Assembly: GCA_937926785.1 (NCBI GenBank)
Contig: CALBBQ010000013.1
Location: forward strand, 3,209 to 67,208
Length of the DNA: 64,000 nt
DNA from: an uncultured Bacteroidales bacterium
Lineage (GTDB): Bacteria; Bacteroidota; Bacteroidia; Bacteroidales; Tenuifilaceae
Direction of reading: 5' to 3'
This document shows positions 1 through 64,000 of the stretch, piece by piece. Numbering within the stretch: the first letter of the stretch is position 1; every line of letters begins with the position of its first letter. Below the pieces are notes generated by a model. It searched no databases and was not told the DNA's origin. It worked only from the letters and a program-made list of their open reading frames with translations. The position numbers and the translations under genes are program-made.

Positions 1-180
1 GAAAACCAATAGTAAGGGTTCACCTGTTTTGATAGCCATTGAAATGCCAAGCACAAGGGTGAAAAGACCGACCGCATCAAAAAAAATCTTGGTATAACGC
101 TCCGGTAGCCTATTCCCGATTAGTAACCCAATGAGACCTCCGAGGAGAACTGCACCTATGTTAGTAATTGTTCCAATCAC
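1..180 (-). CDS. DUF554 (YdfK-like) membrane protein, 5' part only; runs off the window start
   Basis: Not in the ORF track. The minus strand from GTG at 180 reads MIGTITNIGAVLLGGLIGLLIGNRLPERYTKIFFDAVGLFTLVLGISMAIKTGEPLLLVF, open to position 1. This matches the DUF554 N-terminus as I recall it. Confidence 0.8.
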   Translation of the reverse strand, partial: MIGTITNIGAVLLGGLIGLLIGNRLPERYTKIFFDAVGLFTLVLGISMAIKTGEPLLLVF

Positions 181-304
181 TTTATTATATATAGATATTG
201 AACTGCTAAAATAAGGCTGTTTTAGATAGGACGTCTAATTGTTAACAAAAAATTTAAATTGGAATTGATAAAGTTAGTATATTTGACATAGGAAAATTCA
301 AAAT

Positions 305-787
305 ATGCCTGTTCCCTCAAGTAACAAAATGAAGCTAAGCCTGATGAAGAAAGACGAAATTGTTGATTTCGTTGAGTTTAACATTACAGGTGATGCTGAA
401 AACTACAACCGATGCGATGAAGAATCGTTTTATCTGCAAACCAATGTATTTAACATCTTTGCCGGCTGCTTTGAACGCAGCCATCACCTGTTCGACTACA
501 TTTCGCCAACCATGTACAATGCCCGCAGGTTTATTCCACTTCGCAATGAACTGCTGGCCAACCTTGAAAAGTTACTGGTTATAAAGAATGTGGCACAATT
601 TCAGCAATACCTCAGTAGCGTTTTTCTGGGCAAGGATCTACTGGAAGTACTTAAACTCTCAGACCCTGAGTATGAGCGACACTGGCGAGGGTACATCCGA
701 CGACTCATTCAGGTTAACCGCCACCTCATGCGGCTGATTGACCTTTGCATAGATGAGGAGCGGGTTCTTTGGGTAATTCCTTACTAG
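305..787 (+). CDS. Hypothetical soluble protein, 160 aa
   Basis: The ORF fills the gap between DUF554 and pdxB and has a TATATTTG -7 element upstream (~278-285). No recognisable motif. Confidence 0.7.
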   Translation: MPVPSSNKMKLSLMKKDEIVDFVEFNITGDAENYNRCDEESFYLQTNVFNIFAGCFERSHHLFDYISPTMYNARRFIPLRNELLANLEKLLVIKNVAQFQQYLSSVFLGKDLLEVLKLSDPEYERHWRGYIRRLIQVNRHLMRLIDLCIDEERVLWVIPY

Positions 788-788
788 T

Positions 789-1880
789 TTACAAATCGAC
801 CTGAAACCCTAAAACTTGCAACAAGTTTGGATCTATCGTTTCAGCGTGTACTCTGAATCCTGAGAAATCACGCCGAAAAGCGTATGTGTTGCGGTATCCC
901 TCAAACGAACAGGTTTGATTTCGGATATCATCGGCATCAATATTGTAGGTCCTTTCAATTAAGCTTAGCAGTGAATTGGCTTCTTCAATGCGGATCTTAT
1001 TCTCCAGTGGATTAGGCGTTGGCCACCATGGATCGATTCCCAGCCCAAAGTGTTGACTAATAGAATCAACAACCATTTTGGTGGCCATCACTTTACCCTC
1101 GAGCGAGTAACCTGCTACATGTGGTGTGGCCACCAGTGTTCTCTTGGAAAGCTGACGGTTGTAGCTGGGTTCATTTTCCCAAACATCTATGGCAGCCTCA
1201 GCGTCGGGGTTTTGGTACAGAAATTCTAACAACGATATCTCATCTACCACTCCTCCACGGGAAGAGTTAATAACCAAAACCGTAGGTTTACAATGATGTA
1301 GATTTGAACTACCCAACATGTGATAGGTTGGGTACTTTCCGTTGAAAGTAATTGGAACATGGAATGTGATGATGTCGGAAACCCTAAGCAACTCATCAAA
1401 TCCAAGAAAGTCGGAAAGTCCTTCTGCCTTGGCACGAGGCGGATCGCAACACACCATATTCATGCCCAACGCTTTACCTAAGCTAACTACCCTGCTGCCA
1501 ACATTACCAACGCCAACAACGCCCAATGTTAGCCCTTGAGGCGATTTGCTTTTAGCTTTAAACCACTTAACCATTACGGCAGCAACCCACTGCTGCACGG
1601 CAGAAGCATTGCAACCAGGAGCATTCCGCCAAACAATTCCATGAGCATCACAATATTGCGTATCGATATGGTCAAAACCAATGGTAGCCGAGGCAATGAA
1701 CTCAACCTTTGAGCCTTTTAGCAACATTTCGTTACACTGGGTTCGGGTTCGAACGATTAAGGCATTGGCGTCTCTAACGCTTTTACCATCAATAGCATCC
1801 CCGGGCAAGTATTTAACCTCAAAGTAAGGCTCAAAAACTCCCCGGATATATGGAATATGTTCATCAACAACCAATTTCAT
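789..1880 (-). CDS. pdxB: 4-phosphoerythronate dehydrogenase
   Basis: MKLVVDEHIPY start, LIVRTRT, ATIGFDHID, Rossmann GVVGVGNVG, INSSRGGVVDE, DVWENEP, TPHVAGYSLEGK. Confidence 0.93.
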   Translation of the reverse strand: MKLVVDEHIPYIRGVFEPYFEVKYLPGDAIDGKSVRDANALIVRTRTQCNEMLLKGSKVEFIASATIGFDHIDTQYCDAHGIVWRNAPGCNASAVQQWVAAVMVKWFKAKSKSPQGLTLGVVGVGNVGSRVVSLGKALGMNMVCCDPPRAKAEGLSDFLGFDELLRVSDIITFHVPITFNGKYPTYHMLGSSNLHHCKPTVLVINSSRGGVVDEISLLEFLYQNPDAEAAIDVWENEPSYNRQLSKRTLVATPHVAGYSLEGKVMATKMVVDSISQHFGLGIDPWWPTPNPLENKIRIEEANSLLSLIERTYNIDADDIRNQTCSFEGYRNTYAFRRDFSGFRVHAETIDPNLLQVLGFQVDL

Positions 1881-1982
1881 GGTTCTAATTTATCACAAAG
1901 ATACCAGTTAAGTAGAAGTCATCAATATTTTTCGTTGTAAAGCCACCTAAAATCAATTAACTTTACACAAAATTTTACCTTT

Positions 1983-2429
1983 ATGATTGTAGCACCCTTG
2001 TCGGAGTTTGGAACCTACATCAAGCTGAATCCACTATTTGAGAAGGTTGAGCAAGCACTGATTACGCTAGATTTTAGCAAGCCCGGTGAAAAGATATACA
2101 TAGAAGGAGAAAATCTGATAGCATTACCATCTTTCAATAAAGCCCGATCTGCAAACGAAGCACCTCTGGAATCCCATGACAAGTATATCGATATCCAAAT
2201 TTGTCTGCAGGGCGAGGAAACAATTGGTTGGCGCAACCGGGAAAGCTGCACGGCCATTAAAGCCCCCTACAACCCCATCAACGACATTACGTTTTATGAC
2301 GATGAACCCGCTTTTTACATCACCCTAAAGCCCAATCAATTTGCAATATTTTATCCGGATGATTGCCACGCACCACTAATTGGCAACGGGTTCATTAAAA
2401 AGGTGGTCTTCAAAGTCAGAATATTTTAG
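1983..2429 (+). CDS. YhcH/YjgK/YiaL (DUF386) family protein
   Basis: LESHDKYIDIQICLQGEETIGW, FAIFYPDDCHAP and KKVVFKV motifs. Confidence 0.88.
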   Translation: MIVAPLSEFGTYIKLNPLFEKVEQALITLDFSKPGEKIYIEGENLIALPSFNKARSANEAPLESHDKYIDIQICLQGEETIGWRNRESCTAIKAPYNPINDITFYDDEPAFYITLKPNQFAIFYPDDCHAPLIGNGFIKKVVFKVRIF

Positions 2430-2486
2430 CTGTAGCATGATATTTGCAACAAATTGATTACCAAACCTCATCAAACCAACCAACCT

Positions 2487-3788
2487 ATGAAACGCCAGTT
2501 CCTGCGAGTATTTTTACTACCTTCACTAGTTTTGGTTAGTGCATGTGCAACAATACTTAACACCACCAAGCAGAAAGTAGAATTAACCTCAAACCCAAGT
2601 GGAGCTGAGGTTTTCATTAATGGCAAGAGCACCAATAAAACCACACCCTGCTCAGTATGGATTGACCGTAAAGTAAAAAAGGGCCCCTACAACAGCCGAA
2701 ACCAATACATTTACGAATTTAGGAAGGAAGGATTTGTCCCCTACACCTATACCGATAAGGCTGATGTAAGCAGCAAGATTTACCTAAACCTTTTTTTAAA
2801 TGTTGCTGCAATACCAGCTTTTGGGATTGACTTTATATCGGGTGGCGCTTACTACTACGATAACGAGGTTCTTGCCCAGCTTCAGAAGGAAACGGGTGGT
2901 TATGTGGTTATTCGCGACACCGTGGTTAAGCAGGTGTACGTTACAGCGCCCGAAGTAAAAGGTTATATGTTTGAACGACTTTCCGATGTTGATGTAGAAA
3001 TCCCTGATAACAACCTGGAACATCCTTACCGTTTTGCACTAATAATCGGCAACGAGGACTACAGCAGTAAGCAAGTTGATTTGAACAAAGAGGTTAACGT
3101 TGATTTTGCCCGCAACGACGCCAGCGCATTTAAAGAGTATGCCATAAAAGTGCTAGGAGTACCGGAAAGCAACATCACATTTTTGCTTGATGCAACTACC
3201 GGCCAGATGAATCAGTCCATTTCCAAAATGAACTTGCTGATAAAGAATGCCAAAGGCAAAGCCGAGGTGATTGTTTACTACGCAGGCCATGGACTACCCG
3301 ATGAGGTGACCCGTGAACCCTACCTTATTCCTGTTGATATCAGTGGGCAAAATGCTCGCGACGGCATTAAGCTAAACGACCTTTACGCCAGGCTCACCGA
3401 ATACCCTGCAAAGCGGGTTGTGGTTTTTCTGGATGCATGTTTCTCGGGTGGCGCACGAAACAAAGCCTTAATTGCTGCCCGTGGAGTAAAGGTTAAGCCT
3501 ACCGAGGCGCTGTTGCAAGGAAACATAGCCACTCTGGCTGCCGCATCGGGGGAACAAACCGCACTGCCATTTAAGGACAAGCATCACGGATTTTTCACTT
3601 ACTATTTACTGAAAAAACTAAAGGAAACTAAGGGGAACATTACCTTTAAAGAGCTTAGCTCATATATGGACGAAATTGTTCCACTACAATCGGTTTTGCT
3701 TAACAACAAAGAGCAAACCCCAACCCTACGAATTGGAATAAATCCAACCGAAGATTTAGAGAATTGGGTGCTCAAAGAATCAAACTAA
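2487..3788 (+). CDS. Lipoprotein with N-terminal PEGA-like domain and C-terminal caspase-like (peptidase C14) domain
   Basis: ATG at 2487 (track starts at TTG 2454). Lipobox LVSAC, PEGA-like SNPSGAEVFING, FALIIGNEDY, catalytic YYAGHG and FLDACFSG. Confidence 0.85.
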   Translation: MKRQFLRVFLLPSLVLVSACATILNTTKQKVELTSNPSGAEVFINGKSTNKTTPCSVWIDRKVKKGPYNSRNQYIYEFRKEGFVPYTYTDKADVSSKIYLNLFLNVAAIPAFGIDFISGGAYYYDNEVLAQLQKETGGYVVIRDTVVKQVYVTAPEVKGYMFERLSDVDVEIPDNNLEHPYRFALIIGNEDYSSKQVDLNKEVNVDFARNDASAFKEYAIKVLGVPESNITFLLDATTGQMNQSISKMNLLIKNAKGKAEVIVYYAGHGLPDEVTREPYLIPVDISGQNARDGIKLNDLYARLTEYPAKRVVVFLDACFSGGARNKALIAARGVKVKPTEALLQGNIATLAAASGEQTALPFKDKHHGFFTYYLLKKLKETKGNITFKELSSYMDEIVPLQSVLLNNKEQTPTLRIGINPTEDLENWVLKESN

Positions 3789-3806
3789 AGTGGCATATTA
3801 TTTGTT

Positions 3807-3834
3807 AAAAGCTAGGCGACATGCCTGGCTTTTT
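3807..3834 (+). terminator. Rho-independent terminator after the caspase gene
   Basis: AAAAGCTAGGC-GACAT-GCCTGGCTTTT hairpin followed by a T-rich tract. Confidence 0.65.
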
Positions 3835-3845
3835 ATTTTCACCCT

Positions 3846-6173
3846 ATGAAAATCAAGACCAACGTAACAATCTTACTTCTGATGTCCTGCTTAAATCTGA
3901 GCGCTCAGGTTAAGTTCAGTGTAAGCGGCTATGTTAAAGATGCACAAACCGGCGAAGCCCTTATTGGCGCAACAATTATAGTGAAGGAATTAAACACTGG
4001 CGCGGCAACCAATAGCTATGGGTACTACAGCCTCTCGCTGCCCAAAGGCGAATATGCTATTGCAGCGGCTTACTTAGGTTACCAAACCGAAACCAAGCCA
4101 ATTCAAGTTGTCAAAGATATCCGGTTAGACCTCGAGTTGAAACCGAATACACAGGAAATACAAGAAGTAGTGGTAAGCCGCGAACGAGGCAATAGTAACG
4201 TTCAGCGTGCCGAGATGAGCCTGATAAAGCTGGAGATGAAAAACATCAAACAGATTCCGGCGCTCATGGGCGAAGTTGATGTAATAAAAGCCATACAGCT
4301 ACTTCCTGGAGTTCAGAGCACAGCCGAGGGTAGCTCAGGATTTAGTGTCAGGGGGGGAGCTGCAGACCAGAATCTTATTTTACTCGATGAAGCCACAGTT
4401 TACAACGCCTCGCACCTAATGGGATTTTTCTCGGTTTTCAATAACGATGCGATAAAGGATATTAAGCTGTATAAAGGAGACATGCCAGCCTCGTTTGGAG
4501 GAAGACTTTCGTCGGTACTCGATATTCGAATGAAAGAGGGCAATAGCAAGAACTTTAATGTTACCGGTGGAATTGGAAGCATATCGAGCAGGCTGACCAT
4601 TGAGGGTCCTGTGGCTAAGGATAAATGCTCATTCATGGTTGCCGGCCGCAGAACATATGTCGACGTATTCTTCCCCCTCTTCAACAACGATGATTTGAAA
4701 GGAAGTACACTCTACTTCTACGATTTAAACGCTAAGCTGAACTTAACCATCAACCCAAACAACAGAATTTTTGCTTCAGGCTACTTTGGACGCGACATGT
4801 TCGGGCGCGATATCAATGGTTTTGGATTTGGAAACAGAACTTTGACCGCTCGCTGGAATCATATCTTTAGACATAACCTGTTCATGAACACCACCATAAT
4901 TAACAGCAACTATGCTTACTTTCTGGAGTCGAACACCAATGATGCCAACGCAATCAGGTGGGAATCGAATATGGACGAGCTGAATGTTAAGGTGGACTTC
5001 AACTATGCTTATGGGCCTAAGTACCAGCTGAAATTCGGCACTTCAAGTGCTCACTTAACATTTATGCCTGGACTTATAAAAGGCACAAGCTCCGAATCGT
5101 TTATTCAACGGTGGGAGATACCAAAACAATACGCACTTGAGCACGGTGCCTACATCTCAAATGAATTTGACTTTGGCAGACTATCGCTTAAAGCTGGAAT
5201 CAGGGTATCGGCATTTCAGAACATGGGCAAAGGGCAAAGCCTGGTTCTAACGCCTGACTACAAGGTGGTTGATAGAATCAATCATGCAAAGGGCGAAATA
5301 TACAATACGTACATTAATCCCGAGCCCCGATTAGGCTTGGTATTCAGGCTGAACGACAGCAGTTCGATTAAGGCCAGCTACTCACACACCACCCAGTATA
5401 TCCAACAGGCCTCAAACTCTCAAGGTGGAAACCCGCTTGATGTATGGTTTCCGGCTTCGCCGAACATCAAACCACAACAAGCCGACCAGTGGGCTGTTGG
5501 GTACTTTCGTAACTTCATGAATAACCAGATTGAAGCCTCTGCTGAAGTTTACTATAAAAACGTGAAAAACTTTGTTGATTTCAAAGACTTTGCCGATATA
5601 CTGCTGAACGATGAGCTGGAGGCCGATATCCGCCAAGGCAGAGCTTATTCCTACGGATTAGAACTGTTTACCCGAATCGGCCTAAGCAAATGGGATGGTT
5701 GGCTAAGCTATACCTACGGACGAACCCTTCGGAAAACCCCAGGCGTTAACATGGGGCGAACCTACAGCGCAACCTACGATAAGCCCCACAATGCCACCAT
5801 CGTGCTCAGTTACCGTGTAAACAAGCGGGTAACCGTATCGGCAAACTGGATATACTCTACCGGCCAAACCTACACCCAACCAACGGGCAGGTATGAAATT
5901 GATAATGTTACCATTCCCATATACTCCGACAGAAATGCTAAACGCTACCCCGATTACCACCGACTTGATGTTGCGGTAAACATTCAAACCAAAAAGAGCC
6001 TCAGCCGGCGGTGGCAAAGCGAATGGAATATATCAATTTATAACCTATACAACCGGCACAATGCTTGGGCTATAAACTTTTTACAGGATAAAGATAACCC
6101 CAACCTAACCTACGCCGAGAAGACATACCTCTTCCCGGCTATTCCATCGGTAACCTACAATTTTAAGTTCTAA
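3846..6173 (+). CDS. TonB-dependent receptor with N-terminal carboxypeptidase-regulatory-like domain
   Basis: Signal peptide, SGYVKDAQTGEALIGATI, plug motif QLLPGV..GFSVRGG..DQNLILLD, YHRLD and a C-terminal Phe (YNFKF). Confidence 0.92.
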   Translation: MKIKTNVTILLLMSCLNLSAQVKFSVSGYVKDAQTGEALIGATIIVKELNTGAATNSYGYYSLSLPKGEYAIAAAYLGYQTETKPIQVVKDIRLDLELKPNTQEIQEVVVSRERGNSNVQRAEMSLIKLEMKNIKQIPALMGEVDVIKAIQLLPGVQSTAEGSSGFSVRGGAADQNLILLDEATVYNASHLMGFFSVFNNDAIKDIKLYKGDMPASFGGRLSSVLDIRMKEGNSKNFNVTGGIGSISSRLTIEGPVAKDKCSFMVAGRRTYVDVFFPLFNNDDLKGSTLYFYDLNAKLNLTINPNNRIFASGYFGRDMFGRDINGFGFGNRTLTARWNHIFRHNLFMNTTIINSNYAYFLESNTNDANAIRWESNMDELNVKVDFNYAYGPKYQLKFGTSSAHLTFMPGLIKGTSSESFIQRWEIPKQYALEHGAYISNEFDFGRLSLKAGIRVSAFQNMGKGQSLVLTPDYKVVDRINHAKGEIYNTYINPEPRLGLVFRLNDSSSIKASYSHTTQYIQQASNSQGGNPLDVWFPASPNIKPQQADQWAVGYFRNFMNNQIEASAEVYYKNVKNFVDFKDFADILLNDELEADIRQGRAYSYGLELFTRIGLSKWDGWLSYTYGRTLRKTPGVNMGRTYSATYDKPHNATIVLSYRVNKRVTVSANWIYSTGQTYTQPTGRYEIDNVTIPIYSDRNAKRYPDYHRLDVAVNIQTKKSLSRRWQSEWNISIYNLYNRHNAWAINFLQDKDNPNLTYAEKTYLFPAIPSVTYNFKF

Positions 6174-6175
6174 CT

Positions 6176-7048
6176 ATGAAAAGAAATCTCCTATACCTTG
6201 TAATTCCAGCCGTTCTAATAGCTTCATGTACCGAAAGGATGGATATTGAACTTGAGAGTTCTGACACCAAACTTATTGTTTATGGAAGCATAACTACCGA
6301 TACCATGAGCCATTGCATCAGGCTAACCCAGTCGGTTCCGTTTTACAGCAATACACCCCCGCAACCTGTAAAAAACGCAACTGTTTACATCTTGGAGGGA
6401 AACAATCGCCTTGAGCTTACCGAAAGTGTGAATAACCCGGGTTGCTACTACACTAGTAACGATGTGTTCGGGAAATCGGCTCAAACCTATGAACTACACA
6501 TTGAGAATGTAGATATAGGCGGCAAAACCGAATTTGTGGCCAAAACTCAGATGCCTGAGCTAATTGAAGGGTATCAGACCAACTACCTGGATTCCATAAA
6601 TGTAACCTTTAACAAAAACTGGAATGGCTGGGTGGTTAACGGTTGGGCAAAAGAGCCACAAAACATGCGAAACTACTACATGTTTAGAGTGAAAATAAAT
6701 GACGTGCTGTACAGCGATAGTTTAAGTAACCTGGTTCTGGTCGACGATAAATTTTTCAACGGAAACAATACTGCAGGTGCAGCCTTTTACTTCATACCTG
6801 AAAGGGATACGCTTAAGGTGGGTTATATGGTAACGCTTGAATTGTGCGCCATACCCGTAGATTACTTTCTATATTTAAGAGAAGCCTTGCAAGCATCACG
6901 GCCTCAGTTCCCCTTGTTCAGCCCACCTCCTGCCAATCCTCGCAGCAACATCAGCAACGGAGGGTTAGGTTATTTTAGTGCATACGCCATCATAAGGGCA
7001 TCGTATGTGATGAAAGAGAAAGACTTCGTTAATGTTCCAAAGCCCTAG
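6176..7048 (+). CDS. DUF4249-family outer-membrane lipoprotein, partner of the TonB receptor
   Basis: Lipobox LIASC, then TERMDIEL..KLIVYGSIT and C-terminal NPRSNISNGGLGYFSA. Starts 2 bp after the receptor stop. Confidence 0.8.
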   Translation: MKRNLLYLVIPAVLIASCTERMDIELESSDTKLIVYGSITTDTMSHCIRLTQSVPFYSNTPPQPVKNATVYILEGNNRLELTESVNNPGCYYTSNDVFGKSAQTYELHIENVDIGGKTEFVAKTQMPELIEGYQTNYLDSINVTFNKNWNGWVVNGWAKEPQNMRNYYMFRVKINDVLYSDSLSNLVLVDDKFFNGNNTAGAAFYFIPERDTLKVGYMVTLELCAIPVDYFLYLREALQASRPQFPLFSPPPANPRSNISNGGLGYFSAYAIIRASYVMKEKDFVNVPKP

Positions 7049-10000
7049 GTGGGCAAGTATCGGGCGATACGTGCAGCCAGCTTGCGGAACCTGAACCGCT
7101 CCACAAATCGGTTAACCACTCTGAACATATCACTCCAAAGGGTAAGATAGAAAACCATGGCCATAAGCCATACGGCCATGAGGTTGAACCAGAAGGTTGG
7201 AATAACTAAATTTCCTACTATTTTATAGTACGAGTATAAGTGAGCCCGACCATTCCGAGAGGTTGGAAAGGCATAAATGGGTTCATAGTGTCGCACCAAA
7301 CGATTCTCAACCTCAATAATCTTGATGAAATCGTTACGATTTGTAACGATAGCCTCCAGTGCTTTATTGTGATGTTTGCGGCTCAGCTCAAAAAGCGATG
7401 TTTTTCCATCAAGCCTTGCTTCGAGCTCTTTCACCAGCTTATCGCGCTGCTCAACCCCCTGGCGATATTTGGCGTTAAAGTGAGTTTTTAGCGTATCGAG
7501 CTTACCTAAGGTTAAATCGATGTAACCAGCCGTAACCCTGTTAATTGATAGAAGGGCAGTATCAGGGTAGCAAAACCCATTTATGGGATTGTCGTTTTTC
7601 AACTTCTCAATTTCGTTCTTGGCAATGCTCAAACGCTGAATAGTTCGGGGAGTGTGTTTCCCAACAACCAAATCGGCTTTAGCCTCACTAATTAACGAAG
7701 TTAGCTTTGGAATCAGCAACGTTGCATAATAGCTGTTGTTGCTAATGTTCATGTTTGTAAAAAAGAAGCTCTTGTTGTAAGTATTTTGGCTAAATTGCTG
7801 AACGCAAAGGGCTTCGTATGGCCAACGACTCAGCATCACATCACCAATTACGGGCACATACTCAGGATGAGTAAGGCTTTTGTGTAGCTTATTGTAGCTT
7901 ATTACCACACCACTGAACATGAGCTGGGGGACCAGAATAAGCGGAATCATCACATATATGGACACAACCGAATTGAGTGCGGCCGACAGATTCAACCCAA
8001 TCATGTTTGAGCAGAACGATGTAGAAAACAGAATTATCCAGTAGTACCAGAACATCCCATGGATTTCCAGAATATGGGTTGATATTATAACGAAAAGCAG
8101 CGACTGGATTGCAGAAAAAATGGAAAGCACAACCAGCTTTGAATTGATATAACTGAAGTAGCTGAGGTTGAGAAACTTTTCGCGGAACAGGACCTTACGG
8201 TCGCTAATAATCTCCTCGGCACTGATTGTGAGCCCTAAAAAAATCATGGCAACTACGCTCATGAAGATAAAGCTCGGAATATTATCGTTTTCACTGAAAA
8301 TGTAGGCACTGGGATTGGTGAGCGTACCATGTATGTATTTTGAAAAGAAGCTGATGATAACGGCAAGCAAAGGCGAAGCCAAAATGCTCAGGTTCATAAA
8401 CTGGGAGTTGGCAAACTTACTCCTCAAATTACGCCTAAAGTAAATCCACATCTGCTTTCGTTTCGATGGGATTTTGAAGTTGTTTGCAGGGAGTGGCGAT
8501 GGGCAGGTTGGTTCAATCACCTGAATCTTACTCTGTATGTTCTGCAGGTAAAGCTCATACCATTCCCGGGCAGAGCGCTTTCGCTTACGGGTTAACCTAC
8601 CGTACTCGTTAACCACCCTGGCCTCAACAATCCTTAGAATGATATCGGTATTAACATTACCACAGGTAATACACTCGCTCTCATCGGGTTTAAGGAAGTT
8701 TGCCATACGTTTAAAGTAAACCACCGCATCCATAGGGTTACCTTGGAAAATTGGCCTACCTCCATGGTCGAGAACTATTATCTTGTCAAAAATTTTAAAG
8801 ATATCGGACGATGGCTGGTGAATATTGGTGATTACCAATTTCCCTTTGAAGGTCTGCTTGCGTAGCAAAAGCATGATGCGCTCGGCATCGAGCGAGGATA
8901 GTCCCGATGTGGGCTCATCGACAAATAGGACCGACGGCTCACGCATGAGCTCCATGGCAATGTTTAGCCGTTTCCGCTGCCCGCCGCTGATATACTTATT
9001 AAGCGGATTTCCCACTTTTAGGTCTCGGGCCTCAACCAAGTCGAACTCCATCAGAGTCTTATCCACCAGCTCTACAATTTCCTTCTTGCCCAGGTGGTTG
9101 AAGCAGAAAAGGGCATTATAGTAAAGGTTCTGAAAAACGGTGAGCTCCTCTACCAGTAAATCATCCTGCGGCACATAACCAATTACACCTTCAAGTTCAG
9201 GTTTGTTCTTGTGAAGGTTGTAGCCATTGATGTACACCCTACCCGAAGCTGGGGTCAGGTTCCCATTGAGCAGGTTGATCAGGGTCGACTTTCCGACTCC
9301 ACTACCTCCCATTATTCCTATTAGCTGCCCGGAGTAGGCGGAAAACGAGAAGGGATATATACCGTTTCGGCTCCCTTTATGCTTGTATTCAATATCCTTG
9401 GCAACTAACGAAACAAATGGTTTACCGGGTAGCTGTATGAAAACAGAAACAACCTTACTGTAGTATACTGGCGACATTCGCGGCCCACGAATTACGGCCC
9501 CGGGTCCAAAAAGATAGGTTCTGCCGGGTTTAATTACTCGGCTATTCATAAATAGCTCATTATCGCCAAAATACTTTATTAGTAGGGTATTGGTGCTGGC
9601 AATGCGAAGTACATAAATCTGCCCTTGAAGCTTTTCGTTTACCAGGTGCTTAACCTCTGGAATTGGATTATCTTTATCGGGACTTATAAGTAAAACCTGC
9701 TGGTTCCATGGAATTTGGCCCGGATTCTCGCTTAGGATGAAATCGCGCCCATTGGAAAATTCAAAATCGCTTATATTAAACTGATTGGCTACTCTACGGG
9801 CAAACTCCAGCCGATCAGGAGTTGTAAGTTTACTATCGGCAAGAAACTCAAGTAGTTGCAGCACCAACCAAACCTTTTGGTGTTGTTCAAACTCATGATT
9901 TATCGAATCAATAATGGCATGAACCATCGGCGAATCGGAATACCTATCGAGAGTTACGTCTTCGAGCACCCTACGGTAGCTAACACCGAAGTTGGTAAAC

Positions 10001-10152
10001 CGGCCGATAAAAACCTTGGCTTGTTCATCGCTAAAGTCGTGATGCAGGTAATCGTCCAGCACCTCGATGGCAAAACCACTATCGGAATTGCTATCGATGT
10101 TGACTAAAACGGCAAAAAGCTTTATAAGCGCATCGAGCAGCGACTCGCTCAT
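7045..10152 (-). CDS. ABCG/White-type ABC transporter (NBD before TMD) with TerB-like and FHA-like N-terminal domains
   Basis: Walker A GGSGVGKS, signature ISGGQRKR, Walker B VLFVDEPTSG, TNIHQPS and an ABC2-type multi-TM C-half. Promoter TATCTTTG on the minus strand ~10170-10177. Confidence 0.88.
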   Translation of the reverse strand: MSESLLDALIKLFAVLVNIDSNSDSGFAIEVLDDYLHHDFSDEQAKVFIGRFTNFGVSYRRVLEDVTLDRYSDSPMVHAIIDSINHEFEQHQKVWLVLQLLEFLADSKLTTPDRLEFARRVANQFNISDFEFSNGRDFILSENPGQIPWNQQVLLISPDKDNPIPEVKHLVNEKLQGQIYVLRIASTNTLLIKYFGDNELFMNSRVIKPGRTYLFGPGAVIRGPRMSPVYYSKVVSVFIQLPGKPFVSLVAKDIEYKHKGSRNGIYPFSFSAYSGQLIGIMGGSGVGKSTLINLLNGNLTPASGRVYINGYNLHKNKPELEGVIGYVPQDDLLVEELTVFQNLYYNALFCFNHLGKKEIVELVDKTLMEFDLVEARDLKVGNPLNKYISGGQRKRLNIAMELMREPSVLFVDEPTSGLSSLDAERIMLLLRKQTFKGKLVITNIHQPSSDIFKIFDKIIVLDHGGRPIFQGNPMDAVVYFKRMANFLKPDESECITCGNVNTDIILRIVEARVVNEYGRLTRKRKRSAREWYELYLQNIQSKIQVIEPTCPSPLPANNFKIPSKRKQMWIYFRRNLRSKFANSQFMNLSILASPLLAVIISFFSKYIHGTLTNPSAYIFSENDNIPSFIFMSVVAMIFLGLTISAEEIISDRKVLFREKFLNLSYFSYINSKLVVLSIFSAIQSLLFVIISTHILEIHGMFWYYWIILFSTSFCSNMIGLNLSAALNSVVSIYVMIPLILVPQLMFSGVVISYNKLHKSLTHPEYVPVIGDVMLSRWPYEALCVQQFSQNTYNKSFFFTNMNISNNSYYATLLIPKLTSLISEAKADLVVGKHTPRTIQRLSIAKNEIEKLKNDNPINGFCYPDTALLSINRVTAGYIDLTLGKLDTLKTHFNAKYRQGVEQRDKLVKELEARLDGKTSLFELSRKHHNKALEAIVTNRNDFIKIIEVENRLVRHYEPIYAFPTSRNGRAHLYSYYKIVGNLVIPTFWFNLMAVWLMAMVFYLTLWSDMFRVVNRFVERFRFRKLAARIARYLPT

Positions 10153-10360
10153 GGTGACCTTTTTGGTTAAGCAAAGATATACTTTTTAGTACATTTAGTG
10201 ACGTTTTTCAGCAGTTGTAAATTTTATATCACCTATTTTTTTATAATCAGAATAGAAAGGTTCCGTGCCTAAGCCATACCCTGATCATGCTCTTAAAAAA
10301 TGATAAATGTGATAGCAGGTTAAGATTTTAGTTACTCCGGGATGGGCAAAATAGGGTTGC

Positions 10361-10389
10361 AAAAAAAAGCAGGACGCCAGTCCTGCTTT
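10361..10389 (-). terminator. Terminator of the RND efflux operon
   Basis: Minus strand AAAGCAGGAC-TGGC-GTCCTGC followed by T8. Confidence 0.8.
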
Positions 10390-10418
10390 AGATACAATGA
10401 ATAGGGTTACAACACTGC

Positions 10419-11606
10419 TTAGTATGAATACCTATTGAGTTCGATAAAGGTTTTGAGGTACTCGTTCTGCAGCTCCAGCAATTTTAGGCGAAGCCCGTAA
10501 ATGCCTGAAAGCTCTGTATAGTAATCAACAACCGATATCTCGCCCTTTTCCAGGGCAAGGGTCAACTTGGCTTCAATATCTAATTTATCTAATGTTGAAC
10601 TCAGCTGATTAATGTTATCGCTAAGCGACCTTGCTCTATCGTAAAGCGATTTTGAACGAAGCCTGAAACTTAAGAGGTAGTCCTCTGCGGCGAGCTGTAA
10701 CTGCTTGGCATTCGCCTTAGCATACCTTACGGTATTTGCCTTCTCCCAAAGGGGGATTTTGATCCCGGCTACAACTCCTTGAAACTGTTCGCCGGCAACC
10801 TTTTCGCTGGCATAGCCTGCATGAAAGGATGGTAAGCTTTCGGATTTTGAAAGCTTCACTTGCAGCTCACCCAATGCCACCTGGGAATTTAGAAACTGAA
10901 TTTCAGGGTTTTGCTGTTCTGCAGTGGCTAACCAACCCTCAAGAGTAACGGGTAGCATTGGCAGCACCATTACTGAATCGGTTATGCTAGCAGGGATACC
11001 TCCATTTATTGAATTTAAATCGCTGTAAATGGATTTTAGAGAACTTTCGGCCAACTTAAGCGACGTGAACACCTCCTGTAGTTTAAGCTCTGCCTGAGTA
11101 AGAGGGATTATCCCTATTTCGCCCACCTCCATTTTTCGACGAAGCGCATTGGCAATAACCTGAGCACTTCTGAACTGGCGTGTCAGCTCATTAACCAAAG
11201 CGACATGGTAAACATAATCAACATAAAGCTTATGAGCGTTGCTTAGTATCTCGGTTCGACGAGTGCGAAAGTCGTACTCCAGCAATGATGAACGGTTTGT
11301 TGCAATCTTACCTCGGTATAGGTAAGCAGTTGGGAAATCAAAGCTTTGGGTTATGCTGATTGTTGTTTTATTGCCAATATCCACCGGGCTCCCCCATTGG
11401 TAAGTGATTTCAGCTTCAGGATTCGGGGGAGTTAACCCAATTCGCGAAGCAATCTTCTCGGCCTGCAGCTTCTGCCTCAAGGCTTTCAGGGTAAGGTTAT
11501 TGTTATCTACTTGCTGTAAAAAGTTTTGCAAACTGCTATTCTGCGCATTTACCAACGATACAAAGGTAAGAGTAAGTAACAGACAGAGCATTTTATTCTT
11601 CGCCAT
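10419..11606 (-). CDS. TolC-family outer-membrane efflux protein
   Basis: Likely ATG at 11606 (MAKNKML, signal peptide), overlapping the RND stop by 14 bp. NNLTLKA, helical repeats, GIKIPLW and LEKGEISVVDY. Confidence 0.88.
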   Translation of the reverse strand: MAKNKMLCLLLTLTFVSLVNAQNSSLQNFLQQVDNNNLTLKALRQKLQAEKIASRIGLTPPNPEAEITYQWGSPVDIGNKTTISITQSFDFPTAYLYRGKIATNRSSLLEYDFRTRRTEILSNAHKLYVDYVYHVALVNELTRQFRSAQVIANALRRKMEVGEIGIIPLTQAELKLQEVFTSLKLAESSLKSIYSDLNSINGGIPASITDSVMVLPMLPVTLEGWLATAEQQNPEIQFLNSQVALGELQVKLSKSESLPSFHAGYASEKVAGEQFQGVVAGIKIPLWEKANTVRYAKANAKQLQLAAEDYLLSFRLRSKSLYDRARSLSDNINQLSSTLDKLDIEAKLTLALEKGEISVVDYYTELSGIYGLRLKLLELQNEYLKTFIELNRYSY

Positions 11607-14600
11607 TTTCAGAAATTTTATCAGGTTTAACAAACAAGTTGTAAACAATGGGAATGATATACATGTTTAAAAGAGTTGATGTTAACAAACCACCCAGGAT
11701 TACTTTAGCCATTGGGCTTTGAATCTCATTTCCGGACATGTGACCATTAAAAGCAAGTGGAATTAGTGCCAGCGCTGCCGTGAGAGCAGTCATCAGTATA
11801 GCGTTTAGCCTATCCGATGATCCCCGCTCAACTACCTCCTGAATACCATGTCCCATTTTTCTGTAGCGTAAGTAGTTTGACACTAAAAGTATTCCATTTC
11901 GGGTTGCTATGCCAAAAAGCGAAATGAAACCTATTATGGCAGGAATACTGATCACTCCAGAGGTCAACCAAATGGCAAAAACACCCCCAATTAGAGCCAA
12001 TGGCAAGTTCAACAGTATAACACCGGCCAATCCGAAGTTACGAAATTCTATAAAAAGAAGCATAAATATCACCAAAATTGATAAAAATGATGCGATAAGC
12101 AGGGTTCGTGAGGCCCGAGCCTCACTCTCAAACTGACCCCCGTACTCAATGCGGTATCCTTCGGGGAAACTTATATTTTCATCAATTTTTCGTTTGATAT
12201 CATTGACAACGCCTCGCAAATCTCTACTTGCCACGTTAGCCGATATTACAAGTTTTCGTTGGACGTTCTCCCTACTTATGGCATTAGGCCCGGTGGTTGA
12301 AATCACCTCGGCAACATTTGCCAAGGGCACCTTTCCCTGGGTGGGCGAATCGATAAGGATAGACCTTATTCCCTCCAGTGATGATGAGTATGTAGAATCG
12401 AGCCGGACAACCAGGTCGAAGCGTTGCTGACCCTCATATATATCGGCAAGCTTCTCACCTCCAAGAACTACCTCAATGAATTCATTAAATTCTTCAAGAC
12501 TAATTCCATACCAGGCAAGTAAGGCTCGGTTAGCCCTAATCTGAATCTGTGGAACATCAACCTGTTGCTCAACATTCACATCAACCAAACCATCAATATC
12601 TACTATTTCGGACTTTATTTGGTTACCTATGCTGTAAAGCCTTGTAAGGTCGTTACCAAAAATCTTTAAGGCAATACTAGCCCTTGTTCCGGTGAGCATA
12701 TGGTCAATCCGATGCCCTAGTGGCTGACCAACCGTTACTGCAATACCCGGAATGCGGGCAAGGGATGAGCGGACATCGGCTAGAACCTCATCAATTTTAC
12801 GGTTTTTCAGCTCAAAATTGACATCAATTTCAGAGCTATTGGTTGCCTGTGAATGCTCGTCGAGTTCTCCCCTACCCGTTCTACGAGCCGTCGATACAAC
12901 CTCGGGTATGGCCAGCAATTGATGCTCAATGTAGTTACCCACTGTATTAGTCTCATCGAGCGATGTACCCGGTGGGGTTACCACCGAAAGGGTTAAGGAA
13001 CCTTCATTGAACTCGGGCAAGAAACTACGCCCCATTCTTGAAATAAGAAACACGGATAATGCAAATAGAATAACCGTTCCGGTTAGCAGCACCTTTTTAT
13101 GCCTCATGGCATACCGAAGAGAACTTTCGTACCAACGTATTAACCTTGCGGTAAGCCATTGTTCGTGGCTATGTCGCTTCAAGTACCTATCGTTTGAAAG
13201 AAGCATCTGGGCGAGAACTGGTGTTAGGGTCATGGCAACCAGCAACGACATGGAAAGAGAAACGATAAAGGAGATGCCCAGGGGTTTCAGCATGCGGCCT
13301 TCCATGCCACTCAGGAAGAAAAGGGGCAAAAAGGCAACAATAATTATCAGTGTAGCATTTAGTATGGATGAGCGGATCTCCCGGGATGCCTCGAACACCA
13401 CCGTAAAGTTAGATTGCCTCTCGCCTTGGGGTTTAAGTCGGTTTTGCCGTAACCGCTTGTAAACATTCTCCACATCGATAATAGCATCGTCCACCAGCGA
13501 GCCGATGGCAATAGCCATACCCCCCAGGCTCATGGTATTAATGTTTAGACCAAGAAACTTCATCACCACAAAAGTTGCCAGCAGCGAAATGGGAATCGCA
13601 AGTAACGAGATTATGGTTGTTCTGAAGCTGCCAAGAAAAAGAATTAAAATGATGGAAACAAAAATAGCACCCTCAATTAGAGCCTGTTGCACATTTCCAA
13701 CCGAGCGCTCAATAAAATCGGCCTGTCGGAAAATTTTAGTGTTTAACCGCACATCGGGAGGTAATGTTTTTTTCAGGTTTTCAAGGTTTTCCTCAATTCT
13801 GCGGGTTACTTCCAGCGTGTTGATGTTGGGCTGCTTTGATATTGAGAGGATAACTGCCGGCGTTGCATTGCTCGAAGCATATCCCATTTTAGGTGCAGCC
13901 CCCACATGCACATCCGCAATATCGCTCACCACTACCGGTAAACCATTACGTGTGGCAACCAGCGTCATACCAAGCTGTTCAATATCAGAAGTGCGAGCCA
14001 AACCACGGACCACATACTCATTCCCGTACTCACGAATGTTAACCCCTGATGAGTTTAGGCTGATGAACCGGCAGGCGTTTACTAGTTCATGCATGGAAAC
14101 GCCCATGTGCAACATGCGAACGGGATCGGCAACCACCTGGTACTGCTTATAATCACCTCCAATTATGGTAACCTGCGATACCCCACCCGTTGATAGGATT
14201 AGAGGCTTAACTGTCCATTCGGCCAGCGTCCGCAAATCCATCATACTAGTGCTATCGGCCTGTAAGCCAACAAAAAATATCTCACCCATAACGCTACTCT
14301 GGGGAGCAAGCATGGGTTGTCCCACCCCCATGGGCATTTGTTGAGCTACAGCAATAAGCTTCTCGCTAACAACCTGACGAGCTTTAAAAACATCCACACC
14401 CCATTCGAATTCTACCCAAACAAATGAGAACCCTTGTGCCGATACCGAACGTACCCTTCGAACATCAGTAGCACCATTCACGGCTGTTTCAATGGGGAAG
14501 GTAACCAATCGTTCTACTTCTTCGGCAGCCATACCATGTGCATCGGTCATCACAACTACCGTGGGTGCTGTCAGGTCAGGAAATACATCGATATCCATTT

Positions 14601-14697
14601 GCGAAACCGTGTACAAACCAACAAGAACCAACACCAAACTGCTGATAAGTATCAGATACTTGTTCCTGAGAGAAAAACTAATCAGTTTATCGAGCAT
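11593..14697 (-). CDS. CusA/CzcA-family heavy-metal efflux RND permease
   Basis: 1034 aa. MLDKLISFSLRN, DVFPDLTAPTV, TM4 IGSLVDDAIIDVENV, FLPEFNEGS, RLNAILMTALTA, PMAKVILGGL. Confidence 0.93.
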   Translation of the reverse strand: MLDKLISFSLRNKYLILISSLVLVLVGLYTVSQMDIDVFPDLTAPTVVVMTDAHGMAAEEVERLVTFPIETAVNGATDVRRVRSVSAQGFSFVWVEFEWGVDVFKARQVVSEKLIAVAQQMPMGVGQPMLAPQSSVMGEIFFVGLQADSTSMMDLRTLAEWTVKPLILSTGGVSQVTIIGGDYKQYQVVADPVRMLHMGVSMHELVNACRFISLNSSGVNIREYGNEYVVRGLARTSDIEQLGMTLVATRNGLPVVVSDIADVHVGAAPKMGYASSNATPAVILSISKQPNINTLEVTRRIEENLENLKKTLPPDVRLNTKIFRQADFIERSVGNVQQALIEGAIFVSIILILFLGSFRTTIISLLAIPISLLATFVVMKFLGLNINTMSLGGMAIAIGSLVDDAIIDVENVYKRLRQNRLKPQGERQSNFTVVFEASREIRSSILNATLIIIVAFLPLFFLSGMEGRMLKPLGISFIVSLSMSLLVAMTLTPVLAQMLLSNDRYLKRHSHEQWLTARLIRWYESSLRYAMRHKKVLLTGTVILFALSVFLISRMGRSFLPEFNEGSLTLSVVTPPGTSLDETNTVGNYIEHQLLAIPEVVSTARRTGRGELDEHSQATNSSEIDVNFELKNRKIDEVLADVRSSLARIPGIAVTVGQPLGHRIDHMLTGTRASIALKIFGNDLTRLYSIGNQIKSEIVDIDGLVDVNVEQQVDVPQIQIRANRALLAWYGISLEEFNEFIEVVLGGEKLADIYEGQQRFDLVVRLDSTYSSSLEGIRSILIDSPTQGKVPLANVAEVISTTGPNAISRENVQRKLVISANVASRDLRGVVNDIKRKIDENISFPEGYRIEYGGQFESEARASRTLLIASFLSILVIFMLLFIEFRNFGLAGVILLNLPLALIGGVFAIWLTSGVISIPAIIGFISLFGIATRNGILLVSNYLRYRKMGHGIQEVVERGSSDRLNAILMTALTAALALIPLAFNGHMSGNEIQSPMAKVILGGLLTSTLLNMYIIPIVYNLFVKPDKISENGEE

Positions 14698-14709
14698 ATC
14701 AGATGTTTT

Positions 14710-16248
14710 TTAGTGAACATGACCCGAGTGTGCATCTAGCTTACCAGAACTCTGAGCCATTTTAACATAAATTGCCCCGCGGGTAACAATTCGTTCGCCG
14801 ACCCGAAGTCCGGAGACAACCTGAACCCTTAATCCATCTGAACCCCCAAGTTTTACCTCTCTTTTTTCAAATAATTCGGGTTGAAGCTGTACAATTACAA
14901 AATAGTTACCCTGTTCCTCCAAGATAGAGGTTTGAGGAACCGTAATAGCAATCTGATCAGGCTTGCAAAGCAAAAACACTTCAACAAAATCGCCATTTGT
15001 AAGTTTATCGGTATGAGGTATTTCAAGTGTAACCGGAAGTAAGTGATTGTCAGCGGTAATTGATTTTCCTGCAGCGACAATTCTGCCGGCAAGTGTTCCA
15101 ATATTAAGAACTGTAGCGGTTGAACTAACTCTGATATTCGCATCGCTTAATGAACTTATCAGCCGGGCAAACCTTGGCTGAACGTAACATTGAATTTGTT
15201 GGCTTTTAGAACCAGTTAGTCTTATTAGAGGCTGACCAACGGAAACGAAATCGCCGTTTCTAACCATAACTGCGGCAACCTCTCCATTTAACGGACTTGA
15301 AATTGTCTGCCCTTCCGAAGAGTTATGCTGAACAATGGCCTGATAAGCGGCCTGGGCTACTTCATATTCGGTCCTGGCGCGATCCAGCTCTGCGGTTGAT
15401 GCTACGTTTTCAACAGCTAATGCCTTAAGCCGCTCATAAGCGGATCGGGCTAGCTCAAACCGGCTCTTGGCTTCGGCAAACCTGATGGAGAAGTTATTGT
15501 CTGTCCCGCCTTGGGATGAAATGCGTAGTAGCGGTTCAGATTTTTTCACACCCATTCCAGGAGTTAACTGCTTTTCGGCAAAATCTATCACACCCGAAAT
15601 CCCGGCTACCACCACCTGCTCATCCTGCTGTGCAGGCATTACCCTTCCAGTTGTTTGTATCACCTGGCCTAATGGCCACAAAGCAACCAACTCGGTGGCA
15701 AAATCTACGGCCCAAGCCTGCTCCTTGCTGAACTTGATGGTATTACCATTCGACTCATGTACATGATCCTCCTCCCAGTCGTGTTCGCAGTGGTAAACAT
15801 TAAGATTGCCCAGGTTCACAGAGTGATGTTGGCCATTCCATGAAAGCATAAGCTTGGCATTGGCCTTGCCATGAGCATCGAATTTTACCGGGATAAGAAA
15901 AATGCCCTTAGCTCCTGTTGATTGGGCTTGGAATGAGTAAACCTTACCATTCAGGTCGATATCAAGCCTAAGGCTGTCGGGCTCTAACGGCTTAAAACTG
16001 GTTAAGCTTGTAAGGTGCACTGCCAGGTCAACATTCTTGCCTGAAACCATGGGGCTGCCAACTATGTAAATTTCCAAACTATCGGTATAATTGACAAAAT
16101 GAACTACCTCCTCTGTGGCATGAGACCCTGCTTCATGGTCATGAGCATGCGGATCGGATTCAGCAGTTCCATGTTTACCATTGCATGCCGTAAAAAATAA
16201 TGGAATGGCAACGATAAAATGAAATATATATCTGTTCATACTTTTCAA
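14710..16248 (-). CDS. RND periplasmic adaptor (membrane-fusion) lipoprotein, His-rich
   Basis: TTG at 16248 or ATG at 16239. Lipobox FFTAC, His clusters PHAHDH, HCEHDWEEDHVH and terminal AHSGHVH. ISSPLNGEV, FEKREVKLG and SGLRVGERIVTRGA. Confidence 0.9.
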   Translation of the reverse strand: MKSMNRYIFHFIVAIPLFFTACNGKHGTAESDPHAHDHEAGSHATEEVVHFVNYTDSLEIYIVGSPMVSGKNVDLAVHLTSLTSFKPLEPDSLRLDIDLNGKVYSFQAQSTGAKGIFLIPVKFDAHGKANAKLMLSWNGQHHSVNLGNLNVYHCEHDWEEDHVHESNGNTIKFSKEQAWAVDFATELVALWPLGQVIQTTGRVMPAQQDEQVVVAGISGVIDFAEKQLTPGMGVKKSEPLLRISSQGGTDNNFSIRFAEAKSRFELARSAYERLKALAVENVASTAELDRARTEYEVAQAAYQAIVQHNSSEGQTISSPLNGEVAAVMVRNGDFVSVGQPLIRLTGSKSQQIQCYVQPRFARLISSLSDANIRVSSTATVLNIGTLAGRIVAAGKSITADNHLLPVTLEIPHTDKLTNGDFVEVFLLCKPDQIAITVPQTSILEEQGNYFVIVQLQPELFEKREVKLGGSDGLRVQVVSGLRVGERIVTRGAIYVKMAQSSGKLDAHSGHVH

Positions 16249-16333
16249 ACTTATTAGAAACGAAACTATTAAATGACATTTGTACAGGAAGAGAATTTCT
16301 CCTGAAAAGCATTACTCAACCTTGAAAAGCTTA

Positions 16334-16753
16334 TTAAAAGGGAGGCGCTCTGAATAGAAAACTGCTGGTTAAGAATCTTTGCCGTAGTGGAAAATAGTCA
16401 ATTAGACTAAACTTTCGGTAAATGATTGATGTTAATAAGGAAAAGCTCTCTGCAGATATACCCGATAAAAGATAATACTCAAATTGAATTGTGGGCCAAG
16501 TCAACAATACACCAACAAACCTGAACTTCTCCACCTGTGTGATATCGTTCAGTAAGCTGCACGATTGTGGGTACGAGGGGTTATGTGAAGCATTACTGCC
16601 CTCTCCATTGCTGGTGCCATTGTGGTTAAACTGGCCATGGCGCAACTCCACGAAACAAATAGAGCCATTGTGATGGTGATGAGGCACGAGATTATGTACC
16701 TGTATCATCACAAGCCCGGCAATAAGGAAAGCTAAAGCTATGCCTCGTTTCAT
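16334..16753 (-). CDS. Exported His-rich leader protein (DUF6769-like) ending in RAPP; candidate regulatory arrest peptide
   Basis: ATG at 16753, just downstream of TATATTTG (16777-16770). N-terminal hydrophobic segment, PHHHHNGSIC, and C-terminus FLFRAPPF-stop-stop. First gene of the efflux operon. Confidence 0.8.
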   Translation of the reverse strand: MKRGIALAFLIAGLVMIQVHNLVPHHHHNGSICFVELRHGQFNHNGTSNGEGSNASHNPSYPQSCSLLNDITQVEKFRFVGVLLTWPTIQFEYYLLSGISAESFSLLTSIIYRKFSLIDYFPLRQRFLTSSFLFRAPPF

Positions 16754-16936
16754 ACCCAAAGCGTTGCGGCAAATATACATTAAGATTTAGATTTACCTAT
16801 TGGGTTTAAGAATATTTGTATTCAAGGTAGAAATAATAGCACTAAGACATATTAATTTGATTTTCTTTACGTTACGTGTGTTTTTTAGGTTTTATTTTCC
16901 AAATAACATATATTTGCACCAAATGGTGTTTGCCTT

Positions 16937-17686
16937 ATGCAAATCGCTTTACTTTCGCTAAATACGCTATACATCATACACATCTTTGTATTATTGTTAG
17001 CAATTGCATACCTAATACTATCCCGTCGAAGACTTAAGCGTACAGTGCTCAGGTACGAGCAACAAATGTTGCTTTCACAGATGAATCCCCATTTCGTGTT
17101 CAACTCGCTAACTGCCATTCAAAGTTTTATTTTCCGTAACGAGCCCCATACGGCAAGTAAGTACCTTGCAAGTTTTGCTAAGCTTACCAGACTTATTCTT
17201 GAAAACTCCAGGGCTGAACTCTGTAGTATAGAAAGGGAAATTACAACCCTTAAACTTTACCTCGATCTGCAAAAATTAAGGTTCGATAATAGGTTTGAAT
17301 ACTCTATTGAGGTTGATGAGAAGATCGACCCTTCACACATTTTAATTCCTCCCATGCTTGCACAACCCCTCATAGAGAATGCCATTGAACACGGTTTAAA
17401 TGGCATTGATTGGCCCGGAAAGATTATCATTCGATACTCAATACCTGAACCAAAGCAAGTCATCATAGAGGTTGAAGATAATGGCATAGGGATAGAAAAA
17501 TCAAAGGAAAAACAGCTATTGACAGGCAAAAAGCATAAGTCCCTGGCCACCGAGATTATCGAAGATAGAATCAGGAACTTAAAAAAACTAGGAAATTACG
17601 GAATTAAATTGAACGTTTTGGACAAAACGGTATCGTTGAAGAACGGGAAAGGCACGATTGCACGAATTGAAATTCCAATTAAGTAA
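16937..17686 (+). CDS. LytS-type histidine kinase with a single N-terminal TM and no evident sensor domain
   Basis: SQMNPHFVFNSL H-box, IPPMLAQPLIENAIEHG, VEDNGIG. Own TATATTTG at 16909-16916. Confidence 0.88.
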   Translation: MQIALLSLNTLYIIHIFVLLLAIAYLILSRRRLKRTVLRYEQQMLLSQMNPHFVFNSLTAIQSFIFRNEPHTASKYLASFAKLTRLILENSRAELCSIEREITTLKLYLDLQKLRFDNRFEYSIEVDEKIDPSHILIPPMLAQPLIENAIEHGLNGIDWPGKIIIRYSIPEPKQVIIEVEDNGIGIEKSKEKQLLTGKKHKSLATEIIEDRIRNLKKLGNYGIKLNVLDKTVSLKNGKGTIARIEIPIK

Positions 17687-18414
17687 TGGTAAAGGCAGTA
17701 ATAGTTGACGATGAAAGGCATGCAAGAGATTCTCTGGCTCAAATGCTTAATGTTTATTGCCCGGCTGTTGCCGTAACGGGTTCTGCCGATGGAATCCAGT
17801 CAGCTTATCAGCTCATCATATCCACCAAACCCGACTTGGTGTTTCTGGATATGCAGCTTGTAGATGGTCACGGTTTCGATCTTTTAAAAAAATTTGATCG
17901 CATTCCCTTCAAGGTAATCATAATCTCGGCATATCAGGAATACGCCGTTAAAGCCTTCAAGTTCAGCGCTGTTGATTACCTTCTTAAGCCTATTGACCCC
18001 GACGACCTTGCTAAAGCGGTTGACATAGCCCTTTTACAGGACTTAAACGATAAACAGCAAGAACGGCTGAATGCTCTTATTGAGAATACAAGTAATGTGA
18101 GCAAAAAGAAGAAACTGCTTGCTCTCAGAAATTCCGAAGGCACCTTTATAGTCAATACGCTGGAAATAGTTCGATGCGAGTCCAATAACAATACTACAAC
18201 ATTTGTTCTGGTGGATGGAAATAAGATTAGAGTAAACCGAACTCTCAGGGAATTTGACGAAATGCTGAACGAATGTGGATTTTTACGTTGCCACCAGTCG
18301 CACTTGGTAAATCAGATGCATATCGAGAAGATATCGCGCTTTCCATCGTCGGTAATTACCATGGACAATGGTGATGTTGTTCCGGTATCTTTTCGAAAAA
18401 GGAAATCATTATGA
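17686..18414 (+). CDS. LytTR-family response regulator
   Basis: VIVDDE, LVFLDMQL, AVDYLLKP and C-terminal FLRCHQSHLVN. 1-bp overlap with the kinase. Confidence 0.92.
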   Translation: MVKAVIVDDERHARDSLAQMLNVYCPAVAVTGSADGIQSAYQLIISTKPDLVFLDMQLVDGHGFDLLKKFDRIPFKVIIISAYQEYAVKAFKFSAVDYLLKPIDPDDLAKAVDIALLQDLNDKQQERLNALIENTSNVSKKKKLLALRNSEGTFIVNTLEIVRCESNNNTTTFVLVDGNKIRVNRTLREFDEMLNECGFLRCHQSHLVNQMHIEKISRFPSSVITMDNGDVVPVSFRKRKSL

Positions 18415-18436
18415 TAATCGGGTTACTACAAGATCA

Positions 18437-18515
18437 GTTAACCTTAAGTTAACATTGCGTTAGCTTAAAGGTAAAATTAAAGTGGTCATTCTTACATTAC
18501 GTGGAGATAACTTTG
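18437..18515 (+). promoter_or_regulatory. Four 11-bp-period repeats (candidate Pho box) plus -7 promoter element of the phosphate transporter
   Basis: GTTAAC 18437, GTTAAC 18448, GTTAGC 18459, GGTAAA 18470; TAACTTTG at 18508-18515. Confidence 0.7.
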
Positions 18516-18534
18516 CACTGCAAATTTTTACACA

Positions 18535-20769
18535 ATGGAAACATACTATTTATTCATCGTAGGAATCCTCTTCTTACTTGCCATTTCGGACCTAATGGTG
18601 GGTGTTGCAAACGACGCTGTTAACTTCCTTAACTCAGCCATTGGTTCAAAGGTTGCAAGCCGGCACTGGATTCTGCTGGTAGCATCAGCAGGAGTTCTGG
18701 TAGGGTCACTGTTTTCAAGCGGCATGATGGAAGTTGCCCGGAAAGGCGTGTTCCGGCCTGAAAATTTCTACTTCAGCGAGATGATGGTAATTTTCCTTGC
18801 CGTTATGATTACCGATGTCATAGTCCTTGACTTTTTTAATACATTCGGCCTACCAACATCCACAACCGTGTCGTTAGTATTTGAGCTTTTAGGCTCAGCT
18901 GTTGCTGTTTCCCTTTACAAAATCATGAATACCCAAGGTGAAACTATAGCAAACCTGGGGAACTACATCAATAGCGGTAAGGCTTTGGCAATTATATCGG
19001 GTATTCTCAGCTCAGTTGTTGTGGCTTTCATTGTAGGTATGGTAGTTCAATACATCGCTCGCCTACTGTTTAGCTTTAACTACCAAAAAAATCTTAAGCT
19101 TGTTGGAGGTATATGGGGTGGGTTTGCCATGACAGCTATTACCTACTTCATCGTGATGAAAGGAATAAAGGACACACCAATAATCCCCAAATACATTTTA
19201 AATTACATATCGGCAAACACCTTTATCATCTTACTTTATAGCTTTGCTATATGGACAACTATATTTCAAGCACTTGTCAGCCTCTTTAAGGTGAACGTGC
19301 TGCGGATAATTGTGCTAATGGGTACTTTTGCCCTTGCACTCTCTTTTGCAGGGAATGATCTGGTTAACTTTATTGGGGTTTCAATGGCAGGTTTAAAAGC
19401 TTACCAGATCCACATGGCAAATCCTGATGTAGCCCCTGATGCACTTAGGATGACAGAACTTGCCGGAGAAGTTAGCACGAACTTTATTTACCTGTTCATA
19501 GCCGGCCTAATAATGGTTATTACCCTTTGGGCTTCGCGAAAAGCCAGAACTGTTACGGATACGGAAGTAGGCCTTGCCCGACAGGATAGCGGAATGGAAC
19601 GATTTGGCAGCACACAGTTTTCGCGAATCATTGTTCGTGTGGCTCTTAGGTTTTCGAAGCGAGTGGATAAAATCACCCCACGTGTTGTTCGCAAATTTGT
19701 GGCAAAGCAGTTTGATACCAGTAGGGCGCCCAAGTATTCGAACCCAAAGGAAGCCCCATCGTTCGATTTGGTTCGCGCTTCGGTTAACATGGTAATGGCT
19801 AGCATTCTGATCAGCTCCGCTACAGCTTTAAAACTTCCTCTCTCAACCACCTACGTTACCTTTATGGTAGCCATGGGTACATCGCTCAGCGATAAGGCCT
19901 GGGGGCGCGAAAGCGCTGTTTACCGTATAACGGGAGTTATTACAGTTATTGCAGGTTGGTTTTTCACTGCTTTAATAACATTCACTCTTGCATTTGCAAT
20001 TGCCACTGCCCTATACTTTGGGAAAGGAATTGCATTGTTCATTCTAATCGTCTTTGCTATTGTCTCAATAATAAAAACGAATCTTTTACACCGAAAGAAA
20101 AGCCAGAAGTTACTGGAAGATGAAGCAATTGACAATGCCAGTATTGTTAACAAGTGTACCAATGAACTTCGCAGGTACCTCAAGCAATCCATTAGGGTAT
20201 TCAATCGCACAATCGATGGCCTAACCACCGAGAATCGGCGCCAGCTCAAGGAGGTTAACGAGGAGGTGGAGACCCTTAACATGGAGGCCAAGCAGATGAA
20301 GTACAATGTTTTCAACGTACTAAAACAACTCGAAGCCGATTCCATTGAAACGGGTCACTACTACGTTCAGGTGATAGACTACCTCCGTGAACTTGCACAC
20401 TCACTCGAGTTCGTCTCTCGTCCAAGTTTACAGCATGTCGAAAACAATCACAAAGGTTTAACCCGCGAGCAGGCTGCAGAGCTAAAAGAGCTTAGCAACC
20501 AGCTTTCAGAACTTTTCGACGATATACTTTTCATGATTAAGCAAAACGATTACACCTGGGTACCTGATGCGGTTAAAAAGCAACAGGATATCATGGAAGA
20601 ACTGAATAAGATTAGAAAAAAACAGGTTAAGCGAATTAAGCAGGGTGAAACCGGAACCCGTAACAGCGTTCTTTATTTAGGTTTACTCAATGAAATTAAA
20701 AACCTGTTGCTCCATACTATCAACATTCTAAAAGCTCAGCGCGACTTCATTCTGAATAATATTGAGTAG
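18535..20769 (+). CDS. Inorganic phosphate transporter (PiT family) with C-terminal PhoU-like helical domain
   Basis: PiT signatures GVANDAVNFLNSAIGS and FAGNDLVNFIG, GLPTSTT, LPLSTTYVTF, then about 230 aa of soluble helical tail. Confidence 0.9.
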   Translation: METYYLFIVGILFLLAISDLMVGVANDAVNFLNSAIGSKVASRHWILLVASAGVLVGSLFSSGMMEVARKGVFRPENFYFSEMMVIFLAVMITDVIVLDFFNTFGLPTSTTVSLVFELLGSAVAVSLYKIMNTQGETIANLGNYINSGKALAIISGILSSVVVAFIVGMVVQYIARLLFSFNYQKNLKLVGGIWGGFAMTAITYFIVMKGIKDTPIIPKYILNYISANTFIILLYSFAIWTTIFQALVSLFKVNVLRIIVLMGTFALALSFAGNDLVNFIGVSMAGLKAYQIHMANPDVAPDALRMTELAGEVSTNFIYLFIAGLIMVITLWASRKARTVTDTEVGLARQDSGMERFGSTQFSRIIVRVALRFSKRVDKITPRVVRKFVAKQFDTSRAPKYSNPKEAPSFDLVRASVNMVMASILISSATALKLPLSTTYVTFMVAMGTSLSDKAWGRESAVYRITGVITVIAGWFFTALITFTLAFAIATALYFGKGIALFILIVFAIVSIIKTNLLHRKKSQKLLEDEAIDNASIVNKCTNELRRYLKQSIRVFNRTIDGLTTENRRQLKEVNEEVETLNMEAKQMKYNVFNVLKQLEADSIETGHYYVQVIDYLRELAHSLEFVSRPSLQHVENNHKGLTREQAAELKELSNQLSELFDDILFMIKQNDYTWVPDAVKKQQDIMEELNKIRKKQVKRIKQGETGTRNSVLYLGLLNEIKNLLLHTINILKAQRDFILNNIE

Positions 20770-20788
20770 CATTACCTCTAAAAACAAG

Positions 20789-20815
20789 AAAACCACAGCA
20801 CTTTGCTGTGGTTTT
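20789..20815. terminator. Bidirectional terminator between PiT and hemerythrin
   Basis: AAAACCACAGCA-CTT-TGCTGTGGTTTT, with A/T tracts on both sides. Confidence 0.8.
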
Positions 20816-20831
20816 TTACTATAAACGCTTT

Positions 20832-21236
20832 TTAAGCCAATGTGAATTTTTTGAAATGCTCCTCGTACGCCTTATCGGATTTTGCTATATGGTTTAGCAG
20901 CCAGTCTCGTAAAAAGGTTAATACGTCAGGCGCAATGGAACTATTACTGCTAAGATTATTTTTAAATTCAGCTACCTTTTGCTTAAAAATCTGATGCTCG
21001 CGGGAATGCTCTGCCCCCATGGCATAGTTGGTAACTCTGAAATAAGTTTCCTCCCTATTGAAGTGGAAAATCGTGTACTTTTCAAGCTCCTCAATCGCGC
21101 TACCTATAATTTCCTTACCCTTACCCTTTGCCATGGCTTCAAATAGCTGGTTGATCAGGTCAAAAAGTTTCTGATGATCCTCGTCAATACTCTTAACGGA
21201 TACGCTTAGCTCAGGTTTCCAGACTGCTATTTTCAT
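20832..21236 (-). CDS. Bacteriohemerythrin
   Basis: WKPELSVSVKSIDEDHQKL, HFNREE, HSREH and WLLNHIAKSD supply the complete di-iron ligand set. Confidence 0.92.
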   Translation of the reverse strand: MKIAVWKPELSVSVKSIDEDHQKLFDLINQLFEAMAKGKGKEIIGSAIEELEKYTIFHFNREETYFRVTNYAMGAEHSREHQIFKQKVAEFKNNLSSNSSIAPDVLTFLRDWLLNHIAKSDKAYEEHFKKFTLA

Positions 21237-21325
21237 ATCGATATAAACTTAAGTTCGTTAAATAAATGTTTCGAGTTAACATCAAGCAAAGATACATGAA
21301 AGGATAAATGAATATGAGCTTTTAG

Positions 21326-22018
21326 CTAGGAGGTAAACTTGTAGCCAACCCCTTTGACAGTCTTTATGTATTCTTCGCCCAGCTTTTCCCTGAGCTTGCG
21401 GATATGAACATCAATGGTGCGATCACCTACTACAATATCGTCGCCCCACACAGCCTGGTAAATTTCATCGCGGGTGAACACCTTCTGGGGTTTGCTGTAA
21501 AGCAAAGCCAGCAACTCAAATTCCTTTTTAGGAAGTGAAAACTCCTGACCATTCAGGTAAACCACATATCGTTCTTTATCAATAAAAATACCTTCAGTAG
21601 GTACAGCTTCGGATTCAGCAGATTCAGCGAGATGCCCTCCACTCCTTTTTAGCAAGGCCTTTATGCGGCTTATAAGAACCTTTGGCTTTATTGGTTTAGT
21701 AATATAATCATCGCCACCCGCATCAAAACCTGCAATCTGGCTATAGTCCTCGCTTCGTGCAGTTAGAAATGCTATCAACGTGTTCTTGGTGGCAGGTTGA
21801 TTCCTAAGCTCCTCGCAGGTTTCCATACCATCCATATCGGGCATCATCACATCAAGCAATATCAGGTGTGGTTTAAAGCTCAGCGTTTTTTCAATTGCTA
21901 AACGGCCATTTGAGGCAGAATCGACTTGAAACCCTTCCTTTTTTAAATTGTAACTTAAAAATTCAACAATGTCTGGTTCATCGTCAACAACCAGAATTCG
22001 ATACTTCGATGTATCCAT
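21326..22018 (-). CDS. OmpR/PhoB-family response regulator (PhoP-like)
   Basis: ILVVDDEPDI, LLDVMMPDMDG, DDYITKP, winged helix KEFELL..DRTIDVHIRKLREKLG..IKTVKGVGY. Confidence 0.92.
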   Translation of the reverse strand: MDTSKYRILVVDDEPDIVEFLSYNLKKEGFQVDSASNGRLAIEKTLSFKPHLILLDVMMPDMDGMETCEELRNQPATKNTLIAFLTARSEDYSQIAGFDAGGDDYITKPIKPKVLISRIKALLKRSGGHLAESAESEAVPTEGIFIDKERYVVYLNGQEFSLPKKEFELLALLYSKPQKVFTRDEIYQAVWGDDIVVGDRTIDVHIRKLREKLGEEYIKTVKGVGYKFTS

Positions 22019-22040
22019 ACTTTATAGATATTTAGATTCA

Positions 22041-22169
22041 CAAATATATAACCGTGCAGTAAAGTACCAAGTTAATTATAAGCTAACAATTAAGCAAGTA
22101 CATTCAGGTTACGTTAACAAAAGCGTAACATTTACTTAAAGTTCATGCCATTTAATGTGCCTTACTTTG
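22041..22169. promoter_or_regulatory. Divergent promoter region with two sets of 11-bp-spaced TAAC boxes
   Basis: Minus-strand TATATTTG (22048-22041) with boxes at 22071 and 22082. Plus-strand boxes GTTAAC 22113, CGTAAC 22124, CTTAAA 22135 and a -7 variant TTACTTTG at 22162. Confidence 0.65.
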
Positions 22170-22205
22170 CAGCGTAAAATATACAGAGGTAACAAGAACT
22201 ACAAT

Positions 22206-25019
22206 ATGATAAAGTTGGCTAATTTTAAACAGGTTTTGCTCCTCGTGTTGGGGCTTTTCGTTTTTTTTAAGGCAGTTGCACAAAAAGGTTCCATAGAGGG
22301 TGTTGTATTCGACAAAGTTAGAAACGAGACACTGGTTGGTGCTAATGTGATAATTGAGGGTACCACCATGGGTACCATTACCGACTTCGATGGCAGATTC
22401 TTACTTCCCAACCTAGCACCCGGGACATACAACGTGCTAATCTCCTTTATTTCTTATCAACCAGTTGTACTCCAATCGATTAAGGTTGAAGCCAATAAAA
22501 GTACTGTCATCAAAGCAGAGCTGCAAGAAATCACAACTGCAATTGAAGGTGTTACCGTAACTGCAGCGCGAAAAACCAACACCGAGATGGCCATGATCAG
22601 TACAATTAAAGCCAGCCTAACAGTGGCCAGCGGTATCTCTGCCCAACAGATTACCCGTTCCCAAGATCGCGATGCTTCAGAGGTAATCCGCCGTGTGCCC
22701 GGCGTTTCAATTATCGACGACCGATTTGTGGTTGTACGAGGGTTAAACCAGCGATACAACAACGCCTGGATAAACAATGCCTCTACCCCATCGAGCGAAG
22801 CCGACCAGAAGGCTTTCTCATTTGATGTTATTCCTAGTGCCATGATTGATAACATGGTGATATACAAAAGCCCTTCGCCTGAACTTCCGGCCGACTTTAC
22901 CGGTGGTTTCATTAAAATCTTTACTAAAAACATGCCTGAAGAAGATTTCTTCAGCATTGGTTACACAACCGGATACAATACCAGTACCGATTACCAGAAT
23001 GTAAAACTGATTACCAGGTCAAGCACCGATTGGTTGGGATACGATAATGGAACCCGAAACTTACCTGAAAAATTCCCATCTACCCTGAAAGGATTAACAA
23101 ACACTCAGCTGGCCAACTATGGTAAAATGCTGAATTCCTACTGGGCCCCCAATAGTGTAAATGCTTATCCCGATCAAAAAGCGAATGTTTCATTTGGCAA
23201 GAAATGGCAAAAAGGAAACCGACGACTAGGTAATATTACATCAATCACGTATAGTAATACCTACGAAACCGATGCCTTGCTGAATAAAGGGTATCAGGTG
23301 CAGCTTGCGCCAGGAATAAATCCTCCTCTTAACTTTGATTTTGTGGATAGTACCTACGTACAAAACGTAAAGATAGGCTTACTCCACAACTGGTCGTTAT
23401 TCACTGGCAAATCCAGTAAGATTGAGTTTCGTAACCTTTTCAACCTTATCGCAAAAAATAAAACAATTGTACGCAATGGATATAGCGGCTACGAAGGTTA
23501 CACCATTCGGTCGTACCAGGATAACTTCATGAACCGAACCACATACTCAACCCAGCTTGGAGGTGAGCACCGCTGGGGGGAGAACAGCAATAACAAGATC
23601 GATTGGATAGTAGGGTATGCGCTTTCGTACCGAAACGAGCCCGACCTTAAGCAACTCCGAACCACCCTTCAGGATGAGCCACTACTACCACACTACAATG
23701 AGTACTATGCTGGTATTGGCCTAACCCCATCGGTGAGCGATGCCGGCAGGCTTTACATGAAACTTATAGAACATGTAACAAACGCCGGAGTTAATTTTGA
23801 GCGACAGCTAAACATAGGTAACTGGAAACCCACGCTAAAGTCCGGGATTTACAGCGAATTTAAAATGCGTAGCTTTGATGCCCGCATTCTGGGATTTGCC
23901 AAGAACTCATCATACACCGAATCGGTTTGGCTACCTATAGATAAAATCTTCAGCTTGGAAAACATAAACACAACACCCGATGGTTTCCTGCTGAAGGAAT
24001 CCACTTCAAAATCGGATTCCTACGAAGTAAACAGCCTACTCAACGCAGGCTATGCGTCCGTAAATACAAAGATTACAGAAAAATTATCAATCTTTGGGGG
24101 AATTCGGGCTGAGTGGGTTAATCAGCAGCTGAATAGTTACGACCGATACGGCATGCCCATTACCGCTGAAGACAAAAGCATAGACCTATTCCCTTCGGCA
24201 AACCTTACCTTTAACTTTAGCGAGAAAAATCTTCTAAGACTTGCGGCCGGTTTATCGATAAATCGCCCTGAATTCAGAGAGATTGCCCCCTTCTACTTCT
24301 ACAATTTTAATGAGGAGGCTGAGTTTGTAGGCAACCCCGACATCAAAAACTGCTACATTTGGAACTACGACCTACGTTGGGAAATATATCCAAGCTCGGG
24401 GGAAACCTTTTCCATCGGAACATTCTACAAAAAATTTAACGGGCCCATTGAGCTAATATTCAAACCTGCCGGCAATCGGTTTCTTTTTACCTATGAAAAC
24501 GCATCGGATGCTTATAGCATGGGAGTAGAAATGGATCTTCGTAAATCATTGGAATCAATAGGATTCCTCAAGAATTTCTACATTGTTGCAAACGCTGCAT
24601 ACATTCACAGCCAAGTGGTTTTCCCAAAAGAAAGTATTTTTAGAAATCGACCCATGCAGGGTCAATCGCCCTATGTGGTTAATGCAGGCATTTTTTATCA
24701 AAACGAAAAGCAGAAGCTGAGTGTTTCGGTACAGTACAACATAATTGGTGATAGAATTTTAGCCGTAGGGATTCCCTTCCAAAACCAGGAGCAGGACATT
24801 CCGGATTACTATGAAAAACACCAACACCTTCTTGATGTGACTTTAACAAAACAATTTGGCAAACACGTTGAAATTAAAGCAGGCGTAAAAAATTTGCTGA
24901 ACCAAAAGATAAATATCTACCAGCCATTTAAAGGTGACAACGGATCGGATATGAATTTGGATAATAAGATTAGCTCACCTGGAATTTCTTTTAGCATTGG
25001 AACAAGCATTAGATTTTAG
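22206..25019 (+). CDS. TonB-dependent receptor, probably phosphate-regulated
   Basis: ATG at 22206 (track starts at 22155). Signal peptide, GSIEGVVFDK..LVGANV, plug RRVPGVSII..VRGLNQRYN, NRPEFREIAPF, QGQSPYVVN and C-terminal Phe. Confidence 0.92.
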   Translation: MIKLANFKQVLLLVLGLFVFFKAVAQKGSIEGVVFDKVRNETLVGANVIIEGTTMGTITDFDGRFLLPNLAPGTYNVLISFISYQPVVLQSIKVEANKSTVIKAELQEITTAIEGVTVTAARKTNTEMAMISTIKASLTVASGISAQQITRSQDRDASEVIRRVPGVSIIDDRFVVVRGLNQRYNNAWINNASTPSSEADQKAFSFDVIPSAMIDNMVIYKSPSPELPADFTGGFIKIFTKNMPEEDFFSIGYTTGYNTSTDYQNVKLITRSSTDWLGYDNGTRNLPEKFPSTLKGLTNTQLANYGKMLNSYWAPNSVNAYPDQKANVSFGKKWQKGNRRLGNITSITYSNTYETDALLNKGYQVQLAPGINPPLNFDFVDSTYVQNVKIGLLHNWSLFTGKSSKIEFRNLFNLIAKNKTIVRNGYSGYEGYTIRSYQDNFMNRTTYSTQLGGEHRWGENSNNKIDWIVGYALSYRNEPDLKQLRTTLQDEPLLPHYNEYYAGIGLTPSVSDAGRLYMKLIEHVTNAGVNFERQLNIGNWKPTLKSGIYSEFKMRSFDARILGFAKNSSYTESVWLPIDKIFSLENINTTPDGFLLKESTSKSDSYEVNSLLNAGYASVNTKITEKLSIFGGIRAEWVNQQLNSYDRYGMPITAEDKSIDLFPSANLTFNFSEKNLLRLAAGLSINRPEFREIAPFYFYNFNEEAEFVGNPDIKNCYIWNYDLRWEIYPSSGETFSIGTFYKKFNGPIELIFKPAGNRFLFTYENASDAYSMGVEMDLRKSLESIGFLKNFYIVANAAYIHSQVVFPKESIFRNRPMQGQSPYVVNAGIFYQNEKQKLSVSVQYNIIGDRILAVGIPFQNQEQDIPDYYEKHQHLLDVTLTKQFGKHVEIKAGVKNLLNQKINIYQPFKGDNGSDMNLDNKISSPGISFSIGTSIRF

Positions 25020-25079
25020 AACTGATATAGGTTGGGATTATCAAGGAAAACCGGGTGAAGAAATTGCATCCGTTTTTTT

Positions 25080-25147
25080 ATTTACATAAACTTAACATTT
25101 ATATCATCTTATGATAATAATCAGGCAATATTTCTCCACTTACTTTG
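25080..25147 (+). promoter_or_regulatory. Degenerate in-phase TAAC boxes and -7 element upstream of the small NTE-domain gene
   Basis: TTTTAC 25080, CTTAAC 25091, TATCAT 25102, GATAAT 25113 (11-bp steps); TTACTTTG at 25140. Confidence 0.4.
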
Positions 25148-25178
25148 TGGCAGTAAAAAATTGGAAAATTTTGATAAA

Positions 25179-25526
25179 ATGAAAAAAATACTCTCACTCG
25201 CAATCATCAGTTTACTTGCCCTAAGTGCAAATGCAAAAACTGAGGACGTTAAAAAAGAAAGTTCTGCTGAACCTGCAGTAAGTAGCATGGTTCAAACCAT
25301 TCAGGGAAAGGTAGTAGATAAATCGACCGGCGAAGCCCTGGCTGGCGTTTCGGTAAAGGTTGATGACAACACGGTTGTTTACACAGATTTTGAAGGCAAC
25401 TTCACCATAAAACTATCCCAGCCTAAAGCGAAGCTCTCAGTTAGTCTTATCTCATACTCTCCGGCAGAGGTTGAGATTAGTAAAAAAGCAAAGGAAGTTA
25501 AAATTGAGCTCAAGACCATAGAATAA
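25179..25526 (+). CDS. Small exported protein made only of a carboxypeptidase-regulatory-like (SusC N-terminal extension type) domain
   Basis: ATG at 25179. Signal peptide ending ANA, IQGKVVDKSTGEALAGVSV, YTDFEGNFTI, SLISY. Confidence 0.82.
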   Translation: MKKILSLAIISLLALSANAKTEDVKKESSAEPAVSSMVQTIQGKVVDKSTGEALAGVSVKVDDNTVVYTDFEGNFTIKLSQPKAKLSVSLISYSPAEVEISKKAKEVKIELKTIE

Positions 25527-25551
25527 AACTCCACACACTGCCTGTTAAACC

Positions 25552-25585
25552 AGAGTCGGATGCTGTAATCCGGCTCTTTTTTTTT
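25552..25585 (+). terminator. Rho-independent terminator
   Basis: AGAGTCGGAT-GCTGTA-ATCCGGCTCT followed by T8. Confidence 0.8.
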
Positions 25586-25598
25586 ATCCTAAAAACCA

Positions 25599-25677
25599 GT
25601 TAACCATAATGTAACAAACTGCTAATGTAAAGCTAAACTACGCTTAACGCTTAAGTTTCTGCCAGTAGATACTTTTG
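25599..25677 (+). promoter_or_regulatory. Five 11-bp-period repeats (candidate Pho box) plus -7 element of the beta-helix lipoprotein
   Basis: GTTAAC 25599, TGTAAC 25610, GCTAAT 25621, GCTAAA 25632, CTTAAC 25643; TACTTTTG at 25670-25677. Confidence 0.72.
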
Positions 25678-25721
25678 GAGCGTGAAAATGAAAAAACACT
25701 AACCACTAAATAATCTGATGT

Positions 25722-27062
25722 ATGAATCGAAACAAAAGTAACCTGCTCTTGCTAGTTTTAGCCCTTATGGGATTAATAGCAACGTCGTGCGACAAAGAAA
25801 AAGAAGAACCAAAAGGAACCAAAAAAACTGTTTCCGGAGCAATCACGCAGAACACCCTTTGGGAATCAAAAGACACCATTATTCTGGATGGTTTCGTTTA
25901 CGTTAAATCAGGAGCTGTCCTAACCATTGAACCCGGAACCATTATTAAAGGGTTAAGCGACACAAAAGCGTGTTTAATTGTTGAACGTGGGGCAAGAATA
26001 ATGGCAAACGGCACTGCCGATAAACCCATAGTGTTCACCAGCGATAAACCTGTAGGTCAACGTAAACCAGGCGACTGGGCTGGGATAATAATCTGTGGTA
26101 AAGCCCCCATTAACCAAACTGGCGGCGAGGCCGAAATTGAAGGTGGAACGGGTGCAGTATATGGCGGAACCGATCCTAACGATAACTCGGGAGTGCTACG
26201 CTATGTACGCATTGAATTTGCCGGATTCGAAGTTTCCAATGGTAATGAGATTAATGGTTTAACCATGGGAGGTGTAGGTAAGGGTACCACCATTGAATAC
26301 GTACAGGTATCATTTGGGCGTGATGACTCGTTCGAATGGTTTGGCGGAACCGTTAATGCAAAATACCTAGTATCGTACCGTGGTGGCGACGACGACTTTG
26401 ATACCGATAACGGTTTTAGCGGTAATGTTCAGTTTGGTTTCATACTCCGCGGACCAGAGGAAGCCGATAAAACAGATGCTTCGAACGGTTTTGAATCCGA
26501 TAATGATGCTAGCGGCTCATCCAATGCACCTCTTACCTCCGCAAAGTTCAGCAATATCACCATTCTTGGCCCATATGCGACAAAAACACAAGCTAACGTT
26601 AACCCCAACCACAAGTATGGCTTAAGGCTTCGCCGAAACACTCGCTTAAACCTTTACAACTCAATAATAGCAGGATTTAACACGGGTATCTCCTTAGAAG
26701 GCCCATCGATGAGCCTTTACAATGCTCAAAATGGCCCTGAAATTAAGAACTGCCTCATGGCCGGCATGATTAAGAACTTCAATGCCAAGACCGATGGTAC
26801 CAGCTTAACCCAGGCTGAATACGAAACCATGTTTAGCAATGGCAACAATACGCTTTATAATGAGAATAGCGACCTTAAACTTGCCAATGCTTGGAACTGG
26901 GGTAATGTTAACCCCATGCCACAGGCTGGCTCACCAGCCCTCAGCGGCGCATCGTTCACCGGGCTTACCGGATTCGACGTGGTTACTTTCCGTGGCGCAT
27001 TCGGAACACAAAACTGGACTGAAGGATGGTGTAACTGGGATCCACAAAACACCCAATACTAG
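25722..27062 (+). CDS. Surface lipoprotein with parallel beta-helix (pectin-lyase-like) repeats, function unknown
   Basis: Lipobox IATSC. LTIEPGTIIKG, GTADKPIVFTS, SGVLRYVRIEFAG and acidic turns DDSFEWFGG, GDDDFDTDNG, NGFESDND. Confidence 0.8.
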   Translation: MNRNKSNLLLLVLALMGLIATSCDKEKEEPKGTKKTVSGAITQNTLWESKDTIILDGFVYVKSGAVLTIEPGTIIKGLSDTKACLIVERGARIMANGTADKPIVFTSDKPVGQRKPGDWAGIIICGKAPINQTGGEAEIEGGTGAVYGGTDPNDNSGVLRYVRIEFAGFEVSNGNEINGLTMGGVGKGTTIEYVQVSFGRDDSFEWFGGTVNAKYLVSYRGGDDDFDTDNGFSGNVQFGFILRGPEEADKTDASNGFESDNDASGSSNAPLTSAKFSNITILGPYATKTQANVNPNHKYGLRLRRNTRLNLYNSIIAGFNTGISLEGPSMSLYNAQNGPEIKNCLMAGMIKNFNAKTDGTSLTQAEYETMFSNGNNTLYNENSDLKLANAWNWGNVNPMPQAGSPALSGASFTGLTGFDVVTFRGAFGTQNWTEGWCNWDPQNTQY

Positions 27063-27083
27063 AGGATAAAATTTTACAAAATG

Positions 27084-27115
27084 AAAAAACTTCCCGATAT
27101 TCGGGAAGTTTTTTT
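27084..27115 (+). terminator. Rho-independent terminator
   Basis: AAAAAACTTCCCGA-TAT-TCGGGAAGTTTTTT. Confidence 0.85.
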
Positions 27116-27160
27116 GCACCCTTTTTGCAGTAAATTTCGTAAAAAACTAAAAAAAATATC

Positions 27161-27619
27161 ATGAAAGCATTGCTCGTTTTACTTTTTTCAGCTTTTTCTT
27201 TGATTGGCTTTGCCCAGTCTAACGTTGTTGAGCGTGAAGGTAAGTATTTTGACGGTAATGGAAACCCATACAATGGAAGCTATGTTACATATTTCGACAA
27301 CGGTAGCTTAAGAGTAGAAGCCAAAATAGTTAATGGCCTGCCCGATGGTATCATGAAGATATACTTCCCAAACGGCAAACTTCAGGAAATTAGAACCTAC
27401 ACTGCGGGAGAAAAGGATGGGCGCTGGGAAAAATGGAATGAAAAAGGAATTAAGGTTTCCGAGGCCAACTTTGTTAAAGGGAAAAAACACGGAAAATGGT
27501 ATGTGTGGGATGACAAGGGTGTGCTCCGCTACGATATGACCTACAACAATGGGGAAAAAAGCGGAACATGGATAATATATGACGAGAACGGAAAAGAAAC
27601 CTCACGCAAAGAGTACTAA
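27161..27619 (+). CDS. Exported MORN-variant repeat protein (YwqK-like annotation class)
   Basis: Signal peptide and repeated G.W..(W/Y)...G.......Y..G units. Confidence 0.8.
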   Translation: MKALLVLLFSAFSLIGFAQSNVVEREGKYFDGNGNPYNGSYVTYFDNGSLRVEAKIVNGLPDGIMKIYFPNGKLQEIRTYTAGEKDGRWEKWNEKGIKVSEANFVKGKKHGKWYVWDDKGVLRYDMTYNNGEKSGTWIIYDENGKETSRKEY

Positions 27620-27704
27620 CCCCTCAGATTTGTTTTAAAAAGTATTACATTTGGCATCAAAATTCATATGCCTGTTTTCGCTATTGAATCAATTCCGATG
27701 CTAA

Positions 27705-28502
27705 ATGATATCTTTTAAAAATCGCCTGGTTTGGATTACCGGTGCTTCTTCGGGGATTGGACGTGAGTTAGCCCTACAATTGGCCATGGAAGGTGCTCAC
27801 CTGATACTTTCATCGAACGATCCTGAAGAACTTGGCAAAGTGGCCGATGAATGCCGTGAATTCACTTCATTCTGTCAGGAGTACCCTTTTGACCTCTCGA
27901 ACCCTGAAGAGGTTTTCAACACTGCCGAAACGGTGGTTAACACCTACGAAAATATTTACCTGCTAATCAACAATGGAGGTATTAGCCAGCGTTCGCTTGT
28001 TAAGGATACACCCATTGAGATAGACAGAAGAATTATGGAGATTGATTACTTCTCCTATGTAATTTTAACCAAAGCAGTATTGCCCGGTATGATTGAGGCC
28101 GGCGAGGGCTTTATTGCTGCTACCAGTAGCATATCGGGGAAGTTTGGATTTCCGTTACGCTCTGCCTACGCAGCAGCCAAACACGCCATACAGGGGTTTT
28201 TCGAGACCCTGAGAGCCGAAATGAAACCTCACAACATTTCGGTTACAATCGCCTATCCAGGGCGAATTCAAACAAACATTTCATTGCATGCCATAAATGA
28301 GTCCGGAAGGGAGCATGGCAAAATGGATCCCGGACAAATGAATGGTTTAAGCGCAAAGGAATGCGCACGTCGCTACATACGAGCCATTAAAAGACGAAAA
28401 CCAGAAGTACTTATTGGCAAGAGTGAGATTTTGATGGTACATATCAAACGACTTTTCCCCAGTATCTTTTTCCGTATTGTAACTAAAGTAAAACCCACAT
28501 AA
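27705..28502 (+). CDS. Short-chain dehydrogenase/reductase (DHRS7-like)
   Basis: TGASSGIG, LINNGG, catalytic YAAAK, YPGRIQT. Confidence 0.9.
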   Translation: MISFKNRLVWITGASSGIGRELALQLAMEGAHLILSSNDPEELGKVADECREFTSFCQEYPFDLSNPEEVFNTAETVVNTYENIYLLINNGGISQRSLVKDTPIEIDRRIMEIDYFSYVILTKAVLPGMIEAGEGFIAATSSISGKFGFPLRSAYAAAKHAIQGFFETLRAEMKPHNISVTIAYPGRIQTNISLHAINESGREHGKMDPGQMNGLSAKECARRYIRAIKRRKPEVLIGKSEILMVHIKRLFPSIFFRIVTKVKPT

Positions 28503-28508
28503 AGCGCT

Positions 28509-29585
28509 ATGGCAAAAATTATATACGGCATTCAACAGGTTGGAGTAGGCGTTTCGAACCTGACAGAAGCATGGAAATGGTACAAGGAGCACCTGGGATT
28601 TGATATTAGAATTTTTGAAGACAACACAGTTGCAGAACTTATGCTTCCTTACACCGGAGGTCAACCCCAACAGCGTCATGCTGCACTGGCACTGAACATG
28701 CAAGGCGGAGGTGGACTTGAAATATGGCAGTACAAAGCACGCACACCTCTGATGCCCGACTTTCAGGTTCAACTAGGCGATTATGGAATTTTTGCAGCAA
28801 AAATCAAGTGCTCCGATGTAAAAAAAGCCTATGGGTATTTCGAGAAAAAGGGAATCCCGATAAGCAGCCTCGTTCAGGATCCCATGGGTAGGTACCATTT
28901 CTTTATTAAAGACCCCTTTGGAAACTTTTTCGAAGTGTACGAGCATAGCTACATTTTCAAAAATGAAAACAAGACCGTATCCGGGGTTGGCGGTGCCATA
29001 ATTGGAGTAAGCAACATTGACGATTCCCTGAGAGTTTATCAGAAAATACTGGGATACGATAAAGTTCTTTACGACACAACTGATACTTTTAACGACCTGA
29101 GTGAAGTTCCTGGTGGTAAGGGACGATTCCGTAGGGTTCTGCTTACCCACTCGCAAGAACGCAAGGGCAGCTTTAGCAACTTTTTTGGACAATCGGAAAT
29201 TGAACTGTTACAGTCGCTGGACCGTGAACCGAAGAAGATTTTTAAAAACCGTTTCTGGGGCGATTTAGGGTTTATACACCTATGTTTTGACGTAAAAAAC
29301 ATGGCCGACTTGGAAAAGGATTGCAATGCCAATGGTTTTCCTTTCACCGTAAATTCTAACGTAAAGCACAACGAGCAGGGAAGCTTTGACATGGGCGAAG
29401 CTGCAGGCCACTTTTCATATATTGAGGATCCTGATGGAACGCTGATTGAGTTCGTAGAAACGCATCGCCTGCCATTGATTAAACCCCTGGGCATACAGCT
29501 CAACATGGATAAACGCGATCCGCATAAGCCGGTGCCAAATTGGATAATTAAGCTGTTGAGTCTAAAACGGGTTCGAAACCTGTAA
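28509..29585 (+). CDS. Two-domain VOC (glyoxalase-like) family protein
   Basis: QQVGVGVSNL, GGGLEIWQ, HFFIKDPFGNFFEV, FIHLCFDV, YIEDPDGTLIEFVE. Confidence 0.85.
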   Translation: MAKIIYGIQQVGVGVSNLTEAWKWYKEHLGFDIRIFEDNTVAELMLPYTGGQPQQRHAALALNMQGGGGLEIWQYKARTPLMPDFQVQLGDYGIFAAKIKCSDVKKAYGYFEKKGIPISSLVQDPMGRYHFFIKDPFGNFFEVYEHSYIFKNENKTVSGVGGAIIGVSNIDDSLRVYQKILGYDKVLYDTTDTFNDLSEVPGGKGRFRRVLLTHSQERKGSFSNFFGQSEIELLQSLDREPKKIFKNRFWGDLGFIHLCFDVKNMADLEKDCNANGFPFTVNSNVKHNEQGSFDMGEAAGHFSYIEDPDGTLIEFVETHRLPLIKPLGIQLNMDKRDPHKPVPNWIIKLLSLKRVRNL

Positions 29586-29593
29586 GAATAAAC

Positions 29594-29622
29594 AAAAAGG
29601 CCATCTTGGGATGGCCTTTTTT
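29594..29622. terminator. Bidirectional terminator
   Basis: AAAAAGGCCATC-TTGG-GATGGCCTTTTT between convergent genes. Confidence 0.85.
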
Positions 29623-29654
29623 CGTTCATTTTGAGAACGATAGGTAAAAAAGCA

Positions 29655-30209
29655 TCAAATAAGCTTGAAAACCTCTTGAAGAGGTTTACGTATCCGCTGT
29701 GCCACCTGACGTTGTAGCTGCTGCTCGCTTAACATCTCATTTTTACCGGGTTTTCCCAAGGCAATCACTGTTCCCATTGCAAATTCATCGGGAAAGTTGA
29801 GTTTTTGTTTTAGCAGAGCATGATCAAAACCTCCCATAACATGCGTAACGTAACCTAACGACTGGGCCTGTATCAAGAGGTTAGTTGTTGCTAAGCCTAA
29901 ATCGTGTATAGCGTAATAGTTCGGATTTCCAGACTGCCGGGAGATGTTTCTGGTAGCAGTTGCCACCAGCGCTCCGGCATTCCTTGCCCATTCCTGATTT
30001 GCTGGTGCCAGGGTATGTAATATAGTATCGAAACCCTTACCATTCCGGTTAGCTACAACAAAGAACCAGGGCTGATCGTTGTACGATGAAGGTGCAAGGG
30101 TCGCCGCCTCCACTATAGCATTGATATCTTCAACAGGTATTGGTTCCGGGCTAAAAGCCATTGCGCTGCGACGTTCAATCATCAATTTTAAAATACGTTT
30201 ATCCATCAT
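29655..30209 (-). CDS. Nitroreductase family protein
   Basis: RRSAMAFS, LAPSSYNDQPWFF, HDLGLA, HVMGGFD, IALGKPG. Confidence 0.9.
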   Translation of the reverse strand: MMDKRILKLMIERRSAMAFSPEPIPVEDINAIVEAATLAPSSYNDQPWFFVVANRNGKGFDTILHTLAPANQEWARNAGALVATATRNISRQSGNPNYYAIHDLGLATTNLLIQAQSLGYVTHVMGGFDHALLKQKLNFPDEFAMGTVIALGKPGKNEMLSEQQLQRQVAQRIRKPLQEVFKLI

Positions 30210-30636
30210 GTTTAGTTTTTAATCCTTTTAGATAAACAAGACCTTGTGATTAATGTTCGATTCGATAAAGAATCTTAAAAGAAACCGATAGCAGTTTTCT
30301 GTTTAAACCCTTTTTCGTTAAGCTCAACTCTCAAACAAAGTGTTGTCCAGGAGCCATAATAAAACGCTAATCCATATTCAAATATAATAGAATAAAAATA
30401 TAAGATACACCTATAACCCTAAAAGCCCTCATTCATCAAAGTGTGCCTAATAGAACAGGCACTTAACTCAAAATATTTTTGGGCAAATCCGAATTTATGT
30501 TTCTTAACATATCAGCACCATAGCTCATATATTTTGAAAATTCAGTTACATTACTTAACCTTGCAAATCGATAAGATACTGATTAAAAGCAACATAATCA
30601 ACTAAATATCAATATATAACAATAAAATCAGCAGCC

Positions 30637-31857
30637 ATGAGCAAAATGACACCTCAACAGTACATGGAGCGCGAGAGTAAATATGGCGCTCATAACTATC
30701 ACCCCCTTCCTGTAGTTTTGGAAAGAGGCCAGGGTGTATTCCTTTGGGATGTAGAGGGAAAACGATACTATGATTTTCTCTCGGCATACTCTGCAGTAAA
30801 CCAGGGACATTGCCATCCAAAAATTATCAAAGCGATGTGTGAGCAGGCGCAAAAGCTTACGCTCACATCACGTGCCTTCTACAATAACGTATTAGGAGAG
30901 TTTGAGGAGTACGTAACAAAGTATTTTGGTTATGACAAGGTGCTCCCCATGAATACCGGAGCCGAAGCCGATGAAACGGCTCTTAAGCTCTGTCGCCGCT
31001 GGGCATATCGCGTAAAAGGCATACAGGATGGCGAAGCCAAGATAATTGTTTGCGAAAACAACTTCCACGGCCGAACCATCACCGTTATATCAATGTCAAC
31101 CGACCCCGATTCTTACGGTGGTTTTGGTCCTTATACGCCAGGATTTATTAAAATTCCTTACAACGATCTTGCAGCCCTGGAAAAGGCACTTCAGGAACCC
31201 AATGTAGCTGGTTTTCTGGTAGAGCCAATACAAGGCGAAGCTGGCGTATTTGTGCCCGATGAGGGTTACCTGAAAAAGGCCTACGACCTTTGCAAGAAGC
31301 ACAACGTGCTGTTTATTGCCGATGAGGTTCAAACCGGTATAGCCCGTACCGGTAAAATGCTAGCCTGCGACCACGAAGGTGTTCGTCCGGATATCCTGAT
31401 TCTTGGCAAGGCAATCTCAGGAGGTGCAATGCCTGTTTCCTGCGTGCTTGCCGACGATGAGATCATGCTAACCATTAAACCCGGTGAGCATGGTTCAACC
31501 TTCGGTGGTAACCCCTTGGCAGGCAAGGTTGCCATTGCTGCACTTGAAGTGGTAAAGGAGGAAAAACTTGCCGAGAACGCTGAGCGTTTAGGAAAAATCT
31601 TCCGCGATGAGATGAAGAGCATTAAAAGCAATATGATTGAGCTGGTTCGTGGAAAGGGTCTGCTCAACGCAGTGGTTATCCGCAATAAGCCCGGCAAGAC
31701 AGCATGGGATGTTTGCCTCGCCATGGCCGATAAGGGAGTGTTGGCTAAACCCACCCATGGTAACATCATCCGCTTTGCTCCCCCACTAGTGATTACCGAG
31801 GAGCAGCTTCGCGAAGCCATCGGCTTAATTAAGGAAGCATTTAATCAATTTGAGTAA
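30637..31857 (+). CDS. rocD: Ornithine--oxo-acid aminotransferase
   Basis: [50 protein letters not shown] lysine in [17 protein letters not shown]. Confidence 0.95.
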
Positions 31858-31880
31858 AAATCGCTTAACTTAAAAAAGTT

Positions 31881-31911
31881 AAAAAGGTGTCGAAAAATCG
31901 ACACCTTTTTT
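31881..31911. terminator. Bidirectional terminator
   Basis: AAAAAGGTGTCGA-AAAA-TCGACACCTTTTT. Confidence 0.85.
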
Positions 31912-32122
31912 ATCGTAAGTAACTCGCGCCGCGCTCCTTAACTATTCTGATAAAATTATCGACACTCCTATCGTACCCACGTTCAGCATCGGCCGGAAAG
32001 TAGCATGCCGGGAGCTCCCCGTTCCGCCGATGGTATGCTAAACAGTCGCAGCAAACTCCATGCTTACTGCATGGATATGTGCAGTTGCAGAATTTTGAGT
32101 TTGATTCCTTTTTGCATTCCAT
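31910..32122 (-). CDS. Small Cys-rich protein (DUF6485-like), probable metal binder
   Basis: 70 aa with CNCTYPC..HG.CCDC..YH....LPAC pattern, ending at the shared terminator. Confidence 0.72.
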
Positions 32123-32263
32123 ACAAGATGAATTTTAAACCCTACCACAAAAGTAATACATCGGATAGTTATCGTAACTAAACTTTTACATTCACTTGTA
32201 ATCTAATAATTGATTTTGCATTTTTGCATCTCTCAAGCAGCTAAAACTCAAAAGCCTAATACC

Positions 32264-34315
32264 ATGAAAAAACTATTTACACTACTAACAATTGTGAGCG
32301 CAATGCTTATGACACAGTGCAAACAACCTGAAAAGCAGAACGAAGTTTCGCCCATAACCGAGCAAACCATCAAGAAAGTTACAGCTAACCTTATCAGTCA
32401 ACATGGCGATGCTCAAAAAGAAAGGATTGAAAAGGGGGTAGCACAGGTGGCCATGTTATGGCGCAACTGCGATGGCACCGAAGCCGATTTTGAACAGTTC
32501 TGCCAAACGCATTTTGTATCGGATGATGCTCAGCTCGAACAGCTATTCAATAAGCTATCGTACGGTTTCGAAATGCTGAATGGCTACTTCATTCTGCTGA
32601 GCAAGGAGCTGATGAAACCCCTGCATCTGGATTGGGGGCCCGTTACCCCCATAGACGAGCTCTTTGGCTCATACAATGCTGCCGCCCACCTGAACGACGA
32701 CCTCTACGCCAACAAGATAGCCTTTATTACCGCGTTAAACTTTCCATACTACACACTGAAGGAAAAAACCGAGATGGGTGAAAACTGGAACCGAAAGCAA
32801 TGGGCATATGCCCGCATGGGCGATATGTTTACCAGTAGGGTTCCGGCCAACCTCATTCAGAACTTCTCGACCGTAAACACTAATGCCGACACCTACATCA
32901 GCGAGTACAACATTTACATGGGTAGCCTGATTAACGATAAAGGCGAAACCATGTTTCCTGCCGATATGAAGCTAATTTCACACTGGGGGCTACGCGATGA
33001 ACTAAAAGCTCAGTATGCCAATAAGGAAAGTGGGCTTGAGCATCAACAGATGATATACCAGGTGATGAAACGCATCATTGACCAAAGCATTCCCAAAGAT
33101 GTAATTAACAGCAATGAATACAAGTGGAACCCCTTCACCAACACTCTTTCCAAAGATGGTAGTGAGGTTAGCGTAGCTCCAGAGCCTAACACAAGGTACC
33201 AGCATGTAATTAACCAGTTTAAGGCCCTGCGGGCCATAGATGCCTATACTCCCAAAATGCCCACCTACATACAACGTAAGTTTGAGGGTGAGTTCGAACT
33301 ATCCGTTGATGATGTTGAGCAGCTGTTCATTGAGCTGGTTTCATCAAAGGAAGTTCGTGAAACAGCAAAGCTGATTAGCAAGCGACTTGGCCGCAACCTA
33401 CAACCCTTTGACATTTGGTACGACGGGTTCAAAGCACGAAGCGGAATCCCCGCTGAGAAGCTCGATGCCCTAACCACCAAGCGTTTTACTAATGCTCAGG
33501 CATTTGAGAACGAGCTGCCCAATATCCTCACCTCTTTAGGCTGGAGCAGGGACAAGGCAAAATTCATTGCCGAGCGGGTTAAAGTTGAAGCCTCGCGTGG
33601 TGCTGGTCATGCATGGGGTGCCGAGATGCGCAAGGATGTAGCACTCCTTCGTACCCGTGTACCTGCCTCCGGCATGAACTACAAGGGTTTCAACATTGCC
33701 ATGCACGAGTTTGGTCACAACGTGGAGCAAACCATTACCCTGCATGATGTTGACTACTACATGATGCATGGCGTGCCCAATACTGCCTTTACTGAGGCGC
33801 TAGCCTTTGTTTTCCAGAAACGCGATTTGGATGTGCTGGGCATGAAAGAAGTTAACCCGAACAAAGAATACCTTGAAACACTCGATAACCTTTGGGCTTG
33901 CTATGAGATAATGGGAGTATCGTTGGTTGATATCAACCTTTGGAAATGGCTTTACAACAATCCCAACGCTACCGCCGAGCAAGTTCGCGATGCCACCCTA
34001 TCCATTGCCCGGGATATTTGGAACAAATACTACGCCGATGTTTTGGGCAGCACCGATGAACCCATACTAGCCATTTACTCCCACATGATAGATAATCCGC
34101 TTTACCTATCGGCCTACCCAATTGGGCATCTGATAGATTTTCAGCTGGAAAAACAGTTCCTTGGCCGCTCGTTTGCCAACGAGGTTGAGCGTATATACTC
34201 ACAGGGACGTTTAATTCCTCAGCTCTGGCTGAAAGGTGGTGTTGGTGAGCCCTTATCGGTGAAACCAATTCTTGAAGCATCAGCATTAGCTGTTCAGAAA
34301 CTATCCGCTAACTAG
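32264..34315 (+). CDS. Large lipoprotein with gluzincin (M3/M32-like) metallopeptidase motif
   Basis: ATG at 32264. Lipoprotein signal MKKLFTLL..LMTQC, then HEFGH, a downstream FTEALAF Glu, and HMIDNPLYLSAY. Confidence 0.75.
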   Translation: MKKLFTLLTIVSAMLMTQCKQPEKQNEVSPITEQTIKKVTANLISQHGDAQKERIEKGVAQVAMLWRNCDGTEADFEQFCQTHFVSDDAQLEQLFNKLSYGFEMLNGYFILLSKELMKPLHLDWGPVTPIDELFGSYNAAAHLNDDLYANKIAFITALNFPYYTLKEKTEMGENWNRKQWAYARMGDMFTSRVPANLIQNFSTVNTNADTYISEYNIYMGSLINDKGETMFPADMKLISHWGLRDELKAQYANKESGLEHQQMIYQVMKRIIDQSIPKDVINSNEYKWNPFTNTLSKDGSEVSVAPEPNTRYQHVINQFKALRAIDAYTPKMPTYIQRKFEGEFELSVDDVEQLFIELVSSKEVRETAKLISKRLGRNLQPFDIWYDGFKARSGIPAEKLDALTTKRFTNAQAFENELPNILTSLGWSRDKAKFIAERVKVEASRGAGHAWGAEMRKDVALLRTRVPASGMNYKGFNIAMHEFGHNVEQTITLHDVDYYMMHGVPNTAFTEALAFVFQKRDLDVLGMKEVNPNKEYLETLDNLWACYEIMGVSLVDINLWKWLYNNPNATAEQVRDATLSIARDIWNKYYADVLGSTDEPILAIYSHMIDNPLYLSAYPIGHLIDFQLEKQFLGRSFANEVERIYSQGRLIPQLWLKGGVGEPLSVKPILEASALAVQKLSAN

Positions 34316-34331
34316 AATACCTAATCAATAT

Positions 34332-34364
34332 AAAAGGCTGCTCAGGGTATGGGCAGCCTTTTTT
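34332..34364 (+). terminator. Rho-independent terminator
   Basis: AAAAGGCTGCTC-AGGGTAT-GGGCAGCCTTTTTT. Confidence 0.8.
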
Positions 34365-34456
34365 ATAACCCATAAGCAAACTGAACACTTTGAAACGCCA
34401 CATCTTTACTATACTTTTGTGTAATCAGGTTTTAACCTGCAAAACAAACCGAAGAT

Positions 34457-35143
34457 ATGCATTTCAGCTTTATTCTTGTTGAACCAGCAGTGCCTGAAAA
34501 TGTTGGAGCAGCTGCACGTGCTATAAAAACCATGGGGTTCAGTGACCTCAGACTGGTTAACCCCTGCGATTACCTATCGGTAAATGCCCGCAAGCTGGCT
34601 CACGCATCAACAGATATCCTTGAGAATGCAAATGTTTTCGGCTCGCTCCAAGAAGCTTTACATGACATTGACTTTGCCTTTGCCACCTCGGCGCGCGACA
34701 GGTGGGTAAAGCTTGACATAATCGATAGCCATCACCTGCCAAAGTTCATCAAAGAGAAAGGCGACACCATATCAAAAGTAGCCATTGTTTTTGGCCGTGA
34801 GGAATCAGGGCTTACTAATCATGAAATCAACCTCTGCCAAAGGGTTACTACCATACCGCTTAAAACAAGGTACCCATCGCTAAACCTGGCTCAATCGGTT
34901 ATGGTATATGCCTACATACTCTCAGACCTTGGACAGGAAGCGAACGCAACACCCAAAACTGACCCCGGACAATCATTTCAAGCACTGCTAAAGAAGATAG
35001 ATGCTATAATGAACACCATAGACCTTGGCCCCGACAAGCTGATTTATGGCCGGTTGATGGAACGACTGAGCGAACTGGGCGAGCAGGATATTAAGCTACT
35101 ACACTCAGTTACCGCTGCGGTGATAAATAAGTTAAATGGTTAG
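34457..35143 (+). CDS. SPOUT tRNA/rRNA methyltransferase, TrmJ/LasT family
   Basis: ILVEPAVPENVGAAARAIKTMG, IVFGREESGLTN, YPSLNLAQSV. Confidence 0.9.
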   Translation: MHFSFILVEPAVPENVGAAARAIKTMGFSDLRLVNPCDYLSVNARKLAHASTDILENANVFGSLQEALHDIDFAFATSARDRWVKLDIIDSHHLPKFIKEKGDTISKVAIVFGREESGLTNHEINLCQRVTTIPLKTRYPSLNLAQSVMVYAYILSDLGQEANATPKTDPGQSFQALLKKIDAIMNTIDLGPDKLIYGRLMERLSELGEQDIKLLHSVTAAVINKLNG

Positions 35144-35219
35144 ATGCTTAAAGCTGATCTAGTTCGTACAATTAGAAGTAACGCATCGCGATTTTCGAAA
35201 GGTTCAAGTAAATGAAAGT

Positions 35220-35333
35220 TTATCTTCTTACTTTATCCCTTCCATTAACAAAAACCCAAATCACCAGAGCAAGCAGGTACAGAAACGGGGTTGCCTTATC
35301 CACAAGCATTTCATCCATTTTAAGGTGAAACAT
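35220..35333 (-). CDS. Possible 37-aa membrane peptide or remnant of a decayed membrane-protein gene
   Basis: MFHLKMDEMLVDKATPFLYLLALVIWVFVNGRDKVRR-stop. Further hydrophobic, stop-interrupted frames lie upstream to ~35510. Confidence 0.25.
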   Translation of the reverse strand: MFHLKMDEMLVDKATPFLYLLALVIWVFVNGRDKVRR

Positions 35334-35486
35334 CCTGTTAATGTTAAGAAGTTATGCTATGTAGGAGTTTGCAATGGGGTAGTTCCCCACCTTACCTAAG
35401 ACCCTAAAATGCCAATCGGTAAAAGGGCAGTAGCCCCAACCAAAAAAATACCTACACCAAACCAGCTATAACCGGTAAGCAATAGC

Positions 35487-35514
35487 AAAACCAGGTTCCA
35501 TTTTCGGAACCTGG
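35487..35514 (-). terminator. Terminator downstream of pfk
   Basis: Minus strand CCAGGTTCC-GAAAAT-GGAACCTGG-TTTT. Confidence 0.7.
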
Positions 35515-35595
35515 CCCAAATTCAACAGAGGAGGTTAAAAGGTACAATAAATGAATGAAGTGCTATAAAACCATAGTCTATTAGATGGGACACAG

Positions 35596-36798
35596 CTACT
35601 CACTGGTCATGATGAAGAGTGGCTGCATCTCAAAGCTCTTGTAAAACGGGCGTAAACGCTCGGTATTATAGTACCGTTCCACGTTAACCACCTTCTTCTT
35701 GCTGGTCACCACATCTATAGGCATGTTATCGTATCTACCGTTCTTTAGAACCACCAGTCTGCCATGAACACCCTTTAGGATAAGGTCGAGAGCCAGATTA
35801 CCAAAAGCCATGGGAACTATGGAATCAATAGCATCGGGTTCACCCCCGCGAACCAGGTAACCCAGGTTCTGGTTTATGATGTTGATAGTTTTGCCGTTAT
35901 TGAATTTCGGGGTGAGTTCCTTTATTCTTTTAGAGACGATATCGCCAATTCCTCCCAACTTGGCGTGTCCAAAGGCATCGCGTTCCGAACTCTGAAACAC
36001 CATTTGCTCCAGGCCATCAAATGTTGCCCCTTCCGACACCAAAACCGTTGAATACTTACTGGGATTCCGGTTACGGTCTTCGACCAGCAGCTCCGTTAAC
36101 CGTTCGATGTTAAACTTAAACTCAGGAATTACGCATCGATTTGCCACCCCCGCCATGGTGGGTAACATGGCGGTAAAGCCGGCATAGCGGCCAAAAACCT
36201 CCATGACCAGGATTCGCTCATGCGAACCAGCCGAAGTGCGAAGCATATCGGTTAACGCAATGGTACGGGTAACACATGTACTGAAGCCAATACAATAGTC
36301 AGTTCCGGGAACATCATTATCCATGGTTTTTGGGATAGCTATCACCTTAAAACCCTCCTGGTATAAGCGAACGCCATAGCTTAGGGTATCGTCGCCACCA
36401 ATAGGAATAAGGTAATCAATGCCTAAAAAAGCCAGATTCTTGATTACTTCAGGTGTTAAATCGTTTATCTCCTTATTGTATTTCGATTTAAGGTGCTCAG
36501 GGACGCTTGCTTTGGCAACCTTTCCGGGATTGGTCCTTGATGTGTGCAGGAAAGTGCCTCCAGTTCGGAACGCCTTGTTGACCCGTTCCTCGGTAAGTAC
36601 TTCAAAACAGTTGCTATTATCGGCTTCCTTATCGCGAACAAGTTCGATAAGACCAGCCCATCCACGCCTAATGCCGATCACGCTGAACCCTTCACGTAAC
36701 GCCCTAATGGTAATTGCTCGAATGGCGGGGTTAAGCCCGGGCACATCACCCCCCCCGGTAAGTATTCCAATGATAGGACTCTTCTTTTGCTGTTCCAT
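35596..36798 (-). CDS. 6-phosphofructokinase (PfkA family) with PPi-type signature
   Basis: Likely ATG at 36798. TGGGDVPGLN, GGTFLHTSR, IGGDDTL, PKTMDND, MEVFGRYAGF, GYLVRGG. Confidence 0.9.
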   Translation of the reverse strand: MEQQKKSPIIGILTGGGDVPGLNPAIRAITIRALREGFSVIGIRRGWAGLIELVRDKEADNSNCFEVLTEERVNKAFRTGGTFLHTSRTNPGKVAKASVPEHLKSKYNKEINDLTPEVIKNLAFLGIDYLIPIGGDDTLSYGVRLYQEGFKVIAIPKTMDNDVPGTDYCIGFSTCVTRTIALTDMLRTSAGSHERILVMEVFGRYAGFTAMLPTMAGVANRCVIPEFKFNIERLTELLVEDRNRNPSKYSTVLVSEGATFDGLEQMVFQSSERDAFGHAKLGGIGDIVSKRIKELTPKFNNGKTINIINQNLGYLVRGGEPDAIDSIVPMAFGNLALDLILKGVHGRLVVLKNGRYDNMPIDVVTSKKKVVNVERYYNTERLRPFYKSFEMQPLFIMTSE

Positions 36799-36865
36799 AG
36801 CTGCAGGTTTTAAGGTTAAAATCAAATAAATTTAAGGGCTATAATAGTTCAAGTCAATAGTATGA

Positions 36866-36898
36866 TAAAAAAGAGCCACCCCATAGGGTAGCTCTTTG
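36866..36898 (-). terminator. Terminator of the SSS/CoA-transferase/oxidoreductase operon
   Basis: Minus strand AAAGAGCTACCC..GGGTGGCTCTTTTTT-type stem with T tract. Confidence 0.7.
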
Positions 36899-36923
36899 TA
36901 ATGAATACCAATAAATTTAGCGC

Positions 36924-47159: not shown

Positions 47160-47996
47160 ATGAATTTTCCAACCGACTTTGAAGAGCAGTATTTTCTTCA
47201 TAATGGATTAATATTACCTGCAAACCAATTCAAAAAAAGCCTAACGGAGGGTGAAAACATTATCTATGAGGTTATCCGGGTTAAGGATTCCGCCCCGCTC
47301 TTCCTGACCGAACATTTACAACGATTTCATTATTCAGCGGATGCAATGGGATACCACATTAATGTGGAAGCAATTAAAAGCTTTATCAGGGAGCTGCTGA
47401 CTGCCAACCCTGTACAGCAAAAAAACTTAAAGCTAATGTTCAATCAGGATAAAAACGGCCACGATAACCTGTTGCTATACTTCATTCCTTCAAGGTATCC
47501 CACACCAGAAGAAAGAATGAATGGTGTCCACGTGGAGGTTCTGGAAGCCGAGAGAAGTAATCCCACTGTAAAATTTGAAAATAAAGCTTTAAGAGCAATT
47601 GCCAATGAGATCATATCAACTCAGAGTTGCTATGAGGTTCTGCTTGCCGATCACGAAGGGCTCATTACGGAGGGTAGCCGTTCAAACGTCTTCTTCATAC
47701 TTAACAACCTGCTGCTAACGGCTCCTGACCATAGAGTACTGGGGGGTATTACCCGTCAAAAGGTGTTTGAAATTATTAATAAGCAAAATATTCCCCTTAC
47801 CTTTCGTTGTATTCATTTGGCAGAACTGACAAATGTAACGGGGTGCTTTATCACCGGAACATCACCCGGCGTTCTGCCAATTTGCTCGATTGGAGAACGG
47901 CATCTTCCTGCCATACCCCATGTTATAAGAATGATCTCCAACGAATACGAACAGATGGTTCAGCAAAGCATTGACACATGGAAAAAATCAGCTTAG
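47160..47996 (+). CDS. PLP-dependent aminotransferase class IV (PabC/IlvE/Dat-like)
   Basis: YEVIRV, EHLQRF, ITEGSRSNVF, VLGGITR, FITGTS. Confidence 0.88.
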   Translation: MNFPTDFEEQYFLHNGLILPANQFKKSLTEGENIIYEVIRVKDSAPLFLTEHLQRFHYSADAMGYHINVEAIKSFIRELLTANPVQQKNLKLMFNQDKNGHDNLLLYFIPSRYPTPEERMNGVHVEVLEAERSNPTVKFENKALRAIANEIISTQSCYEVLLADHEGLITEGSRSNVFFILNNLLLTAPDHRVLGGITRQKVFEIINKQNIPLTFRCIHLAELTNVTGCFITGTSPGVLPICSIGERHLPAIPHVIRMISNEYEQMVQQSIDTWKKSA

Positions 47997-48175
47997 AGCA
48001 ACTGATATCTTTCAAAAGATCATAAGAACAGTATGTTCATTTCGACTTTTTAAAATCATATGTAAACAAAGTTTGGGGTTTCATACCTCGTAAAATAGAT
48101 TGAATGCCTAAGCAATCGGAAATAAAGTTTTAACTTTAAAAGCTACTTTACAGCGAATAAAAAACTTTATGTACC

Positions 48176-48946
48176 ATGAAGGTCGCAATTGTTCAGTCAA
48201 ATATTCACTGGGAGGATAAGAAAAAAAACATCCAAGGTTTCGAGCAGAAACTGAATCACATTGAGGCGGAAACCCAATTGGTCATCCTTCCGGAAATGTT
48301 TACAACCGGGTTCAGCATGAATCCCGAAAAGTTTGCCGAAAAGTATCCGGGTGAAACTGTGGCCTGGATGAAACAGGTAACAAACAGGTACGGGTTTGCT
48401 CTGGCAGGAAGCATAATTGCCAAAAGCAATGGAAGATACTTGAATAGAATGATTTTTGTCCAACCAACCGGCGAGATAACCTTTTACGATAAGCGTCATC
48501 TGTTTCGGATGGGAAAGGAAGATGAGCATTACTCCTCCGGTAACAAACGGGTAATAGTTGAGTACAAGGGTTGGCGCATCATGCTTGCGGTTTGCTACGA
48601 CATCCGGTTCCCTGTTTGGCTCAGGAATCGCAACGACTACGATCTGCTTATTCTGGTTGCAAATTTTCCTGAGAAACGCCGGTATGCATGGAATTCGCTA
48701 GTGGTAGCCCGTGCAATCGAAAATCAGGCTTACGTTGCAGCCTGCAACAGAGTTGGTTCTGATGGGAATAACATTAACCATACAGGAGATTCTCAAATAG
48801 TTGATCCTATGGGACAGCCACTGGCTGTGGCAAAACCAAACTCGGAGGAGATAATTTACGCTAAGCTTTCAAAGGATTACCTGAACTCGGTGAGAGAGAG
48901 TTTTCCTGTACACCTTGATGCCGATAACTTTACTATAAACCTTTAA
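48176..48946 (+). CDS. Nitrilase-family omega-amidase (YafV-like)
   Basis: Catalytic triad contexts LPEMF, YDKRHLF and CYDIRFP; RAIENQAY, NRVG. Confidence 0.9.
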   Translation: MKVAIVQSNIHWEDKKKNIQGFEQKLNHIEAETQLVILPEMFTTGFSMNPEKFAEKYPGETVAWMKQVTNRYGFALAGSIIAKSNGRYLNRMIFVQPTGEITFYDKRHLFRMGKEDEHYSSGNKRVIVEYKGWRIMLAVCYDIRFPVWLRNRNDYDLLILVANFPEKRRYAWNSLVVARAIENQAYVAACNRVGSDGNNINHTGDSQIVDPMGQPLAVAKPNSEEIIYAKLSKDYLNSVRESFPVHLDADNFTINL

Positions 48947-49955
48947 GCTCACCCCTTAAGTAGAGGCAAAGGTTTCTAATGGAGTCGAAAGTTGGGTTGC
49001 GATCGCCTTTCCCTGCTATCCACTGAACTTTTCCTTCGGTCTCTTGAATTTGTACATAAACCTCTGCATTGGGATCACCAGAAAGGTCTACATCAAACCC
49101 CATACGCCTTAAAGCATGAGAAGTCCATTTTTTAACGTATAGCGCCCCACCCACCACGCTGGCCAAACGCTTGGTATGATGGCGATAAACGAACTGTCCC
49201 GATTTGAGATCGAAATATACAGGGGTGTTTTCCATCAGGCTATTTAAGGTTCCGGTAAGCATGATGTCCTCAGGTGCACCAACCTTAAGGCCGTTGGCCA
49301 ACATCAGCCAAATGGTATCGACCAAGCCAAAAGCGGTTTGGAGATCGTGAGTTGAAATGATAACTGTTTTCCCAAGCATGGCTTGCTCGCGAAGCAGGCG
49401 CATCACCTCGAACTTATTCGGAAGATCCAGAAATGCGGTGGGTTCATCCATCAGTATTATGGGGGTATCCTGAGCAATGGCAAAAGCAATCATAACCCGC
49501 TGCCGCTCTCCATCGCTAAGGTTGTCGATATACCTCGACCTGAATTTCATCATCCCAACAGAATCAATTGCCCTGCTCACTATATGATGATCTTCATTTG
49601 AGAGCGATTCAAACCAACCGCGATAGGGGTAGCGAGCCATGCACACGAACTCGTAAACCGAAGTGTGCGAAGCATGAGCGGGTTCTGAAGGGATAAAGCT
49701 AACTAAACGCGCATACTCCGCAGTTGTATAGTTTGAAATGTCACTACCGTTAATGCTCACTGTTCCCTCAAGCGGAGGTTGAAGCTGTGCCAGGGTACGT
49801 AGCAGGGTGCTCTTCCCCACCCCGTTCCTGCCAACAATAGCAATGAGCTCACCAGCAAGGGCAACCGAATTAAAGGCAGGGTAAAAGAAAGCGGAATTTT
49901 TCCCGTTTCGGTATCCGGAAACCAATCCTTTAATATCGATTACGATCCTGGACAT
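48933..49955 (-). CDS. Iron/cobalamin ABC transporter ATP-binding subunit
   Basis: GRNGVGKST, LSDGERQR, LMDEPTAFLD, STHDL. Confidence 0.9.
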   Translation of the reverse strand: MSRIVIDIKGLVSGYRNGKNSAFFYPAFNSVALAGELIAIVGRNGVGKSTLLRTLAQLQPPLEGTVSINGSDISNYTTAEYARLVSFIPSEPAHASHTSVYEFVCMARYPYRGWFESLSNEDHHIVSRAIDSVGMMKFRSRYIDNLSDGERQRVMIAFAIAQDTPIILMDEPTAFLDLPNKFEVMRLLREQAMLGKTVIISTHDLQTAFGLVDTIWLMLANGLKVGAPEDIMLTGTLNSLMENTPVYFDLKSGQFVYRHHTKRLASVVGGALYVKKWTSHALRRMGFDVDLSGDPNAEVYVQIQETEGKVQWIAGKGDRNPTFDSIRNLCLYLRGELKGL

Positions 49956-50977
49956 CAGCCTGATACCCTTTTATTCCTGATAACAATGTAAATCACCACC
50001 GGAATGCCCATCAGCGAGGCAATGGAGTTTAGCGGCAATACCAATGCCGACCCCGGTAGCTGGGCAATTATATCGCAAAGCAGCAATACCGATGCCCCAA
50101 CAATTGCGCTGGCAGGAAGTAGTATGGCATGGTTTGAAGTACGGAAAGCTAACCGAACCAGGTGTGGAACTGCTATGCCTATGAAAGCAATTGGCCCATT
50201 GAACGCTGTTGCAGTGCCAGCCAAAATGCTTGTTGAAAGGAAAACGAAAAAACGAATACGTTTTACATTGAAACCAAGGGTTCGGGCATAAGAATCGCCT
50301 ACCCCAAGTACATTCAAAGGTCGGACGTACACCCAGGCCAAAACTAGCCCGGTTATCACCATCAATGCATATAACCACAGTTTATCGCGTCCAACCCCTC
50401 CTAAACTACCCATGGTCCATATCACAAAACTTTTGAGCGAAGCCTCACTGCCAAAGTACTGAAGCAAGCCTGTAACGGCTGAAACAGCCGTGCCAAACAT
50501 CATGCCCAGAATTAGTATGGTCATAATATCCCGAATACGAACTGAAACCGCCAGGATAAGCATCAAAACCAAAAAGGCACCGGTTAATGCGGCCAGCACA
50601 ATTCCAAACTCCCCAGCAAGAAAGCTAACACCAAATGCCGATGCCCCCATCAAAACCAAGGCCACTCCAAGACTTGCCCCTGAACTGATACCCAAAACAT
50701 AGGGTCCGGCCAGCGGGTTACGAAAAACGGTTTGCATCTGCAAACCACTAACCGATAAGGCCGCCCCCGCTAACCACGCAGATACCATTTTGGGTACCCT
50801 GAAATTCAACAGAATGTTTTGGTTAACCGGATCGGACAGATTTTTCCCGATAACGAAATTCAGCAAATCGGGAAAGGGTATGCTTACCGAGCCCGTTGAT
50901 AGGTCGATGAACGACAAAACAACCAGGGCTATCATTAGCCCAATGAAAATGAATATTTTTTTTGATTCGCTATTCAC
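49955..50977 (-). CDS. FecCD/BtuC-family ABC permease
   Basis: GLQMQTVFRNPLAGPYVLGISSGA, WTMGSL, GPIAFIGIAVPH. Confidence 0.92.
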   Translation of the reverse strand: MNSESKKIFIFIGLMIALVVLSFIDLSTGSVSIPFPDLLNFVIGKNLSDPVNQNILLNFRVPKMVSAWLAGAALSVSGLQMQTVFRNPLAGPYVLGISSGASLGVALVLMGASAFGVSFLAGEFGIVLAALTGAFLVLMLILAVSVRIRDIMTILILGMMFGTAVSAVTGLLQYFGSEASLKSFVIWTMGSLGGVGRDKLWLYALMVITGLVLAWVYVRPLNVLGVGDSYARTLGFNVKRIRFFVFLSTSILAGTATAFNGPIAFIGIAVPHLVRLAFRTSNHAILLPASAIVGASVLLLCDIIAQLPGSALVLPLNSIASLMGIPVVIYIVIRNKRVSG

Positions 50978-50987
50978 CTGATGGGTA

Positions 50988-51307
50988 CTAAAACGTTACC
51001 ATTTTATCGGCCCATTCCACCAGCGCTACACAATCGGACATGGTTGACATGGGCAGAGCTCTGTGCTGCTCATGTTTCTGGACTTTAGACAAGTGCCACA
51101 GGCAAGTATGGTTCCTCCATCATCGGAAAATCGGCTCATCTGATTGACAACATCGTACCTCTCGTGCGAAACATTTTGGCATTCAACCGCCTCGCCCATG
51201 AGAAACACTTTTACCTGATGGCCTTTACTTTGCGCAGCAACTGCAAAACGAAAGGCGTTCCATGCTTTTTCCGGTTCTTTAGTTTCAATTATTATTCCTA
51301 ATCTCAT
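50988..51307 (-). pseudogene. DsrE/DsrF-family protein with an apparent 1-nt frameshift near 51052 (pseudogene or sequencing error)
   Basis: Frame 1 gives ..VFLMGEAVE..ACGTCLKSR..ELCP then CQPCPIV-stop at 51026. Adding one C to the TGCCC-ATG run gives CPMSTMSDCVALVEWADKMVTF-stop at 50988, the expected DsrE C-terminus. Confidence 0.7.
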
Positions 51308-51333
51308 AAAGCTATGGTTGGAATTTTAAGTTG

Positions 51334-52458
51334 CTATTTTAAGAGTTGATAGTAGTATAGACTGTCGCTTGGCAAGAGTTCCGGGTGAAAAATTTTGATT
51401 AAATCGCGGAGAATCAGTTCCGGATGAACAACACCCGATTCCCAAAAGTCATTCCCCCCACCGGGCCCTACTCGTTTATTATTGTTGAATACTCTTCCTT
51501 GCCTAAATGGTTTCAAATCGGCAAATCGTTTGTCAAACAGAATAAGTTCATCAAGGTTTTGGGCTGCGCCCGGGTTAAGCCATATATCACTATTAATTCC
51601 GGCCTTATATGCCAATTCAGTGCTAACCGGATGACTGGTATTGCCTTTGAGCTCCGAGAAAACATACTGCCCCCCGGCATCGTGAATAAACCTTACGAAA
51701 TAATTGTCGTTACCTGGAAAGTACCATATATCGCGAAAGGGAATGTTCAAAAATACGATGGGTCTCAACTTTGCGCCTTGTGCTATCTCTGAAAACTGCA
51801 AGTATTTAACTTCAATATCATTAAAAACTGAATCGGCTAAACCAGCTTTGCCAAAAAACACACCAAAAAACTTAATCCATTCAGCACGTCCTAATGGCGA
51901 ACTTTCAAGGTAATCGGGAACCATCACCACCCTGATTCCCAGCTCCATCAGCTTTTCAATGTATGTCACTGATTCCGGCTGAACGCCATACACAAACACC
52001 ACATCGGGTTTCAGCTTGCTGATCACCTCGTAGTTTAGGCTCTGGTCATAGCCCACCTCAACAACACAGCCCTGCTTAATTCGCTCTATGATTCTGGAGT
52101 TATTTACGTACTGGGTACCGGATATGCCCACAATGGTGGAATCCATTCCCAATGCGCTGATGTAACCAATATGGGTAGATGATAAGCAGATAATCCTTTT
52201 GACCGGAATCAAAAAATCGGTTTGTGAGGGGGTAAACTTTTCGTTGTCAGTATAAAGATGATAGGAATAGCTTACTCCGCTAGCCGTTTGCCATGGATCA
52301 TAAACTTTAACAACCATTGCACTATCGTATGATTGGATGCTAAAGCCCTTTGCATACCTAACAATTCCTGGAAACTTTTCGGTCTCAGATTTCTTTTGAT
52401 CCTGTGCACAACCAGCTAAAACAACTGCAAGAATTATAATGCAACGAAAACGGGACAT
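51334..52458 (-). CDS. BtuF/FhuD-type ABC substrate-binding lipoprotein
   Basis: Lipobox VLAGC, YAKGFSI, RIICLSSTH, YLESSPLGRAEWIK, DFWESGVVHPELILRDL. Confidence 0.9.
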   Translation of the reverse strand: MSRFRCIIILAVVLAGCAQDQKKSETEKFPGIVRYAKGFSIQSYDSAMVVKVYDPWQTASGVSYSYHLYTDNEKFTPSQTDFLIPVKRIICLSSTHIGYISALGMDSTIVGISGTQYVNNSRIIERIKQGCVVEVGYDQSLNYEVISKLKPDVVFVYGVQPESVTYIEKLMELGIRVVMVPDYLESSPLGRAEWIKFFGVFFGKAGLADSVFNDIEVKYLQFSEIAQGAKLRPIVFLNIPFRDIWYFPGNDNYFVRFIHDAGGQYVFSELKGNTSHPVSTELAYKAGINSDIWLNPGAAQNLDELILFDKRFADLKPFRQGRVFNNNKRVGPGGGNDFWESGVVHPELILRDLIKIFHPELLPSDSLYYYQLLK

Positions 52459-52714
52459 GATTCCAAATATTTAGGCAAATTTAGCGCTTTAGTGTTAAAA
52501 ATTCACGTTATGATAGAAATAAACAAGAACACAATCTTTGAAAATTAAAAATAACAGATAAACAATTTTAACACACACAAAAGGGTTCGGCTTGTGTTAT
52601 TTTGTAACTTAGTGGTTCAGTATCATCCCAAATTAGCAGTCCTATAGATTTTCAACTTGATAAAATAGAATTGAAGCTGAAAAATTGGGGGAACAATCAT
52701 ACCGAAGAGAAAGC

Positions 52715-54673
52715 ATGAAAGCCAAAAAAAAATATGTTGGGTTGGATGATTTACCGGTAAGCCTAATTGTGGTAAACCGCAAAGGGGTTATCATGGATTA
52801 TAGCCCTGGCACGCTAATCCTTACCGATAAGCCGATAGTAAAGGAGGATAGCATCAACCTTCATTTCCCTTTGCTTAACTTCAAGCCAGTAAAGAATGAG
52901 AGCACGCTGACTTTTACCCAATACTTTAACGGCAAACCCCTGATATATCGCGCAAACGTTAAACCTGTTGAGCAAAACTTTTTTATCATTTGGTTGGAAA
53001 ATATCACAAAGCAGGATAAGATTGACCGCATTAATAAGGTTCTGGTTAGGTTATCGGCAACCAGCCTGGAAAGCATCAGTACCGAGGATTTTTACAGGTT
53101 CATGCAAGCCGGTCTAAATACACTTTTTGATGCCCAAAACATCTATCTGGTTCTATTTGACAAAAGCCGCCAACAGCTCAAGCTGGCATACGTAAACGAC
53201 ACGCACCAAATTGGGACAGACTATCCAAGTGGCGATACTTTTGCTTTATGGGTAGCACACCGTGGGCAAGGGGTAATCCTAAACCGTAAGCAGATTAATA
53301 GCATCAAGAGGCGACATAAGCTAACCTTTTTTGGACCACCCGCTCAATGCTGGATGGCTGTTCCGCTAAAAGCAAACAACGATGTGGTTGGCGTGCTGGC
53401 CGTTCAAAACTACACAAATCCTAATGCCTACGATCATGATGACTTAGAGGTTTTCGAATTCGTATCGCGGCAGCTCACCTACGTCATCATTCAAAAGGAA
53501 AGAGAGCAAGAGCTCAGACTTGCCAAACAAAAAGCTGAAGAGGCCGACAGGCTTAAATCAACATTTCTGGCAAACATGAGCCATGAAATCCGTACCCCCA
53601 TGAATGCCATTCTGGGATTCTCTGAGCTAATTACCCGGGAACGCATTCCCAATGAAAAGAAACAGGTTTATGCCGATTACATCAAAAGTAACGGCAAGCT
53701 GCTACTAACTTTGATTGACGATATCATAGAGCTTTCAAAAATTGAATCGGGCATTTACACCATCCGGAGGCAACCCATAGAGCTGGAAAGCCTTTTTGAG
53801 GAGCTCCATCACTATGCTATCGCTGAGAGAAAACGTCAAAAAAGAGATATTCAAATCATCAGAGATATCAAAATCGATAAAGAGATCAGCAACGTACTTG
53901 CCGATGGAGAGCGAATAAAACAGGTAATGCTGAACCTGTTAAACAACGCCATCAAGTTTACTCATGAAGGGAGCATCAAGCTGGGGTATAATATCCCCAA
54001 TAATGTAACCATTGAGTTCTATGTGAGCGATACCGGAATTGGTATTCCCAAAGATATGCAAACCCTGATTTTTGAGCGGTTCAGGCAGGCTGACGAATCA
54101 GCCCGAAGACAGTTTGGAGGTGCGGGTCTGGGTTTAACCATTTCGAAAAAATTGGTGGAGCTCATGGGGGGTAAAATATGGGTAGAATCCGAACCAGGTA
54201 AAGGCTCCTGCTTTCGGTTTACGCTACCCCTTATCATTCCGAGCATAACCAGATCGCGCCAGGCTATAAAAACCGCTCCGAGTGAAGCCAGTAGCCTGAA
54301 AGGAAAAACTCTGCTAATAATAGAGGATAACCCTGCCAATGTAAGTTATCTTAGGGAAGTAGTTGAATCGGCTGGCGGGTTTTGCCTGGTGGCAAACACA
54401 GGTGCCGAAGCCTTTCAGATGCTAACCAAGGAAATGGGAATAGACGCTGTACTTGTTGATATACAACTAACCGATACCGATGGATTCGAACTGATTGAAA
54501 AATTGAAGCAGCTCAAACCGGATGTTCCGCTGGTAATCCAATCGGCCTACTCATTCCCTGAATATTCAGCCAAAGCTGAGTCGTTGGGGGTAAAGCACTA
54601 CCTGACTAAGCCCATGCTGGCAAACGAAATACTGGCAACCCTAAATGAAATATTTCTTGATGATATGCAATAA
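52715..54673 (+). CDS. Cytoplasmic hybrid histidine kinase (PAS-like, GAF, HisKA, HATPase, receiver)
   Basis: ATG at 52715. GAF MAVPLK..VVGVLAV, FLANMSHEIRTP, NLLNNAIKFT, DTGIGI, GAGLGL, VLVDIQL, LTKP. No TM segment. Confidence 0.9.
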   Translation: MKAKKKYVGLDDLPVSLIVVNRKGVIMDYSPGTLILTDKPIVKEDSINLHFPLLNFKPVKNESTLTFTQYFNGKPLIYRANVKPVEQNFFIIWLENITKQDKIDRINKVLVRLSATSLESISTEDFYRFMQAGLNTLFDAQNIYLVLFDKSRQQLKLAYVNDTHQIGTDYPSGDTFALWVAHRGQGVILNRKQINSIKRRHKLTFFGPPAQCWMAVPLKANNDVVGVLAVQNYTNPNAYDHDDLEVFEFVSRQLTYVIIQKEREQELRLAKQKAEEADRLKSTFLANMSHEIRTPMNAILGFSELITRERIPNEKKQVYADYIKSNGKLLLTLIDDIIELSKIESGIYTIRRQPIELESLFEELHHYAIAERKRQKRDIQIIRDIKIDKEISNVLADGERIKQVMLNLLNNAIKFTHEGSIKLGYNIPNNVTIEFYVSDTGIGIPKDMQTLIFERFRQADESARRQFGGAGLGLTISKKLVELMGGKIWVESEPGKGSCFRFTLPLIIPSITRSRQAIKTAPSEASSLKGKTLLIIEDNPANVSYLREVVESAGGFCLVANTGAEAFQMLTKEMGIDAVLVDIQLTDTDGFELIEKLKQLKPDVPLVIQSAYSFPEYSAKAESLGVKHYLTKPMLANEILATLNEIFLDDMQ

Positions 54674-54737
54674 CGATGGATGGCATAAAAAATATTATTA
54701 ATTTTAGGAAGATAAATCAAGCTTAAGTTTACTCGCC

Positions 54738-56924
54738 TTGCCAGAAAACTACTTAAACTCCAAACTACTCTGTGCTCTACTTGCATTCTGTTTGTTTGCA
54801 AATGCTCAGAATGTAAGCCCCCTAACCAACATTGACACACTTAAGGCATTAGATAAAAAGATAGAGCAGTTCGAAGCTAGAGCCGACCGTGTGGGCTTAA
54901 CCGAAACTCTGCTTGCAAAAGCAAACTATCTATTTACAAAACACTATTACGACCGTGCGCTCATTGAGGCTAACCAGGCGCTCATGGTTGCCCTTGACCT
55001 GGGAAGAGAGCAATTGCTGGAAAAGGTTTACTACCTTTTATCGCAAATACATTTTGCCAAAGGGCTACTCTTTGAATCCACCGAATACCTTTACCCCGGA
55101 TACCGACTCAGCGTATCTATTAAGGATGGTAACAAGATAAGCTGGTACTTACTTGCCATTAGTGAAGTTGAGGAGGAACTGGGTCGGTTAACCAATGCCA
55201 TTGAAATTAACCTTGCAGCTATTGAATACTTCAAGCAAATTGACGATTCAACTTCGCTAGCCAAGATTTACCGTTCACAAGGGTTAATCCATACCGAGTT
55301 TGGGAACTATGCCACCGCACAGAACTATCTGGAAAAAGCCATTGCAACATTCATCTCGAAAAACGACAGCCTGAACATGGGAAAAACCTACCGAATACTT
55401 GCCTATAACTTTATTAAACAATCTAAATTTTTGCTCGCCGAAAGGCATCTGAAAAAATCAGAATCGCTTCTCAAAAACCTATGTGCAAAGGAGCTAAACC
55501 GAACCCGATCCCTTAAAGCCGAGCTACTCTTAACCCAGAATAACATTCCCCAGGCCATCAGGGATCTCAAGGAGGTAATTGCTGAGCAACAAAGGCTTAG
55601 CGACACGTTCGGCACGATACACTCAGGCATTGCTTTAGGTAAGGCACTCATGCTGAATAAGCAGTTCACTGATGCTCAAAAAACCTTTGAATTTTGCTTG
55701 AAGCGCGCCGAAGAGGTAAACATGACTCACCTTTCACGTATCGTCTATCTTGAGCTATCTAGGATTGAAGAACTTAGAGGTAATAGCAGTGGCGCATTCC
55801 GTTACATCAAAAAGTATATCACGCTAACCGACAGCCTTTTCAACATTCAAAAGATCAGCGAAGCTAACCGTTTGGAAAACATTTCGGCCCTTCACCAAAA
55901 GGAAAAGGAGCTTCAGGCGCAAAAAGAGAACCTGTTGGTGAACGAGAATAAACTCAGCAAATCAAGATTTAGATTATATCTTTTGCTAGGTTTCACGCTA
56001 TTCCTGTTGGTGATGTTCACAATCTCATATACCGCTTACCGCAACAAACTCAGAGCCAATACACTACTGGCTGAACAAAATATTAAAATTGAAAAGCAAA
56101 AAAACCTACTGGAGCAACGCTCACGCGATATCACAGACAGCCTAAACTATGCCCGTCGAATACAAAAGGCAATTCTTCAAACCTCCGAACAACCTGAAGA
56201 GTTCTTCCAGGAATCTTTTCTCATTTTCATACCCAAGGAGCTTGTTAGTGGCGATTTTTACTGGTTTAAGAAAATAGATAATCATACTCTATTTGCTTTA
56301 GCAGATTGTACAGGACATGGCGCCCCAGGAGCATTTATGAGTATTATTGGCATGTTTGGGCTTAACCAGATTGTGAATGAGCTGAAGGAAACTAACCCCA
56401 GCGATGTTCTGCTTAGCCTGAACAAGCTTTTTCAAACCTCATTTGAGCAAAAGGAGGGATCGGAGATTTTTGATGGCATGGATATTGCCTTTTGCAACTA
56501 TAACCCCCAAACCGGCGAGTTACGTTATGCCGGTGCAAACATTTATCTCCATGTGGTAAGGAAATCGTCTTTACCACCTGTATCGGGTAACATACTGCAT
56601 AAAAATGAATTACACACCCTTTACCAAGTAAAGTGTGAAAGATACTCAATAGGATACATGACTGAACGAGTTTCCTTCACTACTCACAGCGTGCAGCTGC
56701 AAAAAGATGACATTATTCTACTCTTCACCGATGGTTTTACCGACCAGTTTGGTGGCCCAAAGGCTAAGAAGTTCAGACCAGCAGAGTTTCGGGCAATACT
56801 CTGCGATATTGCAAACCTACCCATGAACCGACAACGCGACTTCCTCCTGGAAACCTACTCCGAATGGAAAGGCAACAACGTTCAGGTTGACGATGTAACC
56901 ATACTAGGTATCAGAATTACTTAG
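54738..56924 (+). CDS. Membrane sensor with periplasmic TPRs and cytoplasmic SpoIIE/PP2C phosphatase
   Basis: Signal peptide, TPR-like helices, TM, SLNYARRIQ, VSGDFYW, ADCTGHGAPG, DGMDI, LFTDGFTDQFGG, QVDDVT. Confidence 0.88.
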   Translation: MPENYLNSKLLCALLAFCLFANAQNVSPLTNIDTLKALDKKIEQFEARADRVGLTETLLAKANYLFTKHYYDRALIEANQALMVALDLGREQLLEKVYYLLSQIHFAKGLLFESTEYLYPGYRLSVSIKDGNKISWYLLAISEVEEELGRLTNAIEINLAAIEYFKQIDDSTSLAKIYRSQGLIHTEFGNYATAQNYLEKAIATFISKNDSLNMGKTYRILAYNFIKQSKFLLAERHLKKSESLLKNLCAKELNRTRSLKAELLLTQNNIPQAIRDLKEVIAEQQRLSDTFGTIHSGIALGKALMLNKQFTDAQKTFEFCLKRAEEVNMTHLSRIVYLELSRIEELRGNSSGAFRYIKKYITLTDSLFNIQKISEANRLENISALHQKEKELQAQKENLLVNENKLSKSRFRLYLLLGFTLFLLVMFTISYTAYRNKLRANTLLAEQNIKIEKQKNLLEQRSRDITDSLNYARRIQKAILQTSEQPEEFFQESFLIFIPKELVSGDFYWFKKIDNHTLFALADCTGHGAPGAFMSIIGMFGLNQIVNELKETNPSDVLLSLNKLFQTSFEQKEGSEIFDGMDIAFCNYNPQTGELRYAGANIYLHVVRKSSLPPVSGNILHKNELHTLYQVKCERYSIGYMTERVSFTTHSVQLQKDDIILLFTDGFTDQFGGPKAKKFRPAEFRAILCDIANLPMNRQRDFLLETYSEWKGNNVQVDDVTILGIRIT

Positions 56925-58254
56925 CCACGTAAATGTCCAACACCTTGTTCAGCCCATCCTGGCAGACTCTGCAAAATGTCAGGGAGTGGGAGAACATGAT
57001 GCAGTTAACTTCAGGTCGGTACATTCCTTGGCTTAAATAACCAGCCCCCTCAAAAGCGCCTACCTTTCCCTGAAAAGGCTCTTTACTAATATTCAGCTTC
57101 ATTGTTTTCTCATAGTCCTGCTTATTCCATGGGGTAGGGATAGGGGTACCCGGTTCAACCATCTCCTTCCATTTAAGTTTGGTGGGGTCAAGTAGAGCCG
57201 TGATGTTAAACTCCCATGGTTCGTAGTGCGGAACGGAAACCTGATATGCTACTTCGCTGGTATAGTACTCATCTGCCAAGCCGGCAATGTGATGCCCCAT
57301 TTCATGAACCATCACGTAATCGGCGTTGGGAATACGAGCAGATGCGGTAATGTAAAGATTATATATACCCCCTCCGCCGTACTTGTTAGAATTCATGAGT
57401 ATTACAATAAAATCGTAGGGTACCACAGCAGCATAATCGCGCACTGTCCACTCCTTGTCCGATAACACATACCTATCAATACCAAAAGTACTGTAGGAAC
57501 AACCAAGAATATTGGATGGGTAAAAATTTTTCTTTTGAAGCCGAATACCTTCGGCAGGCGAAAGGGAGTAAACCGCAGCCACATTAAAGTCCGCTTTTCT
57601 GCTCTTAAAGGGTTCAACAGAGAAGAATGCATCCATGAATCGGTTAACATCTTTCGAAAATTCGAGAGTATCGGAAAGGGTAAAACCATCGGCCAAAACT
57701 ACGATATCAACTTTATGTTTAGGATTGCCGCTATTTAAAAAGTACCTAACCTTTACTTCGGGGTAAGTCCACTGGGATTCCGCATACTGAGCAGGGTTTA
57801 TGGTTTCGGCCCAAATTTCCTGAAAAACCTGTGTGCTATCGCGTTTGCGCATAACCAGCTTAAAAGTATTTTTTGGCCAGGGAAAACGCACGCTTTCCTG
57901 AAACGATTTGTTCAGCTCTCGAGACTCAAGGGTAGTTTGCCACTCGCCAAATACGCTGCAGAAACCCTGAGTGTAAATAACCTTTCCTGAAGCTACATCA
58001 ACAATATCGAAAGCATATAAACCAAGTTGATAGGGGTCATTTAAAACGCTAACCCTGCCACCCCATGGTCCTTCATTCTTTATTCCATACAAAGTGAAAC
58101 TCTCGGTTTGGGAAGTGCCACTATGCAGGTAATCAACCCTCATAGTTTTATCCTCAAAGTAGGTTGAGAAAGCTACCCCCATTTTCACTGGTGATTGCGC
58201 TTTGGCTACCATCACGAACAAACAGATGAAAAGCAATACCTTAAATCTTATCAT
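56917..58254 (-). CDS. Peptidase M64 family (IgA-peptidase-like) metallopeptidase
   Basis: Signal peptide, KTMRVDYLHSG, KVDIVVLADGF, YGGGGIYN, HEMGH..GLADEY, GAFEGAGY, YRPEVNCIM, FCRVC. Confidence 0.88.
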   Translation of the reverse strand: MIRFKVLLFICLFVMVAKAQSPVKMGVAFSTYFEDKTMRVDYLHSGTSQTESFTLYGIKNEGPWGGRVSVLNDPYQLGLYAFDIVDVASGKVIYTQGFCSVFGEWQTTLESRELNKSFQESVRFPWPKNTFKLVMRKRDSTQVFQEIWAETINPAQYAESQWTYPEVKVRYFLNSGNPKHKVDIVVLADGFTLSDTLEFSKDVNRFMDAFFSVEPFKSRKADFNVAAVYSLSPAEGIRLQKKNFYPSNILGCSYSTFGIDRYVLSDKEWTVRDYAAVVPYDFIVILMNSNKYGGGGIYNLYITASARIPNADYVMVHEMGHHIAGLADEYYTSEVAYQVSVPHYEPWEFNITALLDPTKLKWKEMVEPGTPIPTPWNKQDYEKTMKLNISKEPFQGKVGAFEGAGYLSQGMYRPEVNCIMFSHSLTFCRVCQDGLNKVLDIYVAK

Positions 58255-58262
58255 AGATGAAA

Positions 58263-59357
58263 TTATTTTTTTGGAAGAACATCAAAGTAATTACCCTTAC
58301 TGTCGTAAGCTCCGGCCATGCAATCCACAGTCAGACAGCTGTGAACCGGCAGTATGGCAAGCAAATCGCCGGTTCTGATGTTGGTTGGCACCTCGTTACT
58401 AAAGTAGATCATGCCATGCTCCTGGCTTAAAGAACCAACATAAGCCCCGGGCAGGGGTTGGCCCCACGCTTCCCCATCGAAATGGCAAACCAACCCATAG
58501 CAGTCTGCACCCTCTTTGGTTACCTTTTCCTTTGACAGATGAACGGCACCGCCATGCACAAGAATCTTTTTCTGGTCGTGCAAAACATCTACCACCGGAC
58601 AAATAAGAGCCAGAGCAATCTGCGAGAGGTCGCACGACCCAATTTGGCTCTGCATCACATCATAGAATACGAAGTTACCCGGCCGGATTTCATCGATCCC
58701 CCAAAAATCGTCAGCCACGGAACAGGTAGGGGTATCGCCATAGGAGACGATCAGGTCAGGATACCTCTCCTTCCAAAAACTCTTCAGTTTTATTAGCTGG
58801 GTAACCGATTTAGCGTGAATCGCCATCACTTCATCCCTGCTCTTTGCAGAATAGGAGTGACCGGCATGGGTTAAAAAACCTTTAAACTTTAGCTTTGAGT
58901 TCGATTCTAGCAGATTTAGCATAACGGCCAGTTCCCTGGTTCTATCGGGTAACAATCCTGACCTTCCATGCCCCACATCTATCTCAATAAACACGCCAAC
59001 CTCTGAACTAATCTTGTCTATTGCTGCAACCAGGTTTGCAGGGGAGGAAAAAAGAATGTTCAGAGTAACCTGCCTGGCAAGTTGATTTGCCTTATCTGAC
59101 CACTGGGGGACAAACGGGAAAGCAATTGTGATATCGTTCCAACCGGCATGAGTAAAGTATTCAGCCATTCCAGGAGAAGAGACTGTTATACCCGAGACCC
59201 CATGGTTACGAAAGAACTCCCCAACCGCATGGCTTTGATGGGTTTTAAAGTGAGGTCGGAAAAAAAGATTTGCCTTCCGGGCCTTTTCGGCCATGAAGGC
59301 AATATTAGCGTTACACTTTTGAGAGTCAATTAACAAAAAAGGCAGTTTATCAATCAT
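58263..59357 (-). CDS. Fold-type III PLP enzyme, D-threonine aldolase/D-serine dehydratase-like
   Basis: ATG at 59357 (8-bp overlap with the upstream stop). RPHFKTHQ, IEIDVGHGRSG, LTHAGHSY, GDTPT, EIRPGNFVFYD, LSQEHG, LPVHSCL. Confidence 0.88.
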   Translation of the reverse strand: MIDKLPFLLIDSQKCNANIAFMAEKARKANLFFRPHFKTHQSHAVGEFFRNHGVSGITVSSPGMAEYFTHAGWNDITIAFPFVPQWSDKANQLARQVTLNILFSSPANLVAAIDKISSEVGVFIEIDVGHGRSGLLPDRTRELAVMLNLLESNSKLKFKGFLTHAGHSYSAKSRDEVMAIHAKSVTQLIKLKSFWKERYPDLIVSYGDTPTCSVADDFWGIDEIRPGNFVFYDVMQSQIGSCDLSQIALALICPVVDVLHDQKKILVHGGAVHLSKEKVTKEGADCYGLVCHFDGEAWGQPLPGAYVGSLSQEHGMIYFSNEVPTNIRTGDLLAILPVHSCLTVDCMAGAYDSKGNYFDVLPKK

Positions 59358-59874
59358 TTTTGCTGTTTGCGGGTTCCAGGACAAACCGTTTGCCGATTGT
59401 TAACTGTGGTAATAGTACAAGCGAAAGCCGTTTAAGCACATTCACTACCACTTCGTCGTTTTCAATTCGAATCGTGGGCTTGTCAAAGTTTAGGCTTAGA
59501 AAACGGGGTAAGGTTTTTCCTCTTATGAAGCTGATGTTCGATTTATCCTTATCAACTATAATGTAATCCTCGCTGAACATGAAGTCCTTCAACTTCTCAA
59601 TGTTAACCTTTGATGCAGGCAGAATATGTACATTAACCCGCTTGTACGAGAGAGCGGTGGTTATGGCCACAATTAGCGGCAGAATAACGGTAAGAGGAAT
59701 GAAGGTGATGTAAAACTTACCAAACCTTTCCCAGGTAAAATCACTCCCAATGAGAATGATTAGTGCCAAAAAAACAAACATGGCGATTAGCATTAACACA
59801 AAATGCAAGAGAAAAATTTCAAGATGTCCCTTGCTTTCAGCTGGTTTAACATGAACTTCGAGTGCCATATACAA
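59350..59874 (-). CDS. Hypothetical membrane protein (2 TM plus soluble C-domain)
   Basis: Two hydrophobic segments. Stop overlaps the start of the PLP enzyme (ATGATTGA). Confidence 0.7.
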   Translation of the reverse strand: MYMALEVHVKPAESKGHLEIFLLHFVLMLIAMFVFLALIILIGSDFTWERFGKFYITFIPLTVILPLIVAITTALSYKRVNVHILPASKVNIEKLKDFMFSEDYIIVDKDKSNISFIRGKTLPRFLSLNFDKPTIRIENDEVVVNVLKRLSLVLLPQLTIGKRFVLEPANSKND

Positions 59875-59985
59875 AGGTAGTTAGATTAGACTTGGTTAAT
59901 GATAGGTACATCAAATTTAAGTCAAAATAAATCAAAATGTATCATAAACCGGAAAAATTGAACCGAGCACGTTACTGAAAGCATT

Positions 59986-60936
59986 TTAAAATATGGCAAA
60001 ACTGAGTACTCCATTGGAATTAGCATGTGCACGAAACATAGCGGAGGTATTCATCATCATGCTCACATTGCCCTTTCGGTCAACGGCAATAACGCCACCC
60101 CGACCACCGGCTTTGGCAAGCTTAAGCATAATAACTTTCTCCACGGCAGCATTAAGCGAAAGGTTTTGGTACTCCATCAGAGCAGAAATATCGTGCGCAA
60201 CAGTGTTTCGTATGAAGAATTCGCCATGACCGGTGGCCGATACTGCGCAGGTGGCGTTATTTGCATAGGTTCCTGCACCAATAATCGGCGCATCGCCTAC
60301 CCTGCCCCATCGTTTGTTGGTCATACCTCCGGTAGATGTTGCTGCAGCAAGGTTTCCATGGATATCAAGTGCTACACATCCTACTGTTCCCATCTTCTCA
60401 CGCGAGAGCACTCGCTGAATTTCCTCCCACCTTTTGGAAGTGAAAAAGTAGCTACTATCTGCCATTTCAACACCCTGAAGCCTAGCAAACTCCGAAGCCC
60501 CGCTCCCAACCAGCAAAACATGAGGCGATGCCTCCATCACCTTCCGGGCTAAGCTGATGGGGTTTTTCACATCCCTAACCGATGCAACAGCACCAGCTCC
60601 TAAGGTGTTACCATCCATGATTGCCGCATCGAGCTCAATGCGCCCCTCATGGGTGTAAACTGAGCCTTTCCCGGCATTGAACAACGGGCAATCCTCAAGG
60701 TAACGGACAACCTGCTCAACTGCATCAAGGCTTTTACCGCCGCCTTTCAGAATATTTATGCCCACTTGCAAGGCATTACTGAGCTCACGTTGGTACTCGT
60801 CGAGTTGTTCCTTCGTAAACTGCTCCGGCATCATGTTTCCTGCGCCACCATGCAGGGCAATAGCCCAGGTTTGGGCATATGGATTCTGCTTGCCAAGTAT
60901 AACAAGCATCAAAACAACGATAAAAATCTTTTTCAT
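59986..60936 (-). CDS. iaaA: Isoaspartyl peptidase/L-asparaginase (Ntn hydrolase), exported
   Basis: Signal peptide, IALHGGAG, FNAGKGSV, ELDAAIMDG, autocleavage GTVGCVA, ATSTGG, GRVGD, SATGHGEFF. Confidence 0.9.
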   Translation of the reverse strand: MKKIFIVVLMLVILGKQNPYAQTWAIALHGGAGNMMPEQFTKEQLDEYQRELSNALQVGINILKGGGKSLDAVEQVVRYLEDCPLFNAGKGSVYTHEGRIELDAAIMDGNTLGAGAVASVRDVKNPISLARKVMEASPHVLLVGSGASEFARLQGVEMADSSYFFTSKRWEEIQRVLSREKMGTVGCVALDIHGNLAAATSTGGMTNKRWGRVGDAPIIGAGTYANNATCAVSATGHGEFFIRNTVAHDISALMEYQNLSLNAAVEKVIMLKLAKAGGRGGVIAVDRKGNVSMMMNTSAMFRAHANSNGVLSFAIF

Positions 60937-60992
60937 GGTTAAAACTTGAATCGGGTTATTTATTAGGTTTGCAAGTTAAAATAATAAAGGAA

Positions 60993-62825
60993 ATGATAAA
61001 ACGGTTAAACTTCACAATCCGATACTTCATCTTTTGGGTTCTTCTGTTTTCATTCTTTCGACTTGCTTTCATGCTTTACCAATTTGAACTATTTAAATCG
61101 ATAAAGCTTAACGAGCTACCTCATATTTTAGTTCGTGGCGCCTGGATGGATGCATCGTTGGCAGGGTACATCCTTTTGCTAGCCTACCTCATGTTCACTC
61201 TGCTTTTCCACTTTCAAGGAAATCAACTCAAAAAAGTTTTTAACACCCTAACATTCATACTGTTAACCACAGTAAGCATCGTTGTGATAAGCGATATGGA
61301 GCTATACCGGAACTGGGGATTCCGTATTGATGCCACCCCATTGCTTTACCTGAAAACTCCTAAAGAAGCAATGGCATCGCTAAAAACTTTATCCTTGATA
61401 TTGTTCATTGCTATTGTCGTATTAGTAACTCTTGGTACCTACATAACCTACAAAAGATTTACTAACCGCACATTAGCCGAGGCTAAACCGTTAAAATGGT
61501 TTTACCTTCCCGTTCTGCTGTTTTTGGCAGCTGCCATGATTATCCCCATCAGAGGCGGTTTTGGTATTGCACCCATGAATCCGGGAAAGGTTTACTTTAG
61601 CCAGAATGCCTTCTGTAATCATGCTGCGCTCAACCCGGTTTGGAATATGATGTACTCAGTAAGCAAAAGTAGCAGCATGAATAAGGAGTACCCGGTTGAG
61701 ATAGATAAGAGTTTTGCCAGGCAACGTTTTTCCCAGCTGATGCATACCGATAGCACCCTAAAAGTGCTAAACACCAATCGTCCGAACATACTAATCATTC
61801 TTCTGGAAAGCTTTGGTGCAAGAATGGTAAAAGCCCTTGGAGGTTTGCCCGATGTAACCCCAAACCTGAACCAGCTGGCAAACGAGGGGTTGCTATTCAC
61901 CCGCATAGCAGCTAGCGGTGATAGAAGCGACAAAGGGATTATTGCCATACTGGCAGGATTCCCGGCACAGCCCACCCAATCGGTGATTAAGTACCCCACC
62001 AAAGCCAATAAACTTGCCACCCTTAGCAGCGTTCTTCAAGATAACGGATACACAACAACTTTCTACTACGGTGGCGATCCCGACTTTGCCAATATCCGGT
62101 CGTTCCTGTACCATGCCAAGTTTCAAAGATTTATTACACAGGACGATTTTCCTAAAAACTTTCGCAATTCAAAATGGGGAGTTCATGACGAGCATGTATT
62201 TAACTACCTGCTAAACGATTTAGATTCCGCTAAAGCCCCGTTTTTCAAGATGTTTTTTACCCTTAGTAGCCATGAGCCCTTTGAGATACCGGCAAAACCC
62301 AAGTTTAAGGGAAAAAGCGAAGCCGAGCAGTTCTTAAGTTCTGTTTATTACACCGATAGCTGTTTAGGCCACTTCATAAACCAAGCCAGAACAAAAGAGT
62401 GGTTTAAGAATACCCTCATCATTCTGGTTGCCGACCATGGTCATCGACATCCGGCTAACCTGCCGAACTACGAACCACTAAAGTTTCATATTCCAATGGT
62501 TTGGCTTGGTGGAGCGCTGAAAGAGCATAACCAAACCATTAACACCACCTGCTCACAAACCGATTTGGCAGCCACCCTATTGGCGCAACTGGATATTCCA
62601 CACGATGCCTTTCCTCTGTCAAAGAACGTACTGTCAAAGAATACCTATCCATTCGCATACATGGCTTTCAACGAGGGGTTTGGGTTTGTTACCCAAACCG
62701 ACACGTTGGTTTACGATTTGGTTGGAAGAAAGTACATAAAAAAAACTGGTGTAAGGATTGACCGGTCAACCGAGGATGCATGGTCATTTTTCAGTGAGTA
62801 TCAGAAGATTTTTTCAGAATTATAG
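60993..62825 (+). CDS. LTA synthase family / sulfatase-like membrane protein
   Basis: ATG at 60993 after TAGGTTTG (60964-60971). Five N-terminal TMs, PNILIILLESF, TLSSHEPF, YTDSCLG, VADHGH. Confidence 0.9.
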   Translation: MIKRLNFTIRYFIFWVLLFSFFRLAFMLYQFELFKSIKLNELPHILVRGAWMDASLAGYILLLAYLMFTLLFHFQGNQLKKVFNTLTFILLTTVSIVVISDMELYRNWGFRIDATPLLYLKTPKEAMASLKTLSLILFIAIVVLVTLGTYITYKRFTNRTLAEAKPLKWFYLPVLLFLAAAMIIPIRGGFGIAPMNPGKVYFSQNAFCNHAALNPVWNMMYSVSKSSSMNKEYPVEIDKSFARQRFSQLMHTDSTLKVLNTNRPNILIILLESFGARMVKALGGLPDVTPNLNQLANEGLLFTRIAASGDRSDKGIIAILAGFPAQPTQSVIKYPTKANKLATLSSVLQDNGYTTTFYYGGDPDFANIRSFLYHAKFQRFITQDDFPKNFRNSKWGVHDEHVFNYLLNDLDSAKAPFFKMFFTLSSHEPFEIPAKPKFKGKSEAEQFLSSVYYTDSCLGHFINQARTKEWFKNTLIILVADHGHRHPANLPNYEPLKFHIPMVWLGGALKEHNQTINTTCSQTDLAATLLAQLDIPHDAFPLSKNVLSKNTYPFAYMAFNEGFGFVTQTDTLVYDLVGRKYIKKTGVRIDRSTEDAWSFFSEYQKIFSEL

Positions 62826-63079
62826 GTATTCTGATCGGTTGCCCTTAGTCATCCTTGTCGGCAATTTATCTTTTGCAAAGCTTAGTTCCCCATAATGGTA
62901 TCGCTTCGCAATATTTCATCCGAAAAAATATCAAATTATTGATTAGCTGTAAGTTATGCATTCTTTATTAACACTTTAAAAAGCGGATAGAACACCCATG
63001 CTTTGTTCATCCCTGTTTGTGTAAGCTGAAATACATGGGTGTTCCATAGTAAAACTAGAACCAGTATGAATTAAAAACA

Positions 63080-63110
63080 GGAAAGCCGCCTCAATTTGGG
63101 GCGGCTTTCC
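63080..63110 (-). terminator. Terminator of yidC
   Basis: GGAAAGCCGCC(T/C)C..GGGGCGGCTTTCC stem; the minus strand is followed by TGTTTTT. Confidence 0.85.
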
Positions 63111-63125
63111 GATATAGGTTTCGAA

Positions 63126-64000
63126 CTATTTTTTCTTCTTCTGCATCTCCTGTTGACGTTTGGCCATCTCCTCCAGCTTCGCCTGCCATTTCGATTTGGT
63201 AACCGGCTTCTTGGCGTTCTCATGGAGCTTTGCCAGCAACGCTTTATCATCAACAAAACGCCTGATTAGCAACGTTTGCCCCAAAGTGATTACGTTTGAC
63301 AGGAAGTAGTAGTAGCTAAGACCGGCCGAGTAGTTGTTGAACCAGAGTAGCATCATAATGGGCATCATCCAGGTCATCATGAACTTCATGCCGGGCATCT
63401 GAGCATTGGCGTCGCCCATCTGGTCGGTATTCATTTTTGAGGTGATGAACAGCGATGCCGCCATAAGCAGGGTGAACAGGCTCACATGGTCGCCATACCA
63501 GGGAATGGTGAAGGGTAGCTGTAGGATGGAATCGTACGAGGAGAGGTCGTCGGCCCAAAGGAAGCTTTGCTGCCTGAGCTCAAACGATGCCGGGAAGAAG
63601 CGGAACATGGCAATGAGTATGGGGAACTGGATAAGAATGGGTATGCAACCACCCATCGGATTTACACCCACCTTCTTGTACAAAGCCATAACAGCCTGCT
63701 GTTTCTTGAGGGCATCCTCCTTCTTGGGGTACTTTGCATTTATCTCATCAACCTGCGGCTTAAGCACCCTCATCTTAGCAGAGCTCAGGTAAGATTTGTA
63801 GGTCAGTGGGAAAAGAATAATTTTCAGTATGATGGTCAAAAGGAGAATGATTAACCCGTAGTGCGAGATGAATCTGCTCAAAAAATCGAACACATTGATA
63901 ACCACGTACTTGTTAATCCAACGGATAATATTTCGTCCCAAAGGAATCACCTTTTCAAAGCCCAGCTGGTACTTCGCCAGGGTTTTGTAATGGTTGGGGC
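63126..64000 (-). CDS. yidC: Membrane protein insertase YidC, 3' part; runs off the window end
   Basis: The frame stays open upstream of the track start (PNHYKTLAKYQLGFEKVIPLG). YGLIILLLTIILK..LFPL, NPMGGCIP, FLWADDLS, GLSYYYFLSN. Confidence 0.95.
   Translation of the reverse strand, partial: PNHYKTLAKYQLGFEKVIPLGRNIIRWINKYVVINVFDFLSRFISHYGLIILLLTIILKIILFPLTYKSYLSSAKMRVLKPQVDEINAKYPKKEDALKKQQAVMALYKKVGVNPMGGCIPILIQFPILIAMFRFFPASFELRQQSFLWADDLSSYDSILQLPFTIPWYGDHVSLFTLLMAASLFITSKMNTDQMGDANAQMPGMKFMMTWMMPIMMLLWFNNYSAGLSYYYFLSNVITLGQTLLIRRFVDDKALLAKLHENAKKPVTKSKWQAKLEEMAKRQQEMQKKKK

Follow-up and report, generated by a model that had tools for sequence, protein, structure and literature searches.

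A putative metal-sensing RAPP arrest leader of the DUF6769 family upstream of a heavy-metal RND efflux operon in Bacteroidota

Introduction

What is the role of a small protein that begins with an export helix and a run of histidines, ends in Arg-Ala-Pro-Pro (RAPP) one residue before its stop codon, and is encoded directly upstream of a heavy-metal efflux pump? The question is raised by a locus in a 64 000-nucleotide stretch of the genome of an uncultured Bacteroidales bacterium (contig CALBBQ010000013.1; the whole stretch is hereafter the window, and all coordinates refer to it). An initial annotation read the small open reading frame (ORF) as a leader on which ribosomes arrest in a metal-dependent manner, and our sequence analysis supports this interpretation as far as computation reaches. 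We estimate a probability of roughly two in three that the 139-residue ORF is a cis-acting regulatory leader whose metal-modulated arrest at RAPP controls the pump, and not a structural protein.

RAPP and RGPP are versatile arrest cores that work in varied contexts and resist EF-P, and RAPP is generally avoided. Two characterised leaders are of particular relevance here. CutF of Rhodobacter capsulatus (cutFOG) is exported, and its metal-induced stalling turns on a detoxification gene (PMC9973294; bioRxiv 10.1101/2025.02.05.636593). In the model proposed for it, the stall lasts longer when metal is present in the periplasm, and the ribosome, by remaining on the leader, unfolds the RNA that otherwise conceals the next start site (bioRxiv 10.1101/2025.02.05.636593; PMC9973294). 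CruR (BP2923) of Bordetella pertussis, a DUF2946 protein, acts on an uptake receptor: copper lifts the arrest, with Rho-dependent termination as the output (PMC9426467). The protein functions without its signal peptide, and sensing is believed to take place in the cytoplasm; 45 residues separate CXXC from RAPP, and the spacer is 162 nt long (PMC9426467). In vitro, CruR arrests with Pro3 (the first proline of RAPP) in the P site and Pro4 in the A site.

Leaders of this kind have also been surveyed by computation. Öztürk et al. (2023) collected 5334 ‘CutF-like’ proteins, of which Bacteroidota contribute 19%; genes for OEP, ACR_tran and HlyD_D23 are frequent neighbours (PMC9973294). Fujiwara et al. 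(2025, Fig. 4B) counted 620 RAPP uORFs before RND adaptor genes, 16-fold over AAPP, together with 530 before TolC genes and 50 before CusA/CzcA genes, and a signal peptide was predicted in 591 of the 620 adaptor-linked uORFs (PMC12992588). Their list has entries named ‘DUF6769 family protein’; for efflux the survey gives counts only, outside the main text, with no DUF6769 member assayed and no analysis of sensor motif, spacing or RNA pairing (PMC12992588).

Results

A 139-residue ORF with an export helix and a terminal RAPP

The ORF occupies positions 16753–16334 of the minus strand, including its TAA stop, and encodes MKRGIALAFLIAGLVMIQVHNLV-PHHHH-NGSIC...C65...SSFLFRAPPF followed by tandem stops TAA TAA (16336–16334 and 16333–16331, together 16331–16336). 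An export or transmembrane segment, PHHHH and an FLFRAPPF-TAA-TAA end had all been described initially, and the location given for the RAPP codons (AGA GCG CCT CCC, 16351–16340) is exact; one Phe codon (16337–16339) lies between RAPP and the stops. An alternative ATG at 16780 would extend the protein by nine residues to 148. As this codon overlaps a promoter box that is invariant among close relatives (see below) and is GTG in four of the seven, the ATG at 16753 is the likely start.

The N-terminus comprises a KR-containing n-region and then a hydrophobic helix, a signal or signal-anchor (residues 2–22; 16688–16750) that AlphaFold2, run on a 69-sequence alignment, predicts with a pLDDT of 91–95 and that is the only confident element of the model; residues 23–139 have a pLDDT of 52–67 and are without secondary structure. 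By this prediction the product does not look like a folded protein, and a search of solved structures returned no relatives of the leader, only His-tag noise. Most relatives carry a signal-peptidase-like A/V-H-A before V/I-P-HHHH, the window leader having the non-canonical VHN. The helix is followed by the PHHHH motif (residues 24–28; 16670–16684), by a variable His/Asp/Glu/Cys-rich segment (residues 29–64; 16562–16669) that is presumed from the family composition to bind metal, and by an invariant cysteine, Cys65 (16559–16561), with a conserved Leu two residues further.

These properties place the ORF within both published surveys. As in the selection of Fujiwara et al. (2025), it is short (139 residues, <300), has R[AG]PP one residue before the stop, an N-terminal signal/TM segment, a same-strand gene 94 nt downstream and a conserved motif. 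With respect to the ‘CutF-like’ filters of Öztürk et al. (2023), it is below 150 residues, has PP at residues 137–138 (within the last 15), a signal helix, and the same-strand gene at 94 nt (<1000 nt).

A complete HME-RND operon follows the leader

Three genes follow on the same strand, and their profile matches bear out the initial assignment of adaptor, RND pump and TolC genes. The first encodes a czcB-like periplasmic adaptor lipoprotein with His-rich ends (14710–16239; TIGR01730 at 128.6 bits against a cut-off of 94.9, and HlyD families), the second a pump of the CusA/CzcA heavy-metal RND family (11593–14697; TIGR00914 at 784 bits, cut-off 701), and the third a TolC/OEP outer-membrane factor (10419–11606; PF02321, 1.9e-28). 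The make-up of an HME-RND system of the CzcCBA/CusCBA type, with pump, membrane-fusion adaptor and outer-membrane factor, is thus complete in one operon. Among solved structures the pump is closest, and equally so, to CusA (480 bits) and ZneA (471 bits), and similarity allows no call on metal specificity as the two score equally. The leader–czcB spacer measures 94 nt (16240–16333) when counted to the likely czcB start, ATG 16239; the 85 bp given initially applies only to a TTG at 16248. In most relatives the spacer is 73–102 nt long.

Three invariant elements and a fixed spacing in the DUF6769 family

An exhaustive profile search of 1.84 billion representative sequences yielded 81 proteins, nearly all of about 140 residues. 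The window protein alone matches PF20558 (DUF6769) with 17 bits, below the cut-off of 27, and over its N-terminus only. A profile of its close homologues retrieves proteins that all match PF20558 (best 5.7e-19, full length including the RAPP end), as do all 69 aligned relatives, and four close homologues (P0001, P0002, P0003 and P0005) were already annotated with this family. On these profile comparisons the window leader is best placed as a divergent DUF6769 member, its own score lying below threshold. A laboratory strain of Bacteroides thetaiotaomicron likewise possesses a DUF6769 gene.

The initial suggestion that terminal RAPP/RGPP and HHHH would be conserved while the linkers drift is upheld by the homologues. 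RAPP or RGPP is terminal in 79 of 86 relatives (70 RAPP, 9 RGPP) and two more carry RSPP, in all these cases within 1–5 residues of the C-terminus; the remaining five comprise two truncated proteins, a frameshift-like case, one RAPS and one SRPPP. Across 69 aligned sequences with a mean identity of 25%, H25, H28, C65, R135, P137 and P138 are invariant and P24, H26 and H27 nearly so, while the second position of RAPP is Ala, Gly or Ser. Expressed as top-residue fraction, conservation is 0.98 for PHHHH and 0.96 for RAPP, with 0.29 and 0.22 for the two linkers. Six close homologues (66–94% identity) are syntenic and keep both SSFLFRAPPF and PHHHH.

The two linkers differ in kind. Between HHHH and Cys the family varies in length from 22 to 47 residues, with 14% His, 12.5% Asp, 9.7% Glu and 7.5% Cys. 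Between Cys and the Arg of RAPP the distance is 69–73 residues in 60 of the 69 sequences, and this stretch is the least conserved of all (22%). The residues after RAPP differ in both number and identity among relatives. Across loci RAPP is encoded with every one of the six Arg codons and with various Ala and Pro codons, and this synonymous variation indicates selection on the peptide, not on the RNA. In three Bacteroidaceae genomes the ORF is kept with PHHEH and RAPN; as RAPN here replaces RAPP, the ORF can persist without the canonical motif.

R[AG]PP is confined to small His-rich ORFs in the genome

We examined the occurrence of the motif in a crude proteome (2443 ORFs, 852 000 residues) derived from the 2.77-Mb assembly to which the window belongs. 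R[AG]PP occurs three times, in each case 1–4 residues from the end of a His-rich ORF of 106–148 residues with an N-terminal signal/TM segment. Three such motifs would all land within five residues of a C-terminus with a probability of only about 3e-6, and the terminal RAPP of the window leader is far more than chance. This distribution mirrors that in Streptomyces lividans, where seven of nine R[AG]PP proteins are of the C-terminal kind and all seven arrest in vitro.

Heavy-metal efflux genes follow the leader across the phylum

The question of which genes follow the leader, raised with the initial annotation, has a clear answer: heavy-metal RND efflux operons across distant Bacteroidota, in 14 of 16 independent loci (one per clade). 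We retrieved ten loci that represent various families and classes of Bacteroidota; a leader is present in nine, and the tenth (L027) is a partial match that has none. Seven of the nine leaders precede czcB-czcA-tolC or tolC-czcB-czcA after 73–204 nt, and two precede a small membrane protein (DUF2231 in one case). Four further metagenomic contigs show the same leader-RND arrangement, with no recurrent transcription regulator near their leaders. The association also holds when the pump is the starting point, as all nine informative Bacteroidota loci from a pump-first search have a leader (five canonical, three degenerate and one with an interrupted frame).

A divergent LytS-type kinase and LytTR regulator near the window operon were considered as its regulators. 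The pair is syntenic only in the close clade, points towards a PHO4 transporter and is absent from distant loci, and was rejected as pump regulator.

The promoter box lies before the leader

A TATATTTG box that matches the Bacteroidota -7 consensus TAnnTTTG is located 24 nt before the leader ATG (16770–16777, minus strand) and is invariant in seven of seven close relatives. Among distant loci, TAnnTTTG is found 13–34 nt before the leader start in 11 of 14, and it occurs inside the leader-pump spacer in only 2 of 16. An independent promoter in the spacer had been named at the outset as evidence that would count against control by the leader; no conserved one is present. The candidate in the window, TAAGTTTG (16253–16246), which precedes the czcB ATG by 14 nt, is retained by just one of six close relatives and was discarded. 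No intrinsic terminator or attenuator was found in the window spacer, and no Rfam family at E ≤ 1 over 15900–17100, hence no riboswitch or other known RNA. With a promoter box before the leader, boxes in the spacer rare, and no terminator or Rfam match in the window, the leader heads the operon.

Stall regions are complementary to downstream start regions

The window spacer has no unusually stable fold, being no better than its shuffles (z = 0.09). It does contain a hairpin, CAGGAG-N8-CUUCCUG (16285–16304), whose stem is kept in seven of seven close relatives with only G-U/A-U changes. This hairpin starts 31 nt after the stop in the window, a position that is not conserved in the family; several relatives have a stable hairpin 1–9 nt after the stop, two of them with a U-run (L021 and L025). 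The C/G ratio, considered as a sign of Rho utilisation, is 0.75 in the window spacer and about 1 family-wide, and is uninformative.

Pairing between the stall/stop region and the start region of the next gene (-25 to +12) was evaluated on 16 independent loci. The cognate duplex averages -10.2 kcal/mol compared with -7.0 for non-cognate pairs (permutation p = 5e-5), and the cognate pair ranks first in 6 of 16 loci (binomial p = 3e-4). A control segment of the same length, 60 nt upstream, gives -6.9 (Wilcoxon p = 3e-4). The individual helices differ in sequence, with 11 bp across the czcB AUG in L020 and 13–15 bp in L018 and L030. A partition-function test of accessibility, in which the stall footprint is masked, was not significant on the 16 independent loci (p = 0.19), the gain being positive in about seven loci (L018, L020, L025, L030, L031 and L039 among these).

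In the window clade, masking the footprint shifts the predicted accessibility of the start region by only +0.01, in effect nil, and the footprint duplex of the window has z = -0.2. Two weak candidate helices are present in the window. In the first, CUUUUCAA (16322–16329) could mask the start by pairing with UUGAAAAG (16248–16241) just before the czcB AUG; at -12.1 kcal/mol (z = -2.3) this duplex surpasses each of the 19 cross-locus pairs. Close relatives do not conserve it, and a ribosome stalled with one codon left before the stop would fall 3 nt short of it. In the second, UCUAUUCA (16351–16358), comprising the Leu-Phe codons and the first Arg base of RAPP, can pair with UGAACAGA (16238–16231) over the czcB start codon. 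This helix is part of the RNAalifold consensus and is perfect in most of the seven relatives, with an A.C mismatch in the window; its conservation is uninformative because both arms are coding.

Bacteroidota generally do not use Shine–Dalgarno (SD) pairing, and any masking in this phylum must consequently cover the AU-rich start region and not an SD sequence. The family-wide complementarity between stall region and start region would fit the logic of SecM and CutF, in which a stall opens the next start, and is weak in the window.

The leader resembles CutF and CruR without being related to them

Like CutF, the window leader is the first gene of a metal-detoxifying operon and is separated from the next gene by less than 100 nt. 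The parts differ, since CutF has a CxxxC sensor, a PPP stall motif and a multicopper oxidase as target, whereas the window leader has PHHHH plus one Cys, RAPP and an RND pump, respectively.

The initial annotation took CruR as its model. This comparison holds for the C-terminal RAPP near the stop, the conserved spacing from metal motif to RAPP and the place as first gene of a metal-homeostasis operon, but not for exported sensing. With its dispensable signal peptide and sensing thought to be cytoplasmic, CruR is a poorer analogue than claimed. The window leader further differs from CruR in its spacing of about 70 residues, in having an efflux target and in a spacer without C-over-G bias (C/G 0.75). 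A CXXC or CXXXC at about 45 residues from the stall motif is absent in DUF6769, the principle of a fixed spacing being common to both families.

Homology to DUF2946 (PF11162), the family of CruR and CutF, was also considered and rejected. In an hhalign comparison of the family alignment with 11 DUF2946 proteins, only the nine RAPP columns aligned, with a probability of 2.9%. PF11162 has no match to the window protein, and eight of the 69 relatives reach only sub-threshold scores against it (best E = 0.0025; for example 13.8 bits, cut-off 23.7). By analogy, the DUF6769 leader is predicted to stall and would work like CutF and CruR without being their relative, and it is most likely a Bacteroidota example of the nascent-peptide metal sensors known from these two.

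Discussion

Proposed mechanism

From its conservation, the window ORF is almost certainly a regulatory leader of a known kind; for this locus, we infer arrest, metal binding, the direction of the response and the coupling mechanism. We propose that transcription from the TATATTTG promoter spans the leader and czcB-czcA-tolC, and that the N-terminal helix takes the nascent leader to the Sec translocon. Elongation would arrest at Arg-Ala-Pro when the A site holds Pro-tRNA; if the CruR toeprint is taken as a guide, CCT (16345–16343) would occupy the P site and CCC (16342–16340) the A site. About 70 residues would then lie between the invariant Cys and the peptidyl-transferase centre, roughly the length of exit tunnel plus translocon, and on this geometry PHHHH, the His/Asp/Cys-rich stretch and the Cys would be periplasmic at the time of arrest. 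Metal bound there may alter the duration of the arrest. A ribosome lingering on the last codons could keep the next start region open, or could protect the transcript, such that the pump would be made only with metal present.

If CutF is a guide, the most likely effect of metal is a longer stall. We favour this direction because the pump should be on at high metal and because stalling is what switches expression on in SecM, CutF and CruR. The initial annotation expected a logic inverted relative to that of an uptake gene and missed that this logic has a precedent, CutF, whose stalling turns on a detoxification gene.

A more specific version of this mechanism, which we hold only tentatively and at rather less than even odds, is that DUF6769 leaders are independently evolved, His-based, Bacteroidota-specific ‘transmembrane stalling’ sensors. 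In such sensors the ruler of about 70 residues would place the Cys at the periplasmic mouth of SecYEG, and the arrested ribosome would unmask the AU-rich, SD-less start of a Zn/Co/Ni/Cd-type pump. If true, such a sensor would be a dedicated regulator of the response to metal that works without a transcription factor; it would also be the first arrest-peptide switch known from Bacteroidota and the first with a demonstrated effect on SD-independent initiation.

Alternative readings

The same leader could act with the opposite logic, which we regard as unlikely. Arrest without metal would then keep the pump off, and metal-induced folding of the exported His/Cys segment would pull on the nascent chain and release the arrest; the ribosome reaching the stop would turn the pump on, either because it breaks up a hairpin or terminator immediately behind the stop or through termination-reinitiation. 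The pulling force of the initial annotation fits the fixed 69–73-residue ruler, CruR is a precedent for arrest relieved by metal, and the hairpins found 1–9 nt after the stop in several relatives would be reachable by a terminating ribosome and not by a stalled one. The position of these hairpins is not conserved, however, and the window has no terminator-like site, its own hairpin being 31 nt away. In addition, the stalled state permits downstream expression in every characterised case (SecM, CutF and CruR), and the family-wide complementarity of stall/stop region and start region fits a stall that opens.

We consider it distinctly improbable that DUF6769 is instead a working periplasmic or membrane-anchored accessory of the pump, akin to the CzcI or CusF chaperones or sensors, with RAPP having a task in the mature protein, such as tagging it for interaction or sorting. 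A parallel is CzcI of Cupriavidus metallidurans, a small exported protein encoded directly upstream of czcCBA, in the place of the window leader, and proposed to act, as a protein, as a metal-sensing regulator; by its description, and unlike the window leader, it has no C-terminal proline motif. An exported His/Cys-rich segment would suit a chaperone, and the persistence of the ORF in the RAPN variants is in keeping with a function of the protein. Against this stand the lack of a predicted fold beyond the signal helix and the nature of the 63 residues between Cys and RAPP, which are 22% conserved yet fixed in length, as expected of a ruler and not of a domain. RAPP itself, generally avoided, is absent from the rest of the genome's proteome apart from the small His-rich ORFs, the residues that follow it vary in number and identity, and all seven comparable S. 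lividans proteins arrest.

That the leader stalls merely to monitor Sec or membrane-insertion capacity, like SecM, VemP and ApdA, with an incidental His-rich region, is very improbable: the class was first defined by RAPP monitoring substrates of the Sec pathway, but metal efflux genes and never sec or yidC follow in 14 of 16 independent loci, and PHHHH and the Cys are as conserved as RAPP.

Implications

With regard to novelty, the initial annotation went too far, since DUF6769 is already in the list of Fujiwara et al. (2025) and leaders from Bacteroidota are among those of Öztürk et al. (2023). Our search for literature on DUF6769 or on Bacteroides czc regulation found nothing relevant. The concept has been published, and what is gained is a well-defined test case and not a new principle. 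Our analysis adds the invariant PHHHH/Cys/RAPP triad, the 69–73-residue ruler and the confinement of R[AG]PP to such leaders in the genome, as well as the placement of the promoter before the leader and the family-wide complementarity of stall region and downstream start.

If metal-modulated arrest of the leader controls the pump, then many Bacteroidota, gut Bacteroides included, would set pump expression through a nascent peptide that detects metal in the periplasm while being exported, and not through two-component or MerR/ArsR regulators. The CutF/CruR principle would then reach a sequence-unrelated, His-based family as well as a phylum that initiates without SD pairing. PHHHH, the single Cys and the 69–73-residue ruler provide clean mutational handles. 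The other two R[AG]PP ORFs of the window's genome precede TonB-dependent receptors.

R[AG]PP ORFs in the host genome and variant leader loci

All R[AG]PP (RAPP or RGPP) motifs of the genome that carries the window fall in the window's own leader ORF and two further small exported His-rich ORFs. The second, of 118 aa (contig C18:35029-35385, minus strand; 3030-3386 in locus L047), ends in ...HSNRAPPIV, matches none of the Pfam or NCBIfam families, and is followed immediately by a gene for an 802-aa TonB-dependent receptor. The third, of 106 aa (C31:12461-12781, plus strand; 3462-3782 in locus L048), contains FHHHHTHYCDHGC and ends in ...NPRGPPLDSI; a 744-aa TonB-dependent receptor is encoded downstream of it, and an RND pump and adaptor pair upstream.

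Among the loci from other Bacteroidota, L022 (at 2992-3949) and L026 (at 9335-10375) have DUF6769-type leaders, with LLRAPPILS and GLRSPPIIWV respectively, that precede a small membrane protein and no pump. In L022 this protein is a DUF2231 member, and in both loci the genes adjoining it look mercury- or copper-related. Degenerate leader homologues stand before czcB, the adaptor gene of the pump operon, in three Bacteroidaceae MAGs (L035:1927-2397, L036:1876-2376 and L037:1927-2397), with PHHEH replacing PHHHH, GLRAPN and a longer tail replacing RAPP, and a leader-czcB spacer of only ~30-35 nt. These MAGs may mark a lineage whose leaders have lost or rewired their arrest function. Upstream of czcB in a Draconibacterium MAG (L042:~200-493), PHHHH and GLRAPPFSV share one reading frame, which is interrupted: the leader has either become a pseudogene or been misassembled. 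Two other loci carry an 87-aa His-rich, lipoprotein-like ORF between leader and czcB (L031:7527-7790 and L034:2206-2469). It has no Pfam match, and its start region pairs with the stop region of the leader.

The divergent kinase side of the leader operon

Divergent from the leader in the window, co-directional plus-strand genes (16937-20769) encode a sensor-less 249-aa histidine kinase of the LytS type (from 16937 onward), a response regulator of the LytTR type and a phosphate transporter of the PHO4 family; their synteny with the leader operon is confined to the close clade. The kinase gene apparently has a TATATTTG box of its own (CAAATATA on the minus strand), which is invariant in seven relatives. 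With it, the stretch 16900-16940 and the leader box at 16770-16777 make up a compact back-to-back promoter region.

Follow-up and report, generated by a model that had tools for sequence, protein, structure and literature searches.

The window analysed here is a 64,000-nucleotide stretch from an uncultured Bacteroidales bacterium (GCA_937926785.1 CALBBQ010000013.1:3209-67208). It contains the gene of a PHO4-type phosphate transporter, a pair of minus-strand genes coding for a response regulator and a bacteriohemerythrin, and then genes for a TonB-dependent receptor, a small secreted protein and a lipoprotein (Table 1). The PhoU family (PF01895) matches the C-terminal part of 16 of the 20 transporter orthologues, with a best E-value of 8e-8, whereas the lipoprotein has no match in Pfam, NCBIfam or the PDB sequences. 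The regulator and bacteriohemerythrin genes probably form one operon; among 29 relatives, a hemerythrin homologue is present within the 1.5-kb flanks of the regulator locus in 19, and directly downstream of the regulator where this was checked.

Table 1. Genes, repeat arrays and -7 boxes of the locus, numbered from the first nucleotide of the window
Feature	Position	Strand	Details
Four-unit predicted Pho-box array, transporter promoter	18437-18480	+	GTTAACCTTAA GTTAACATTGC GTTAGCTTAAA GGTAAAATTAA
-7 promoter box, transporter	18508-18515	+	TAACTTTG; 38 nt from fourth-unit start
PHO4-family phosphate transporter, C-terminal PhoU-like domain (last ~225 residues)	18535-20769	+	PF01384, 83.5 bits
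Bacteriohemerythrin gene, directly downstream of regulator	20832-21236	-	NF033749, 134.6 bits
PhoB-like OmpR-family response regulator, no kinase gene adjoining	21326-22018	-	Response_reg + Trans_reg_C
-7 box, regulator's own promoter	22041-22048	-	TATATTTG; position conserved in genus
Two units, candidate autoregulation site	22066-22087	-	GTTAGCTTATA (22087-22077), ATTAACTTGGT (22076-22066); 39/28 nt before regulator -7 box
Three-unit array, TonB-dependent receptor promoter	22113-22145	+	Array and register kept in relatives
-7-like box, TonB-dependent receptor promoter	22162-22169	+	TTACTTTG; one mismatch to TAnnTTTG
TonB-dependent receptor (CarbopepD_reg + Plug)	22206-25019	+	Real start is the ATG at 22206
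Two units, small CarbopepD_reg promoter, weakest of four arrays	25080-25101	+	ATTTACATAAA CTTAACATTTA; 17.6 bits
-7-like box, small CarbopepD_reg promoter	25140-25147	+	TTACTTTG; one mismatch to TAnnTTTG
115-residue secreted CarbopepD_reg-domain protein	25179-25526	+	Domain match
Five-unit array, lipoprotein promoter	25599-25653	+	Register kept in relatives
-7 box, lipoprotein promoter	25670-25677	+	TACTTTTG; 38 nt from 25632 unit start
446-residue lipoprotein	25722-27062	+	Shares gene cluster with regulator and transporter in relatives

Five promoters of the window carry two to five direct repeats with a period of 11 bp, and each array is in helical phase with the -7 promoter box. As read from the DNA, these are real, conserved arrays of predicted binding sites, with the consensus cTTAACATTnn and the core cTTAACATT. 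They precede the transporter gene (18437 GTTAAC, 18448 GTTAAC, 18459 GTTAGC and 18470 GGTAAA), the receptor gene (22113 GTTAAC, 22124 CGTAAC and 22135 CTTAAA), the lipoprotein gene (25599 GTTAAC, 25610 TGTAAC, 25621 GCTAAT, 25632 GCTAAA and 25643 CTTAAC) and, weakly, the small CarbopepD_reg gene (25080 ATTTAC and 25091 CTTAAC), while two more units precede the regulator gene itself. For all five promoters, a unit start was placed 38-39 nt, and sometimes also 27-28 nt, 5' of the -7 box; at the small-protein promoter, the two units begin 49 and 60 nt before the box, with the register unchanged. The unit coordinates listed in a first-pass annotation of the window all proved correct on re-reading the sequence. 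The arithmetic of its 38-nt offsets is also right (18470 to 18508, 22124 to 22162, 25632 to 25670 and 25102 to 25140), but neither 25102 (TATCAT) nor 25113 (GATAAT) is a credible unit, which leaves two units at that promoter. As for the pair it had placed at 22071 and 22082, the units do lie 28 and 39 nt upstream of the regulator's -7 box, although they are better read on the minus strand.

Among the relatives, the arrays and their distance to the -7 box are retained between genera, while the intervening DNA drifts. About 25 promoters of transporter orthologues have retained the four-unit array, with units that read CTTAAC, and the -7 box lies 70 or 71 nt past the first TTAAC in the orthologues of nearly all members of the taxonomic family. 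At the receptor promoter, array and register are retained at 11 relatives' loci belonging to three genera (g1, g2 and g3), and the lipoprotein promoter has five units at an invariant register to the -7 box in g1, g3 and g10 and a similar array of four units in g5. Concerning the regulator, equivalent unit pairs occur upstream of its orthologues in at least three genera, and the in-phase units on which the claim of autoregulation was based are conserved. The homologue of the small CarbopepD_reg gene in genome G046 likewise has an upstream box.

A statistical analysis was conducted with a unit matrix trained only on the relatives' promoters, the expectation being taken from order-3 Markov simulations. 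The genome contains 9 pairs above 20 bits (0.17 expected) and 13 above 16 bits (1.3 expected), and the best-scoring pairs are all intergenic (12/12). The genome has 6,276 T[AT]nnTTTG boxes, of which 7 are accompanied by a unit pair in phase that scores 8 bits or more, vs. 0, 0 and 1 at the out-of-phase control offsets. Since the strict TAnnTTTG missed several promoters, a box with one mismatch was needed. A matrix scan, a check suggested in the first-pass annotation, yielded sites in excess over chance, and these are limited to a small number of promoters. Among the strong sites, some stand in front of genes without an evident link to phosphate, e.g. rseC/rnf and dnaA. A top-scoring array lies on contig C36, which looks unusually A/T-rich on reading and ends within a porin-like gene, and was not relied on.

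The box is linked to phosphate-transport genes well beyond the window. It heads porin-pstSCAB-phoU-regulator operons in three relatives (G010, G029 and G057) and porin-pstSCAB-phoU operons in two others (G021 and G045); pstS directly follows the box in G038 and G039, and in G034 lies about 1.5 kb downstream of it. PitA-like genes and DUF47+Pit operons of relatives are also preceded by the box. Across the phylum, 6 out of 30 pstS upstream regions contain it, vs. 0 out of 30 coding controls. The pstS promoters of the same family at first seemed box-free; the box was located one gene further upstream, before the porin that heads the operon. In the genome analysed here, neither pstSCAB nor a stand-alone phoU was found, and pstS is absent from the whole genus. 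The expectation that pstSCAB and phoU would lie under the motif is therefore borne out at the pst-phoU operons of relatives but fails in this genome, while the wider proposal of a phosphate regulon is supported by boxed genes that centre on phosphate uptake and by the same box at the relatives' pst-phoU operons and Pit genes. Phosphatases had also been expected in the regulon, and here the proposal does not hold: the sole alkaline phosphatase (PF00245) was rejected as a member, its in-phase site in this genome being weak (8.5 bits) and no box being found in 28 relatives. Two Na/Pi cotransporters with PhoU domains, on contigs C28 and C9, have no conserved box. A boxed outer-membrane protein of 371 residues (contig C8) could be assigned to no family, and resembles a porin of a pst operon only faintly in pairwise comparison (E 7e-4).

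The local regulator belongs to the OmpR/PhoB family and, among NCBIfam models, the two for PhoB fit it best, in agreement with its first designation as PhoP/PhoB. Against the top model, NF053854 (Bacteroidetes PhoB), it scores 218.9 bits, under the cut-off of 270, and the pst-phoU-linked regulators of relatives score lower still (173 and 204 bits). Only two full-length OmpR-type regulators are present in the genome, the local one being the best PhoB-like. For the pst-phoU-linked regulator and kinase of G057, the best matches here are the local regulator, in a reciprocal relation, and a kinase encoded at C5:232902-233960. A tree places the local regulator together with its G057 and G041 counterparts, far from the other OmpR-type regulator of the genome; in G041, the orthologous regulator and kinase genes share an operon that adjoins a boxed pit operon. 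The adjacency of the regulator and transporter genes is kept across the order. The candidate kinase, whose gene is not adjacent to that of the regulator, shares 53% identity with the pst-linked kinase of G057, and its best models are PnpS and PhoR, with scores below the cut-offs. The curated NCBIfam cut-offs were discarded as a classifier, since neither regulator nor kinase is classified by them. A search of PDB sequences with the regulator returned MtrA and RegX3 first and was uninformative for specificity.

As a whole, these observations point, with a probability of roughly three in four, to arrays that act as Pho boxes, letting a PhoB-type regulator switch on phosphate-uptake genes. The phosphorylated regulator (21326-22018) would bind the tandem 11-bp units as one monomer per unit, head to tail and on one helix face, the well-matched core units nucleating the binding and the weaker promoter-proximal units extending it. 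Proximal units, whose starts precede the -7 box by 38 or 27 nt in promoters without a -33 TTTG element, would be the place where the bound regulator recruits RNA polymerase, and transcription would be activated at low phosphate. We infer that this regulator is the binding protein, that it activates rather than represses, and that phosphate is the signal. Within the window, its targets would be the PHO4-PhoU fusion transporter, the TonB-dependent receptor and the 446-residue lipoprotein, with the small CarbopepD_reg protein as a probable further one; the regulator-hemerythrin operon would be its own target, through positive autoregulation.

The same regulator and box could also respond to oxygen, redox state or iron, in an ArcA-like global regulon that would include the phosphate transporters incidentally. 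Such a signal would suit the bacteriohemerythrin gene that follows the regulator, with its homologues at 19/29 of the relatives' regulator loci, and the lack of the Pst/PhoU sensing module in this genome; moreover, the PhoP motif of Riemerella was noted as ArcA-box-like and the regulator tied to aerotolerance (PMC9603813). It is nevertheless improbable, the strongest and most conserved targets throughout the order being pstSCAB-phoU, three kinds of Pit/PHO4 genes and the porins that head pst operons, and the best models of the kinase being the phosphate sensors PnpS and PhoR.

Control by phosphate, the preferred reading, raises the question of how phosphate is sensed in a lineage that retains regulator and box after the loss of Pst/PhoU. 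As pstSCAB and phoU are absent from the genome, the classical phosphate-sensing route is missing, and because of its PhoU-like domain and its order-wide adjacency to a phoB-like gene, the PHO4 transporter could be a signalling transporter. One speculative and rather doubtful scheme is that this Pst-less genus senses phosphate without PstSCAB-PhoU, the PHO4-PhoU transporter signalling to the unlinked PhoR-like kinase and the hemerythrin adding an oxygen/iron input. The probable co-transcription of the hemerythrin gene with that of the regulator hints at an input of this kind.

A second candidate for the binding protein is the LytTR-type regulator encoded just upstream (17686-18414), which might bind the array of the transporter promoter at least. 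Proteins of this family bind repeats that contain GTT and are spaced by two helical turns, their sites consisting of two 9-bp repeats about 21 bp apart. In 15 of the 29 relatives' loci, drawn from several genera, the transporter gene is preceded by a LytS/LytTR pair, a boxed site on contig C37 adjoins another LytTR regulator gene, and units 1 and 3 of the transporter array partly fit, in our own reading, the AgrA-type consensus. However, the arrays have a period of 11 bp and 3-5 contiguous units, and two GTT repeats of about 9 bp separated by 12-13 bp were not found in them; in relatives, the units read CTTAAC, so that the GTT of the LytTR consensus is lost; pst, pit, lipoprotein and regulator promoters that have no LytTR gene in their vicinity carry the box as well; and the C37 site is best read towards a protease gene. 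Binding by the LytTR regulator is thus very unlikely. Finally, the repeats might simply reflect chance or base composition in A/T-rich intergenic DNA, similar to UP elements, and have no regulator of their own. This view could draw on the loosely defined degenerate hexamer of the first-pass annotation and on its two spurious units, but is effectively refuted by the strong excess over Markov simulations and phase-shift controls, by units and spacing that are conserved across genera while the spacers drift, and by the restriction of the arrays to a handful of promoters.

Taken as Pho boxes under a PhoB-type regulator, the arrays represent a switch of a common type, found in this case in a lineage of uncultured Bacteroidales that has lost the usual Pst transporter. 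Nor is the motif exotic: similar boxes are known for Bacillus PhoP and for the Pho regulon of cyanobacteria, and the core agrees with the TTTAACA of Riemerella. The E. coli Pho-box unit is CTGTCATAWAW; our own alignment of it with cTTAACATTnn gives a common T..CAT core followed by an A/T tract, and the description of the motif as unlike the E. coli box was thus overstated. The 7-bp cores, CTGTCAT vs. TTAACAT, differ at 3 of 7 positions. In both cases the phoB gene is autoregulated, here by prediction, and pstS is a prime target, here in relatives, but the present arrays have up to five units, the regulator and its kinase are encoded apart and PstSCAB-PhoU is missing. The 11-bp direct repeats, two in E. 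coli, replace the upstream promoter element in both (PMC9306846).

Within the same phylum, PhoP of Riemerella anatipestifer is also an OmpR/PhoB-family regulator, and the most conserved bases of its DAP-seq motif, TTTAACA, are those of the core described here; it binds its own promoter, as confirmed by EMSA, a TonB-dependent receptor and a beta-barrel protein of the outer membrane are among its targets, and the PhoPR system is up-regulated on phosphate starvation (PMC9603813). It differs in belonging to the Flavobacteriales, in its 583 peaks and in being framed as a global regulator of virulence and aerotolerance, and the study describes no 11-bp phased arrays, -7 geometry or pst/pit-centred regulon (PMC9603813). 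The likeness is one of motif and family. In B. fragilis, PhoB binds the pst promoter, shifting a 512-bp pstC fragment, in a study that defined no box (PMC3547664), and a study of the Flavobacterium Pho regulon reported no motif. A limited search of open papers found no Bacteroidales operator model comparable to the one proposed here, i.e. the unit cTTAACATTnn, a period of 11 bp and a unit start 38 nt before TAnnTTTG. With this model, the Pho regulons of gut and environmental Bacteroidota may become predictable from sequence, including the TonB-dependent receptors and unknown lipoproteins that are induced by phosphate depletion in proteomics.

In other phyla, the PhoP boxes of Bacillus subtilis are TT(A/T/C)ACA repeats with spacers of about 5 bp. 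Boxes of this type share with the present arrays the TTAAC-type core, the 11-bp period, at least two tandem units and a phosphate-starvation regulon with pst genes in it, as does the cyanobacterial SphR/PhoB box, PyTTAAPyPy(T/A) (PMC10976474). B. subtilis and cyanobacteria use other sigma factors, whereas the arrays described here keep phase with the Bacteroidota -7 box (TAnnTTTG) and the regulon of this genome is without pst. The ArcA box is made of TGTTAA repeats and the CtrA box reads TTAA-N7-TTAAC; both OmpR-family regulators thus have TTAAC-type half-sites 11 bp apart, but they serve redox and cell-cycle control, respectively, in Proteobacteria and with other target sets. In Streptomyces coelicolor, PhoP operators consist of two to six direct 11-nt units, with a conserved core and a degenerate extension that are filled cooperatively (PMC2275107). 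Their consensus is G/C-rich (GG/TTCAYYYRG/CG), unlike that found here, but the core/extension organisation matches the gradient from strong to weak units in the present arrays (PMC2275107).

On re-reading of the window (3209-67208 of contig C13), all coordinates that the first-pass annotation had assigned to the 11-bp repeats (units; consensus cTTAACATTnn) were correct. When divided into 11-nt blocks, every array runs in phase with the TTTG of its own -7 box, the Bacteroidota promoter element TAnnTTTG. Three promoters, those of the transporter, the receptor and the lipoprotein, have a unit that begins 38 nt upstream of the -7 box, and the last two carry an additional unit 27 nt before it. As for the fourth promoter, that of the CarbopepD_reg protein, four weak units had been proposed: those at 25080 and 25091 are believable, starting 60 and 49 nt before the -7 box in the register of the other arrays, while 25102 and 25113 do not qualify as units. 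Two of the -7 boxes, at 22162 and 25140, have the sequence TTACTTTG. For the regulator's own promoter the minus strand gives the best reading, with GTTAGCTTATA and ATTAACTTGGT starting 39 and 28 nt before TATATTTG; GTTAAC being a palindromic hexamer, unit orientation is set by the flanks.

Genes of the neighbourhood and their positions in the window
Feature	Position	Orientation
LytS-type kinase	16937-17686	
LytTR regulator	17686-18414	
PHO4-family phosphate transporter, 744 residues	18535-20769	
Bacteriohemerythrin	20832-21236	minus
OmpR/PhoB-family response regulator	21326-22018	minus
TonB-dependent receptor	22206-25019	divergent from regulator
CarbopepD_reg protein, 115 residues	25179-25526	divergent from regulator
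Lipoprotein, 446 residues, without family match	25722-27062	divergent from regulator

Tandem 11-bp repeats are the hallmark of OmpR/PhoB regulators, of which the genome (2.77 Mb, 96% complete; closest named relatives, uncultured Bacteroidales MAGs) encodes only two full-length members. One, on contig C34, is encoded in one operon with a kinase of its own. The other is the window's regulator, whose best scores, against two PhoB models, are yet under the curated cut-off; its PhoB-model score exceeds those of relatives' regulators encoded inside pst-phoU operons. The pst-linked regulator and kinase of the relative G057 find their best matches here in the window's regulator (59% identity) and in a kinase at C5:232902-233960 (53%), respectively. 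Orthologues of this regulator and this kinase share one operon in G041, adjoining a boxed pit operon. In the tree, the window's regulator clusters with the G057 and G041 proteins, the C34 protein is very distant, and the pst-linked copies of genus g4 form a long-branched side group. The PhoR-like C5 kinase has 352 residues and scores best, though below cut-offs, against the PnpS and PhoR models; its gene stands alone after a riboflavin-synthase-like gene, distant from the regulator.

Concerning the target genes, pstSCAB and phoU, which had been expected in the regulon, are not in this genome: pstB is absent (best match 150 bits vs. a cut-off of 343), as are a PstS-type binding protein, missing from all eight genomes in the genus, and a stand-alone PhoU. 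The box is seen at pst operons of relatives. In Pst-bearing relatives, it precedes the porin gene heading a porin-pstS-pstC-pstA-pstB-phoU operon, which runs on into the regulator gene in G010, G029 and G057, the stretches examined for G021 and G045 ending near phoU. A kinase gene directly follows the regulator gene in G057, and a kinase-like gene lies further downstream in G010. The box stands directly before pstS in two relatives (G038 and G039) and about 1.5 kb upstream of it in another (G034). The strongest relatives' boxes (28-32 bits) precede PitA-like transporters (G010, G021) and DUF47+Pit operons (G028, G041), and boxes of 25-30 bits occur upstream of orthologues of a 371-residue outer-membrane protein. 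Across the phylum, 6/30 pstS upstream regions hold a pair scoring 12 bits or more, on the same strand as the gene, vs. 0/30 coding controls. Together, these operons and counts tie the box to phosphate uptake. An expected phosphatase did not materialise, the site of the alkaline phosphatase gene (PF00245) being weak and not conserved in relatives, and the genome's Na/Pi cotransporters have no box upstream. That the regulator answers to a signal other than phosphate is unlikely; in favour of such a signal, the gene that follows the regulator gene on the same strand (the two together spanning 20832-22018) encodes bacteriohemerythrin, not a kinase, with a homologue within the flanks of regulator loci in 19/29 relatives, and a Riemerella study tied its regulator to aerotolerance (PMC9603813).

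In this genome, the 371-residue outer-membrane protein, secreted and without family match, has the highest-scoring box upstream of it (27.6 bits; C8:66270-67467), together with a second pair. The protein bears a faint resemblance to a pst-operon porin, and its orthologues in G001 and G004 retain the boxes.

Across the family, the genes for the lipoprotein, the receptor, the regulator and the transporter stay clustered, and in many families the regulator gene lies near the transporter gene. The last ~225 residues of the transporter (20092-20766) form a PhoU-like domain: PF01895 matches 16/20 orthologues (best E 8e-8), and the copy in the window, at 19.8 bits, falls under the cut-off. A LytS-type kinase and LytTR regulator pair (16937-18414) is encoded upstream of the transporter gene, with LytTR homologues at the transporter loci of 15/29 relatives from several genera. 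It is very improbable, despite this linkage, that the LytTR regulator binds the arrays, given that their period is 11 bp, that relatives have CTTAAC units and that the box also occurs at promoters with no LytTR gene close by.

A unit matrix was built from the first two units of orthologous transporter promoters in 25 relatives, this genome being left out; the consensus of these promoters is cTTAACATTan cTTAACATTgn gtTAAnnnAAa nnTAAt. In nearly all family members, the transporter -7 box follows the first TTAAC at a distance of 70 or 71 nt, with variable intervening sequence; in genomes further removed, two or three units persist, the last ~38 nt from the -7 box. Genera g1, g3 and g10 retain five phased lipoprotein units in the same register, and g5 has a comparable array of four. 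The receptor promoter has three units and the TTACTTTG box in 11 relatives' loci (genera g1, g2, g3), and the regulator promoter a pair 27-28 and 38-39 nt before the -7 box in several genera. Against order-3 Markov simulations, adjacent unit pairs above 20 bits in this genome number 9 vs. 0.17 expected, and those above 16 bits 13 vs. 1.3; all of the 12 best pairs are intergenic. A fixed-offset scan, as the first-pass annotation had proposed, found in-phase pairs scoring 8 bits or more at 7 of the 6,276 T[AT]nnTTTG boxes, three of them window promoters, vs. 0, 0 and 1 pairs at offsets shifted by 3, 5 or 7 nt. The motif is thus uncommon at unrelated promoters, where it had been asked whether it is as frequent. 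Chance is excluded by the Markov excess, the phase-shift controls and the footprints of the transporter and lipoprotein promoters.

The motif had been called unlike the E. coli box, which holds for its sequence, not for its kind. Bacillus PhoP repeats are close to it, and so is the cyanobacterial PyTTAAPyPy(T/A) box (PMC10976474). Within the phylum, the DAP-seq motif of Riemerella anatipestifer PhoP, TTTAACA, equals the core of the box; that protein binds not only its own promoter but also the promoters of a beta-barrel protein and a TonB receptor (PMC9603813). The pst promoter is shifted by PhoB in B. fragilis, the box being undefined in that study (PMC3547664). In Flavobacterium, phosphate depletion induces unknown lipoproteins as well as TonB-dependent transporters, with no motif reported (PMC8115612), which fits the gene content of the window. 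New here are arrays phased to the -7 box of Bacteroidota and a regulon that lacks Pst.

At low phosphate, the PhoR-like kinase would phosphorylate the regulator. By analogy with Streptomyces PhoP operators, where cooperative extension from core to weaker units was shown (PMC2275107), monomers would first occupy well-matched distal units, then spread cooperatively over weaker proximal ones, and the proximal monomer would contact RNA polymerase. The promoters concerned have a -7 box and lack the -33 TTTG. The two units at the regulator's own promoter suggest positive feedback.

Further units occur elsewhere. At C26:7640-10578, a box stands before each of two convergent genes. One encodes a PMT_2 (family 39) glycosyltransferase and has a unit 38 nt upstream of TACTTTTG; the 405-residue product of the other matches CehA/McbA metallohydrolases weakly, scoring below the cut-off. 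Both might serve envelope remodelling on phosphate stress. A four-unit array on the short contig C36 (8150-9079) adjoins tatA and a porin-like gene that the end of the contig truncates; this contig, unusually A/T-rich by eye, may come from another organism. Three loci from another family in the phylum (L163, L171, L176) carry a different 11-bp repeat upstream of pstS, GTTACAACTTT GTCAACACTT, which suggests a variant box in that lineage. Finally, three Pho-box-like units, TTTAACACTCT CTTAACAATGT CTTAACAGTCA (C37:33423-33505, minus strand), adjoin the DnaA-box-like TTATCAACA ~240 nt before dnaA. They might couple replication to phosphate status, or belong to the origin region without any such role; a similar pair is kept at the same position in the genus and several other genera.
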